Assembly (NCBI GenBank): GCA_965178125.1
Contig: OZ237744.1
Coordinates: 1,240,001 to 1,304,000 of the forward strand
DNA from: Bilabrum cf. latius
Taxonomy: Eukaryota
Length of the DNA: 64,000 nt
Direction: 5' to 3'
A program made the translations under genes and the position numbers. Below, one piece after another: positions 1 to 64,000 of the stretch. Positions within the stretch are counted from its first letter, which is position 1. The number at the start of each line of letters is the position of its first letter. The notes under the pieces are model-generated. The model ran no database searches. It was not told where the DNA came from and saw nothing but the letters and a program-made list of their open reading frames with translations.

Positions 1-3000
1 CAGCTGCCTCTCCTGGCCCTGCGGATGGAGCCCAAGGACGTGAGGAGCAAGCTGGCGCCAGAGGTGGTGGAGCTGCTCGCAGACGAAGAGCCCGCCGTGA
101 TCGTGGCGGCCATGCGGGCTAGCCTGGTTCTCGCCCCCATGCTGCCCCCCGGGGACAGGCGCACCCGGCTGCTGCCCGCGCTCTGCCTCCTGCTTGACGC
201 CGCGAGGGTGCCCACCCGGGTGGTGGCCCAGCCCGCCTCCCCCGCGGCGACCAGTCTGTTCGCCTCCCCAGCCGGCGCGCGGGAGGCGAAGAGGGACCGG
301 CTGAGGGCGAGGTCGCAGGGCATGGGCGGCGGGGCGGGGAGCGGCAGCGGCGGCGGCGGTGGGGCCGGTAAGGGGAGCAGCGGGGGCGCGGGAGGGTCCG
401 GCGGGGGCTCGTCCAAGAGCAGCGGCGGTGGGGCGGGGGGAGATAAAGGGGGGAAAGGGGGTGGGGGGGCTCCCGTGGGTGTGACTGCCGGGGGATCCCA
501 GATCTAGGTCCTACCTCCCGCGCTGGGCTCCCCCGAGGCCGCCGCGGTGTGGTCTGCCTCTGCCTCTGGATCGGCGACGAGTAGCTGGGGGGCCTCTGCG
601 CCGGACCCTGCGGACTACGCTGATGTGTCTGCCGGGGAGCCAGCGCTGGATGGTGGCAAGCGTGACCTGCTGCGGAACTGCCTGGCGCTGGAGTGCCCTC
701 GCCTGCTGCGGCTCTTTCACGCCCTGGGCGACCTGCAGGACCACGACCTGGGGGAGAGGGAGGGGGGTGATGGAGGAGATGCAGATGGAGAGGGGCCAGG
801 GAACAAGGTGAAGCGGGCCGCGGGTCAGAGACGCAGCAGCAGCGCGCACGATTCGCTTTCGGAAGCGGCGCGTCGGGCGAGGGAAGAGGTCGGGGAGGAG
901 GACGCGGACCAGCAGGTGGTGGGGCTGGCCATGGGCGGCTCCGCATCCCCTTCCCCGACGGCCGACATGATGATGATCGGCAGGGCTGTCGGTGCACCCT
1001 CCACGCCCCCGCCTCGACTCGCGGTGTCAACAGCGGTGGATGCAACCGTGCCAGCGTTCGCGTCACCCGCGGTACCCACCCCTGCGGGCATGATGGTGGC
1101 GCTGCTGCAGAGCCCAGAGGCCGGTGGGGCGGGGGCAGGGAGCGGCAGGCAAGTAGGAGCATCATCGCTGCCACCCTCCGCAAGCACCACTGCCCCCACA
1201 AGCGTCCCTTCCCAGTCGTCCTCCAGAGGGCCCAGCGGACTCAGCTTCAGGTCCCTGCTGGGCTTCTACATGTCTCTGACCAGGCATCCCGCCCGCAGGA
1301 TACGTGCCCTCTGCGCATGGGCGCTCCCTGCCTTCGCGGAGACCATGCGAAACAGCAGGCGGCTGGTGCCCCTCGTGCAGTCGGTGGTGCAGCGGCTGGG
1401 CTTCGACCAGGACCCCAGCGTCAGGGCAGCGGCGCTGCAGGCCATCGTGCCCGTGCTGGCGCATATCGGGGGCACTGCGGGCGCGGCCTCGCTGCAGTCT
1501 CCCCTCGCCATGGCACTGACAGACGATGCGCACGTCGTGCTCAACACGGCACTGGATTCGGTACACCTGTGGCTCCCCGCCATTGTTCCCCCGCTACCAG
1601 GGGGACCCGCGGCGCAGCTGCTGCCGGGGCACTGGCACGGGGCCCGGGAGGGCCTGCTGCACCCGCTGCTGTCTCTCCTCGGGGAACACATGCACCGCAG
1701 CAGGGTCGTGCTCAGCTGGAGGAGGCAGCTGCGCGTGCTGGTGGCGCTCAGGCACGTGGCATGCCTGCACCCCTCCCCGGACGTGCACGCGCTACTGCTG
1801 GCCCTCCTGGACAGGGGCCTCTCGGTGGCCGCCACGGCCGGGCTGCAGGCCAGGGCAGCGCACACGCTCGTGTGGATGGCCCGATTTGCCCCCTGCGGGC
1901 AGCTGCGGGCCGGCTTGGAGCAGACGATCCACCACCTGGTTGTTCTTTCGGAGGAGCCTCGGCTCAGGGCGCTGCTGGGTGAGATGGCTGGAGCCGCGTG
2001 CTGGCTGCACTCCCGGCGGGCCGTGTCCTCCGCCTACGTGCCCGCGCTCATCAACCAGCTGCTGGACGATGCCGCGCCACGGGTCAGGCGATCAGCGGCC
2101 TCGGCGCTAGGCTGCATCGGACCGTGGCTCTCGGCCGGGGCAGGTGACCCCGCAGTGGGGCAGGCCCTCGCGGATGTGCGAGCGGCTCTGCATGGAGGCG
2201 CGCAGGACGAGAAACAGGCGGTGGCGGCAGCTGCCCGTCGCGCGATGGATGCAATGACCAAAGGCGGGGGTGGGCCTGCTTCAGGGGGGGCTGCCTCCTC
2301 CTCCTCCTCGTCCTCCTCGTCTCTGGTCGCGGAGGCAGGTGTCCTGCGCGGGGTGGAAGGCCTGGCTCTCGTGGGGTTCCGCTCGATTCCGCAGGGCAAC
2401 GCCGAGGCCGCCACGAGCATGTCAGCGAGCCAGCAGGCGGCCAAGAGGGCCGCAGCTGCCTCTGAGCTGGGGCCTGGGGGGTCCCAATGGTCTGCATTCG
2501 AGGGCAGCCCGTTCGCTGACCCCGTACTGGGGAAGGGACCCCTGGGGGCAGGGCCCCCGGGTTCACCCATCTCCCGGCGAGGTGGTCCCAAGACTTCTCC
2601 CCCGCTGGCTCTCGCGGAGCAGGCAGCGGCGCGCGGGGGCCAGCCCTTCCTACCCTCGGCGTCTGCTATCGCGGGGGCCGGGGCCTTCCGCACTAGCCAA
2701 TCGGGTGGGGGCGGGGCCCAGGGCCAGATGCCTCCACCTGCCACCGCAGTGTACCTTGCGATGGGCCCTCGCCCAGGCCCTACCACCCCCAAAGGGACGA
2801 CCACGAAATGGGGGGAACAAGCCTAGGGGCAGGGGCAGGGGCGAAGTGCATCGCCCCGGCCCCACTCGGGACCTGTGCATGCAGCCGCAGTCGCGGGCGG
2901 TGGCGAGCCCAGCACTCCAGGCGGAAGCAACGCCGCAGCCCGTTTGTTCCCTGCGGTGGTGCTGCCCGTGGTAGGCCCTCCGCCGCCGAGAAGGGGCAAA

Positions 3001-6000
3001 AGAAGAGCCTCTGTGCACGGGTCCCCCTTGGCGGACAGGAGCTATGGCGGCTTGGACGCGAAAGGCCCGGGTTCAGAAGGGCCCGACGGTGGGGGTGCGG
3101 GTGGGGACGGGGACGCAGAGGGCGGCAGGCCCAGCAGGGGGCGTCGAAGAGAAGGAGGTAGGGGATCCGCTGCCTCGGGGGAGGGGGGTCCTCCTCCTCC
3201 TGCCCTCTCTGCCCTCGCTGGCGACATCGCGGGGCAGGCGTCTGGGTCTGGGTCTGGAGCTCCATCCAGAGTTGCTTCGGCGGCACTGGGTCAGGGAGGT
3301 GCTACAAGGAGGCTAGGCTCCGGCGGGAGGGCTTCCTAGTCCTCTGCTGGGCTGGCGAGCACCCTAGGTGTGCTAGAGCGGCTGGGGCACGAACAGGAGC
3401 AGTTGAGCGCGAGCGCCGGGGGCTCGCTGGGAGATGGAGCTGATGGCGGGGACAGCAGCAGCAGCAGCAGCAGCAAGCAGGCAGTGCTCCTCAGTTTCGC
3501 CAGCATGCCAGCCGCCGAGTACCTCGCCCGCCACGGAGCGTTCAGGGCGAGCTTGCTAGAGACTGCAAGCGGGTGGGCGTGCTGCGGGGACCTCCCCTGG
3601 ATGCCTGGGGGGCACATCTCTGCGGGCGCGATCGAGGACGGTGCCGTCGCCAGTGGGAGTGGCAGGCCTGCTGGGGCCCGATCCAGGTGGATTCCCGCCC
3701 ATTCAAGCGAGGAGGAGTCGGCTCGGGTGCGGGCCGAGGCGGTGCTGGCGGAGGGCAAGCAGGCGGAGGACGAGGCGAGGAGGAGGAGGGCGATCGAGCT
3801 CAAGCGGGAGCAGCTGAGGAGGGCGCAGGAGAAGACCGGGCACGCGGGGTCCGGTCTGCTGGGAGGCCGAAGCAGGCACGCCAGCGGGCCGGTGCGGTCG
3901 GATGCGGCTGCGCTAGGAAGTCGAGCGGGGCGCGGGCCGGATGGGGTGGGGCGCATCGGGGGGATCGGGCTGGTGGGGGATGGGGTGCTTGACTTCGCCA
4001 AGATGGTGCTGCTGGATGCTCAGCGGGTGCTGCAGGCGGGGGCAGGCTACAAGTACGACGGCCCGGCAGTACCGAACAGAAACCAAGGCAAGGACCAAGG
4101 CAAGGGTCAGGGCTAGAGGGACGACGGCAAGGCGAAGGGCGGGCCGGTGCTGGGCGGGGGGTCCTCTCGACTCCCAGCCGAGGCCCGCACGGTGTCCTCC
4201 GTGCTCACCTGCGGGGCAGGGGTGGTGGACCTGCTGGGGCACGCGCTGGGGCTAGGCAGCAGCTCAGCCCAGATGGAGAGCGCTGCGGAACACGCGGCGG
4301 CACGGCTGACTGCCGCGGCGAGCTCCGCGGGTCTGGACCTTTCCGACCTCGGACTGTCAGGGGAAGGGGGAGGGGGAGGGACCGGCCATGGGGCGGGTGT
4401 GACCATGGGCAGGCGCCAGGCCAGCTGGAGGCGGCGGCAGGGGTCGTCTCTCACGCTGTCGCCCATGCCCGGGGGCCTCTACTGCTCGGCAGACGGGAGC
4501 AGGTCTGCCCTTGGGAGGGGCTCTAGGGGAGAGGCCCGGCGCAGGGGAGATTTCCTGAGCTCGTATAGGCCCGGGGCACAGGCAGAAAGGGAGAGGCACC
4601 GGCGGGAGGGCTCATCGGGCGAGTCTGGAGCTGGCCGCAGCGCTAGTCCGGTGGGTGCGGGAGGGGAGGGGTCCTCTAGGCGGGCAGGGAGCTCCCAGGG
4701 GAGGAGGGCGGCGGGCGGGAGCGGTGCAGCGGGGCCGAGTCCGGGCACGAGCCCCGCGCGGAGCAGGGCCAATTCACACGGCGCCCGAGGGAACAGTGGC
4801 GCGGGAGGCGCGGGGGCCCTGGGGAGGCTCGTAGGTGGTCGCATGGCCGCGAGCCAGCTGAGAGGCGCGCGATCGGGAGCGGTTGCGGGGAAGCGATCTG
4901 GCGGTCTTCGCCTGGCCCGGGCCCTTGGAGCGGCGCGGTTGGGCGGGCAGCAGGAGGGCGGGGTTGGGGGCGCGTAGGAACAGCCTGTCGTCTCGGACGC
5001 AGATGCGGGAGCAGGTGCAGGTGCAGGTGCAGATGCAGATGCAGCTAGCTTGGTGAGCGAGGGGGCCGGGTCAGACGCGGATGCAGCGGCCAGGCCTGCA
5101 GCCGGAGGGCACCGGCAGGGAGGTAGGCTCGGGGGCGGGCTGCGGCTGCGACCCGAGGCAGGATCACGGCGGGCAGGCTCAAGGCGAAGCTTGAGCTAGA
5201 GTGCTAGTTTCTCCATGGGCAGTGGCAGCTTCTCAGATGCCGTGGGGATCGTGGTTAGCAGAAGCAAGGGGTCGGACGGGGTGGATGTGGCCCATGCAAG
5301 CTCCGAGGTGCGAGGTGACGGCCCAGCCGCTGGTGCTGAGGGTGGCCAAACTGGTAGCAGTGGTGCTAACGGTGCGCCCGGGGCGGCCGCGTCGGAAGGT
5401 GGTCGCATCATGCGTCGAGGACTGCTGGGGAGCCAGCGCGGGGCAGTGCGAAAGCTAGGCAGGATCGGGTCTGGCAGTCGGGCACCCAGTGGCGGCCTGC
5501 GGGACAGGTGGGGCCGGCATGCGCACCTGGGGCACGGGCACGTGGTCTCAGATGGCGGCCGGCCGGTGATTCACCGAGCAAGCACCACTGGCGCGTCAGC
5601 TTCAGCGTCCAGATCCTCGGCAGGGTCTCACAGCGTGTCGGGGGGGGTCGGGGTCGCTACGGGTAGCGTGGAGAACACTCGTGGAGGAGCAGGAGGAGAA
5701 GGGCAAGGACAAGGAGGGTAGGGTCAGGACGTGCTGGCCGGCCTCTCCGGTCTTGCTCGGGGCCGTGGCCAGGCTCCACACTCCGCGAGAGAGATGGGGC
5801 CCCGCCTGTCGATGGCGCAGCGCATGGACAAAGAGGCAAAGGTGGCTGCAGGGGCAAGGGCAGCGGCACAGGCTGGTGCTTCTTCCCGAGGACCCGGAGC
5901 ATCCAAGGTTCTCGGTGGCGGATTGCCGCTGGCGTCACCGCCGCCGAAGGGGGATGCGCTGGACGCTGAGATGGCGGCAGTGGCTCAGGGTGGCCCGTTG

Positions 6001-6240
6001 TCTGCCCCTGTCAAGGGGGCCTCGGGCCGCACTGGGACCGGTCGACTTGGTGGTGCAAGAGGGCACCGGTCGACAGTGGGTGCTGATGCAGATGGGACCA
6101 GTTCGCCCTTCGGGGGTGGCTTCGTGCCCGGGACACCTCCAGTTGGCTCGACCGAGAAGTCTGCCATCAGCAGCGCTCGCTCCAACTCGCTGGTGGGCGG
6201 GGGGCATCGAGTGCTAGGGGCAGTAAGGCAGCAGCCGTGA
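1..6240 (+). CDS. HEAT/ARM-repeat protein, protein phosphatase 4 regulatory subunit (PP4R4/PP4R1)-like, with long low-complexity C-terminus; 5' end outside window
   Basis: ORFs starting at 25, 547, 2875, 3370, 4147, 5215 and 5731 share one frame, separated only by TAG (505, 2824, 3337, 4114, 4975, 5197, 5719); ends TGA 6238-6240. HEAT-like motifs: HPARRIRALCAWALPAF, DQDPSVRAAA, LSWRRQLRVL, DAAPRVRRSAA. Confidence 0.65.
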
Positions 6241-6256
6241 CCAGATCTGGAAAGTG

Positions 6257-6340
6257 CCAGTCTTCGAGAAGCGACCAGAGTTGTAGATCCAGAGAGAGGA
6301 GAAGAAGAAGGATCTGGTGGTGGCTGCTAAACCATATCCT
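6257..6340 (+). repeat. 84-bp direct repeat, copy A (non-coding copy of the subtilase 3' end)
   Basis: Matches 13506-13589 without gaps, 7 mismatches in 84 nt. Confidence 0.9.
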
Positions 6341-6579
6341 CCCCCCGCCGGCGCTAAGCGGGGGCGATCGCGAATATCGATGGACCGCAAGCAGCACAGC
6401 TTCCCCGCAGAGGAGCAGTTCAGCTTGCGGGGCCCATACCGTGGGCTCGCTGATCCGTTTGTCCTGCCCAATGCATTTTCTCCCGAACGGTAGTGCGGGC
6501 TTTAACTTGTACACATGTATTCTCTCTCGGTTTGAATCCCATAAATCTATCGTCTCTCTGCTTGGATACCTACCGAAGC

Positions 6580-7992
6580 TTAGCTCAACGCACACACACA
6601 CCCTTCAATGTTCTGTATCGCATCTTTCCTGTCTACTTTATACTCACTCGCTCGGTATATCGCGCGCCTCCGTACCTCGCGAGCCATCGACCGACGCACC
6701 AGCATCGCGCACTCATCGTGCCCATTCCACACTGCTGCCTCCATCGCGTCCCGCGTTGACCCACCCATTTCCACCTTCCTCTCTGCACCGCCTGCCATCA
6801 CTCCCAGCCTCAGACGCTTCGCCAGCTCCAGCGGCCTGCCCTCCGCTGCAGCCCGCCACACAAGCCCCGCGTCCCTTTCGGCCTGCCACGCTGTGCGATG
6901 CTACAGCAACACACCTATGCGCTTGCGACGGTCGTTGAAGGCCCGCAGGCGGGGCAGCAGTGCAGGCATGGCTAGTTCCTGGTTGTGCGATCCGCACAAA
7001 GCTCCCCACCAGAAGTAGACGATGCGCGGGTTGGCCAACACTGCGTCCAGCATCCTGCCAAACTGCCGGTCAGCTTCCTCAGGACGATCCGGATCCATCG
7101 ACGATCCCATTTGCAACGATCGCAATGCCTGATTCTGCCTTATCGCATCGCACAGCAGACCCACGCGACAAACAATTGGCAACCTCCCTGCATGCATATT
7201 ATAATAGAACTTCATGTGCCGGATACTCCTGTTCTCGCGCACGATGCGGGCTCCGCACTCGCCCAAGATCTCATGGACCATTATGTTGCCCGTGTTCGGC
7301 AGAGTGATCCAGCTCATCTCCAGCTGCACCAGCGTGCAGTTCCTACTAAGCGCTTCAGCCCATGCCAGCACTACAGTGTGGTCCACGGTGCACTTCGACA
7401 GGCGGCAGCACTGGATGCTCTTATTGCACCCGATCGCCTCGGCAATGAGACGATTGCTCTTGTACAACTGCTGCCTGGCCTCTGGGGCAGTGGGCCGCTG
7501 TCCGAGCACGTAGTCTATCGTTAGCACCTCCAGACTGCACTGCGGGTCGGCGAGCACTGCATGCAGTGTTTCAGCGAACTCGACGGGTACAAAATTCAGT
7601 CCATCTAGAGTGAGGGCTCGCAGCCTACTCCTGCCACCGGCGTACAGCATGGCAGGCGCCAGGGCGGTCATGGCTCCCGGCTCCCAGCGATCAAAGCTCA
7701 ACTCTAAGCATGCCAGAGGCGGGCTGTCGTCCACTGGATCCATGCAAGCTGATGAGCATAGCAATGATGCTACGCCTGATTCCATGCACTTTGTTTGAAA
7801 TCTCAATGACCGCAGTCTTACGCCATCTGATCCAAGAGCCGATACAAGTTGCACCATATCAGTGTGTTCCATTATTCTCGGTAGCGTCACAATGGAGAAT
7901 CCCGCTTTGACTGCTTTCAGAGCCTCGTCGACGTCATCCCAACTCCCACCGAAGTCTCGCCGCTGGTAGCTGCGCAGTCCTGTGTATGGCGC
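6580..7992 (-). CDS. RNI-like leucine-rich-repeat protein with a C-terminal ankyrin-like repeat; 5' exons uncertain
   Basis: ORF 6901-7890 has RNI/NLRC3-type repeats (AEALSRNCTLVQLEM, DAIRQNQALRSLQM). It reads through TAG 6901-6903 into same-frame ORF 6580-6861 with ankyrin-like LVWRAAAEG...MEAAVWNGHDECAMLV. Ends TAA 6580-6582. Confidence 0.65.
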
Positions 7993-9090
7993 CTACGAGA
8001 AACAGTGAGATATGGTTGACACGACATAATTAGGATTTGCAAGAGACAAAATCTTCACTGTACTGAGCATGGGTTGCGTACATACCAGGAAGTGGAAGTC
8101 GAGCGAAGGTTGGATGTAACCTTCTATCTCCCATGCAAACCTAAACATGACTTTCAAGAAATAGCTCTGGGTTGATACAGTGAAATTCAGCGGGCTAGGA
8201 AGGGAAGTTTTGAACTGCTGTGAAATGAACAGGTGAAAAATGTTAGGGAAAGCCAGAACCAGAATAATTTGTAGGGTAAAGAAACCACACAAAGTAATGT
8301 TATGTGTACACGACTGTCACAACAAAGGCAGTTACTGCCAACGCATTCATAACGTATTGCTTGTTTTTGTAGTTGATGCTCAATGATGAAGCAGGGACGC
8401 GGCTGCGCCAAGGGTTTCCTTTACCGATCACAGGAACTTGTCATCATGAATCAGCGCAAACCATGCAATCACTGCAGTTGCCAAGCTTGGTCATACTTCA
8501 TGATCATCTTATGATAGTGGCATACATAGGTTGGACTTGGAAGACGTGGTTCGTTGCGCCTTGCAGTCGGCAAGTTGGGGAGAGGTGGAATCTAAGTCAG
8601 TTGCACCTTCTCGCAACGGGGTAGTACAATGAAAGGCATATCGCCTCCTGCAGTGTATCTATTACATGGTGAATTCAAGTTGCAAACGGCATTGAATCCA
8701 AGTTGAATTGCTTGATCTGCCATGCATTGGCTAGGATCTCCCTGGCCACGCGGTAGCAACAGGTTCATGCAACTTGTATTCTATTTGATGTGGTTTGAAG
8801 CCGCGTATAAGCAGTACATGACGATTCTTGCAAGCCTTTCTTGCATTCCATACAATCTTGGAGGCGCAGTGCTGCTATCGAGGCTGACTTGGGAACACGA
8901 GCAGAGACGGCTTGTTCCACGGATGAGCTAGTAGCTCGGAAAATGGTACCCGTGATAGCCACGAGCGACATTGAGCTAAGCGATTGTGTCTTGGCGCCGC
9001 GCGGTGCGACCGTCAGACGGAGGTTCCGTTTCTTCGCGACATCGGATGCCAGGGGAGAAAGCTGCGGTCGCGGATCCACAGCCTCCAAGC

Positions 9091-12000
9091 ATGCAGAAAG
9101 CAGCAGTTCTTTGCATCATGACAATGTGCATAGGTGCTTCCATCGGTAACTCAACTTTGTCAGGTCGCGGCAAGGCGAGAAGGCACCGAAAGACGGGCAG
9201 AGATCAGGCAGTTTTGCAATCACAAGGTGAGCAGTAGCGGCGGCACTTTCGCACCTGATCGTCATTTCTCGGCTGCACACTGGATCTGAATATCCAAGTT
9301 TTCATTGGGTGCTGCTTGTCGCCATAAATCTTCTCTCGCAGACCCGAGCGATCCCGTGGAAGGTTCAGGCGCTGCTCCCGCTGGCTCCACGGCGGGAAGC
9401 GGTCCCTCGCATGAGGGGGCTGCTGACTCGCATGACTATTGTGAGCACATGATCTTTCATGTGGATACATTCGACTGGTCCGAGGGGCGGAAGCTGATCG
9501 TGTCTGCCATGCGCACTGATCCCAGGATCGTAGGCAGGCTGCTGGCCGATGCCGCCGGTGGGCTGACAGAGGTCCTCAAGAAGCCCCACGCCCCGCCAGT
9601 GACGCAAGAGGCTCAATCAGACACATCTGAAGTGTCTGCGGTCGGGGATGGTGCTGGTGAAGATACTGAAACGAGTATAGTCGCTCATGGACCCGACTTT
9701 GTCACAACCGCCACCCCTGCTGCCAAGGCAGGGCCACCCAACAGCCGCGACTTTACGGAAGAAAGCAGCATTGTCGAGGAAGCGCGTTTTCTTGCCGCCC
9801 GGAGGCCGGACGACGACTCTGCCACGACCCCCCCCACCACCACCAGCGGTACCGGCCGTACCGACCTGTGCACGTCCAAGGCCGCTGCCGTGCTGGCCCA
9901 GGGCAGGGGCAAGGCGGCCCGGGGCGTGCTCGAGCCTCTCTGCTGGATCTAGGCTGGCATCTAGTCATTCCTGGCTGAGTCAAGAGACGGGCCTGACAGC
10001 GATATTGGTCGCCAGCTCGCCATGGCGGTCGCAGCTGAGGCCCAGCGAGCCGCGGCTGTGTCAACGGGCGTGCTGCTGGGAAGTCTCCCTGATCTCAAGA
10101 TGACCTTCCAGTACCACCTGAGCATCGGCGGGTACCTTCCGAGCCGCAACACTGTCCACGGCCTCCCGCCGTCATTCAGCCAGGCACTCTTGTCTGAACT
10201 GGCCCGGAATGAGGGTGGAACTCGGGCTGGGGCTGGGGCTGGGTTGAAGTCTGGGGCAGGACTTGCTGGTCTCACGCTGGATGTGGTTCTGAAGGTGCTG
10301 TCAGAGCTGCGTGGGCTGGGTGAAGCAAGCGCTGGCAGCGGCATTTTCATTCCACAGCCAGGGGTGGTTGGCATGGCAGTGTGTACATCTCCTGAGCTTG
10401 CCAAGTCGCTGGAGGAAACCGGAAGCATCGGGAGCATGTATGAGGATCTACCCATGCAGCTCGCCAGCCAACCGGCGCACCTGCGCGGCTCGCCGGACGT
10501 GCATGCTGGTACCAACGATGTCCATGCTCTCCCCCCACGCAACTCCTCTCTTCTGCATCTAGATGCCTTCTCGGCTGCCGGTAGTACTTTGGCTCCACCG
10601 TTGCATGGCGTAGGTGAACCTCAACTGCACGATGCTGGAGCTGCTGTCACTTCCAGTGACGGTGCAGACGAGGATGCAGTGGTAGGAAAACACGGAGGTG
10701 CAGCGTCGGGGTCGGAAGGTGGCTCGTCGAGTGCAGCTGCCCCGTCGGCTGATCAATCGGCTATCTCCCCAGCAGGTCACTCTGGTCCATCATCTGGAGC
10801 TGGCGCTGATCACGGACCTGGAGACAGTGCAGATGTAGCAGTAGGTGGGGCGGCAGCTTGCGCGGAGGATGGTCGCCCTGCTGTGGTTACGGACCGACAC
10901 CAGGTGGTATTCATTCTTGACAGTGGCGTGCACTGTGGCTTCAGCGGGTTCCAATCTAGAGTGGGCGCATTCGACTGGATGGAAAGGGCTCTCTTGGAGG
11001 CCACGGGTGGTCGAGCTGATCAGTCGATGAGCAGAGTCTCAATGGGTGCCTCCATGCAAAGCCCTATCAGCCACAAGACATCCAGATCCAAGAAATTTGA
11101 CGTCGATATTGGTATTGCGTCTAGACCGGCTAACTCAGATGATTTTCATGGGACATCAGTTGCGAACTGTGCATGTGGGGGACAGGATTCCATCATCGTG
11201 CCTGTGCGGATCATAAGCGATCTATGGAACCCCGAGCAAGGTGGCTTGCCATGGGATGAAGAGCACCAGCTTGTCCACCCGCTGCACGGTGCCAAACCTG
11301 ACCCCGGAAGTCTCTTAACTCGTGACAAAGAGGGTAGGACTCAGTAGCAGCGAGCATCGTTTGCCGGCTGGGGACTCGCTGAGATCGTACATATGGCACA
11401 GAAGGTGCGATACACCACAGCTCGCGCAATGGGTGCAAGGTTTCGTCCGGGATCCATGCTTGGTGCAGTCAATATGGCCGTTGGGAATTGGAATGGGAAT
11501 GAGCAGGATAGAGAGGTTGTCGGGGAGGTACGAAGGCCTATTCTCCGGAGGCATGAACTGAGAAGAATCAGAGCCGAGCTGAATCACTTTTCGGGTATTT
11601 TGATGGATGCAGGCTTTGTGCTAGTGGGGGCAGCCGGCAACAACCACATGGATGCTGCTCACACCTACCCATGCAATTGTCCCCACGTCATTTGTGTTGG
11701 ATCCCATGCGAGCCAGGTGGCAGGCCTGGTTCGGATGTCATCGTTCTCGCACTACGGGTCAACAGTTGACATATTTGCCCAAGGAGAGAATATCCAACTG
11801 GTCGACCTTGAGTCGTTGGCGATCAAGGGTGAGACACGAGGAACGTCGTTTGCTGCGCCGCTGGTGACTAGATCCCTAGTGGCCATGGCTGGCAGCCTAG
11901 GAAGAGTTCGAGTTGACAGGGCACTTAAGCTCCTGCAGGCCAACAACGAGGAAGCGGAGCTGGCCGTCGCACAGGATCTCTCTGGCGTATTCAGTGCGGT

Positions 12001-13591
12001 GGAACTGGACAAGCAGTACGAGGATACTGTCGAACGTGGAAAACGTACTAGGCTTGTGATGAGGGACATGGTAGCAACCGAGAAACCGTGGGTGATCCCT
12101 GAAAAGACTTTGCTGGAGGTCCGCTGTGAAGGTTGCCGAGGCACTGACCAGTGCGATCCCATGATGGGAATCTGTCGATGTGGCTGCTTCATGTACTGGG
12201 ATGTAGCCTCTACAGCTTGTCTCCCAGCGGATACCCACCCCGGAGTTCACTTGATGATGCAACAAGACGCTGTTGACAGCCAGCATGGAGCTTGGACTCT
12301 GGAGGCGAAACAAGTCGGCCAAACAGCAACCGCTGCATGCAGTGAGAACACCTGCAACATAGCAGTCGAACTATCGACGTCTGCTGCAAGCGATAAGAAT
12401 CATTTTGCTGCTCTACTTCGCATCGACGCTACAGATTTGCACCATCGCCTAGCAGATCAAACCGCAGGAAGGCGTAGAGGCGCCTGCATTGATGGCGATG
12501 GCATCGCACAAAGTGAAAGTCTCGATGTCTTCGGCACCGATCATGCTGCAACACGTGATATTGCTCCTGAACACCTTGAGCTGGCTGGCAAGGCCTCTGA
12601 TCACGGAGAGAGTTTGGGTAGTGGCTTCATTCGCAAAGGAGAATCGAGAAGCAGCTCTGAGCACAGTGCGAGGGCTGTTGCTGCGTCTGATCGTGGAGAG
12701 AGTTTGGGTAGTGGCTCCATTCGCAGAGGAGAATCGAGAAGCAGCTCTGAGCGCAGTGCGAGGGCTGTTGCTGCGTCTGATCGTGGAGAGAGTTTGGGTA
12801 GTGGCTCCATTCGCAGAGGAGAATCGAGAAGCAGCTCTGAGCGCAGTGCGTGGGCTGTTGAAGCGTCTGATCACGGAGAGAGTCTTGGTAGTGGCTCTAT
12901 TCGCAGAGGAGAATCGAGAAGCAGCTCTGAGAACAGCGCGAGGGCTGTTGCAGCGTCTGATCACGGAGAAAGTCTGGGTAGTAGTGACTCCAGCCGCGGC
13001 ATATGGGCTGCCAGCGCTGATATTGGAAGCAGTAGACAAGCAGAGGATGGCGCTCATGTTGACCCAGGAGTCATTGAATTCAGCCCTGTGTCAATTAACA
13101 CGGGTAGAGTCGAATGTGTCGCATCGGCGGAGCCGGGAGCTCCACCTGCATACATCGAGCTGACAGGTATGTGCATCTAGCAATCAGAAACTGAAAGCAG
13201 ACTGCATGATGTAGATCTATGGCTTGAAGTGCTTGATGGGTGCCCATGGACTTGTGGCAATACGCAGATGGGAGCATTTGCTCGTCTTTCTAGGCGAGTC
13301 CGTCCATGTGGAGCCGAGGTCCAGCAGGAATCCATCAGAATTGGTGCATACAAGGGCGTGTCTGATAGGGGTGGGGGGGCAAGGCAGTCATGCTAGCCCT
13401 TGGTCGAAAGAAGTGCTGAGGAGCCGCTTAGGTGGTTTGTCGGCGCTACCGTGGATGATCCGTCGCTGTACGTGCACTTCCATGCTATCGGTCGCCTCGA
13501 CGGGACCAGTCTTCGAGTAACGACCAGAGTTATAGATCCAGGAAGAGGAGAAGAAGAAGGATCTGGTGGTGGCTGCTGTACCATATCCTAA
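9091..13591 (+). CDS. Subtilisin-like S8 serine peptidase with Cys-rich/EGF-like segment, 30-aa tandem repeats and C-terminal CCTIS
   Basis: Catalytic motifs VFILDSG (D), DFHGTSVA (H), AAGN, GTSFAAP (S). Predicted exon 9091-9226 (hydrophobic N-terminus), GT-AG intron 9227-9341 in phase, then one frame to TAA 13589-13591 broken only by TAG (9950, 9962, 11345, 13178, 13394). Confidence 0.85.
12596..12984 (+). repeat. Coding tandem repeat, 90-bp unit x ~4.3 (SDRGESLGSGSIRRGESRSSSERSARAVAA)
   Basis: Units begin near 12596, 12686, 12776, 12866 and 12956; near-identical at DNA level. Confidence 0.95.
13506..13589 (+). repeat. 84-bp direct repeat, copy B (last codons of the subtilase)
   Basis: Matches 6257-6340. 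Confidence 0.9.
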
Positions 13592-13779
13592 ATCATTCCA
13601 GATCCGATCTTCTATGGATCAATATGATCTGTTCTTAATCCATCTGAAACCGGTACAAATTCGTATAAACACAGTCGCGGCTTCAAGGCAATCGTTTACA
13701 TCCTCCAGGCATTTTCAGCCACGTTACAAACCGGGATGCGCCATCCCTAGGAAGCCCCGGCCTCAGCAGTTGGCTTGCT

Positions 13780-16445
13780 TCAAGTGGCACCCCCGAGTAG
13801 CCTTTGCATGGCGGCTGTTTCGGCCTTCATCTGCGAGATTCGTGCGGTGGTGGAGGAGCGATGATGCTGGATGGAAGAACCTGGCCGCGCGCGGGCGTCA
13901 CAACGAGCTGGTGGCACATGCGGCAGGAGCGTGCCCCACTGGCACTGGCTGGTCAGGCGAAATTGAGCATCCACATGGCGTTCAGCGACCACAGGGAAGG
14001 CACCAGATCCAAAGGGCACGCGGCGCATCGGGTGCAAGCTGCAGGGCAGTGCTGCCACCAGCAGCGGGGAACCCCGCCCGAGGCGCGACTTGCCCGCGCT
14101 CAGCACCGAGCCGCCGGTCGCGCGCCGGATTCAATACCCGAGCTCCCCGCGGCAAACACCGAGGCCGATCGGCTCGAAAATAACAAGCATCACCCCAGAC
14201 TCGGCCAGCGGGACGAGAGAGAGCAGTTGACAGCAGGATAACAAACAGCAAGCACCGGAGGGAGGGGAGGTGAGGGGAGGTGAGCGCCGCGCGACGGAAG
14301 CAAGGGAGGGCAGCAGCACAAGCAGCAAGCAAAAACATGCAAGAGGCTGGCACAATCGGACTCGTACTCACGGCCTTGAGATCGTCGATGGCGCGCTGCG
14401 TCGACACCGCAGACACGCGCGACTCGAGCTCCTGGATGCGGGCCTCGATGTCGCGGCCCTCCGTGTCGGCTCGCCCAGTGTGCTCCAGGGCCGTCCGCAG
14501 CCTCTAGAAGGTCTCTCTGATGCGTGTGAATTGCCTGTAGGCATCTACGTGGCTCTTCTCGTTGCCGCTCTGCGCCACGGCCCTGTACATCTGGTCGTTG
14601 GCCCTGGAGGAGGTCCTCTCGAGCACCACCTGCACCCTCGAGATCTCGCCCTTGACCGACTGCACCTCCCCCACCTTGCGCGCGATCTCCTTCTCCTGCT
14701 GCTGGATCCTCTGCATGATGTCGATCAGCTGCTCCGTGTACCCCGACCGGGTGTGGTCCGCCTTGGGCATGGCCTGGAACTCCTCCTTGAGCCGATCCCG
14801 CTGGGCCTTCTTCTCGCGCACCTCACGTGCCATGTCCAGCATCTCCTCGCTGAGGCCGGTCGCCTTGTCCTCCAGCTCCGCCGCGCGCTTCTTGCGGGCC
14901 GCCCGCGCGGCCTTCAGCTCCCTCACCGCCTCCACCAGCGGGCGCCGGTGCACCTCCCACTGGGCGGCCAGCTGCAGCAGCCGCTCCTCGTCCGCGTCCC
15001 CCGCCGCCTGCAGCTCGGCCAGGTGCTTCTCGCTCTCCGGCAGCATCTGCAGGGCCTTGTTCCTCAGCTTGTACTCCCGCTCCAGCTCCGAGATCCTCTG
15101 CCTGAACTCCCTCAGCTGCGCCATGCCCGTCCGCAGAGTGGCCCTCGCCAGCTCGGCGTCCTTGAGGGCCTCCTTGCCCCGCGCGATGGCCGCCTGCCTC
15201 GCGCGCTCGACGGCCGCCAGCTCGTCCTCTCTCTCCTTCTGCAGAGTCTCCTCGTCCTTCTCCTTGTCCGTCTCCTTGGGCTTCTCGCTGTCCCCCGCCA
15301 GCGGACCACTCGCCACGGCAGCCACCACGTCCGCTGCCGGGCCCGTGGCCTCGTGCTCGTAGTCACCCGCGTGACCGAAGGCAGAGTCCCGCTGCAGCCC
15401 GGCCCTGTCCGAGGCCAGCCGCGCAGCCAGTGCCTCCAGCGACATGGATGCCAGTCCCCGGAAGGCCGGCGCCGCCCCCAGCAGCCGCTGGCCCCCCTCG
15501 AGCCCCGCCCCGGCAGGGCCCAGCGTCCTCGCCGCCACCGCCCTGACCTTGCCCTCGACGGCCCGCCGCAGCTCTGCCTGCGAGCGCGCGCCCGTCTCTG
15601 CCCACAGCGCGGCTCTGTCCCTGTCCCTGCCCCTCCTCTCCGCCGCCCTCTCTAGCGCGCTGGAGAGGAGCACCCGGGGCCCGCAGGCAGAGGCGCGGGA
15701 GGGCAGCGAGCGCGAGTGCTGCTCCAGGTAGGCCGCCGAGGCGCCCGGAGTGCCCGTCGGGGGGGTGGGCGCCGATGGGAGGGCCAGAGGGGCGGTCTGC
15801 AGAGGGGGCGGCAGGGCCGATGTGCGGCCCACAGAGCCGAGGAAGGGGCGGGCCACCCACTGCTGCATGGCGTGGCGGATGCCGCGTCTCAGCAGAGCGC
15901 TCGGCCTGACATCCTCCTCCACCTCATCCTCGGGCTGTGGCAGCGTCTTGACGGCCCAGTGCAGCAGATCCTCCACATCCCGATCGGTTGGGTACAGGAT
16001 TTGCTGGTAGCCGCACTCCTTCCTGTATCCCAGACCCTGCGAGGCGAGTGCAGACAAGCATGGGACCGAAGCGGCTAACTTGCATCGCGGAAGTGTGCTA
16101 TGCTAGCGCGGTCGCATTTCCGGATACGTCTTACGCGGACAGCTTGGCCAATTTTCGCACAATCCTTGTGTCTCTGGCCCACGCTTGGCGACAGCCGGGT
16201 AGAAAACGACGATTTCCCGACGATCTTCAGCGTCTGAGTAACAATAGAGTACAGCACTTCCGGCGTTACTTGTTGAAGGGAATCAACCTTATCAGGCACA
16301 TTGCTGCGGGTAGGACTCAGCGGAATCTCGTAGTATATGTGAGATCTTGCCAGGACTGGTCTATGGCAACAAAGCGATAAACATATTCCACTTACCAGCC
16401 GGCTCGACGCAATGATACTAGGAGAATCTTCTGGGCTTCAGCCAT
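13780..16445 (-). CDS. CCDC22: Coiled-coil domain-containing protein 22 (CCC/Commander complex), 4 exons
   Basis: N-terminus MAEAQKILLVSLRRAG...LGYRKECGYQQILYP matches CCDC22; coiled coil with LAAQWEVHRRPL and RSGYTEQLIDI. TAG 14504 reads through to RLRTALEHTG; last exon MKAETAAMQRLLGGAT-TGA. Confidence 0.9.
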
Positions 16446-16962
16446 GGCGATATTAGGCTGGGCTTTCAAGTAAATTAGAGACACAAGATCAGCGCAAGTC
16501 TCATTTTCGCTATTGTAAGGTGCGCATTTGTTGCCGATGTCGGGCGTAGGGTTTGCGGACGTAGGTACCCCTGTCGCATGGTGTGTGTGCAGTTCTGTGT
16601 CGCCAGGCCTTAGTATGGCGTGCATAACTTCCCTGGATGCTTAGCGCGATAGGTGACCTTTCCATCGACGCTAGGATGCCACCTCGGTGGTCGGCACGGG
16701 GGAGCGTGCGTGCTCGTGCGCTATGAATAACCGTTGCGTGTCGAAATGGTGTCTAGTAGAAGCACGAACAAGTCTATGCTCGGATAAAGGATCGGAGACG
16801 AATGCCAGGGAGGGTGATATGGCCGCATGGCTGGTTGCACCAAGTGCAACTGCAACCACTGGTTGCAACCGCCGGTACTTCTCTGACTGAAAGCCCCACA
16901 CATACGCCTCGTCTGCTGGCTTTCTCTACACAGCAGGCATACCCATAGAACAAAACGATATA

Positions 16963-19900
16963 ATGTCTGGAGCTGGGAGGAGATCGTTCGGTGGTGCAGC
17001 CAAGGGAGGCAGGGGTAGGCATGGAAAGGGGACACACGGCAAAGGCAAATCGAAATCGATCGGGAAGGGGAGAATCGCCACGTACAAGCGGGAGCAGTCG
17101 GAAATCGAGGAGCTCAAAGAGAGAATCAAGACTGAATTGCCAGAAGCAGGCTCTCAGGACACGACATCAAAGCTTTTTTCCGACTTGCCATTGTCACGAT
17201 ACACCTTAGGAGGTAAGATATCGCTTATCGTTATACCATACCAAATGTACATTACCATATTCTTTGGATACTCTGTTATCTTCTAAAATCGCCCCGCAGC
17301 ACTGTAGAAGAGCAAGTTTACTGACCTGACTGAAATATAGCGCGCTGCAATTCCTCATGCTCTGGCGGGCCGAGATGTTCTGGGTGCAGCCAAGACTGGC
17401 TCTGGCAAAACGCTGGCATTTCTAGTCCCAGTCCTGGAGCGCCTGTACCACGAGCGCTGGGCCGCTGAAGATGGTCTCGCGGCCCTGGTGATCAGCCCCA
17501 CTCGCGAGCTGGCCATGCAGATCATGCAGGTGCTCCGCCAGGTGGGCGCGGGCCACCGCAGCCTTGCAGCCGGGCTGGTGACCGGTGGCATCAGTTTCTT
17601 GGAGGAGCAGAAGAACATCCGCCGGATGTCCATCCTGGTGGCCACCCCCGGTCGCCTGGTGCAGCACCTCGAGCAGACCCCCGGGTTCGGCCTCGAGGAG
17701 CTCAGGGTGCTGGTCCTGGACGAGGCGGACAGGCTGCTGGACATGGGCTTCAAGGAGAACCTGAACGCCATTCTAGAGGCCACGCCGGGCCCCCCGCAGC
17801 GGCAGACGCTCCTGTTCTCCGCCACGCAGACCCGGAGCGTGCAGCAGCTGGCCCGCCTCTCTCTGACGGCCCCCCAGTTCGTGGCTGTGCACGACAAGGC
17901 AGAGGCGGCCACGCCCAGGCGGCTGGCGCAGGCGTTTGTGGTGTGTCCCCTGGGCGACAAAGTGAACCTTCTCTGGAGCTTCCTCAAGTCGCACCTGCGG
18001 CACAAGACGATCATCTTCGTGTCGAGCTGCAAGCAGGCCAGGTTTTTGTACGAGGCTGTGCGGCGCATGCGACCCGGTGTACCCGTCATGGAGCTGCACG
18101 GGCGCATCCAGCAGCAGAAGCGGGTGGGCATCTACAAGGACTTCTTGGCGAAGAAATCAGCGGCGCTGTTCGCGACGGATGTGGTGGCCCGCGGTTTGGA
18201 CTTTCCCTCCGTGGACTGGGTACTGCAGCTGGACTGCCCCGAGGACGTGGAGGCCTACATCCACAGGGTGGGCAGGACCGCCAGATTCAGGCAGCAGGGG
18301 CACGGGCTGCTGGTGCTGCTGCCCTCGGAGGCGCCTGGCATGGTGCCCAAGCTGAGGGCAAGCAAGATCCCCGTCAAGAAGACGGCCATCAACCCTGACA
18401 GAGCAGTGTCCGTGGTGGGCAAGGTGGCCGCCGAAGTGGCCGCCGATGCGCACCTGAAGCATCTCGCGCAGCGCGCCTTTGCCTCGTACGTGCGCAGCGT
18501 GGTGATCTCGAGCGACAAGGAGGTGTTCAGGGCGGAGGAGCTCTCGCTCGACGAGCTGGCCGCTTCCTACGGGCTCCCCTCTACACCCAAGGTGCGAGTG
18601 CCCAAGTCGGCGCTGGACAGAGAGGCTGTGCGCGCCGAGAAGAACAAGAGCAAGCAGCTGAAGGAGCTGGAGGCGGCCATGGCCAGGGCCAAGGAGGAGA
18701 GGAAGAAGAGGAAGGCAGCCAAGAGAAAGGCGCTGGAGGAAGGGGAAGGGAAAGGGGCTGTGGATGCGGAGGCAGGTGGGCCCGCGAGCGGGGCGGGGGC
18801 AGGGGGAACCATCGACGATGGGGAGGATAGCGCCAGCAGCGACCCGTTCGGCGACTCGGATGAAGACTCCGATGAGCTCAGCTCGGATGAAGAGGACTCG
18901 GATGAGGATGAGGATGAAGAAGAGAAGGAGGAGTGGGCATTCGAGGGCGGTGGCGGCATGGGCGGGGTGGGCGCGGCAGGGTCGGACGGCGAGGAGGCCG
19001 AGGGTTTCCAGGCCCTGGACGACGAGAAGCTGGCGCGATAGGCTGCCTCGACCGGGTATGGTCTGACCAAGCCGCAGGCCATGCGTGCATCGGACCGTGC
19101 TGGAGCTGGGCGCGGGGATGCTGATGATGGCAGCGAAGAGGAAGACGAGGATGCAGTGTTCGTGAAGTCCTCTGGCCTCAGCGAGCTGGCCAGGAAGGCA
19201 CTGGGAGATGACGAGGACGATGACGATGATGAAGACGGGGAGGATGAGGAGGACAAAGACGCAAACGGGGGCAACCATGAAAGGGGTGGTGCAGCAGGGG
19301 AAGCAGTGGCATCGTCCGCCTCTGGTCGGGAAGACAAGCTTCGCAAGCAGCTGCTAGCGGGCGTCTCACTGTCTGGCATGCTGCAGCGGGAGCGCAAGAA
19401 GTTGTTGGCTGCCACCGAGCAGACGATCGAGATGCGGAGGCAGGCAGAGGCCGCTGCGAGGGGAGAGACCAGCATGGGCTTGCGCAGGCTGGCCGTTTAG
19501 GTCGCGGCGGAGGCGGAATCCGGCGAGGGCAGCGGAGACGGCGGCATCGTGAAGGCGGGCGGTGTGGTGGCCACGGAGGCGCCACCCTCTGCGGATGCCC
19601 TCGCGGACCGGCTGTCCTCTTTGTCCTCTCGATTGCACGAGCGGCTGAAGGAGGCGGACGTGGAGGACCGGCGCGCGGCCAAGGAGAGGGTCAAGGCCAA
19701 GCACAGGCGGGAAAAAATGTTGGCCAGGGGAGAACTGCCCTCGGACGATGAGGGCGAGCTGGCCATGGCTCCGAGGCTGCCTGGCGCAGGTTCAGGGGGA
19801 GAGAGCGACGGTGAGGGCGAGGGCGAGGGTGTGGATGACAAAGAAAGTGAGGTTGACTTGGGGGGTATTTCTGGTGGGGTTGCGATGCTGGAGGGCGACG

Positions 19901-20352
19901 AAGAGGAGGGGCATGACGATGAAATAGATAGCGACCAGGATCAAGGTAGTTTTGAGACACGGGTGTCTGGACGAGGCCGCAGTGCTCTTGAAGGCGGTGC
20001 TGATGAGAGTGATGCCGGGCCGCAGTGGGCTGCAAGTAGCCATCGGTCCACTGATGCAGCGGAGGATAGTAGCCCCGCGGTCAGATCGGTGGCTCGTGTG
20101 ACTTCCGGCGGTGAGGGCGCGGGTCTTGAGGATGCGCTAGCGAGCGAGGAGGCGCTCGCCGCGGCGATGATGGAGGCCAAAGCCAAAGCGAAGGGCAAGG
20201 GCAAGGAGAGGAGGCGCAAGGACGGGACAATCCGCCCGCCTAGGAGGGGTCGCAGAGAGGGCAAGGGCAAGGGCGAAAAAAAGAAAAAGAAGAGGAAGCG
20301 CTAGGAGTCTGGAGACGAGCGGGAGAGCAAGAAGAGAAGGACCGATGAATGA
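16963..20352 (+). CDS. DDX10: DEAD-box RNA helicase DDX10/DBP4
   Basis: Intron 17213-17299. [51 protein letters not shown], then PTRELA, DEAD, SAT, HRVGRTAR. TAGs at 17305, 17338, 19039, 19498, 20302; TGA 20350-20352. Confidence 0.95.
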
Positions 20353-20447
20353 ACGGCTCAAACTTTGAGCCTCAACCGGCGGCTAGACGTCACAATAAAT
20401 TTAAATTGCCAGTGCGAGATTCGCTATGCATGCACTCTACCAATCAT

Positions 20448-22615
20448 TCACTGCCGCCCACTTGACCCTGCCGGGCTGTTCTGTGTGCCGTCTCCACCTT
20501 CACCCTCGCAGCGTGGATCTCGCCTGCCTGCCGTTGCTGCATCACCCGAGCGTGCCTTGTGATTTCCTGCGGATGCAGACTCTCGTGGTATCTCGTCATC
20601 GTGTCTAGAGCTTGCGTGGGCATGTTCCGGGGCAGCACGGCCGCCCACGTCGCCGCTCTGCCTCCTGGCTGCCTCTTCCCGTGCCAAAGCCCGCCCCTTC
20701 TCACGGAGGCTCGCTACCCCCGAGTCCCTGGCCTTGCGGACCCACTCCCCCATGGACTCTCCTGCTGCCTGCTGCCCACCTCCCTTGCCAGAGCCACCGC
20801 CGACGACTCCTTCTTCCTCCTCTACAGGGGCATCCATGTACTCCCTGGCCCGGCGATACACCCGGCCCAACAGCCCTTTCTGTGCTCTGGCCGATGCCGC
20901 CTCCCGCGCACTCTTTGCAGCCTGCCCCCCTTGTTCCCTGGCCCTCTCTGCTGCTGCCTTCACCCCTTCCGCAGCGTCCTCCGCCAGGCTCTTCGCGTCG
21001 TCCTCGATGAAAGCCCGCCGCAATCGGCTGTACAGCCCACCTGCAGCCTGTCTCACAGCACCCACGTCCACTCGACTCGCTGCCGCTTCCTTGCCCTGCC
21101 GCGCCGCCTATCGCGCCGCCTGCTCCGCCTCATGTTGCAGCTCCTCCCTGACCTTCTCGTCACCCGCAGCCGCCGCCAGCCTCCTGGCCCTGCTGGCCGC
21201 AGCCTCGGCTGCCTTTGCAGCCCCCGCGGTGTCTACCCCCAGCAGGGCCTCGCGAGCAGACCGAAGGGCGTCTGCCAGGCCCCTCGCGAGTCCTCTCGTC
21301 CTCTCCTAGCCCGCCCCCGCCACACCGTGCTCCCTCTCCAGCTGAGACCCACGGGCCCCAGCCGCATCCACTGCGCCTGCCGCCCGGTCGAGCAAGTTAG
21401 TGGCCCAGCCGCGTGCGCCCTCTAGCCGCGCGCGCTGGGCGGCCTCAGATGTGTCCAGTGTTCGCAGGTCAGTGCCCTGCACCTGCCGCAGCACGCCCAT
21501 GGGCCCGCCCTCCCCGGATTGGTCCCTTCTCGAGTCTGCGGCGATGTGTGCCCTGGCCAGCCGCAGCACGTCCTCTTCCAACAGGAAGTCCATCGGCGCC
21601 TGCGCCTCACCACCATCAGCCACGCTGTCACCACCGTGCCCACCGTCCGCTGCAGACACCGTGCTCCTGCCCGCGAGAGGAGACACGGCCCCTGGGCCCA
21701 TGCACGCAAGCTCGGCGTGCGTCTGCCACGAGGCCAGCCCTGCCTCCCCCAGCGAGACACCCGCAGGGGCCTGTATCGACTCAGAGTCCACCGCATCCTC
21801 GCGCCCTGCAGCCCCGCCCACCTCGCCCATGGGACCCCGCGGACGGACGGCCTGCGCCACGGCCAGCATCGCTCGAGCAACGTCTCGACTGCGCCCGTGC
21901 CCGTGCCCGTGCCCGTGCCCGTGCCCGTGCTCGTGCTCCTGGCCTAGCTGCCGCAACCGTCTATCCCTACCTGCCTTGGCGCCTTCACCTACCCTTGTCC
22001 CATTATCCGCTCCCGCCCCCTGGTCCACAGCCTCCAGCGCCACCCGCATGGCCGCCACCTCGGCTGCCAGTGCCCGGAGGTCCTCGGGAGAGTCCCGCAA
22101 ATGGGCCCGCATCTCGGCCTGCTTGGAGGAGCGGTAGCCGCCCAGAAAGGCATCAAGGCACTCGGTGGCGACGTCTATGGCTTGCCGGGCCAGGGCCCCG
22201 GGGTCCTGCCGCCGCATCAGAGTCAGCAGGTCCTCCGCCTGACGAGCAGCTGCTTCGGCGGCGCGCCGAGCAGCAGCCTCGGCTATTTCGACCTGCTCTT
22301 CTCTCGTAAGGCGGCCAGCCTCTGCTTCGGCGAGGGCCTTCGATTCTGCCTCTCTGCGGTACTCTTCTTCGAGACGCCGCTGCATCCTCGCGTTCACGTC
22401 GTCCCGCGTTTCTCCGAACAAGAAAAACAGATCCTCTGCGATTCTGGTGATCAGGAGCGCATAATGCGGGAGCCAAGTAAGGTTTCAAACTAATTTGCTT
22501 GTAACGTCGCATCAAGAACCCACCTCGAAGCACTATTCGCAGGACAGCGAGGCGCCGCTGCGCAAGGACACGCAAAACGTCCGGTTGCACGGCGCGAGCG
22601 ACGCCATTCTTCCAT
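20448..22615 (-). CDS. Hypothetical Ala/Glu/Arg-rich coiled-coil protein (start uncertain)
   Basis: ORFs 21306-22421 and 20448-21071 share a frame, joined via TAG 21306 and 21108 (EQAAR*AARQ); ends TGA. Contains an HG repeat from a (CCGTGC)n microsatellite near 21894-21930. Confidence 0.55.
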
Positions 22616-22928
22616 GCTATCCTCCAGAAAGTCTCTGGCGGAGCATTAGCTCCCTTTCTGGCAACATACCTGCGATAGATTCGATTCAATTCAATACGAG
22701 TAGCTGTGCCACGTTTGCCAGCGCAACTAACAGACCGGTGTACGGAAATTGCACTGACTCTGCAAAGCGCGTGCGGGCCCAGCGTGCTAAACCACTCATT
22801 CTTAACTGAGCATCTCGACTATTTTGCTATTATAGTGACCTTATTTCGGTATTCTGTGGTATTGAAAAGTTCACTCATCACACAGCTCGCGAGAATCTAC
22901 TGCGGTCTCTTTGCCACTATCTAGAGAT

Positions 22929-23689
22929 ATGAACGGCATGCCGGTGCCGCCTAGAAAGTTCAAAGTTATGTTACACGCCCCCAAGCTCGAAGGCGAGGTG
23001 CAGGAGCTCCAGCCGGAAGGGTATTCAGAGTAGCACACAACCTTGGCGAAGGTAAGAATGAAGAGCCGGCTTGGAACATACCAACAAATGCGGTGCTCAT
23101 GGTTGACTGGAGTCAATATCAATCAGCCAATAGCCGCCGTATCCATCGCAGTACCGGAGCGGCACAGTCCAGCGTGCAATTGCCGGTGCTGCACCTGCCC
23201 AACCGGCCGACGACGGAGAACTCGATCGTAGATCTGCCAGGGCCTGGGGTATTGCGCGAGAGCCTTTTATGCAGTTGTTTTAGCTAGGCCTCATGATGTG
23301 GTTCGCTGGCAATCAATTGACAGTGTGGAGCATCTTCATATTGATACCTGCCTTGCAAACACCTTTCATGCGGCTAATGGCAGTGAACGAAGGTAAGGGG
23401 AAGTGAAAGCTTGAACTCCCAGCTTCGAATCATCTAATATGTACATATTTACGATAGTCTTCGCCTTTGCGTCAACGCAGTGTTCAAGGTAGTGGCCCAC
23501 GAGAAGCTGGACCTCACAGTGCAGAAGGCTGTCTACGTGCTGCTCTGCGTGGCGGGTGTGGCGCTGGCACTGGCCAAGGTGCACTGGCTAGGCCTATTGC
23601 CAGTGACCTCTGCCGACTGGGTTGGCCTCCTGCAGGCGCACGACCCGCTGGAGCACAGTGCCGCTGCCATCCCGGTGCTGGCCGGGTGA
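22929..23689 (+). CDS. EMC4: ER membrane protein complex subunit 4, 3 exons
   Basis: Exons 22929-23051, 23152-23392, 23481-23689. AWGIAREPFMQLF*LGLMMWFAGNQLTVW and KVHWLGLLPVTSADW match EMC4/TMEM85 motifs. TAGs 23031 and 23281. Confidence 0.85.
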
Positions 23690-24197
23690 TGCAGGCAGTG
23701 GTAGTGGCAGCCTGGGGACTGACAGAGGGTGTTTCATGGCATGACGCGGACGGATTTGATTCTCGATTTTCTCTGTCAGCAACAGCGAATCTCTATGTGT
23801 AGCACCAGCGCTGCGTATTCGCAGCAACTGCATCAGTTTGGCTCAAAGCCGCTGACCAAGTCACGATCGATCCACCTCGGGCTTTCTGATAGGTTTTCTC
23901 AAGCTGGACTCTAACGCTTCTCCTCCTGCATGTCCGCTCCACCTTTGTAGGCTGATTGTAGCATCCGGTTTAAAGTTTCTAGCTTGCCGCTGGTCAATCA
24001 GCACGCTAGCGGCAGGCCCCCAAAGCCGTTCGCTTCCGGAAGTCTGCCAGTGGCGGTGACGACTGCCCGCACCATGCTGAATGGACAGGACTGGCACGGT
24101 ATCCACAATTGCCTCTTGTGAAGGCAGCACCCTGCGCTAGGCTCGTCATACTATCTAGTTATATATTTCAAGTTGTTGACACAGCACAATTACTTCA

Positions 24198-25850
24198 ATG
24201 CGTGCTACCAGGTTACTGAGATCGGTGGGTAGGACTCTACGGGTGGATCCATTCTTGCGACCCAGACTGAGCACTTTCCGGCCTTATTAGTGGAGTGGTA
24301 GTAAATGTGCGCAAAATATGTCTGTGCTCGTGTCTACAGATGACGTGGACTCATCAGAGGGAGTGCAGCACTCGCAGTTCTACCAGAGGATATCATCGGG
24401 CAGTCACGTCTTCTTCGCCGACGAACCAGTGTCGTTGGGTGGTGCGGATGAAGCCCCGTCTCCGTACGACATGTTGCTTGGATCTTTGGGGGCGTGCACT
24501 TCAATCACGCTGCAAATGTACGCCAAACGGAAGGGCTTGCCATTGGAGGGCGTGGAAGTAGACCTAGACCATAGCAAAGTGTACAAGGCAGATTGTGAAG
24601 ACTGCGGCAAGCTGTCCGATGATAGTACCACAAAAGGCAGGAAGGGGCCGATGATTGACAGAATCGAGCGCAAGATCCGGCTGATTGGAGATGACCTCAC
24701 AGCAGCTGACAGAAAGAGACTGCTGCAGATCGCCAACGCCTGCCCCGTGCACAAGACCCTGGTGGCAGGGGCAGCCGTCGTAACAACTGAAAATACTGAG
24801 GCCGCCTCTGCCTCCAAGAGCGGGGGCAATCACCCGCTGCGGCAGGCCGTAGTGTCCGAATCTCACACGACGGCGGGCCACCATCTTGTCCCCGACGACC
24901 CGGACTCGATCGTGGTTCGGAGGGCTCTTCCCCAGCGTGAGATCCGATCGTGCGGCCCATTCGTGTTCCTCGACCACTTCGGGCCCGTGGACCTGGATAG
25001 GCAGGCGCCGGTCGACGTGGGCCCGCACCCGCACATTGGGCTGTGCACGCTGACGTACCTCTACTCGGGGGCCATCCTGCACAGGGACTCCACGGGGGCG
25101 CAGCAGCCCATCTTGCCAGGGGCGGCCAACTGGATGGTGGCGGGCCGCGGCGTGGTGCACAGCGAGCGGGGCGAGGAGGCGGCTCACCTCGTGGAGCAGG
25201 GGCCTGACGGGCGCCGCACCGCCCACGGTCTGCAGCTGTGGGTGGCACTCCCCAGGGAACAAGAGGACGTGGAGCCCTCCTTCCACCACGTGGCCAAAGA
25301 GGACCTCCCGGTCATCGCCTGCGATGCAGAGTCTCGGTCAGGCGCCCCCGCGGCTGGGAGCGAGGGAACAGTGGCCCGGTTGGTGGCCGGGGAGGCAATG
25401 GGGGTGCGCTCCCCGGTGCCCGTGCACTCGCCCATGTTCCTCGTGGACCTGCAGCTGCCCAGCAGCGGGTGGTTCCGGTTTGAGCTGCCGGCCGGCCAGG
25501 AGGCGGCCGTGTATGTAGCCAAGGGCGCGGTGCAGGTGGGGGGCGAGCGGGCGCAGGCAGCCACCGGGGACATCCTGGTGATGCGGGCGCCGGAGGATGG
25601 CAAGGGTGAGGAGGAGGCCACCCAGGTGCAGATCAGGTCGCCGGGCCCCGCCCGGGTGGCTATCTTGGGCGGTGCTGCGCTGCCGGAGCCGAGGTCTATG
25701 ATGTGGAATTTCGTCTCGGCCAGCAAGGAGAAGGTTCAGCGGGCGGCCCAGGCCTGGGAGGAGGGTGACGAGTCGCAGTTTCCGCAGGTGCCCGGGGAGG
25801 AAGGGCAGCCCAGGCTCATGATGAAGAAGCTCGCCGGTGGGAGGAAGTGA
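24198..25850 (+). CDS. OsmC/YhfA-family domain fused to a pirin (bicupin), with putative mitochondrial presequence
   Basis: OsmC-like ADEPVSLGG...PSPYDMLLGSLGACTSITLQMYA...IANACPVHKTL; pirin GPFVFLDHFGP, HPHIGL, WMVAGRGVVHSE, GLQLWVALP. ATG 24198 gives Arg-rich MRATRLLRSVGRTLR..., in frame via TAG 24288. Confidence 0.88.
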
Positions 25851-26109
25851 GAGTGAGTGGTTGTGGGAGTAGGGGGGGAGGCTGGGGGAGGTGGGGTGAT
25901 TATCTCGGTGACTGATCTCGGGGCTCTTGCGATAAATTTGGTCAAGCACAATAACACCGCAAGTTCAAGTTGGTGGACAGTCTTTCGCCCCGGCACCGCC
26001 AGCCACCCGAGCGTGCTCCGAATCTATAGATCCGGAACCTCTTTGACTTCGCAGTGCTGGATTTGCGCTACATATTAGTCCCTTCCGTGGCACGCTTCAA
26101 GGATTTAAT

Positions 26110-28525
26110 ATGTTTTCATCCGTGATACTTCTTCTAGGACTTGGCTCCGTGTATGCTTACAACAGTAAGGCTGTTTGTAACCTGCATCTGGATCTTGTCA
26201 TTCTAGTCGTCTGTCTTTTACTACACAGAGTAGCGCCTTGTCATATTGTTTATTTCGTACTTGGCATTTTCTCTGATAGAATGGTATTGTTAGCCGCAGC
26301 ACGACATTGAGTGTAGTTGCCTATCAATTCAGAATGCTGCCTCGCCTTACCGAATTAAACGATCGTTGGTACTGCAGACGGGCCGCAGTACCAGCTGCCT
26401 CCCGCGGGAGTGTCAAGCTGGTGCATTGATGATCTATGCGGGCTGCTTGATCTGTGTTATGCAGACCAAATCGAAGATGTTGCTGATGCCATGATTTCTA
26501 GTGGCATGGCAAAGCTGTGGACGGGTGGTGTCCGTCCAACCTGGCTTGTCGATGACTGCTTCCAGTCTCCAGAGCTCCAGAATGGGACTGGAAAACCATA
26601 GGCCGATCCATCGCGCTTTCCGAACGGGATGGCACCAGTTTCGGACCATCTTCATGCCAAGGGCATCGATATCATCCTGTACACTTCCATCGGAACCAAG
26701 ACGTGAGCCTCTCAGCTGTATTGCTTCCTTGCCGGTGATCGTTGCGACGGACGCGGCGGCTACTAGCAGGGGCATCGACATTCTATCGGCGACTGCCGTG
26801 GTGCACATGCAGCCACCGCAGGAGGCGGAGGAGGAGGAGGAGGCATTCGTGCACCTTACCCCTCTCGGTGCTTTCACACGCGCCCATTCATTCCGTTTTT
26901 TTTTTGCTGCGTATTACAGGTGCAAGGGAGACCGCCCGGCCAGTTTCGGCCGCGAGCAGCTGTGGGCAGAGACATACCTGCAAGACATGAAGGCCGACGG
27001 GATCAAGTGCGACAACTGCAACCGGCCGAGCGGGCACTCGGACAAGGACTTGTTCCTGAATTTCAGCCGAGTGATCAATGCCACGGGAGAGCGCATCGGC
27101 AAGCAGCCCGGTTTCTTCCTGTGCGAGTGGGGCGACGAGGAGCCCTGGCTCGGGTGGGGGGGCGAGGCAGGCCAGCAGTACAGAGTGGCTGGGGATCATG
27201 TGAGCAAGGCTTTCATCAAGGACGTTCGTGCAAATGCATCGTCACGTTGCGTCCTTCGTACATATTCACCTCGAGGACCGGTCCTTCGTATATATTTTCG
27301 AGGACCGGCGCACGGTATGACTGCAGCTCCACACCGCTAACTCTCCCACCACGCACCCACCTCCGCGTATCACCCCCCTCTACAGATCCCTGTGTGGACG
27401 CTGCAGCTGGCGCGAGCCATCGAGATGGGTCTGCAGCGGGCCGGGCTGGACACCACCCCCCTCGCTCGGGGCGGCACATAGACACAGGGCCCCCTGTCCC
27501 GCCTCGCCGCCCGCTCGGCCAGGGCACACATGGCTGTCGCGGGGCTGGCCGCTCAAGTCGGCAGGGGCGACGCACAGCTCGGGGCACAGCTGGCGGCGGC
27601 TCTGGGGGTGCCGGAGGAGGAGCTGCGGCGGCGGGCTGTGCTTGTCCATGGGGCGCGGCTGGGCGTGGGTGAGGCTGGTCATGCCGCAGACGTGTCGGCA
27701 CTGGGCGGACTGGTGCAAGGGCTCAGCCTAGCACAGATGGAGGAGGCCGCTGGGCTGGCAGGGGCTGCAGTGCTTCCCACGGTGGATGCTTTCCTGGAGC
27801 AGGACGCAGAGCTGAGGAGAGGGTCAGGGAACAAGAGGGGCCTGGCGCACGCCATCGGCAGCACTACTCGTTCCTGGGCCGTGTCGTCGTCACCGTCGTC
27901 GTCGTTGAGCGGCGACTCGACCCAGAGCCAGAGCCAGAGCCAGGGTACTGGTGGGCTGGGGACTACGTTCGGCAAGGGCACCGGCGAGATCATCGAGTTC
28001 ATGCCCAACGTGACGGGGTACAACAAGAGATACGCGTACACGGACCCGGACTACCTGGAGACGATGTTGTGGTTCCTGACTGACTACCACGACTCGGTGG
28101 CCGAGATGACCTTCTGGTCCCTCTGGGGGGGACCCATGATCATGGCCACGGACCCAAGGAACATGACCGCGCAGAAGCAGTCCATCGTCTTAAACGAGGA
28201 CGCACTGGCAGTGGCCCGTGATGATGCCCTCCTCCTGCCCACCCTCCAGTTCAGGGACCAGGCCCGGGGCACAGAGGCATGGAGCCGGCCCATGGGCAAC
28301 GGGGACTTCGCGGTGGTGCTCTTCAACTCGAATTTCGGGGGGAACAGCACCAGCGTGTCGCTGCCCCTGCAGGACATCAAGGGCTGGCCGTCCGGCGTGG
28401 CGAGCGCGACGGGGAAAGACCTGTGGGCGCACTCATCCGTCGGCACGGTGCAGTCGGAGTGGACAGCAAGCCTGCCCTCGCACGGTGTTTCCTACGTGAG
28501 GCTGACTCCGGCGAAGGAAGCATGA
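26110..28525 (+). CDS. Secreted GH27 alpha-galactosidase/alpha-N-acetylgalactosaminidase, 4 exons
   Basis: Signal peptide; LVDDCF, GKP*ADPSRFPNGM, LHAKG, DGIKCDNC (nucleophile), RVAGDH, DPDYL, C-terminal beta domain (WSRPM, VVLFN, DLW, PSHGV). TAGs 26599 and 27479. Confidence 0.88.
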
Positions 28526-29277
28526 GCTGCAATGGTATTGAGAGGAATTGGCGTGTGCGTACGGCTAGGCGGCAGGGCGCAACAGGTGGACCTCGGGAGG
28601 ACCCGCGAGGCAAGTCTCCCGGTCGCTCGAGTACGAGTAGTTGTAGCACTTCGCTAGCGCCCCAGCCCCTATGGGCGCTTGGGCTGCGACTGCGAGGGTT
28701 TGGCATCAAATTATTAATGCTGCGCTCGTGCTGGCTATGTACTACGACTTGAAGCCGCCCTACATGGATGGCGATTCATTTTTTGGGTGCACTAGCAACA
28801 GCGTTCTCGCCATGCACTTCTGTGACCAGCAATCGCCTACTCGATTTTTCCGGCTACCAGCAGTGAAGAAAGCAACGTATTATATAATTGAAGGAACCAC
28901 GAATACGTGGGATCGTTGTGTAATGGGCCGTGCTGCATTCGAAGTGCCTGTTCTCGATTGGCCGACTGACTCATCGGATCATCATGATGAGAGGAATATC
29001 CAATAATAAGATTCAGTACAGAGCATGATGGGAGGTGCACTACGGATCAACTACCCACGTGCACACTGAACGGTACACGTTTAGTGCGATCACGTGGATA
29101 GTGTACCCGGCACTGATTTGCATCTCGCCCCACGCCACGGAGAGTCGACCCCAGGAATGTTCCCAGTTTTATTGCGGGCACTGGTTTCAAGCCCCTGTGA
29201 CGCGACGTAGGATCTTCGTGCATGAGTAGAAAAATCCGCATACTTGCGCTTGAGCGCTGCAGCAGAGCAGGAGGAGA

Positions 29278-30843
29278 TCACCTGAATTCTCGTAGAAACT
29301 CTGCCATACCCTTGTCGCTGTCTCCTAACTGCACCACGCGCACGTCCGGCCACCGCTCTTTCCGAGAGGAAAACCGGACCGTCTGCTGGGCGAGCGCCCC
29401 GCACACGCCTCCCGAGCCCAGCTCGAGAAACAGCACCTCCCGCTGCGGCTCGCCCTCGCCCTTGGCATTGCCCTCGCTTCCCGTTCCAGTATCAGCCACC
29501 TTTCCCCCGGCCAGGCCCAACGCTGTCTCTAGGCACTCGGTGAAGCGCACCGGAGCCACAGCCTGCAGCACGGCCAGCTCGGCCAGCTCAACGGGCTGCG
29601 TCACCGGCTGGGCAGTCACGTTGCTGATCAGCGGGGCCTCTGTGGCCAGCTCGAGGAGAGGACAGAGGCCCGAATCCATCCCCCGCCGCCTCAAGCTGTC
29701 CGGTGTCCACGCCTCTGTTCCCTGGAGCGACTCCGGGTCCAGGTGGAGCCTCCCCGCCCAGCCCTCCGCGTGGGCCCCCTCGATCACGCGCAGAACAGCC
29801 GCCCTCTCCCCCCCCGTGAGGGCACCTTCCTCCGGACCGCCCTCCCATGGACCCAGCAGGCCTGAGACCGGAGGATGCACCGGTCCCGGCCCCGCCTCGT
29901 CTTGCCCAGCGCTCCCTGCTCCTGGGCCCGCTGGCCAAGCCCGCATGGCCGCGGCGAGTACGAAGGAGGCAGACCGCATGGCGGGCGTGTGGAAGGGCGC
30001 GCTGACCTCCAGCTCGGTGGCTCGGCGGGCCCACTTGTGTTCCCTGAGGTGGTCTGCCGCCTGCTGCACGCAGGCCCGAGTGCCGCTGATCACCACCTGC
30101 GCAGGGCTGTTGAGATTCGCGGCCCACACGCCCCGCAGAGGGGTCGATTGGTTCGACCTGCGGACCTGGTCGCATGCATCGTGCACGGCATCCACGAATG
30201 ACTGGCCTCCCGAGCCACTGGCAGCTTGTTTTACCCTCCTGGGATCAGCGGTGAGGGCCATCATGCAGACATCGTCGCCCATGAGCCTGCCCGCTGCCTG
30301 CATGGCCCGGCCGCGCAAGCGAAGGAGCTGCGCTATCGCTGTGGTGTCCGCCTCAGACTACGTGGCCATCGCTGCAAATTCACCGACTGAGTGGCCAAGG
30401 AGAGACGCATACTGGATCCCCGAGCCGCTCCTCGCCGATACACCAATCTCCTTCCGCAGCACCGCCAGCGTTGCCATCGAATGTGCAAATAATGCTGGTT
30501 GGGTAATCTCGGTCTGCCTGAGTTCTTCCTGCGGTGTAAGATGCGCTGCTGTCAATCAATGCAATGTCGTGGTGCAAATGCTGGAGGACTGGCATGCTAC
30601 GTTACACTCTGCTGGTCTCACTGCTGAGCCATCGAACATGATTCTCGACAGAAACATCTGCAAAGCATCGTCAACTTCCTCGAGCACCTAACGCGCAGCA
30701 GGGAATGACTGCGCAAGGTCCTTGCACATGCCGGGGCGCTGGGAGCCCTGTCCGGGGAACGCCAGGATTGCCGTGTGCGCGTATCGGAAGCCAATCCTTG
30801 GCATGGTTTGCATTCGTCTTTGAATAAGCCGCCGTAGAATCAT
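29278..30843 (-). CDS. MCAT: Mitochondrial malonyl-CoA:ACP transacylase (FabD)
   Basis: FPGQGSQ, TQPALF, GHSVGEF, RGRAMQ, ANLNSPAQVVISG, VSAPFH, PVRF, ELGSG. One intron; TAGs 30688 and 30358; Arg-rich N-terminus. Confidence 0.92.
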
Positions 30844-31212
30844 AATGAAGCTCTCATCGTAACGGACTATGCTGCTGGAGGACCGACACAAACCAAACCG
30901 GAAGCTTTTCCCCAGTCTGGGGGGGTTCGTCCGAATACAGGTACTCCATTGATATGAACAAGCTTCTATCGACAGTGCAACATCGATGCAAAAAAAGAGC
31001 TCAGCAGCCCTCCACATAGACACACGGGAGGCAGGCATCGAGTGCCGCCTCCCAAGGCACCGCTGCAGACGATCGACTCGACCGGAGCAGAACCTCGACG
31101 CAACGCTAACAAAATGGACACACGCGGAGACACTGCACCAAAACTAGTACCGGCGCCCCGCACCCGCCACAGGCGGGCCCCCTATGCTCGCGCGCACGCA
31201 AGCACGCGCGCA

Positions 31213-34200
31213 TCACACCCCGTCCCCGTCATCCGCCAGCATCTCGCTGACGTACGCGATGTCCTCCGTGGGGTGCCTGTAGAGCCCCTGCTTGAGCCTC
31301 TTCTGGTCCAGGAAGTGCCCCATGAGCCCGATGGACCTCCCCAGCACGAAGAGCCCGTTCAGGCACCCGTTGGAGATCACCTCGTCGGCCTCCTCCTTGG
31401 AGAAAGCCCCGCAGCACCGCATGAGGTCCACGAAGCACACCGCGATGCACCCGTCCACGTTGAGGATGAGGTTGGGCTTCTTCTTCGTGGTCTTCTCCTC
31501 CACATGCAGCGCGAAATCGAGCACGGGGCACTCGGGGAAGTGCTCCTGCGCGTACTCCTTCACGATCTCCACCCTCTTGTCGGGGTTGTGGATGCTCTTG
31601 ACCTTGTGCCCGATGCCCATGATCAGCTTGTGCTGCTTGCGCATCTCCGAGACGAACCCGCCCGGAGTCAGGCCCCGGTCGTACGCCTGGCTGAACTGCT
31701 TGGCTGCCCCGTCCAAGGCTCCACCGAACCTGGGCCCGATGGTCAGCAGCCCAGATGCCAGGGAAGAGATGAGATCCTTGCCCGCGCGAGCCGCCACGAT
31801 GGTGTTGTGGGCCCCCGCCACCGCGGGCCCGTGGTCGGCCGTGACCATGAGCACCATCTCGATGAACTTGGTGGCATACGGGGGCAGCCTCCTCTTGAAC
31901 CAGAGCAGCGACAGCACGCCCCCGATGCCCAGGTCCTCCTTGAACACGTCCGAAATCTTCATGCCGGCGTACTTGAGCTCCTCGCCGCGCTCGTCGCTGA
32001 TCGTAGACACGAAGGCGGCCGGCTTGCGGATCAGCCCGAGCTGCTTGGCCCAGTGGTAGTCCATGGGCAGCTGCGGGGGCGTGATCTCGGGCCCCTCCAC
32101 CACCGTGCCGTCCGCCACCAGGGACTGGAACGTGTCCCCGATCTTCACGGCGAAGTCGTTGAAGTTCTCGGGCACCACCGCGCCCGCCTTGCGGAGGGCC
32201 TCGTTCTTGGCGTCTGCCGTCTGGGCGGCCGAGCCAGCGAGGGCGCCTGCGTGCCCGAACTGCACCTCGAAGGGGAAGATCTTGGCGCAGGTGCCGATGC
32301 ACCACGCGATCACGGGCTTGGTGATGCGACCCTCCTCGATGGCCTTGGCCACCGCGTACTCGTCCGTGCCGCCCACCTCGCCCAGCAACACCATCATCTT
32401 GCAGTTGGGGTTGCGCTGGTACCGCATGAGGTGGTCGATGAACCTGCTGCCGGGGTACCTGTCTCCTCCGATGGCAACGCCCTCGCACACGCCGTCGGCG
32501 TGCTTGGCCATGATGTTGTTGAGCTCGTTGCTCATGCCTCCGCTCTTGCTCACGTAGCACACGCTGCCAGGGCGGTACAGCTTGGACGCCACGATGTTGT
32601 CGATCATGCCACCAGTGTTGCCGATCTTGAAGCAGCCGGGCTTGATGCCGCCCACAGTGGCCGGTCCGATCACCGACACGCCCTTGTCGTCGGCTGCCTG
32701 GATCAGCTCGCGCGAGTAGTGCTCGGGCACGCCCTCGGCGATGACTGCCAACGTCCGCAGCTGGGGGTATTGCAGCGCCTCCATGGAGACCTTGTGCGCT
32801 GACCGGAGGGACGCGAAGTTCACCAGCACGTCCACCTCGGGGTGCTTGGCGCACGCGTCCCCGATGTCCCTGTACACGGGAATCATCACCTGCTCCTGGC
32901 CCCAGTAGAACTGCTGCATGTGCTGGCCCCCGAACGGGTACAGGATGGCGGCCACGGAGGGGGTCTCTCGCCTGCACAGAAAGTCGAAGTCAAGCATGCC
33001 CTGCACGGCCCGCAGCTGCATCCCGTACACGAAGGCCCGGGTCTTGCGGCTGAACAGGTCCCACGGGCCGCTCACCGTCCGTCTCTCCAGCTCCTCCGCA
33101 GACCGCTCGTCTCCGAGCGCCTCGGCACCCTCGGAACCGGCCGCACCCGAGCCCGCCGCGGCCGCTGCGTCGTCCCCACTCGATGGCTGCCTCTCCATGT
33201 CGGCCCGCTCGGCGGACCCCAGAGACAGCGCCGATCCCACGCGGGGCACGCCCCCCGCCGAGGGCCCCGCGATGGCCGCGCACGCCTTGCTGAAGTCCTC
33301 CGCCGTGCCTTCTTTGAGTTCGTCCAGCGCCTTGGGCACGATGGCCGTGATGTGCGTCTCGGGCCCCCGCACGTTGACAGGGACGCCCAGAGTGCGGCCC
33401 AGCTCCCGCATGAGCCGCAGCCCCTCCACGTAGTTGGGGCCTCCGCGGCGCACCCAGATGCTGACCCGGTGCGCGCGCAGCTGCGCCGCGAACCCCCTGA
33501 GGGCCCTCATGATCCCGCGGAATGTCTTGGCCACGTCGGTGAAGTTCGCGATGCCCCCTCCCACGATGAGCACCTTCCCCGCCATGCCGCCCTCCTTGAG
33601 CCGCTCCGTGCCCGGGCGGGTCATCAGCGACAGCACCGTCTTGGCGTACTCGAAGGTGAGCGCCTCGGAGGGAGCGCCAGAGTACTCGCCGTAGTTGGCC
33701 AGCTCCTTGCCGAAGCCAAGGTCGCTGATCGTGTCGGCGTATACAACGGAGGCACCCCCGCCCGCCACCATGGTCCACACCCGGCCCGTGGGGTTGAGCA
33801 CCGTCAGCTTCAAAGAAGACCCCGTCTTGGCGTCCAGGTCTTTGATGTACTGCTCCTCGGGGAGCGGGGGCTTCCCGAAGGACTGGGGGAACGTCAGGTG
33901 GCGCACGCGCATGCCGGCGCCTGCACCGGCACCGGCGCCTGCATCGCCCCCCGCGCCGCTCGCCGCCCCGCCGGCCGGTTGCTCTGGCGCGGGCAAGTGC
34001 TCTGCCCACTAATCCCCGCACACGAACTCGGCGGCCTCGTCAATTTTGGCTGCCATGTCCAGAGGCACCGCCCTGCAGGAGCGAGCATCCCCCTCCCCCT
34101 CCACCAGCAGCACCACCGGGTTGATCTCAAGGTACACAAAGTGCAGCGCGCGGTACAGCTTGAACAGCGCCGCCGTGAACTCGGCGGCTGCGGCCTTCCG

Positions 34201-35278
34201 CACGGGGTCCTTCAGGTCCTGCAGGAGGCCCTCGGCGAGTGTCCCTGCGTCCACATCGACCCCCACGGGCACGTGCATGCGGCGGGCCTTGCTGTCGACA
34301 TCGCCGACATCCACGCCACCCTGCGAGAAAACAGATTGGATGCGAGAGATGGCACGACACTTCAATCTAGTTGGGAATGGGAGCATGTCGGCGGATAGTT
34401 CGGCCGAGAAGCTGCCAGCGGTTGCAGTTGCACTTCCCAAGGAGGCGCAGGCCCGCGCCTGCACCTCCCCTCGTTGCGGCCACACACTGCCGCAGAGACA
34501 CAGGAGAAATGCCACAGTGTCAGGAAAGGAACTTTAGGGATACCACACAGGCATATAGCTCAGCATTGCACGCCATTCAAAGCAACAGGGTGCAGAACAC
34601 CGGCCGATAGTACGGCCGGGGCGGGGAAACAAATTTCCGCTCGGATGACGGAGAGGTAGGCACCCCGGTCCCGCGATTCAAGCTTGTGATGCGTAATTTA
34701 CGCAGTCTAAAGGACAGACAAACCTAACACAAACTGTCTGGTGGCATTTGTTACGACCGAATCACCAGGTTATACCCGAGATGCGGTCTCCGAAATCCAG
34801 TTGCCAACTCAACATGAGATCTTGATGGATTGACCTGTCTTACCTCGTGATGGAACAGAATCTCTTCGCCACTGCGATCAGATTGAATGCAGAGATATAC
34901 TTCATCTTCCTGCTTGTGCGGAACAAACTCCTCGACGAGGAAAGTGTTCAACTTGCCTGTCACGGATTCGACAGTGACATCTTTGTCCGCTCGCTCGGCG
35001 GTCCATGCCTTGGCATCGTCCCATGTAGCATTCAACAAAAGCAGACCGCCTTTTCCGCGACGCTTGATGAGCTGGTCAGGCTTCGCGACCAGCTTGACGC
35101 CATCCTCGAGCAGCCAAGGATTTGCCGCAACGACCGCATCAAAGTCGATGCCGCCTTTGCCATCAGATTTCACCTGCGCGAACCGCTTCGGCAATGTAAT
35201 CTTCCCATCCGAATATTCAGAAAGATGCTGGTGCAGGATTCTCTTTCCATCAACCTCGCGAATAGCACGCTCGGCCAT
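31213..35278 (-). CDS. ACLY: ATP-citrate lyase, single-chain (fused) type
   Basis: [73 protein letters not shown]. Intron 34321-34843; one TAG at 34009; ends TGA. Confidence 0.96.
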
Positions 35279-35376
35279 GATTTAAAGTGGGAGTTTGTTT
35301 CTCTGGATAATCAACACGCTACCAATTACAATATATCGGATTTTTTAAAAGCCAAATTCGATTCACGCGCACAGCG

Positions 35377-38300
35377 TCACAGCCTGAGTCTCTCCATTAT
35401 GGCCTCAGCCCTATCAAGGACTGACAGAGGCACACCAGCCTGCGCTGCCACTGCCAGCCCGTGAGAGGAGGGAGCCACGCCGGGCTCCACGCGGTAGGTC
35501 AGCCGCAAGCCACGCCTTGCCGCCAGCCGCCAGGAGGCCATCGTCGCTGTTCCCTGGTCCCCACCGTGCCCCTCCTCTATGCTTCCCTCACCCGCTTCCC
35601 CCTCCTCCTCCTCATCTACTTCCTCCTCCTCGTCCTCGTGGACGCCCATCTGGACGCAACGGATCGGATTCAACGCCAGCCTTTGAGTTGCGCAACCATG
35701 CGTTGCACCCGACACGCCCAGACCGACCAGCCTCCGTGGACCGGCCAGAGGCTCTGATCCTGGGGTCTCATCGCTCAATTCGCCGTCAGCTTGAACCCAG
35801 CTCACCGCATCTGCTGGGACCGAAGAGGATGACCAGCCCAGCCCGTCTGCACCATCTTGCGGTGCACCCACACCAACGCTTGCCATCGAACGCGAGCCGC
35901 CGCCCATGGGCCCCACCACGCCCATGGGCCCCAGCTCATGGAAGTGCGTGGCGAAGAGGAGCCTGGCCCTCGCACGCCCGCACAGGTGCTCCAGCGTTGC
36001 ACTCGCGATCGCCAGCCCCTCCCTCGCCGCTGTTCCCCGACCCAGCTCGTCCACCACCACCAGAGACCTCGGGCCCGCCCCCCTCAGGATACCGGCCGCC
36101 TCGGACATCTCCACCATGAAGGTAGACAGGTCCCGCGCCACATCGTCCCCCGCCCCCACCCGGGTGTACAGCCGGTCCACCACCCCCACCACGGCGGCAT
36201 CGGCGGGCACGAAGCTACCGGTCTGTGCGAGCACGACGGCCTGCGCTACTGCCCGGAGGACCGTGCTCTTGCCTCCCATGTTCGGGCCTGTCAGCAACCA
36301 GGCCCGGCCTCCGTCGTACGGGGCCAGCGGCACGCTCGAGCCAATCCCCTCGACGCCCTCATCTTCATCGTCGTGGGTCAGTGTGACGAGTCCAGCCAGC
36401 GCGGCATCGTTTGCCACGAAGGACCGCAGGGCGGCGGGATGCCCAGCCCCAGCCCAGCCCCCCTCGCCGTCCCCATCGTCCTCCTCCCCATCCTCCCCGA
36501 GCCCCCCGTCTGCACCAGCCCGCCCACCACCCCCAGCGTCCTGACTCTCCCAGCCCGCCCCCCAGCCCATAGTCAGGGCCTGCTCCACAACCACGTGCCT
36601 CAGTCCCTGCAGGTACAGAGCAGTACCTAGATCTTCCCAGCCCTCTACCTGCCGCCCTGCCTCTGGTCGGTCGTCACAAGCACTGTCCTCATTGCCATCG
36701 CGCGACGGTGCAAGCGCAGGAACCGGCAGCTGCACGCGCCTGCCAGCCTCCCCCCTGTCCACCACCACAGGGCGACGCAGGCCTAGCCGAGCCGCCGCGT
36801 CTGCCAGCCCCGCGCTCACGTCCACCACGGCACAGGCCTTGCACATGGCCATGATGGCAGGGGCCGCCTCCCGCACCCGCTCGCACAGGTCGTCGAACAG
36901 CGTCCCCTCCAGCGCGGCGGCGCGGTGGGCAGCGTCCGCGACCCTCCTGTCCAGCTCCTGCAGCGCGGGAGCCTTGAACCGCACCACTGTCTTGAGGGTG
37001 CGTGCCCAGGATAGGGACAGATTGTCGTCGTCCTGTTTCGATTCCGAGTCCTTGGCAGCACCGCTGGCCGCCACCGCCTCGGCGAACCGCTGCGGCACCT
37101 CTGCCACGAACCCCAGGTCCGCTGTCCTCCGGATCTTCAGCTGGGGCACACCTGTGCGCTCTCGCAGCCTGTCCTGCGCTTGCAGCACGGCACCGTGCGC
37201 CCCGTCCCTGAGCCCCCTTGCTTCGTCCAAGGCCCTGCAGTACCCCGTCCGGAAGAACCCCTCGGTGCCCTAGTCCAGTCCGTCCGCTTCCCCCTCGAGG
37301 CCCGCAGTGCCGGCAGCGCCGGCTCCCGCGCTCCTCGCCTTGCCGGCCTGCTCGATCCGCGCGTTCGTGCGACCCACAGGCACGGTAAGCGCTGAGGCAG
37401 CCTTGGCACCCGACCGCACCCTCCTGCCAGCTGCGCCGATGCCTGCAGCAGCGGCCGCGCTTGTGGTGGGACTCGGCACCAGGGCGGCCACAAGGTGGCA
37501 GTGCATGTCAGCGAGTGCTTGCAGATGGTGCCCCGGGGTAGAACCAGGCATTGGTGCGGCCGCATCCGCTGTTGTGCCCTCCTCTGTGTCAACGCAGGCC
37601 ACGGGAGGCTGCACGAAGCCACGGTCCACCAGCGGCCAGGCCAGGACGTCGGCTGCCTCTTTCAGCACGGCTGGCAAGCAACGGCGGGCGGACCTGCTGT
37701 GTCCAGACCCCAGCCCCTCCTGTTCTTTAGACCCAAGCTCGCCCCATCGCTACGCCTCCCACACATCGAACTCCCGCGCGGACAGCTGCGTGGACCTGCG
37801 CGCCTCGGCAGGGTCCAGGTCGCCAGCAAACAGGACCGTCTGCATGACTGGATGTCTCGCTCTGCTTGCTTCCCCCCCAGCACCAGCACCAACCTCGCCT
37901 TGCTCCATCAACGTCTTGCTGCCACCAGCTGCCCCACTCGCATCCCTAGGATGCTTGCTCACTGCCGCCGCCCATCGCACCCACGCAGCAGGCACGTCAG
38001 CGTCTCCCCCATACACCCCCGGGTCACCCGGTAGCAGCTTCTCCGCCCTCCCACGCAGCGCATCCACCAGCCCCTGTTCGTCCTCCTGCGACAACCTATC
38101 CTGCCCCTGCCTCTACTCCTGCTCCTCGCCAGCGAGAAGCACCTGCCGCTGGCTGGGCGCCTATCCGCGACCGAAGCGCATCCAGTCCCCACTGGGCTCC
38201 CCCTCCACGCCTTCGGCCAAGCCGACCCCTACGGCCCCCCACTCAGCCTGCGCGGCCTGCAGCATCAGGCCCAGCCTCCGCATGCCCAGCAGCCCGTCCC

Positions 38301-40248
38301 TCAGCGTGGCCAGGTCTCGGGGGGCGGCCCTGGACTTGCCCAGGCACAGCCGCTGGGTGCACCGCTCCACGTCTCCGATCTGCGATAGGACGGATCGGAC
38401 TGCCTGGCGGAGTGCTTGTTCCCTGGAGAACAACTCCACGGCGTCCAGGCGTGCACGGGCGGGGCCAGCGGCGGCGAGTGGGGCGGCCAGTCGCGCGTCC
38501 AGCATGCGGGAGCCCCCCGGGGTCTTGCAGCGGTCTATGGCATGCAGCAAGCAGCCCTTGCCTCGCCGGGGGCCCACCGCGGGTCTATGCAGCTCCAGGG
38601 CCCTAGCTGTGGGGGCGTCCATGAGCAGCACCGGGGGCCTGCGAGGCACTGCAAGGCCACCAGGATGCTGGCCAGAGGACGAGGAGGCTGCCTGCTTGGC
38701 ATTGGGCCAAGGCCTGCCACCGTGCTGGGAGCCCGGGCCAGCTGATCGACCGTCCCTGGGCTCCCCCGTGCCTGCCTCCTCGCCCTCATCCCTGGCATCC
38801 TTCCCCTCCAGGTCCAGCACTGCGGGGGGCGGGAAGCGGAGCACGGGGGCATGTGCCCTGGCTCGCAGTGCAACAGAGGGCATGGAGGCAGGGGCGGGCA
38901 CTGCCAGCTGGCTGTCCTGTGTCCACTGCCCTGCCGTCTGCGTCCACAGCACGTATCGCAGCGCCGATGCGGCGGCTTCCCTCTGCTCGCCGCTGAGCTC
39001 CCCCCACCACTCATAGCCACGAGAAGAATCCAGCCCTTGACCTGTCCCGGCAGTGCTCTCGGCTACCCCTTCCCGCTGGTCCTGCTCCTCCACCAGTACC
39101 CTCACCTCGGGAGGAGGAGGAGGGGAAAGGGCGAGCATCCCGCCTTGCCCGCAAGCCAGTGCACCCGCGCTCTCGTCCAGCCCGAGCATATCTTCATCTT
39201 CAGGTCCAATCTCGCCCATGGACGAGCCGTGGTGTTCCACCCCCTGCACTGTGGTCACGCAGCACCCCTCAAGCCCAGGAGCTGTCCCCGCACGCAACGC
39301 CCGTAGTAGATCGGTCACCTCCTTGGCAGCAGCGGGAGGGGCCGGCGTGCCTCTGGGACGGCGTTGCGGGCTGGGGGGAGCAAGCAAACCGTCTGCACCG
39401 GCATGTGGTTCGTCCGGCGGCCTCCACTCCGCGACTTCCCTTGGCAGCAGCACCTCCGCCGGAGGATACCTCGCCAGCGCGCCAAGGGCCTCGGGCAGCG
39501 GGCAGGAAGACACCATGAACCCACCCGTGGACACGTCTACCCAGCACAGCCCCGCACGCACACCGGACCCAACAGATGACGGGCTCTCTGCAGCACTGCC
39601 AGCCGCTCCTACTCCGGGAGCGAGACAGGCCATGGTTAGCTCCGCGGGATCCACCCAGATCGAAGCCAGGTAGTTGTGCTACCGAGGCCGCAAGATGGCA
39701 TCATCGGTTGCAGTTCCAGGGGTTATGATTCGGGTAAGCTGCCTTTGAACCAGCTATTGCGTCGCGGACTTGCGTCCCTTGCTAGGCTTTGGCTGGCCAG
39801 CGGAGCTTTGCGCAGGTATCTGCTCGCAAATGGCAACTTTCAGGCCTGCTTTCAAAAGCTTCGCAATGTGCCGATCTGCAGAATGCATAGGCATACCGCA
39901 CATAGGAATAGGAGTCCCAAGGTGCTTGCCGCGTTGTGTGAGCGCTATTCCAAGCACCGGAGCTGCTGTCTTCGCATCCTAAAAGAAAATTTCAAAGAAT
40001 TCACCCATCTAGAAGAACAAGATATGCCCTCGGAGTCGCGGGTTACTTCTCAACTGCACATACTACTTCATCATTGGGGTAGGGGGAACGGTTGAGCTGA
40101 GGAAACGGCGGTGATGCACCGAGCACCTCGTGTCCACCCTTGCATGGCGTCGAGCAGCAAGCGCCCAGCGACGAAGCAGGTGCACATTCGTGGGTGCTCG
40201 AAGGAACGGACGACATATCCGCCCCCAAGCCTACCGCACGCGATTCAT
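35377..40248 (-). CDS. MSH1: Mitochondrion-targeted MutS1/MSH1-type mismatch repair ATPase (no GIY-YIG domain seen)
   Basis: One frame with 10 TAGs (40231, 40063, 40009, 39979, 39754, 39679, 38161, 38113, 37750, 37270). [70 protein letters not shown]. Arg-rich presequence. Confidence 0.88.
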
Positions 40249-40524
40249 GCGGAGGGTGCGAGCGATTGGGGCGTGGTTGTCCTCACTTTTGTGGCGGTTC
40301 AAGACCCTGATGATGAGTGCCACCACTCGCACACCACAGCACAGTGCATCGTGGAAAGGCTGGGTGGTCCAGTGCAGTGAGTACAGACAATGTGGACATA
40401 TCAACACGAAAAGACTGGCCTCACACATCACCAACCTGTTGCCCTCGCCCTTTGGGGGGCCGCTCTTCCACACATGCGCCACAGGCCTTAACACCACTCC
40501 CGCTGGCACCCGCAGCCCGGGAGT

Positions 40525-42318
40525 TCAGCCGTACATCCAATCGCCCTACCCGGCGCCCACCCCTCGAGCATTACCCCCGCGCCCAGTCCCACTCCCCTCC
40601 CAGCCCGCCGCTTTTCGCATCGACCTCGTCCGGACACCCGCACCGTCCCGCCCCGCCCCGTCGGTGTTGACGCTCCACCGGGGCTACAGACCCCTCCCCC
40701 TCAGGCTGCTCTGCTAGCCCGCCCCACTGGCCGCCCCCGCCCTCTGCCCTCCCCCGCGCGCCCTGTCCCTCCTGCCAACCGCCTCGTCATCGTCCTCGTC
40801 GCCTTGCATGCGGGCAGACCCAGCACTTGCCACCGCGGACAGAGAAGAAGAAGAAGAAGAGGAGGAGGAGGACGAAGACACCGAGGGCGCAGCCGGGGCA
40901 GAGGCCCGAGCGGGAACGGGCGCCGCCGCAGAGGTGCTCGAGGTAGAGCTGGAGCTGGTGCTGCTCTGGTGCCCGGGGCGATTGGGCTGCGGCCTCACCG
41001 GTCCAGTGCTGCTGCCGCTATCGTGCGATGCATCCGGAGACGATCCACCGTCCATGGGAGCGGCACCGCTCGAGCCATCGGCAGCCTGGACTTTGGAACC
41101 TCCCTCGGACTAGGCCTGCTTGCTCGCCTCGGCCTCCTCGCCCGTGGCCGGCTTGGGCTTCGGCGGAGGCACCTCCTCGGGGATGTCGGGGTCATACGAG
41201 GGCTCCAGAGGGTCTGGGATGGCCTCATCGTCGGCCATGGAGGAGAAATCGTCCTTGTAGTTGGCGTCTGCAGTGCCTGACTCCTTGGGGAAATGCTTGC
41301 GGTAGTAGGCCCACACGTGTCGGAAGGGCTCATCCAGCTCCTGCGCCTCGTACCCGATCTGGGCTGGCAGGGCGGGGTTGAAAAGAGGCTTCACGCCGAG
41401 GGCTCTTCGGATGGCCACCACGATGGCAGCTGCCAGTCGAGTGGGCTTGTGTCTCTGGAAGGAATAGTCCTGGCAGCAGAGGTCCGCGAAGAAGTCCGCG
41501 TACTTGTGCACGTATCTCTGCACCTTGGAGGCCGAGGGGGAGCCCCCCACTGTGTCGTTGGAGAAGATGATCCCTCGGCGGACCAGCAGACCGAGCACAT
41601 GAATGGGGGTCACCGCGTTGAGGCGCCAGCGCAGACTGCGGGGGACACGAAGAGGGGCAGCGGCAGGGAGGACGAGGTGGGGAAGAGAGGCGAGCAGCCG
41701 TGGCGCAGGCCGGGTGGTCAACGAGAAAGAGAAGAGAGGAAGCTGCGCCCCGAGGGCATCGCATCGCAACACGGGACGGGCTATCGCAGCCTGACTGACT
41801 CACAGGTTTAGCGACATAATTTCCATCTGGTGCACGAGCCGTACCTCGTATGTGTCCATGGCCTGCTTGCACAGCTGCCGCGGGGTGGGCGCGTCCTCCT
41901 CGGCTTCTTCGTACTTGGCAGCGACCAAGAGGCAAGCCATCGCGACCAGCTATAATCTGCTCTTGTGCGTGCACACTTGCTGCAGCACCCGGTCCAACAG
42001 GACGGTGGCGGAGTGAAATGTCGGCATGGCTAGCTTGAAGTGCTCGCCCGTCTCGCAGATCCAGTCCACCAACAGGCGACGATACTGCGAGGGGCACGGT
42101 CGACCAGGCACAAGGTATTATGAAGTCAATTGATTCGTAAAAAATGCTGCGGAAATTGGCTGTCATAGCAGACTGGCGCTTAAAGAGGATGGTGGTCTTG
42201 CCCCGCTCACCTTAATGTAACCGCAGAACGGTCTGAACTTATGACCGGCCAGCTCTACGCTGCGCATTTTCCTATATACAAGATCTGCCTCCACTCCTAT
42301 CTATGTGCGAATGTCCGA
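40525..42318 (-). CDS. Cyclin, cyclin J-like (first exon not located)
   Basis: YRRLLVDWICE...KSRL*LVAMACLLVAAKYEE, MEIMSLNLLRWRL, KYADFFADLCCQDYSF. TAGs 42301, 41950, 41110, 40714, 40684, 40546; TGA 40525-40527; at least two introns. Confidence 0.8.
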
Positions 42319-42895
42319 CTGCGAAATGGTGGCAAGGAACCGTGAAATCTTGAAATATCGCGAGGTTGCCTTTGAATTACTTTCAAAATATGTCGGCCAA
42401 GAATCAAGTCCACAGAGATTTCCTCTCAGTGATGGCAGATACATAGATCAATTAACCAAATTTAAGGCGAGGCGATGCAAACAAAGGTCTGTGGTGCGCG
42501 CTTGGGCAATTTATGAGGGTCTCACTGTTAGCCCATACGGTTTGCTATCCAAGCTTTGTGACGCGGAAAATTCATCACCGCAGCAGTCAGCCAATGAAGG
42601 AAGCTGCAATGAGAAGTAAACTTGCAGACGGATACGACGCAACGCCTATGGATGTAGCTACTATCCGCAGTTTCATTCAAACAGACAAGATCAGACATGG
42701 GTGCCAGGGGTACAACCACAGGTTATTTGCAAAACTCCCTGGGACTAGGTGCAAGACAAGTGAATAGATATCTCACTACCGACTCCGATTCGTGTTGCTC
42801 CATGGGAAGCGCCTGCATTTTACAATTGAAATACTAAACGTTTTGAGCCATGAAAGCCACGCTACCTTGCAAGAAATACAGTTTTCGAACGTTCA

Positions 42896-43648
42896 TCAGT
42901 CCTCCACCTCGAAGACACACTCTACCTCGACAGGCACGTTCAGCGGCAGGGCATTGGTCCCCACAGCCGATCTAGAATGCACGCCTTTCTCCCCGAATAC
43001 CTTTGCAAACAGGTTGGAGGCTCCGTTCAGCACGGACGGCTGGTTGAAGTACGAGTCGACGCAGTTCACGAAGCCTACCACCTTGACCACCTGCTTCACC
43101 TTGTCAAGGTCGCCTAGCTCGTGCTTCAATGTCCCCAATACGTTCAAGGCGCACAGTTCTGCCCCCTTGCACGCCTCATCGCTGGTAACCTCGACGCCTA
43201 CCTTGCCCTGCATCAGGTCGCCCTCGTGATCTTCCGGGAGATGCCCGGCTGCGAGTGAGGCAAGTGGGGCTAAGAGAATCATATAGAGTAGACTAGTCGC
43301 GTTAATAGTACGCACAGTCCTATTTATGTTGCCCATGCGAGCAAAGTTTCTGGTTGCCTGCCGCCTTGATGCCATCACAGACCTTTCGGGAGCAAAATAC
43401 GCCGGCTCCGGCTGGAGCCATCAAATCGTCCACAGCAGCTCACCAGTGAAAATCAAGTTGCCAACTCGCTTGCACTGGATGTAGTTGCCCTTGGCCGTCT
43501 TAGGTTGGGGCAAACGCAGCCCAAGCTCGTCAAGCTTCGCCTCAACGTGCACAAACCTACTTTGCAACGATGCTAGAGCGCGTGGTGCGCAGGATGATCT
43601 GGCAATTTGGCGTGAAGAGCGATGCAAAAGACTTGATAACCTCATCAT
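42896..43648 (-). CDS. RidA/YjgF/YER057c/UK114-family protein with mitochondrial presequence, 2 exons
   Basis: VEAKLDELGLRLP...GNY...GNLIFT|AGHLP...GKVG...VVKVVGFVN...NGASNLFAKVFGEKGVHSRSAVG...LPLNVPVEVE. Confidence 0.9.
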
Positions 43649-43837
43649 TATCCTAGGTTTAATTCGGTAGCACCAGGATCCGTTAGTATTCTGTCGCACA
43701 TTGGAGTTGCAGTGATCGGGGCGCCGCGCAGGTGGTACTGCGGAACATGTGTCTGGCGGCTCTTTTTCCAATTGATCACCATTTAGCCGCTGTCAAGAAG
43801 TTCTACTGCGAATGACAGTGATATTTCTAGTACACAC

Positions 43838-46800
43838 ATGATAAAACTTGCGACCGCAGTGTTTTTGGTGGCCTGTTGCCAAGGGATACGCCCGCGGCCG
43901 CAGGCGCTGATTCAGCAGCGCAGCAAGAGCGGGGTCCTGCGGAGCAGGGAGGTTGGGGTCCATGGAGGTCCGAGTCGACCTGTTCTTATGGCACGCGGAT
44001 CTGATTTACTGGCTTTTTCATGGACCTATGTACCGCCAGACGGCTATCGGGCGACCATGTTTAATCTCGTGCTGAACGGCGAATCGGTGTACAGTGGCGA
44101 ATCGCAGTCTTTTGCAGCCAGGGGTCTAGATCACTCGACGTGCTTCGAAGCTACAGTGTCTGCGTTTCTTCTCCCGGACCCATCGGCGAGGAAAGCCGAA
44201 AAGGAAGGTGAAGCTGAGAGCGGCGCGTGGACCCCGATGAGCCCAGCGCTCTTCGCCGCCACTGCGAGCACAGACCTGCCGGACATCAGCGGGCTCGAGC
44301 TGCAGGCGGCCTCGCAGCGGCAGCAACTCGAGTTGGTTGCCAACCAGCAGCAGGATCTCGGCGACTGCAGCCTCGCAGGGCTCACGGATATCCGCTTCGA
44401 CGCGGCCTCGTCCAGCAGCCTAGGGGTGGTCTTCCAGGGCCGCTCCGACGCGTCCGTCCGCGCGGGCGTGCTGGCAGCACGGGAGAACTGCGCAGAGGCC
44501 GTGTGCCAGGGCGAGTCCCGGGACATCGGGGACCCCACCCCCCTGCTCTCTGGGCAGCTGCGCCTCGCCACGGGAGACCCCCGCGCTCCCGTGCTGCTTG
44601 CCACATTCGCGCAGCTGCCGCCGCACCAGGGGGCGCTGAGGTACACAGACCCGTCGCAGCGTGGTCTGCTTTTGCAGCTGCCGCTGGCAGGATGCAGGGC
44701 ACGGCAGGGCTGGCCCTTGCCCGCAGGGGAGGGCGGGAGGCCGCTGCGGGATGCTGAGCTGGTCGCGCTGGAGCGTGGGACAGGTGGACCCATGCCCAAA
44801 TCCATGAGTTGCATTGAAGTCCTATGCGGGCACCGTATCCTGCCCATGGTCCTGTGCGCGGAGTCGTCGGCCGACGCCAGCAGGTGGACGGCTCGGATCA
44901 ACGAGGAGGCGGCCGGGGCGCGGTTGCTGGAGAGGCAGGAGATGGCTGTGCACCTGTCTCCCGCCGTGCAGCTGAGGAACAACGCCCGCAGACCCGCGAA
45001 CAAGGGTCTATACGAGCAGACTGGCTGGCGGGTGGCATTCATCAGCAGCTTCCTGGGCTCGCTCTCCGCGTCCGGGGCGGGGGACGTGTTCTGGAGACTG
45101 TACGGTGTTGAGAGGTGCGCCGAGCTGCCCGACACCATGGCCCCTGCCCCTGCGAACGATCCCACTGCCAACTCCGCGCTGCCCTCGGGGATGGAGGGCG
45201 AGGCAGTGCTGCAGGCTCTTGCGCGCTCCGTGCAGGACGGGGCGGTGGAGTCCCAGTACGCGGTTGGGCTCCAGGGAACAGCGTTCGGGAGTGACCTCGG
45301 GAGGGTACTGCGGCAGATGGGGGCAGCGGGGGATGGCGCTGTGTCTCTGCGATGGGCCCGGGCTGTGTGCTTTTAGGTGTTGTGGGCCCTGGGGGTGGGC
45401 CGGCATGCCCTGGGGCTGCACCACAACGGCATGCTGGATTTGGGGAGGTCAGTCAAGCTGAGGCAGCTCGTGGCCACGTCTCCCGGCAGGCGGGCCTGGC
45501 GGTGCTTTAGGCTCGGGGATGGTGCGGCGCGGGGGCTGCCTCTGCGGGCCCCTGGGGCGGAGGGGCAGGCGGATCCCGCGGGGGCAGAGGTGCGCAACAA
45601 TGGCGTGGACGGGGAGGGCGCCCCTGATAGAGCGGGGGGCACCGCGTCTGCTGTGGCTCGATCGGGGACCGCTCCGGGGGAACAGACAGGAGTGGTGCCA
45701 GCTAGGGACAGGCTGTTCACGCGCTCAGATGCGAGCGATGACGCCTGCGTGGCGGACCCTAGGGCGCGGGCCCATGTGCAGGCGGGCAAGCAGCCCGGGC
45801 TGGTGAAGGGCGCGAGGGAGGCTGGTGGCGATGCTGACGGCAGGGAAGAGGGGGGCAGCAGCAACGGGGGATGGGCCGGGCAGGGCCCTGGAGGTGCCGA
45901 GGGCGGGCTTCGGACCAGCTGGTGCTTCCCCACTGCCGATACCGACGGCCTGCGTGTGGTGTTGTTCGGTCTGGAGTAGGCGGTATTGGCTCGCCCGGCC
46001 CTGGCTTACTGGTAGGATGGGTTTTCCTTCCCAAACGAGGCCCGGCGGGACGACGTGAAGGATTTCGGGACTGCCTTCTGCGGGCAAGTGCTGCCTCGCC
46101 TTCCGGAGGACCAGGGGTAGGGCATGGACGAGGGGCTTGGCTCGCTGTGCGCCGGCATGGTGAGGGGTGACTTCCAGGAGCACCCGCTGGGGGCGCTGCA
46201 GCACAGGTTCTTCGGGGACTACATGCCGCCCTGGGAAGGGGCCACCTCGGTCCAGGGACAAGGAGAGGGGCAGGGACAGGGGTAGATGAAGGGAGAGGGG
46301 GGCGCGCAGACGATATCGAAGAAGGGTGCGAAAGAGAAGAAAAGCGAGGGCCGGGGATATCCCCCCGGTGCCCCCGCAAATGCAGGGGAGGTCCGCTCCT
46401 TTGCGTACAACCCCTCCACGCTTAGTCTGGCCGAGGCCATGCAGGCCGCAGCAGCGGGCCGATCGAGCGGCGGGGCGGCGGGGGCGGACAGGGCTGTGGG
46501 TGGTGGTGGGACTGGATCACCGACAGAGGGGGCGGACAGGGCCGGGGATGGTTCAGAAAAGGCTGGCAGCGGCTCAAACGAGGCCGGGCATGGCTCCCAG
46601 TCGACAGGCGGGAGCGACTCAGCTAGTACTAGCAGCAGCAGCGGCGGTAGCAGCAGCAGCGGCGGTAGCAGCAGCAGCAGTGGTGGCAGCAGCAGCAGTG
46701 CTGGGTCATCTGGCCCTGGGGCCGGCAACAATACGAGCGGTAGCACGACGTCTGCGTCTGCGCCAGAGCTGACTGGCTCTGTGGGCGCTGGGCAGCTGCT

Positions 46801-47371
46801 CCGACTGCTTGTTCCCTCGACTCCCTTCATTGCGCTGCAGGACCAGGCCAGGCTGGTGGTCTCCTGGCGGCCCCTCCGACGGGCCGTGGAGATCCTGCAG
46901 GCGGAGGCGCCGCTGCCTGTGCAGCCGCGGCTGTTCGCACTCTGGATGGACGGGGTCTCCGTGTACAGCGGGCAGGAGCGGGCGCACGGATTCCAGCTCC
47001 CGCTGGCAGCCGGGAACAAGGGGTGGGACGGGTCGAGGGACTGCCACGTGTTCCGTGTGGCGGCTTTCTACCACCACTTGGGCTGGACGGGCCTGTCCCC
47101 CGCGCTCCGGGTAGGCCGGGACTGCGACTCGCCGGAGGAAGTGCTCCTGCCGCACCGCAGCAGCCTGCAGCCGGAGGGCAGCGAGGAGGGGGTGCCGCTG
47201 CATGCCAACAGAGCTGCGCAGCTGGCCATGGAAGGTGCGGCAGAGGCCAGCGGCAGCATCTTCGGTGCAGCCAATGCGCAAGCACCCGGAGCGCAAGGTG
47301 AGCAGCACGCTGGGCCAGATGCCCCTCGGTTTCCCCCAGGCCAAGAGCAAGACCAGCACGCCACTCCGTGA
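43838..47371 (+). CDS. Large signal-peptide protein with two FN3-like segments and a PH-like domain
   Basis: Same-frame ORFs joined by TAGs 45374, 45977, 46013, 46118, 46283; TGA 47369. Similar N- and C-terminal segments (FSW..FNLVLNGESVYSG..WTPMSPAL and VSW..FALWMDGVSVYSG..WTGLSPAL). PH-like ending VLCAESSADASRWTARI. Confidence 0.6.
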
Positions 47372-47648
47372 GAATTCGATGGGCAACTGTCACCGTCGAC
47401 GGCTGTGCTGGCATTGGATCTCAATAAAATCTAATTATGAAAATGTTATGTCGTTGGCAAATCCTTTAAAGACTGCCCTAAACGCCCTCGAGTCGGCTCC
47501 ATCCTCATCCCTGTCCGCTCGATGCGCCCCTCACTCACTTGGCTCTCGTCCCAGCTGGTGGACCGTACGCACCCCGCCACCACACATGCATGCGCCCATC
47601 CATCGCGCATCAATTCCGCACATCGCCTACTCGACCGCCCATGCCGCT

Positions 47649-49143
47649 TCACTTGAGGAGCGCGAGCCTGATCTCGGAGACCCCGCCGAACTTCTTGAGC
47701 GAGTACTTCTTGCGGACGGCGCCCAGGGAGCCGCTCTGGCTCGTGCAGTGGTGCTGCATGTCTCGGATGCACGTCGCCATCGCCTCCTGGGAGTAGCCTG
47801 AGTACTTGCTCAGCTCCGGTGTCCACGCCGCCGCCCCCCTCAGGGTCCGCAGCGCAATGTTGACCGCCGCCGCCGCCACCTCGGAGGGCGAGTACTTGAG
47901 CATGCCGTACTCCTGCATCTGGCGCTCCACCAAAAAGCTCGCCAGCTGCTTGCACGTGCTGTCCGCCTCGGCGATGCGCAGGAATCTGTTGAGGAACACG
48001 AAGGACGTGGGCACGGTGATCTTGAACTTGAGAGCGTTGAGCATGACAGACTCCATGGTCAGGATCTGCTCCCGGGTGTACGCGCGGTCCGTGATGTACA
48101 CAAAGTCACGTACCTCGGGGGCGTAGATCTCCTCGTATTTGGAGGCCAGCAGCATGGCCGTCACACCCACGAGCTGCAGCTTGGACCGCATCACGGAGCG
48201 CCGCTCGAGGAACCGGTCGATGATGTTGACGGTCAGGAAGAGTGTCTCTGGCATGAGCTTGAACTTGAGGTGCACCTCAACCAGCCAGTCGATCAGGATG
48301 GCGCGCATCCTATCATTGATATCTTCCTGGTCTGCCATGTAGGTGCAGCTGGCAACTGCTTCCTTCTGCGTGATCGAGGACAGGGACGGGCACGGGAGAG
48401 GTGAGAGGATGGATCCATCGACTAGTCCAGGCTGGAGGGGAGGAGTTTTACGCAGTCGACAAGTACCTCTACGACTCAACCAAATAAGACTCAAACCGTA
48501 TCAAACATTATCGGTGAGAAGCTACGCACAATAAAACCCAAGCTCTGCGCGCAAACGCCACTCTTGTCTTGCCGCCCGTTGCTGTGGGGAATCGCGCGGC
48601 AGGCCACACCACACCCAGAGAATCCAGACAAGCACTCAGGACGCAAGAACATGTAGCTAATACCGAATTTATGCGAAAAAGGTTACTATCGTAAGATATC
48701 TCACCTCGCAAGCGCGATGATGCTAGTAGATGTCGTTGATGTAGGATGCAACCATCGTGGGTTTTACCAAATCATCCCTGTCAATCGGCAGCAATCCATG
48801 ATCAGCAAGGGTGGTACCTCTGGATGGAGCAGCTGCACCTCCAGCCATAGGGGCTGACGATGACGCCCGTGCCGCCCTTGCCCCAGAGGCTGCGCTCGCG
48901 CGAAGCGAAGGGCCACCTCGACCAGCTCCAGATGCGGCCGGGGGAGCTGCCTCGCGCTGCAAGTGAAGTTTAAGTACATGTACAAGTGGAAAATATGAAT
49001 GGCGTGTCCTGGAAATGAGGCGGGCCAGTGATATGTGAACGTACCTTGTCACCGGGGCGGACCACTGCGCCCAGGTTGGACAGGTCACCCAAGGCAGCAC
49101 GCCGAGAAGTAATGCCCCCGCCAGCTCCAGCTCTAGTATCCAT
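47649..49143 (-). CDS. Mitotic B-type cyclin, 3 exons
   Basis: D-box RAALGDLSN; YINDIY*HHRACE (TAG 48723); MRAILIDWLVEVH, KLQLVGVTAMLLASKYEEIYAPEV, VRKKY. Confidence 0.92.
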
Positions 49144-49631
49144 ACCGCTACCACGTCCAGCCTGCAATTTTCAGATTGACTAGAAGACGACAGACGAAGA
49201 GAGCAGCATGTACTGGTGCAACAGCATTGTAGGTGCGAATTCACCGCAAAGAATCGCTTTATTCCGCAATCAAACAGGACCATATCAGTTATAAGCGAAT
49301 TTTCATTTGATAAGGCAACAGTTAAGTGCAATAATTCCTCTCACCATTGTGTTCTTGATGGATTTTAGTTGGCGCGAAGTGCCAAAACGGGTGTGAACCG
49401 CCGCGCAAACCTACGGAACAAGTATTCGGCGCTGCGCATTTGCGGAACATTTGGCCAAATGCGGGGCAGATGCTCGCAGTGCTATTCAGCAAGGACTGCT
49501 GCGATATGTTTGAACCCCGCTGCAATAATTGGATGTTTGAAGTGAATAGTTAAGTTATCATCCCGCAATGACGCAAGTATTTCCGTGATCGAGGACTCTA
49601 GAACGAGTGCAACATTTGAAAGTGCAAGGCA

Positions 49632-52448
49632 ATGGATGATTCTACAGCATCTGCAACATCTGTGGAGATTCCAAGCACAAAGACGTATCGACTTGTGTTA
49701 GAACAGCTGTGGCGCCTGTACTTCGGAGATGTGGGTCCTTTCAACCTCCTTGATTCGCGGCTGGGCCTTGCAATGGAATTCGTGGGTATGTTTCGGGGTC
49801 CCTATGGGGCAACCCTGCTCGGCGCATCGGATATAGTTCACGACGAGGTGATAAACCTGAATTACTCCGACCTGTTGTAGGCCAGCGACCTGTCGGATCT
49901 TGATGAGGCCATCCGTGAGTACCCGAGCGACTCGTTTCGGTGCCTCGGCCTCGCCCTCAGCTTTGAGCGAGCGCACAAACTAGCAATTGCCAGCCTTGCC
50001 CGCTAGCACGCACCAATCAGTAGCGAATTAAATTTGGAGCAGCAGGCGGCCGATCGAGAGGGTCGGATAGTTGCCTTGATGGCCCAGCAGTCGCACTCGC
50101 TGGTCAAGGCGCGGGTCGAGGACGTCAAGCCGTACACACCCATCAAGCAGATCCGCAGTGGGCACGTCGGGCAGTTCCTTTCGGTGCGAGGAACTGTGCT
50201 GCGGGTGTCGGGCGTCCGTCCCTTGGTTGTGCGCATGTCCTTCCGGTGCGGCAGCTGCGGGCAGCTGGTGGATTGCGCCTTCCAAGACGGGCAGTACATG
50301 CCCCCTTCCAAGTGCACTGCCACGGACAAGTGCAGGTCCAGAACGTTCATGCCGGAGCGGGCCACCGCCCAGACCATCGACTGGCAGAAGATCAAGCTGC
50401 AGTCCGTGGACGACGACGACCCTGACCCCGGCCGAGTGCCTCGCAGCATCGAGGTGGACCTGACGCACGACCTTGTCGACTCGTGCGTGCCGGGCGACGT
50501 GGTGTCCATCGCGGGCACGGTCAAGAGCGTCAACTCAGAGGTGGCCGCGGGGCGGGGCATGGCTCGCGCACGCAATCTCTTCGTGCTCTACCTGCATGCG
50601 CACAGCGTGGCCTCCAACAAGCTGGCGGTGGGTGGGCTCCTGGAGTCTCGGTCTTTCAGCGAGAGAGACAGGGCGGCCTTCCACAAGATATCCACCCAGC
50701 CTGACCCCTTTGCTCTCGTGGTGGCGTCCATGTGCCCCATGATCTTCGGGCATGCTGCTGTCAAGGCCGGCCTGACGCTCGGGCTGTTCGGGGGATCGTA
50801 GCCCGAGGCTGCCAGGGAACAAGCCGAGGGCGCGATCATGCAGTCTGGCGGCAGCGGTGCCAGCGGGCCGCAGCCCTCTCCGCTCTCTCCGGCGCAGGCG
50901 GGACTGCAAGGTAAGCGGGGAGCGACCGGCGGGGGCGACGGCGCGGGTGGGGGGGCCAAGGAGCAGGCCGTGCGTGCCGCGCTGGAAGCCGCGCGGAGGG
51001 CAGGGGCAGCCCCTCTGTCCCGCGTGCTGCAAGGCGCAGGGTCCTCCACCGCGCGCTACTCACTGTCGGTGCGCGCCGACCCTCACATCCTAGTGGTGGG
51101 GGATCCGGGGCTGGGCAAGAGCCAGATGCTGCGGGCCGTGGCGGCGCTGGCCCCTCGCGGGGTGTACGTGAGCGGCAACACGACTTCCTCGACTGGCCTG
51201 ACGGTGACCATGGCCCGGGACCCGGCCACGAAGGACTTCGGGCTGGAGGCCGGGGCCCTGGTGCTGAGCGACCAGGGCATCTGCTGCATCGACGAGTTCG
51301 ACAAGATGGCCTCGCAGCACGCTGCCCTGCTCGAGGCCATGGAGCAGCAGCGCATATCCGTGGCCAAGGCCGGCATCGTGTGCTCCTTGTCCGCACGCGC
51401 CACGGTACTGGCCGCAGCCAATCCGGCGGGAGGGCACTACGACCGGGCCAAGACCATCATGGAGAACCTGCGGCTGTCGGCCCCTGTACTGAGCAGGTTT
51501 GACCTGGTCTTCATCATGCTGGACGACCCGGACGAAGAGAAGGACAGGCAGCTCTCCAGGCACATCATCGACATACACACGGGGAGGCACTCGGCGCTGG
51601 AGAACGGCGGCCGTGGTGGGGCTGGCAGGCCTGGGGCAGCGTCGGCGGCGGAGCGGCAGAGGCAGCGCGCTGCCCTCGAGCGGCGAGCAGCGGCGGAGCG
51701 GCAGCGGAGACAGGCCATCGCAGCCTCGGTGGCGAGGGCCGAGGATAGGGCCGCCCGCACACAGGCCTCGCAGACGGCGGTGGGGAGCCACGGGGCAGCT
51801 GCTTCGATGCTGCTGGGGGACGGGGAGGGGGAGGGGGCTTCCGAGTCGTTCGAGACCCGGCTTCGGCGGCGGGTGCTGGCGATCGATGACCCGCTGCCGC
51901 ACGCGCTGCTGCGCAAGTACGTGGCTTTCGTGAGGAGGCACTGCCACCCGGTGCTGACTCCCGCGGCGGCTTCGGTGCTGCAGGAGTGCTACATCGGGCT
52001 GCGGCAGCAGTCGGGGCACAACGAGGCCGTGCCCATCACCACGCGCCAGCTCGAGTCGCTGGTCCGTCTATCCCAGGCCCGCGCCCGTGTGGAGATGAGG
52101 GCGAGGGTGAGCAAAGAGGACGCGCAGGACGTGGTGGGGCTCATGAAGCAGTCGCTGCTGGACGCTGCTACCGACGCGATGGGCTTTGTGGACTTTTCCC
52201 GCGCGGGTGGCATGAGCATGGGGGCGCAGGTGAAGGCCTTCGCCAAGGCGCTGGGCAGTGCGTCTGCGAGGAAGGGCTCCTCCGTGTTCAGCAGGGACGA
52301 GCTGGTGCAGCTCATGGAGGACCTGCGGCTGAGGGTGCCGTCCACCTCCGAGTTCCTGGACCGTCTGAACCAGTAGAATTACATCATCAAGAAGGGGCCC
52401 AGGCTCTACCAGGTGCTCGTCTCTAGCTTCGGGGCGGTGAGCACGTGA
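49632..52448 (+). CDS. MCM8: DNA helicase MCM8
   Basis: Zn-finger FRCGSCG, DWQKIKLQ, GRVPRSIEV, Walker A GDPGLGKSQ, IDEFDKM, SRFD, ITTRQLESLVRL, C-terminal LNQ*NYIIKKGPRLYQ. TAGs 49878, 50004, 50799, 52374; TGA 52446. Confidence 0.93.
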
Positions 52449-52643
52449 GCACGTGAGCCGAGGTGCTTGTGCGTGTGGAGGGGCTGAGGGCTTGCGAGCG
52501 GTACCGTTTCGGGATGTGCATTGCTACTATACTCAAGTCTAATGCATTCAGAACGTTGCATCCGGATGCGCTATGACGACGACAAACACTCGTCAGCCAG
52601 CTCAGGACTGCTTAGACTAGATCTAAATGGCACATTGAGCATC

Positions 52644-54156
52644 ATGCGAACTCCAGTCATGGTCGCACTTTGCTCACTTATTCTAGTATGTGATGCAAAT
52701 CGATTCAATCTGCCCCGAATCGCAAGGAAGCCGCTCGTGGTGCGCGAACGCATGTCCGCGAAGCACTTGCAGTTCGCGATCCAAGCCAATCCGTCGCTCG
52801 ATTCGGTCGTGTCCGTGATCGATTACGGCGCGAAGGGCGACAATGTGACGGACAATACGCAGGCCTTCAAGGCAGCCATAGCGGCGCTGGGTGCTGAAGG
52901 TGGGATCGTGTGGGTGCCTGCTGGCAACTACCTGTTCAAGGGCACGATTGTGGTGCCAAACTTCGTGACGCTGCAGGGCACGTATGATTCACCTCCAGCG
53001 CACAACGTGGGCTAGCATGGCCTTGCGCCGTACGATGGGAGCGTGCTGATGCCAACGGCAGGGCGCGGCCAGGACGAGAACGGGACTGCGTTCATCCAGA
53101 TCGGTGCCAACGCTGGCGTCCGGGGCTTCAGCTTCTGGTATCCCGAACAGCCCAACGATGCCCCCCCGCAGCCGTATCCTTTTACACTCGAAATCGCATT
53201 GGAGGACTCGATAGTGGAGAATGTGGAGCTGTTGAATTCCTACAACGGTATTTATGCGAACGCCCCGCGGTTCTACATCTCGAGGGTAACTGGTCAACCA
53301 ACCAATGTAGGCGTTCGAGTGGACAACATGCATGACATCGGACGCATTGAAAACGTGCATTTCAATCCCTGGGTGAGAGAAAGGCTGGCATAGGAGCGAG
53401 CATGCAACCGGAACCAGATCCTATCCCCACCCGCATCCCCAGCCCCCTTCTACCCACCCACAATCACTGCAGTATAGCGCAAGAAACATCCCCTACATCC
53501 ATCATTAGCTCACCCATGGAGTTGCGTTCGATATGCGTCGCGCCGACTGGCTGTACATGCGCGACACGTTCGTGTTCGGGATCGCGGTGGGCTACCGCTT
53601 TCAGGACGCACCGACTGGGACTACGAATGGGCAGTTCTCGGGAATCGGGGGCGACATGTGCGTGAATGCCAGCGTGTTGGTGGAAAACGTGAAGGACTGG
53701 GGCATCATGATCGAGAACGGCGAGTTCACCTCGTTCATCCACAGCCCTCAGTACGGCAACAGCAGTGCCGACCACACGCAGCTGGTGGTGGAGGCGGGGA
53801 ACAAGGGCGCTGTGCAGGTGCTCAACTCGGCATTCTGGGGCATGGCCCATGCAAACGCAAGGATCAAAGGCACTGGGAGCGTCAGCTTCGACGGGTGCGT
53901 GTTCAACCGCTGGGACGCCTCCAAGGTGGGGCGGGCCTCGATCGAGGCGCAGGGGTCCGATTTCTCCGTGCGGGGATGCACCTTTCAGGAGCCCAACCGC
54001 ACGCAGCTGGACGTGCAGGCACCTACAAAGCGGGGCGTGTTCGCGGGCAACCTGATCACCGGCGATCTGCGCTTGGAAGGGACGGAGCGCGTGGAGGCGT
54101 TCCAGGCGGGGCTCAATGCAGCGGCACCAGATTCAGATGGAGCGGAGTAGACCTGA
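52644..54156 (+). CDS. Secreted pectate-lyase-3/GH28-related beta-helix glycosidase, paralog A
   Basis: Signal peptide; SVIDYGAKGDNVTDNTQAFKAAI...VWVPAGNY. Intron 53373-53472; TAGs 53013, 53506, 54148; TGA 54154. Confidence 0.8.
52721..53143 (+). repeat. Left arm of a 423-bp near-perfect inverted repeat (partner 55231-55653)
   Basis: Reverse complement of 55231-55653, with only two substitutions seen (A/T and I/F codon changes). Confidence 0.92.
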
Positions 54157-54261
54157 GGGAAAACAAAGGCGAAATTGCGGAAATAAGTGATAAAACTGAT
54201 AATCTAAAACAAGCAAACTAATTTGATGCGGCTGTCGTGTACTCCACGTAGCGGTCTTCCT

Positions 54262-55724
54262 TCATGCAGCCGCGTTCAGGTCTTGCTGGTAGGACTGGAC
54301 CTGCTGCACGCCCGTGACGTTGACGGCCCCCTCGATCATGTTCCCCGCAAAAATGCCTCTTTTGAGGGGGGCCGTTACCTTGAGCTGCATGGCCCCCGGG
54401 TGCTGGAAGGTGCACCCCTGCACGGACACATCGGACCCGCCCACCTCGATTGAGGCCCGCCCCTCTTTGGCAGGGTCCCACGCGTTGAACACGCAGCTGG
54501 AGAAGCTGATGCTCCCAGTGCCTTGAACCCTTGCGTTGGTATGGGACGGTCCCCAGAACGCCGAGTTGATGACGTTGACGGCCCCCTTGTTGGTGCTCTC
54601 CACGACGATCTGCGAGTGGTCGGCACTGCTGTTGCCGAACTGGGGGTTGATAAACGACGTGAACTCGCCGTTCTCGATCAGCAGTCCCCACGGGTCTGCA
54701 GCTTGCACAAGGACCGATGCATTGGGACACATGTCGGCACCGATCCCTGAGAACTGCCCGTTGCAGCTCCCTGCCTCCGAGGCAGAGAAGAGGTAACCCA
54801 CCGACATGCCGAACACGAAGCAGTCCTCCATGTAGATCCAGTCCTCGCGCTGCACCTCGAACGCTACACCAAAGGTCAGCTGGTGCTGTAGGTAGGTCTT
54901 GTCGTTGCTGAACCTGCGAGGGCCGACCTAGAGGCGAAGGGGGGGGGGGGGCTGCCAGTGCTAGTCTATGCCAGGATCGAAGGGATCGCGAGGACTTACC
55001 ATGGGTTGAAGTGGACGTTCTCAACGCGACCAATATCGTAGATTTGGTCGATGAATACCCCCCTGTGGACTGGTTGCCCGGTAACCCGAGCAATGTAGTG
55101 ACGCGGGCAGTTGACAGCCCTGATGCCGTTGTAGGAATTCAACAGCTCCACATTCTCCACTATCGAGTCTTCTCCCTTGATATCAAGCGTGTATGGATAC
55201 TGCTCGGGCGCAGCGTTCCCAGCATTATCGGGATACCAGAAGCTGAAGCCCCGGACGCCAGCGTTGGCACCGATCTGGATGAACGCAGTCCCGTTCTCGT
55301 CCTGGCCGCGCCCTGCCGTTGGCATCAGCACGCTCCCATCGTACGGCGCAAGGCCATGCTAGCCCACGTTGTGCGCTGGAGGTGAATCATACGTGCCCTG
55401 CAGCGTCACGAAGTTTGGCACCACAAACGTGCCCTTGAACAGGTAGTTGCCAGCAGGCACCCACACGATCCCACCTTCAGCACCCAGCGCCGCTATGGCT
55501 GCCTTGAAGGCCTGCGTATTGTCCGTCACATTGTCGCCCTTCGCGCCGTAATCGATCACGGACACGACCGAATCGAGCGACGGATTGGCTTGGATCGTGA
55601 ACTGCAAGTGCTTCGCGGACATGCGTTCGCGCACCACGAGCGGCTTCCTTGCGTGCTTTGGTGGCAGCCGTGCAAATCCAGTATGCATAAAGCTGCAGCA
55701 CACGAACAGCATAGGCAACAGCAT
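54262..55724 (-). CDS. Secreted pectate-lyase-3/GH28-related beta-helix glycosidase, paralog B
   Basis: Same motifs as paralog A; intron 54914-54999; TAG 55359; TGA 54262-54264. Confidence 0.8.
55231..55653 (-). repeat. Right arm of the 423-bp near-perfect inverted repeat
   Basis: See 52721-53143. Confidence 0.92.
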
Positions 55725-55840
55725 GGGAGCTTTGTGCGAGGTGTTGGGCAGCGTGCTGCGGTACCGCCGGGTATGATGATGACGACGGCACTTGCGTCAA
55801 TTTCACTGTGGTAGTGTGTCTGGCAAGGCTAGTTTCTGCA

Positions 55841-56743
55841 ATGATCAGGCTAACAAGAGGTCTCAGGCCAGCAGCGGCGCGACGCGTGCTTTCAACATTC
55901 GCTGGAGCGGGAAAATTCGTCAAGTTTGACTTGGCCAGCAAGCGCGTTGGGGTAATAAGCCTTTCCGATCCCGAGAGGCTGAATGCTTTGACGGAACCAA
56001 TGGGAGACGAATTTACTAGCCTGGTGGATAGTCTGCAGTAGGATCATTAGGGATTGGCGGCAATTGTACTTCGTGGAGAGGGCAGGGCCTTCAGTGCCGG
56101 CGGAGACCTGAATTTTTTGCGAGCCCGCCACGCCGATACAGCAGAGTCCAACATCGAGACCATGCTTGCCTTCTACAATAGGTTCCTATGCGTTAGGAGG
56201 ATCCCAGTTCCAGTGATTGCAGCGTTGAATGGTCCCGCCATCGGGGCGGGCCTGTGCCTTGCTCTGGCTTGCGACATGCGAATTGCGGCATCGTCTGCCA
56301 AGCTTGGCGTGACGTTCACGAAGCTGGGGCTGCACCCTGGTATGGGGGCTACTCACTTCTTGCCTCGTCTGGTTGGCCCCGAGCAGGCAGCCAGGCTGCT
56401 GTACAGCGGAGACATCGTCTCTGGGGAGGAGGCCGCACGCATCGGCATGGTGGCGGAGGCGCTCCAAGCCACCGGGGAACAAGGCGGGGCCAAGGCCAAG
56501 GCCGAGGCTGAATCTGAAATGTCCGTGCGGCGGGCCATCGAGATCGCGGAGGGCATCGCTGCGGCAGGCCCGGTTGCGGTGCGCGAGACGGTGGCATCGC
56601 TCCGGGGGGCGCACGACGCGCAGCTGGGCGACTCGCTGCTGCGGGAGGCGCAGGCACAGGCGGTGTGCTACGCGCACCCAGACCTGGGCGAGGGCGTGGA
56701 AGCAGTGGCGGCCAAGCGAGCCCCTATATTTGAGGGATTCTGA
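55841..56743 (+). CDS. Mitochondrial enoyl-CoA hydratase/isomerase (crotonase) family protein
   Basis: Presequence MIRLTRGLRPAAARR; PERLNAL, GEGRAFSAGGDL, ALNGPAIGAG, ACDMR, LGLHPGMG. TAGs 56039 and 56048. Confidence 0.92.
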
Positions 56744-57029
56744 TCGGCAGAATCGCTGCTTAGCATCGATGGCGGAAGTGAAAGAGAGACAATGGATCGA
56801 ACTCCGATTGAATTGAACGGGCGCATGCCTTTGTTTACATTGCACGCACACCCGTGTCACTGCCAAATTTCGGACTAGAGAGCTCAATCCACGGATGCAC
56901 CTGGACACCCAATGGAATGGGCCCACAGGCCCCAAGTCCCCGTCGGGATGGGCCCACAGATCCCAGATCCCCCCAAACTTACTAAGATCTTTGCTTTGAT
57001 TCGACCATGCAGACCAGGTCGCACCTCTC

Positions 57030-58828
57030 TCAGCGGCCGCCTCCTGTGGCCATGTGCTTGGTGGAGTCCTTGGTGGCGAGTGGGTCCAGTCCCCTGCGGA
57101 GGGCCTTGTACACGTCAGTGTAGGCCAGGATGTCGCCCCTGCCCCTCTCGATCTCCACCAGGTGCAGGGTGTCAGTCATCTTGTACAGCTGCACGACAGC
57201 CCCGACCGCCCCGTTCTTGGTCAGCACCTCGGCCTGCACGCGGAACCTCTTGTCGTCCACCACCGCGCGAGAGCCGAGGGCGTCGAACGCAGCCACCGCA
57301 GCGGCCACCACCTCGGCGGGCTTCTTCTGGGTGATGAACTGGGGCGTGGTGAGCGCGACCAGCTCTGACTTGTCCGAGGCCAACAGCTTGTTGAGGGCGA
57401 GGCCACCGAACAGATTCACCACCTCAAAGGCGTTCAGCGCGGGGACGCCGTCATCGTCGTCCTTCCCTTCCTCCTTCACGCCCTCCGCCACGGCCTCGGC
57501 CACGTCCTTAGCCGAAGGCACAGCTGCTAGCTTGGAGCCTGCTGCCGCGCCACCGGTGGCCACCGCGGGGTCCGCAGCAGAGGCGGCCTTGGAGCCTGCG
57601 CCCGAGCCTGCGGTGGCAGCCGCAGCCGCCGCAGCGCCGGCCTTACCCCCGAATCCCATGCCTCCGCTGGCGCGCATCCACGGGTGCGCGATCACATCGT
57701 CGATGTTGTACCTCTTGCTGGGGTCGGGCACCAGGATGTGGTCGATGAGGTCCTTGAGCTCGGGCTCGAACCACGAGGGGTAAACGTACTCCGCAGCCTG
57801 GATCTTCTTGAAGAGAGTGCTCATGTGCATCTCGTCGAAGGGCAGGAACCCCGCCCGCAGCACGTACAGGATCACGCCGCAGCTCCAGATGTCGGCCGCC
57901 GCTCCGTCGTACCCCTTGTCCTGCAGCACCTCGGGGGCCACGTAGTTGGGGGTGCCGCAGGTCGTATGCAGCAGAGTGGCGCGGGAGGTGTCTCCATCAG
58001 CGCCGGTGTACAGCGCCGAGAGGCCGAAATCGGAAATCTTGAGGTTGCTCGCCTCGTCCAGCAGCAGGTTCTCGGGCTTCAGGTCGCGATGGGCCACTCC
58101 CTGGTCGTGGCAGTACTTCACGGCTCGCATCAGCTGCCAGAAGTAAAAACGCGCATTCTCCTCTTTGAATCGCCCCTCCGCAACGATTTTGTCGAATAGC
58201 TCGCCGCCGGTGACGAGCTCGAGCACGATAAAGATCTTCGTGCGGGAGGCCAGCACCTCGTACAGCTTCACCACGTGGGCGTGCTTGACCATCTTCATGA
58301 TAGAAATCTGCGTAAAAGATACATAGAGTGAGCCGCGGTAGTAGTGGCTGCATTTCGTGTTTCCACATGGCAGCGGAGTGTTCACGATAAACGCACCTCC
58401 TTCTTGATCTGCGATCCCATGTTGTTCTGCTGGATCTTTTCCTTGTCAAGAATCTTAATAGCAACATGATCACCAGTCTCCGTGTTCACTGCAAACTTGA
58501 CCCTGCGAGCACCAAAACACAAGAACGTGAAACCGACCACATGAAATGAACGCAAAGGGCAACGGATCACGGTGGTAGCCAACCCGCACGCAAGCCCCAA
58601 TGCACGCGACGACTCACTTTCCGAAGGTACCCTCTCCCAATGTCCGGCCAACTGCGTTACAGCCGATGCGAAATTAAGCCAGCAGTACAATTGCATCGCG
58701 CGGGTTGGCAAGGAGACAAAGTAACATTTCAAGCAATACCTGTCCGAAAAACCTGAGCTACGTTTGGACCATTGGAAGATAGATTCAGCAAATATCTCAC
58801 TCTCGTACTTTCCAACGCGCTTCGGCAT
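57030..58828 (-). CDS. CIPK: CBL-interacting protein kinase (SnRK3/CIPK-like, NAF motif), several 5' introns
   Basis: MPKRVGKYE, VAIKILDK, HRDLKPEN, DFGLSAL, TTCGTPNYVAPE, C-terminal LNAFEVVNLFGGLAL (NAF). Ends TGA. Confidence 0.85.
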
Positions 58829-58981
58829 GGTTTGAGACAGGAAGCGGGTGAGACGCCACCACGGGCTCTCGGCGGGATCCGGTTGGCCTAGGATGCGCGG
58901 CGCCGCTGTGGTCGCTTATAGGTTCCGCTGATGCCCTGCGGTCGCAAGTTGGGGTTGGGTGCAAGTACAAAACGCGCTCCT

Positions 58982-60373
58982 ATGCGAAGAAAGGCATTCA
59001 TTGCAGCCTCTACAATTTGTCTGGGGGTAGCATTGCAGCCAAGATGCGATTCTAGGCTCGAATAGAGCACGTTTGGGATTGCACGCAAGCGATTGAGCGC
59101 TGCCGATGTTGTGCCGCGTGAAGCTGCGGCAGTGCTCCGACCAAGATTCATGAGACTGCTTACTGAAGAGGAATACAAGAAATTGCAGTCGAGGAAACTC
59201 TTTCTGGAACGCAGAATTGCAGAGGATGGCCTGTCCGAAATGGCTTGGACCGTAGTTGCAACCGTGATTGCAATTCCTGCAGCCGTGCTAGCAAGTGCAA
59301 TAGGCCTCCGAAGAGGAAAATGGGCGGTATTTGCAGCAGTGATGACAGCCGGCACTTTTGCGGACTTCCTTGTAACGCAGGAGCTTACATCTCGTGCGCA
59401 GCGGCAGATGGACGCTGTGCGCGGCTTGTTGGAAGCGCCGAATCATGCTGAGTAGCGGCACAAAGCCGTGAGGGCTGGCATACTCGCTGCAGATGCCGTG
59501 TTGGACCGAACCGATAGAGCTTCGGAGCGGCTGATCAAGCTGGCGAGCGCGACGGCTCCAAGCACTGCAGAGCAGGCCGCGGTCGAGGAGGGGCAGCTAT
59601 CCGAGGCCAGGGCCAGGGAGTACCGCTCCGTTGCGGCTGCTGCGATGCGAGAGGAACTAGCCCCTGCACGCCCGTTTGAGAAACTATTTCGCTCGGAGCA
59701 GGAAGTGACTGCGGGCCTGCGCATGCGATCTAGCACAGCGACGCTGCCAGTCCCACCCGCTACCAAGGGCCGCGCCAATCGTCCTCGAGACCCCGCCCCT
59801 GCGCTGGGCCGTGGCAGCGCACTTGCAATAGGGCAGCTCGATGAGGACCTCCAGGCACTTGTGCACCGCGCTCGTCGCCTCTAGCGGCTGCAGCAGAGCA
59901 CGAAGGATGCCTGGCTGCAGCGCAATGTGCGCATGGAGCTGGGTGAGGTGAGGGGGCAGCTGCGGGAGGAGGCACAGGCGAGGGGGCAGGCAGGTGCGCT
60001 GCCTGGGGACATGCAGGAAGGCGCGGACTCTGTCGACGGGCAAGGGCTCTGGCAGAGCGTGCAGCGGTGGACGGGAGCAGCGGGCGAGACTGTGTCGACC
60101 GGTACAGCCGCTGCACCAGCAGGCTCTATCCAAGTCAGCGAGGAAGGGTTGCCAGCGGAAGGCAGCGCCCCAGACCCGATGCAGGACCCGGTGGGCTGGT
60201 TGGTGGACACGGCCCACTGGATGCGATCGAGAGTCAGGGGCTCCCTTGGCCTGAAGACTCCCCGTAGGAGTCCTGCAGATGATGCCGGCTTGGAGGAGCA
60301 GTTCCAGGCACAGCTGAAGCAAGAGAAAGAGCGCGTCGAGGAGGACGAGCAGGGCTCGAGGGGTCGACAGTGA
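58982..60373 (+). CDS. Hypothetical protein with two predicted TM helices and coiled coil
   Basis: Same-frame ORFs joined by TAGs 59063, 59453, 59882; TGA 60371. Hydrophobic MAWTVVATVIAIPAAVLASAIG and WAVFAAVMTAGTFADFLV. Confidence 0.6.
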
Positions 60374-60585
60374 GCTGCGGAGTGGTTGTTGTTCAAGTTT
60401 GTATGCACAGATTGTATGATAGGCCAACCTATTAGGTGTGGTTTCGCAATCATCGCAGTACAAGGAAGACAAGCAGCTTTACACACACGCGCCATCAAGC
60501 GAACGGCCCACACCGGGGATCTAGCCGAGATCAGCAGAAGCCATCTGCAGCCTCCAGCGCACCGTGGGTAAGTTACCCGCCAGCC

Positions 60586-61842
60586 TCACGTCTCTTTGGA
60601 TTCTTCAAGGGATCTGCGATCTGCTGATTCGGTCCCCGCTGCGGATGAACCCACCCCTTTGCCTCCGGCTGCCGCGGGTATCGCACCAGCCCCCCCGGAA
60701 GCACCGCTCGCCGCCAGCATCCCGGCCCTCCGGATCGCCCGCCAGTCCAGCTCCTCCCCAGCCCGGGCCCGCGTGATGGGGCCCACCACATAGGACGCAG
60801 CCAAGGTCCTTGCATGCTCCTAGCTAGAGCCCACCGCAGCCCCCTCCTTGCCACTTGCCGCAGGCCCCACCCCCGCCTTCCTGGGCGCGAATCGGATGTC
60901 GAGCGTCCGCTGGTGCGTGTACAGCCCGGCATCCTGCATGGGCAGCACCCACGCATCCTCCTCCGTCTCGTTTACGTGAGAGTGCCACCACCCCGGTGGG
61001 GTCAGGAAGGCCGCCCCCGGGACCCACTCGGCCCTGATGGGATCCACCATGCGGCCCTCCGCGTCCAGCTCGGGCGACATGAGCGTGTACACCCCCCCGG
61101 ATGCGGGGGCAGCGACCGCGAGGTCTAGGGCGACACTGTTGTGTCGGTGCGGAGGCTGAGCGTCGCCTGCCGGCAGGACGTTGAGCAGCGCCCACAGTGT
61201 GTGGGAAAGTGTCTTGGTCTCGCCCGCCCTCGCGTTGGCTAGCAAGATGCCCATCCTGTTGCGGTGCTCGCTGCCTTCCTCGTGGCGAACCCTCTCCACC
61301 TCCTTCAGAAGGCGGTCTCGGTGGAATATGGCCGGATCAATGCGAGCCACAGACGGTGTCACGCCAAGGTAGCTGAGCAACGGCGCATCTGATACCCAGT
61401 ACAGGATCGCATGGCTATCAGCTGCCTCGGAGCACGAGTGATCGACAGAGCCAGCCAAAGCAGGGAGTACGAAGAGATCCCCCTGTTTCCAACTAATTGA
61501 TAACTTCTGACTATCTTCTCCAATCTTGGGTGATAATGCTGTTGCCTTGCTGGAGCCGGACCCTTTCACGACGTAGAACGCCTAGCTAGCAGCGCTCACC
61601 TCGGTGGAATGTGTCTCACCGCCTTCAATCCGAACGAAACCAGCAAGCAAGTTTGGCGATGTAGCAGGGTACGCTGTGCACAACGCCGACTTGGAGTTGT
61701 CCCATAGAAAGGTGCAAGATCCGCTCTATTCATACACTTCTGGTGGGAGAACCACAACTGGAAGCGGCTTCATGAACGTACTTGGGTCAGCTGCGGATGT
61801 ATATTCATGAATGTGCGCTTTTTCACCTGTAACTTGAGCCAT
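60586..61842 (-). CDS. Bicupin, bacterial-like (gentisate 1,2-dioxygenase-like fold)
   Basis: EYTSAADP, ATSPNLLAGFVRI, AS*AFYVVKGSG, WKQGDLFVLP, PPHRHNSVALD, FLTPPGWWHSHVN. TAGs 61726, 61582, 60820; TGA 60586. Confidence 0.8.
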
Positions 61843-61994
61843 CTTGTGCTGTTCTGACCTAACGAAGGTTTCTTTCGATTGCACTCATCACCTGATTTAT
61901 AGCGTTATGTTTACATGAAAATCAGAAAGGGGAACATCCTGGAGCGTTCGGTTGTCAATCTCACGTACATTTCGCGTTACCTAGTACTTTCAAC

Positions 61995-64000
61995 ATGCTC
62001 GGACGCGCGTTCACTCAAGCATCTCGCGTTTCGGCGCGCACCGCAGCTATGGTGAGTGTACGGACAGGTGTTTCGATGCGATATTCTGGTCTACGTGGCG
62101 ATCAACTGTACAGCTCATGCTTTGGAATCGTGCATACTGATCGCTATTTGGAAAGATATCGTGAAACAATGTAATTGTGCCGATGTATCGAGTTATCCCG
62201 ATTGTTGCCGTGAAAACATACGTCTGAATTGTTGATTGAGATGGCCACGCATCTGCCGACTGGACGTGGCGCGAGCACTGATGGCGAACTGGAACGGAAC
62301 TGTCGCTCCATTATATTGGAAACTATGGCCAGAATACATCATTTTGATTTACACTGCCTGTCCTTGATCTGACTTTCGCAGCGCGGTGGGTTCATGCGCC
62401 GCTGGCAGTCGAACGTGGCTGTAGGCGAGGATATCATTGGAATTGATCTGGGCACAACTAACAGCTGTGTGGCGACTATGGAGGGCACTACTGCTCGTGT
62501 TATTGAGAACAGTGAAGGTGCCCGAACAACCCCGTCTATCGTTGCCTTCGCCAAGGATGGCGAGAGGCTGGTGGGCAAGCCCGCCCAGCGCCAGGCCACC
62601 ACGAACCCCAAGAACACCGTGTTCGCCGCCAAGCGCCTCATTGGGCGAGCTTTTGACGACGCTGAGGTGCAGAAGGCCCAGAAGCTGGTACCCTACGAGA
62701 TTGTGAAGTCTTCTAGCGGGGACGCGTGGATCCAGACGACTGGCGGGGAGCAGTACTCGCCCTCGCAGATCGGCAGCTTTGTGCTGACCAAGATGAAGGA
62801 GACCGCGGAGAGCTTCCTCGGGAGGCCCGTGAAGAAGGCCGTGGTGACCGTGCCCGCCTACTTCAACGACTCCCAGCGCCAGGCCACCAAGGACGCCGGC
62901 AAGATCGCCGGGCTCGACGTGCAGCGCATCATCAACGAGCCCACGGCCGCCGCTCTTGCGTACGGCCTCGACAAGGCGGACGGTAAGGTGATCGCGGTGT
63001 ACGACCTGGGCGGGGGCACCTTCGATGTGTCCATCTTGGAGATCAGCGCGGGCGTGTTCGAGGTGAAGGCCACGAACGGCGACACCATGCTGGGCGGGGA
63101 GGACTTCGACGACACGCTGGTGCAGTGGACCGTTGCCGAGTTCAAGAAGGAGTCGGGCATCGACCTGGGCTCGGATGCCATGGCCATGCAGCGCGTGCGC
63201 GAGGCAGCCGAGAAGGCCAAGCGCGAGCTGGACGGCGTCAAGCAGACTGACATTAACCTGCCTTTCATCACCTCGGATGCGTCTGGCCCCAAGCACTTGA
63301 ACCTGTCACTGAGCAGGGCAGCCTTCGAGAGCATGGTACAGCCCCTGTTGGACCGGTCCGTGGAGCCGTGCAACAAGTGCATCAGCGATGCCGGGCTTAG
63401 CGTGAGTGAGGTGAACGAGGTGCTGCTGGTGGGCGGCATGACGCGCATGCCCAAGGTAGCCGAGGTGGTGGAGAAGACCTTCAGCAAGAAGCCCTCCAAG
63501 GGCGTGAACCCCGACGAGGTTGTGGCCATGGGCGCGGCCATCCAGGGCGGCGTGCTCAAGGGAGACATCAAGGACATGATCCTGCTGGACGTGACCCCCT
63601 TGTCCCTGGGAATCGAGACGCTGGGCGGCGTCATGACCAAGCTCATCCCCAGGAACACGACCATCCCCGCCAAGAAGGGCCAGACCTTCAGCACGGCCGC
63701 GGACAACCAGACTCAGGTAGGCATCAAGGTCTTCCAGGGCGAGCGAGAGATGGCCTCGGACAACAAGCTGCTGGGGCAGTTCGACCTCGTCGGCATCCCC
63801 CCCGCGCCCCGCGGCGTGCCCCAGATTGAGGTTACCTTTGACATCGACGCGAACGGCATGGTGAACGTGGCGGCCAAGGACAAGGCCACCGGCAAGGAAC
63901 AGAGCATCGTGATCCAGAGCAGCGGCGGGCTGAGCGAGGCCGAGATCGAGAACATGGTCAACCAGGCCGAGCAGTACGCCGAGGCTGATAAGCAGCGCAA
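61995..64000 (+). CDS. HSPA9: Mitochondrial HSP70 (DnaK-type), 3' end outside window
   Basis: Presequence exon 61995-62051, intron to 62381. [74 protein letters not shown]. No in-frame TAG. Confidence 0.95.

Follow-up and report, generated by a model that had tools for sequence, protein, structure and literature searches.

Evidence that UAG is read as glutamine, with UAA and UGA as stops, in the nuclear genome of a probable bicosoecid stramenopile near Cafeteria

To our knowledge, UAA and UAG are nearly always reassigned jointly. The few known splits between them rest largely on transcriptomes or on assemblies that are incomplete, and involve ciliates, one fornicate and one rhizarian. The code type in which UAG alone has become a glutamine codon is already known from Iotanema, Hartmannula, Trochilia and Protocruzia. 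According to the available text on the fornicate Iotanema spirale (PMC5304391), its codon assignments are the same as those described here and no UAG termination was seen; UAA is the predominant stop, eRF1 carries T32G, and tRNA(CUA) was only predicted, the data being a transcriptome. The ciliates Hartmannula sinica, Trochilia petrani and Protocruzia tuzeti likewise read only UAG as glutamine, with an independent origin beside standard-code relatives. The accessible portion of that report (PMC11687900) gives 86.9–98.3% of genes ending in UAA in five recoded phyllopharyngeans, describes no suppressor tRNA as detected in H. sinica and T. petrani, and holds that UAA could not be reassigned in phyllopharyngeans because nearly all of their genes end in it. 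In the rhizarian exLh and in phyllopharyngean MAGs from TARA, UAG is decoupled from UAA as it is here, but means leucine, and exLh eRF1 carries L69A (PMC5304391 and PMC11687900, in the text available). NCBI table 6 (Tetrahymena, Hexamita, ulvophytes) shares UAG-Gln and a tRNA(CUA) with the present genome, whereas UAA there is also glutamine, with a tRNA(UUA). The genome examined here differs from the known UAG-Gln-only cases in its lineage, which is unrelated to that of Iotanema; in its main stop, which is TGA and not TAA; in a UAG-Gln tRNA whose gene has been located; and in the closer resemblance of that tRNA to tRNA-Tyr than to tRNA-Gln.

In the window, by which we mean the whole stretch of 64,000 nucleotides that was analysed, 24 in-frame exon stretches (15,757 codons) contain 57 TAG, 85 CAA, 529 CAG and no TAA, where a TAA:TAG ratio equal to that of CAA:CAG would predict about 9 TAA (P ~1e-4); for orphan open reading frames this TAA count is partly circular, because TAA and TGA delimited them. 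The sequence-only reading, which had noted the lack of in-frame exonic TAA, is borne out by these counts, and its figure of about 65 TAG is plausible, since several short 5' exons were omitted from ours. Gene ends in the window comprise 21 TGA and 2 TAA (18 TGA and 2 TAA, plus CCDC22 after splicing, a minus-strand pectate-lyase-like copy and EMC4), in agreement with its claim that TGA is the dominant stop. Both TAA codons lie where it had placed them (Table 1), but they are the weakest examples available, neither being homology-anchored. One ends an open reading frame that had been named LRR-ankyrin and has no Pfam match, so that its end lacks an anchor in homology. The other follows a CCTIS sequence that had been taken as CaaX-like support for the stop; we rejected this argument, as the motif sits in a local 84-nt repeat far beyond the subtilase domain, and the spliced 5' end of the gene looks signal-peptide-like by eye. 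No third copy of the repeat was present among the loci fetched.

Table 1. Positions of the features discussed, numbered from the first letter of the window
Feature	Position	Strand	Basis
HEAT-repeat gene, 7 in-frame TAG, TGA end	1..6240	+	Profile match and codon counts
84-nt direct repeat, copy 1	6257..6340	+	Sequence comparison
TAA ending the so-called LRR-ankyrin ORF (~6580-7990)	6580..6582	-	Sequence; no Pfam family
Subtilase-like main exon, 5 in-frame TAG, TAA at 13589-13591	9341..13591	+	PF00082 (E=1e-12), matched within 10892-11917
84-nt direct repeat, copy 2, encoding the CCTIS end of the subtilase ORF	13506..13589	+	92% identity to copy 1
In-frame TAG at Gln of DEAD-box motif (T-E-I-[TAG]), DDX10/Dbp4	17338..17340	+	PF00270 from residue 15
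In-frame TAG within acyl-transferase domain	30358..30360	-	PF00698 residues 8-94; TAG = residue 66
In-frame TAG, ATP-citrate lyase	34009..34011	-	PF24948 residues 69-176; TAG = residue 175
MutS-family gene, 10 in-frame TAG, 0 TAA, TGA end	35377..40251	-	Profile match and codon counts
In-frame TAG within MCM8 winged-helix domain, 24 codons upstream of TGA	52374..52376	+	PF25051 residues 858-933

Contigs from three runs, X5–X7, which we presume to be RNA (none is recorded as such), show spliced joints and lack transcript ends. All three contain the 9224>9340 joint (GT..AG) of the subtilase-like gene, and in spliced contigs of X5 and X6 the TAG codons are unchanged, with no other letters. The DDX10/Dbp4 site, which we take to be the Q motif of the DEAD-box, is covered in this way by contigs of both X5 and X6 (17298-18739), again with no other letters seen.

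Data from outside the window likewise support UAG as a glutamine codon and UAA and UGA as stops; conserved-column alignments and anchored gene ends agree with this reading. Fifteen dynein heavy-chain ORFs (65,067 codons) contain 254 TAG, 379 CAA and 2471 CAG in frame and no TAA, whereas table 6 predicts about 39; the dynein D142 alone has 58 TAG, 77 CAA, 107 CAG and no TAA. The 4,857-aa dynein of Cafeteria has glutamine at 8 of 15 aligned TAG sites. Outside the dyneins, where TAG stood opposite 120 aligned positions, 22 of the 41 conserved columns are glutamine, and the log-odds for TAG (+9 for Gln, -80 for Glu, -125 for Leu and -149 for Tyr) count against leucine or glutamate, the meanings in the exLh, TARA MAG and PL0344 codes; the same column test recovered the correct meaning for 61 of 61 sense codons. 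The switch-II glutamine is encoded by TAG in 8 of 30 Ras-family loci. A hand tally of 148 kinase matches gave 85 internal TAG, 2 TAA and 3 TGA; all five of the internal TAA and TGA are intron overhangs, leaving no exonic TAA in these matches, as in 65 Ras matches. Internal TAA at glutamine positions of conserved genes, the case that would have indicated table 6, was looked for and did not appear. A strict codon-score test yielded too few cases; a looser Markov test, on a homology-free sample of 534 kb, gave 48 TAG and 1 TAA, with about 4 TAA expected, and alone has little power for TAA. TAG makes up about 9% of glutamine codons, and abundant proteins contain few of them (mtHsp70, 0 of 27; citrate lyase, 1 of 29).

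Stop usage at conserved C-termini, which the sequence-only reading had proposed as a check, was 35 TGA, 10 TAA and 0 TAG at 45 homology-anchored ends (Ras prenylation-motif ends, 16 TGA and 4 TAA; dyneins, 13 and 3; Arf/Sar, 6 and 2; eRF1, one TAA). TAA stands immediately 3' of CC, CXC or CaaX motifs in four GTPases, follows the conserved QLDD end of one dynein, and comes right after the conserved DFI end of eRF1; two tandem Arf1 paralogues end at the same position, one with TGA and the other with TAA. That TAA is a stop is supported by genes other than the two on which the suggestion had been based, and calling it rare was an overstatement: it is a regular minority stop, at about 10–22% of ends. 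About a fifth of the anchored ends here are TAA, compared with 86.9% or more in the phyllopharyngeans, and UGA dominates, in contrast to Iotanema; a GC-rich genome most likely underlies this predominance. We place at roughly 93% the probability that the nuclear code is of the table 15 type, in which UAG is glutamine everywhere and termination is at UAA and UGA, the latter about four times commoner.

The CUA-anticodon tRNA that had been predicted is encoded by a single-copy gene (G000:C23:907607-907679; 69.8 bits), and the codon meaning, the stop usage and this tRNA gene can all be read from the sequence itself. Among the 23 tRNAs compared (those for Trp, Leu, His and Asp were not recovered), tRNA(CUA) shares 39 of 55 positions with tRNA-Tyr(GUA), 33 with tRNA-Gln(CUG) and 31 with tRNA-Gln(UUG); its D arm is Gln/Glu-like, and its acceptor stem is unlike those of the genome's own glutamine tRNAs. 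C34 of this tRNA would pair with the G of UAG and not with the A of UAA, which would leave UAA free for termination. GlnRS would charge the tRNA; in an alignment with the human enzyme its anticodon-domain motifs look conserved, with no obvious adaptation. The elements by which eukaryotic glutamine tRNAs are recognized are blank in the table of a 2023 review, in the part available.

The release factor has probably lost recognition of UAG. The predicted eRF1 carries G29A (which rests on the exon 1/2 junction), N30D, I35V, S60V, L69Q, L126M, N129S and K130H, and retains T32, E55, NIKS, S70 and YxCxxxF; position 69 is thus altered in both this lineage and exLh, and T32 is kept here, whereas it is replaced in Iotanema. 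Changes around the GTS loop and the NIKS helix may have weakened eRF1 on UAG, so that the tRNA would outcompete it at this codon. Two in-frame TAG codons lie in the eRF1 N domain, one of them encoding the glutamine at position 69. Neither of two of these substitutions serves as a marker of recoding: four metagenome contigs that show no TAG recoding carry V60, one of these eRF1 genes itself ending in TAG, and Q69 is found in a plant eRF1 structure, a standard-code setting. Exchange of N30 for alanine had no effect in yeast (PMC4381064, in the text available).

One way to account for a predominance of TGA ends, and for window TAA ends that lack a homology anchor, would be table 6 itself, with UAA and UAG both glutamine, UGA the sole stop and TAA scarce from GC bias. 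An internal TAA (G000:C2:428541-428543) lies midway in a single-copy orphan ORF of 533 codons, with coding-like DNA on both sides. However, the missing TAA in the dyneins, the TAA codons directly after conserved ends and the paired Arf1 termini all speak against table 6, as does the absence of a tRNA(UUA) among 48 model matches (63 of 780 candidates scored) and 50 pattern matches (control, 46) in a search whose pattern step misses intron-bearing or long-arm tRNAs. Table 6 is largely refuted already, and its probability is close to negligible. The same orphan ORF could instead exemplify an early step towards table 6, in which UAA is mostly a stop and is read through as glutamine in some contexts. 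Its coding scores of 0.22 and 0.26 on either side of the TAA, the absence of a start codon nearby and the presence of a tRNA-Gln(UUG) in the genome would fit this; but it is one case only, it could also be due to a misassembly, a nonsense allele or an intron of 15 nt with GT..AG ends, and no homologue by which to judge it turned up in its own genome, in metagenome contigs, in Pfam or among 1.84 billion representatives. We regard such read-through as very improbable.

UAG might also have a dual role, as glutamine inside genes and as a stop at a minority of ends, either as in Condylostoma or Blastocrithidia or as an ambiguous intermediate with a leaky eRF1. The retention of T32, the single tRNA(CUA) gene and the modest use of TAG, scarce in abundant proteins, are compatible with this, and a few TAG codons lie 2, 7, 12 and 16 codons before the next stop, where the terminating codon is ambiguous. 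Against it, none of the 45 anchored ends is TAG, an outcome with a chance of 0.009 if TAG ended 10% of genes, and TAG is not depleted towards gene ends (8 of 2,250 in the last 30 codons versus 357 of 88,586). In the context-dependent codes of Condylostoma, Blastocrithidia and karyorelicts, the recoded codon also serves as a stop and becomes scarcer close to genuine gene ends; neither pattern was seen here. Up to 58 TAG codons in a dynein, and two in the N domain of eRF1 itself, require efficient decoding. A dual role is very improbable. A pectate-lyase-like TAG two codons before TGA was set aside as proof of read-through near an end, as the inverted paralogue fails to align there.

The source organism, a small flagellate, groups with Cafeteria roenbergensis, suggesting a bicosoecid stramenopile near Cafeteria. 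In the dynein search Cafeteria was the closest named relative (best named match, 68% identity), and a quick one-gene dynein tree of 23 rows, without bootstrap, gave this grouping an SH-aLRT of 100. Cox1 was unsuitable for placement, its best matches being environmental proteins (94% and 89%) and the only organism-named one Saprolegnia, at 78%. Mitochondrial UGA is tryptophan both here and in Cafeteria roenbergensis/burkhardae, and the available text of the Cafeteria paper (PMC6972860) mentions a non-standard code for the mitochondrion only. No nuclear code variant in a stramenopile was found in the literature searched, most subscription journals and supplements lying outside the search; term look-ups in the accessible portions of PMC11412368, PMC6972860, PMC13768787 and a Halocafeteria genome preprint (10.64898/2026.06.25.734631) likewise returned none.

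Returning to the table 15 type code, we tentatively combine these observations into a broader scenario, which as a whole we consider rather doubtful. The change would be the first departure of a stramenopile nuclear genome from the standard code. A copy of tRNA-Tyr(GUA) may have changed its anticodon to CUA and been reshaped to accept glutamine (A73 to G73, a Gln-like D arm, C1:G72 kept), a route undescribed for natural UAG-Gln codes. In a GC-rich genome with UGA as the main stop, the decoupling of UAA and UAG would then be stable without the lock that an indispensable UAA provides, and endogenous virophages of the host would be translatable by using no TAG.

The split between UAA and UAG sits here in a large-contig assembly that contains the tRNA(CUA), eRF1 and GlnRS genes, and Cafeteria provides a cultured, standard-code relative; the loss of UAG by eRF1 with UAA kept could therefore be tested by residue swaps. 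The dominance of TGA puts to the test a published proposal in which UAA is kept because almost every gene relies on it. A tyrosine-like acceptor stem on a glutamine-inserting tRNA would challenge the assumed origin of such tRNAs from tRNA-Gln(CUG), and would bear on the identity elements of glutamine tRNAs in eukaryotes. Annotation with the standard code would break up the genes of this genome, and bicosoecids would be candidate hosts of TAG-recoded giant viruses.

With TAG read through, 15 of 16 dynein heavy chains fetched (from 19 matches) form single ORFs of 4,300–5,200 codons, and in an alignment with 120 outside homologues 22 of the 41 conserved columns faced by TAG are Gln columns, next to 258 of 468 for CAG and 32 of 57 for CAA. 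Summed log-odds for TAG were +9 for Gln, −80 for Glu, −125 for Leu and −149 for Tyr, in a test whose control assigned 61 of 61 sense codons correctly. The switch-II Gln is TAG in 8 of 30 Ras-family loci, and eRF1 has TAG at a column where 108 of 110 homologues carry Gln, bearing out the sequence-only reading that UAG specifies Gln. Across 24 in-frame exon stretches of the window (15,757 codons) we counted 57 TAG, 0 TAA, 85 CAA and 529 CAG, with TAG lying within the Pfam domains of an acyl transferase, a citrate lyase and MCM8, and occupying the Gln position in the Q motif of DDX10. These TAGs recur with no other letters in spliced contigs, arguing against editing, although rare variants are lost from contigs. 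TAG makes up ~9% of Gln codons, a share that goes up as GC3 goes down, as expected of a codon arising by mutation from CAG.

TAA had also been described as never internal. Omitting the first 300 codons of each, 15 dyneins contain 254 TAG, 379 CAA, 2471 CAG and 0 TAA in 65,067 codons, where a code with both UAA and UAG as Gln (table 6) would predict ~39 TAA; because these ORFs were cut at TAA or TGA and yet reach the conserved C-terminus, the zero is not circular. Our own tally of 148 kinase matches gave 85 TAG, 2 TAA and 3 TGA, but every TAA and TGA among them, plus one TAG, falls in intron sequence overhanging the edge of a match, and the single TAA in 65 Ras matches lies in an intron. The description therefore holds with one exception, from a homology-free scan of 534 kb that is weak in that only ~4 TAA were expected: one TAA has coding-like DNA on both sides, versus 48 TAG at the same threshold. 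It interrupts an orphan ORF for which a homologue search found none; the most probable cause is a nonsense allele or a fault in the assembly, with a 15-nt intron and read-through as lesser possibilities.

Homology-anchored ends in the Ras, dynein, Arf and eRF1 sets (n = 45) comprise 35 TGA, 10 TAA and 0 TAG, confirming TGA as the dominant stop, as among window gene ends (21 TGA versus 2 TAA), and TAA as a stop, proposed earlier from two genes. A prenylation Cys motif directly precedes the stop in 20 of 30 Ras loci (16 TGA; 4 TAA, after CVVS, CGC, GCC and CMIL), leaving out 3 exons that are unclear or not terminal and 7 motif-less ends, all TGA. All 16 dyneins stop at the homologous position (13 TGA, 3 TAA), one as QLDD-TAA, resembling its Hondaea and Phytophthora homologues. 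Eight of 18 Arf loci stop no more than 10 residues past the domain (6 TGA, 2 TAA), with 3 long-tailed loci (2 TGA, 1 TAA) and 7 others, upstream exons or duplicates, set aside; of two Arf1 paralogues in tandem, one ends in QLKA-TGA and the other in QLKG-TAA, and eRF1 ends in DDFI-TAA, as in Ectocarpus. TAG is not depleted near ends (8 of 2,250 when the final 30 codons from each of 75 genes are pooled, versus 357 of 88,586), unlike dual-meaning codons, which are depleted there (PMC11687900).

The two window TAA ends cited previously are both present where they had been placed, but are weak as stop evidence: the first ORF ("LRR-ankyrin") has no Pfam match, and the CaaX-like CCTIS of the second, a subtilase, sits within one of the two copies of an 84-nt direct repeat. 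The segment bounded by this repeat holds two divergent genes and is possibly an inserted or duplicated cassette; a paralogue-like contig piece from run X4, with 19 differences, maps at 6683-6852. The plus copy of a pectate-lyase-like gene has TAG two codons upstream of its TGA. CCDC22 terminates at a TGA near 13780; another in-frame TGA, at 13982, is not its stop.

Coordinates of features discussed in the text
Feature	Location	Strand	Remarks
84-nt direct repeat, two copies	window 6257-6340 and 13506-13589		bracket 7.2-kb segment of lower GC (53-58%)
"LRR-ankyrin" TAA	window 6580-6582	-	
Subtilase TAA	window 13589-13591	+	
Paralogue-like contig piece	window 6683-6852		run X4
CCDC22 intron	window 13831-14371		541 nt; near gene's 3' end; runs X5-X7
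OsmC-pirin fusion gene	window 24318-25850		
Pectate-lyase-like gene, convergent inverted duplicate	window 52644-54156, 54262-55650	+, -	
tRNA(CUA)	G000:C23:907607-907679 (L005:1501-1573)	-	69.8 bits; clean cloverleaf; single copy
eRF1	G000:C35 (L001:1068-2941)		
Internal TAA	G000:C2:428541-428543 (L176:1541-1543)		mid-way in single-copy 533-codon ORF, membrane-protein-like
AT-rich inserts (25-38% GC)	C1:619000-639000 (L208-L210); C21:636000-650000 (L211-L212)		virophage-like
28-mer of these inserts, recurring	C36:468914; C40:341204		
Second 18S rRNA gene	G000:C95:6099-7900 (L154)		83% identity to C12 array

Endogenous virophage-like inserts lie on contigs C1 and C21. Their products include a major capsid protein of virophage type (PF22031; E=3e-55 to PDB 6g45, from mavirus) and an rve integrase (rve-chromo). 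The 16 ORFs of the C1 copy end in 14 TAA and 2 TGA, with 0 in-frame TAG among 176 Gln codons, and the C21 stretch has 8 TAA, 2 TGA and 0 TAG. The mostly TAA ends fit TAA as a stop, and the element, in which TAG is absent both as a stop and as a Gln codon, reads alike under host and standard codes; recent arrival and selection are candidate explanations for this absence. The inserts resemble the endogenous mavirus-like elements of Cafeteria (PMC8547959).

The CUA-anticodon tRNA that had been predicted is present as one gene. An Rfam search that scored 63 of 780 candidates gave 48 hits, including one Gln(UUG) and two Gln(CUG); the tRNA-Gln(UUA) whose search had been advised appeared neither among these nor among 50 hits to a UUA-anticodon pattern, a number near control level (46). 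ARAGORN, run on 37 of the 50, returned Lys(UUU) as the only credible tRNA at a hit, and the other 13 comprise one mitochondrial Lys and 12 hits belonging to two dispersed repeats. The 28-nt core of a dispersed repeat present at ~30 places on many contigs (e.g. position 1501 of loci L058-L082) fits the tRNA pattern; ~200 bases are common to several loci, and some adjoin, by eye, reverse-transcriptase-like ORFs. Two nuclear tRNA-Ile genes (L011, L043) carry GAU, an anticodon unusual in eukaryotes, where AAU is expected.

Among 23 other nuclear tRNAs, Tyr(GUA) is nearest to tRNA(CUA), at 39 of 55 positions and 12 of 14 in the acceptor stem (6 of 7 pairs), with C1:G72 and a 5-nt variable loop. Gln(CUG) matches at 33 of 55 positions (acceptor stem 6 of 14) and Gln(UUG) at 31 of 55 (2 of 14). 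The D arm of tRNA(CUA) is Gln/Glu-like, and it has G rather than A as discriminator. Eukaryotic Tyr determinants are A73, C1-G72, G34 and U35, and bacterial Gln determinants include G73 and U35, none being given for eukaryotic Gln in the review PMC9976931. With G34 and A73 lost, Tyr identity would go, and since the alignments rule out Tyr at TAG, a Tyr-derived suppressor charged with Gln is a reasonable reading, which we hold tentatively, at slightly under even odds. Competing origins are divergence from a Gln copy, a chimeric tRNA, or descent from a donor outside the recovered set (Trp, Leu, His, Asp). GlnRS shows no obvious change relative to the human enzyme.

One eRF1 gene was found, plus pelota; we spliced it at inferred GT-AG sites and aligned it with 110 homologues in checked human numbering. 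The protein retains GTS including T32, E55, NIKS, S70, Y125, C127 and F131, and carries G29A and N30D (0/105 homologues), I35V, S60V and K130H (0/110), N129S (10/110), L126M (15/110) and Gln at 69 (3/110), where the codon is TAG, one of two in-frame TAG in its N domain. Bicosoecida sp. CB-2014 (as labelled) has the usual residue at every changed position. In yeast, L69A slightly favours UAG read-through and N30A has no effect, and N129 is a proposed reader of third-position G (PMC4381064); changes elsewhere include T32G in Iotanema and L69A in the rhizarian exLh (PMC5304391). Q69 also occurs in a plant eRF1, and V60 (TAVNIKS for TASNIKS) in four metagenome contigs without TAG recoding (L178-L181); the substitutions are only candidates for a link to UAG loss. 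The gene content of these four contigs is dense, intron-free and virus-like.

The eukaryotic assembly spans 48.6 Mb in 111 contigs; the window (G000:C10:1240001-1304000) has 62% GC and GT-AG introns, with spliced joints present in runs X5-X7 (possibly RNA) and absent in X4. A second 18S rRNA gene in the assembly, dinoflagellate-like, suggests that it includes a co-cultured eukaryote. Cafeteria roenbergensis is the best named match of a dynein fragment (68% identity, 2953 bits; other named stramenopiles score ~2140 bits), and in a quick tree (23 rows, no bootstrap) the fragment clusters with Cafeteria plus one unnamed protein, with SH-aLRT support of 100. We take the source organism to be a bicosoecid stramenopile, as this one nuclear gene indicates. 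The mitochondrial contig C111 carries tRNA-Trp(UCA), agreeing with the UGA = Trp code of Cafeteria mitochondria (PMC6972860).

Codes in which UAG alone becomes Gln have already been described in Iotanema, Hartmannula, Trochilia and Protocruzia tuzeti (PMC5304391; PMC11687900). UAA predominates among the stops of the first three (86.9–98.3% in recoded phyllopharyngeans, PMC11687900), whereas here TGA does, and no Gln tRNA(CUA) gene was recovered in those three, whereas here one was found. We found no stramenopile nuclear code variant in a literature whose coverage of subscription journals was limited, and the recoding is probably new to print. The codon assignments, stop usage and tRNA(CUA) gene are observed directly. 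As to mechanism, C34 would confine tRNA(CUA) to UAG, a restriction shown for the Tetrahymena tRNA(CUA) as cited in PMC5304391 and PMC10553269, GlnRS would charge it, and eRF1 would be weakened on UAG; residual UAG termination might, speculatively, feed back negatively on eRF1 levels. UAG as Gln, with UAA and UGA as stops, is a real feature of this organism, in a code of known type.

Follow-up and report, generated by a model that had tools for sequence, protein, structure and literature searches.

The window, a 64,000-nucleotide stretch of a GC-rich eukaryotic assembly with few introns (48.6 Mb in 111 contigs), very probably comes from an organism whose nuclear code reads UAG as glutamine and keeps UGA as the major and UAA as a minor stop codon, with its MutS gene being an ordinary, intact MutS1/MSH1 gene under that code. 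At the DNA level TAG behaves as a minor glutamine codon throughout the genome. It would be read by a CUA-anticodon tRNA that cytosolic GlnRS would charge with glutamine, and eRF1 would have lost its affinity for UAG. Within the window, in-frame TAG was found in 8 of the 10 genes tallied. The coordinates of the features are compiled in the table.

Features discussed in the text (positions are those of the window unless a contig is named)
Feature	Position	Strand	Remarks
Window	G000:C10:1240001-1304000		
OsmC-pirin fusion, single frame	24198-25850	plus	one TAG
ATP-citrate lyase gene, single-chain	31213-35273	minus	adjoins MutS gene
TAG of ATP-citrate lyase gene	34009..34011	minus	in frame; unchanged in spliced transcript-like contigs
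ATP-citrate lyase intron	34320-34842		GT-AG, 523 bases; seen in three runs
MutS1/MSH1-like gene	35377..40248	minus	a single 1,623-codon frame with TAG as Gln
Terminal TGA of MutS	35379-35377	minus	
MutS domain V (ATPase), best stretch	35929..36300	minus	residues 1313-1436 of P0001
Four more MutS TAGs	37270..38163	minus	38163, 38115, 37752, 37272; in frame; mostly in low-complexity insertions
MutS TAG	39681-39679	minus	in frame
MutS domain I (mismatch binding)	39700..40080	minus	residues 53-179 of P0001; F-x-E intact
MutS TAG	39756-39754	minus	in frame
MutS TAG	39981-39979	minus	in frame
MutS TAG	40011-40009	minus	in frame
MutS TAG of TPMMK-X-Y	40065-40063	minus	in frame
MutS N-terminal extension	40081..40248	minus	Arg-rich; 13 Arg and 1 acidic residue in 56
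TAG in N-terminal extension	40233-40231	minus	in frame
MCM8 gene	49632..52448	plus	4 in-frame TAG
tRNA gene, anticodon CUA	G000:C23:907607-907679 (L007:1501-1573)	minus	outside the window

TAG serves as a sense codon whose positions follow those of glutamine. The 19 dynein heavy-chain loci that we took from an AAA_6 search of the assembly each form a single long open frame only if TAG is translated, and within the 28 AAA_6 matches there are 20 TAG and no TAA or TGA. Together the 19 frames hold 444 TAG, 3,634 CAG and 649 CAA, the 13 complete dyneins contributing 209 TAG in 61,585 codons. TAG makes up about 9% of the Gln codons in the dyneins and is used more in AT-richer sequence (Spearman correlation of TAG share with GC3 over the 19 frames -0.83). 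When the dynein paralogues are aligned, TAG faces Gln in 33 of 73 columns that are at least 50% conserved (CAG 331/615), in 20 of 32 at a threshold of 70% (CAG 186/273, CAA 19/28) and in 5 of 7 at 90% (CAG 29/38). Comparison of dynein-2 with 120 outside homologues gives Gln opposite TAG at 7/8, 7/14 and 9/24 sites for thresholds of at least 90%, 70% and 50%, respectively, the corresponding values for CAG being 8/13, 11/20 and 14/35. Summed over the 48 well-covered TAG sites of dynein-2, the log-odds score is +9.6 for Gln, with Ser next best at -45.4. In moderately conserved columns TAG often stands opposite Glu, Arg, Ala or Ser, as CAG and CAA do at similar rates. Five of the dynein frames (L084, L088, L090, L094 and L096) exceed 6,500 codons; the others are usually 4,300-5,100 codons long.

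The switch-II glutamine of small GTPases has a catalytic role. In 18 motif matches among 30 small-GTPase loci this residue is encoded by TAG eight times and by CAG and CAA five times each. Of the four TAGs of the MCM8 gene in the window, two (50799 and 52374) align with Gln of the human protein; the residues opposite the other two, at 49878 and 50004, are Glu and Arg. The OsmC-pirin fusion is a further gene of the window with a TAG in its frame.

Genes are terminated by TGA and TAA. At the 33 gene ends that can be verified we find 26 TGA, 7 TAA and no TAG, which corresponds to a binomial probability of 0.007 if the true share of TAG were 15%; rare TAG stops may be compatible with 33 ends. Twenty of these ends come from the small-GTPase loci with a terminal Cys prenylation motif (20/30), which is followed by TGA in 16 and by TAA in 4 cases, while a terminal Cys motif followed by TAG occurs at none of the 30 loci; the other ten have no Cys motif or are exon fragments. 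The remaining 13 are provided by the dyneins that reach the conserved C-terminus (13/19; 10 TGA, 3 TAA), the other six comprising four that run off the fetched DNA, one with an intron-like tail and one with a divergent end. TAG is also present 11 to 21 codons upstream of true stops. Internal TAA or TGA was seen in 3 of 65 Ras matches, and we read these as intron edges, as seen directly for L227 alone. Since TAA ends 7 of the 33 genes and also the eRF1 gene (L001), the code is not the UAR = Gln code (table 6). When TAA alone is read as Gln, the open reading frames of the window become hardly longer.

The preliminary description of this DNA had placed five TAGs in the MutS mismatch-binding domain, several of them on conserved glutamines, and had listed each TAG by the last base of its codon. 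All five are confirmed as in-frame codons on the minus strand and lie inside Pfam MutS_I (E-value 1.3e-31) or just past it. We tabulated the residues that face them in 120 homologues. The TAG of the TPMMK-X-Y motif occupies an invariant position (Gln in 120/120), and it is the one of the five that sits on an invariant Gln, so that 'several' in the description was overstated. The column of TAG 40011 is Arg in 119 of the 120 homologues and in E. coli, P0002 alone having Gln; that of TAG 39981 holds mostly Asp (65) and Glu (42) with Gln in two; and that of TAG 39756 is variable (Ser 55, Gly 34, Ala 27, Gln 0). At TAG 39681 E. coli MutS does have Gln, as the preliminary description stated, but the homologues show Arg 77, Ala 19, Ser 16 and no Gln (0/120). 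With one of five TAGs on an invariant Gln, the local evidence is therefore weaker than first stated, and the five codons on their own are suggestive, not decisive. The reading of TAG as Gln is nonetheless supported, but what proves it is the evidence gathered elsewhere in the genome, not these five codons. The domain is richer in TAG, which accounts for 5 of its 13 Gln-type codons versus 4 of 57 downstream (Fisher p = 0.009). This clustering is best read as an effect of composition, because the GC content of this stretch is lower (52% versus 69% downstream) and the share of TAG drops with GC3.

The MutS frame as a whole contains 10 TAG, 47 CAG and 14 CAA. We infer the start codon at 40248; a further in-frame ATG lies upstream at 40428. 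Pfam detects all of MutS_I, MutS_II, MutS_III, MutS_IV and MutS_V, the whole protein matches the domain V profile with an E-value of 2.8e-58, the F-x-E mismatch-binding motif lines up with that of E. coli MutS, and motifs that we take to be the P-loop and Walker B are visible in the translation. The Arg-rich N-terminal extension is, judging from its composition, probably a mitochondrial presequence, and an extension of comparable length is present in the close homologue P0363. Named matches, in a search confined to proteins of at most 889 residues, are mostly from Alphaproteobacteria at about 40% identity, and the closest homologue is the metagenomic protein P0002 (85% identical). Proteins of the MutS1/MSH1 family recognize mismatches in mitochondrial DNA, and by analogy this is the likely function here. 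The gene fits the mitochondrial MutS1/yeast-type MSH1 group, with targeting and ancestry presumed from its sequence.

MutS1/yeast-type MSH1 of eukaryotes is alphaproteobacterial-like and known in stramenopiles such as oomycetes and Hondaea (PMC12292046). The gene shares with this group, as far as the available part of that paper describes it, the five domains, the presequence-like N-terminal extension and the alphaproteobacterial matches, and differs in its length of 1,623 residues and its long insertions; bicosoecids are absent from the same part of the account. P0002 and P0363, both metagenomic proteins, terminate at the same residue, and their contigs differ in length. The shared end may reflect a TAG of a relative with the same code that was called as a stop, or an intron. 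A metagenome scan for the contig of P0002 returned 80 loci with at most 71% identity, that contig not being among them.

Could MutS instead be a decaying pseudogene, or its TAGs assembly errors? In favour are the size of the protein, close to double that of bacterial MutS, its long low-complexity insertions, and the coverage of the gene by low-depth pieces only. Against this, all five domains are present, and the 1,623 codons of the frame include ten TAGs but neither TAA nor TGA and are free of frameshifts, in agreement with the earlier view that pseudogenization does not fit. The same TAG pattern occurs in essential genes (eRF1, MCM8, dyneins and Rabs). An X1 contig, which possibly derives from the same DNA source, shows 0 differences over the whole stretch, as does an X5 piece over three of the MutS TAGs. 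Decay or misassembly is thus already refuted at the genome level, and we regard it as barely tenable.

The adjoining ATP-citrate lyase gene provides data from transcript-like contigs. Contigs from X6 and X7 (records 17 and 24), two studies other than the likely DNA source whose RNA nature is a software estimate, none of the runs being on file as RNA, connect 34319 with 34843 over the intron and are therefore spliced, and they keep the TAG at 34011-34009 with 0 other letters. These contigs bear on the possibility that the organism uses the standard code and that U-to-C editing of the mRNA turns UAG into CAG. The two codons differ by a single transition and rare variants are lost from contigs, which would leave some room for editing, but the retained TAG in spliced contigs speaks against it and the presence of a CUA tRNA makes editing needless, so that we attach next to no probability to this explanation. 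For MutS itself, X5 pieces have a depth of 2.9-5.8; these may be DNA or pre-mRNA, because an unspliced intron piece in X5 has a similar depth (5.7). TAG/CAG swaps in related strains were looked for in the long pieces and none was seen, all being identical to the window.

The candidate decoder under the UAG = Gln code is the tRNA gene with a CUA anticodon on contig C23. It scores 69.8 bits against RF00005, its anticodon was named by ARAGORN, the frames around it bear TAGs, and a T-run comes after it. It is the one CUA tRNA gene among the matches of two pattern searches, a count to be read with the fact that intron-bearing copies escape such patterns; the CUA pattern had 0 matches in viral contigs. 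A loose T-loop pattern for tRNAs was dropped, its matches being at chance level. A CUA anticodon pairs with UAG but not with UAA, and therefore UAA remains a stop.

Over 68 positions the CUA tRNA is identical to tRNA-Tyr at 47, tRNA-Ser(CGA) at 45, tRNA-Glu(CUC) at 42, tRNA-Gln(CUG) at 41 and tRNA-Gln(UUG) at 39. Unrelated tRNA pairs share 33.8 positions on average (SD 6.0, maximum 51), and because 8 of 498 such pairs reach at least 47/68, the resemblance to tRNA-Tyr, which ranks first among 33 comparisons, is not significant. The comparison included 34 of the 42 distinct ARAGORN calls, the nuclear Trp, Leu and His tRNAs standing outside it. By region, the acceptor stem is Tyr-like (12 of 14 bases, with the C1-G72 pair of eukaryotic tRNA-Tyr), the anticodon stem is one compensatory pair away from tRNA-Tyr, the T-arm is identical to that of tRNA-Ser (17/17), and the D-stem and G73 match tRNA-Gln(UUG). 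Tyr identity depends on A73 and G34 and Ser identity on a long variable arm (PMC9976931), and the CUA tRNA has none of these. With 41 and 39 of 68 positions shared with the two tRNA-Gln and a Tyr-like C1-G72 pair, charging with Gln is not evident from the sequence; the identity table of PMC9976931 gives, in the part available, no eukaryotic Gln set.

The simplest route to a decoder, according to PMC5304391, is a mutant of tRNA-Gln(CUG). As judged by these identities, the CUA tRNA is no recent mutant of tRNA-Gln(CUG) and no near copy of either tRNA-Gln. An origin outside tRNA-Gln is conceivable, if doubtful. Bacterial amber suppressors derived from Trp, Ser, Asn and Lys tRNAs can turn into Gln inserters (PMC9976931). 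We tentatively propose that the decoder arose as a natural amber suppressor, either from tRNA-Tyr (GUA to CUA) or from tRNA-Ser(CGA) with loss of the variable arm. It would then have gained glutamine identity through a change from A73 to G73 together with changes in the D-stem, and would parallel, in nature, the amber suppressors made in the laboratory that GlnRS mischarges.

The mosaic character of this tRNA also raises the possibility that UAG is ambiguous, being read mostly as Gln and sometimes as a stop, or partly as Tyr or Ser through features retained by the decoder. The C1-G72 pair, the 12 of 14 Tyr acceptor-stem bases, the 17/17 Ser T-arm and G73 could be seen in this light, as could the single gene copy among the pattern-search matches and the lack of TAG in some probably highly expressed genes (0 of 27 Gln codons in mtHSP70, 0 of 8 in a kinase). 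However, TAG is found at none of the 33 verifiable ends and does occur shortly before true stops, Tyr never ranks opposite TAG and Ser scores -45, and the A73, G34 and long variable arm of Tyr and Ser identity (PMC9976931) are missing. We therefore consider ambiguous decoding improbable and retain glutamine as the meaning of UAG.

Several peculiarities of other tRNA genes were seen alongside. In both copies of tRNA-Gln(CUG) (L099:1470-1542 and L100; G000:C7) the acceptor stem contains an A-A mismatch, and the copies differ strongly from tRNA-Gln(UUG). The nuclear tRNA-Ile genes (L013, L112) carry the anticodon GAU, which to our knowledge is unusual for eukaryotes, and several tRNAs (Ile, Val, Asn, Lys and Arg) have A instead of T54. 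A near-identical AT-rich 44-base match at G000:C5:289029, C7:1147174 and C9:664975 is not a tRNA and is possibly part of a repeated mobile element.

A GlnRS gene is present in the assembly. Of the two TAGs in the N-domain of the eRF1 gene itself, one faces Gln in every one of the 120 homologues, and the second lies at Leu69 (Leu 113, Gln 5, Asn 2 of 120). The GTS motif, E55 and NIKS are intact. Four substitutions, S60V, K130H, G29A and N30D, the last two resting on an inferred splice site, are each found in 0 of 120 homologues and adjoin the GTS, NIKS and YxCxxxF motifs; the column scan covered exons 3 and 4, and exon 2 was read separately.

The best named match of the dynein-2 protein is from Cafeteria roenbergensis (49%). 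In a FastTree analysis of this one gene with 44 sequences (43 of the 120 matches plus our assembly), the organism groups with Cafeteria and three further sequences with a support of 0.992, on a long branch (0.78). The mitochondrial contig C111 (L045-L048; 38.4 kb, 24% GC) encodes a tRNA-Trp(UCA) and uses UGA for Trp, and bicosoecid mitochondria have tRNA-Trp(UCA) (PMC6723347). From the one-gene tree and the mitochondrial code we infer a bicosoecid-like stramenopile. ARAGORN finds just 10 tRNAs on C111, fewer than in Cafileria, which suggests heavy tRNA import. P0125, the nearest sister in the tree, is a dynein of 4,411 residues whose deposited frame is open, which hints at a relative without frequent TAG and a code change confined to part of the bicosoecids. 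The 18S array of the organism is on C12. A second, different 18S gene (L004, G000:C95:6099-7900) on a 17.9 kb contig, presumably dinoflagellate-like, is probably a contaminant.

Codes that separate UAG from UAA are rare: in the accessible parts of the literature four lineages with UAG = Gln are reported, none of them a stramenopile, and in three of the four the tRNA that decodes UAG is said not to have been found. In Iotanema spirale (PMC5304391) UAG alone is reassigned to Gln and UAA and UGA remain stops, giving a codon table identical to the one described here. It belongs to Fornicata, a different supergroup, and prefers UAA as the main stop in contrast to UGA here (26/33); its eRF1 carries T32G, whereas GTS is intact in our organism, and its CUA tRNA was predicted, whereas a CUA gene is identified here. 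The three ciliates Hartmannula sinica, Trochilia petrani and Protocruzia tuzeti (PMC11687900, PMC10089648) likewise keep UAA as a stop and use UAG as a minor or second Gln codon; PMC10089648 gives, in the part available, TAG counts alone for the ciliate code. They prefer UAA as a stop, unlike the present GC-rich genome with UGA, in neither H. sinica nor T. petrani did the same sources detect a suppressor tRNA, and UAG makes up 18-32% of their Gln codons compared to about 9% in the dyneins here. Many ciliates, ulvophytes, diplomonads, oxymonads and aphelids also read TAG as Gln, under the UAR = Gln code (PMC11687900). By codon use the present code is thus of a known kind, and it differs in lineage, in its GC-rich context with UGA as the main stop and in its identified, atypical decoder.

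The literature that we found, in which subscription journals are thinly covered and supplements were left aside, contains no nuclear stop reassignment in a stramenopile, and no such case appears in the available parts of PMC11412368, PMC13524828, PMC10767852, PMC13768787 and PMC12152300. This may, though less likely than not, be both the first nuclear stop reassignment in stramenopiles and the first case in which the decoder of a UAG-only Gln code is identified; those who deposited the assembly, a recent one, may already be aware of the code. Low GC has been linked to code change in ciliates (PMC10089648, in the part available), and our organism conflicts with this link because its genome is GC-rich with UGA as the main stop. 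As the tRNA, GlnRS and eRF1 genes reside in one contiguous genome, the loss of UAG as a stop with UAA kept becomes directly testable. Under standard-code annotation a large proportion of the genes would be cut short, related metagenomic sequences are probably mis-called, and viruses of this organism would need the same code.
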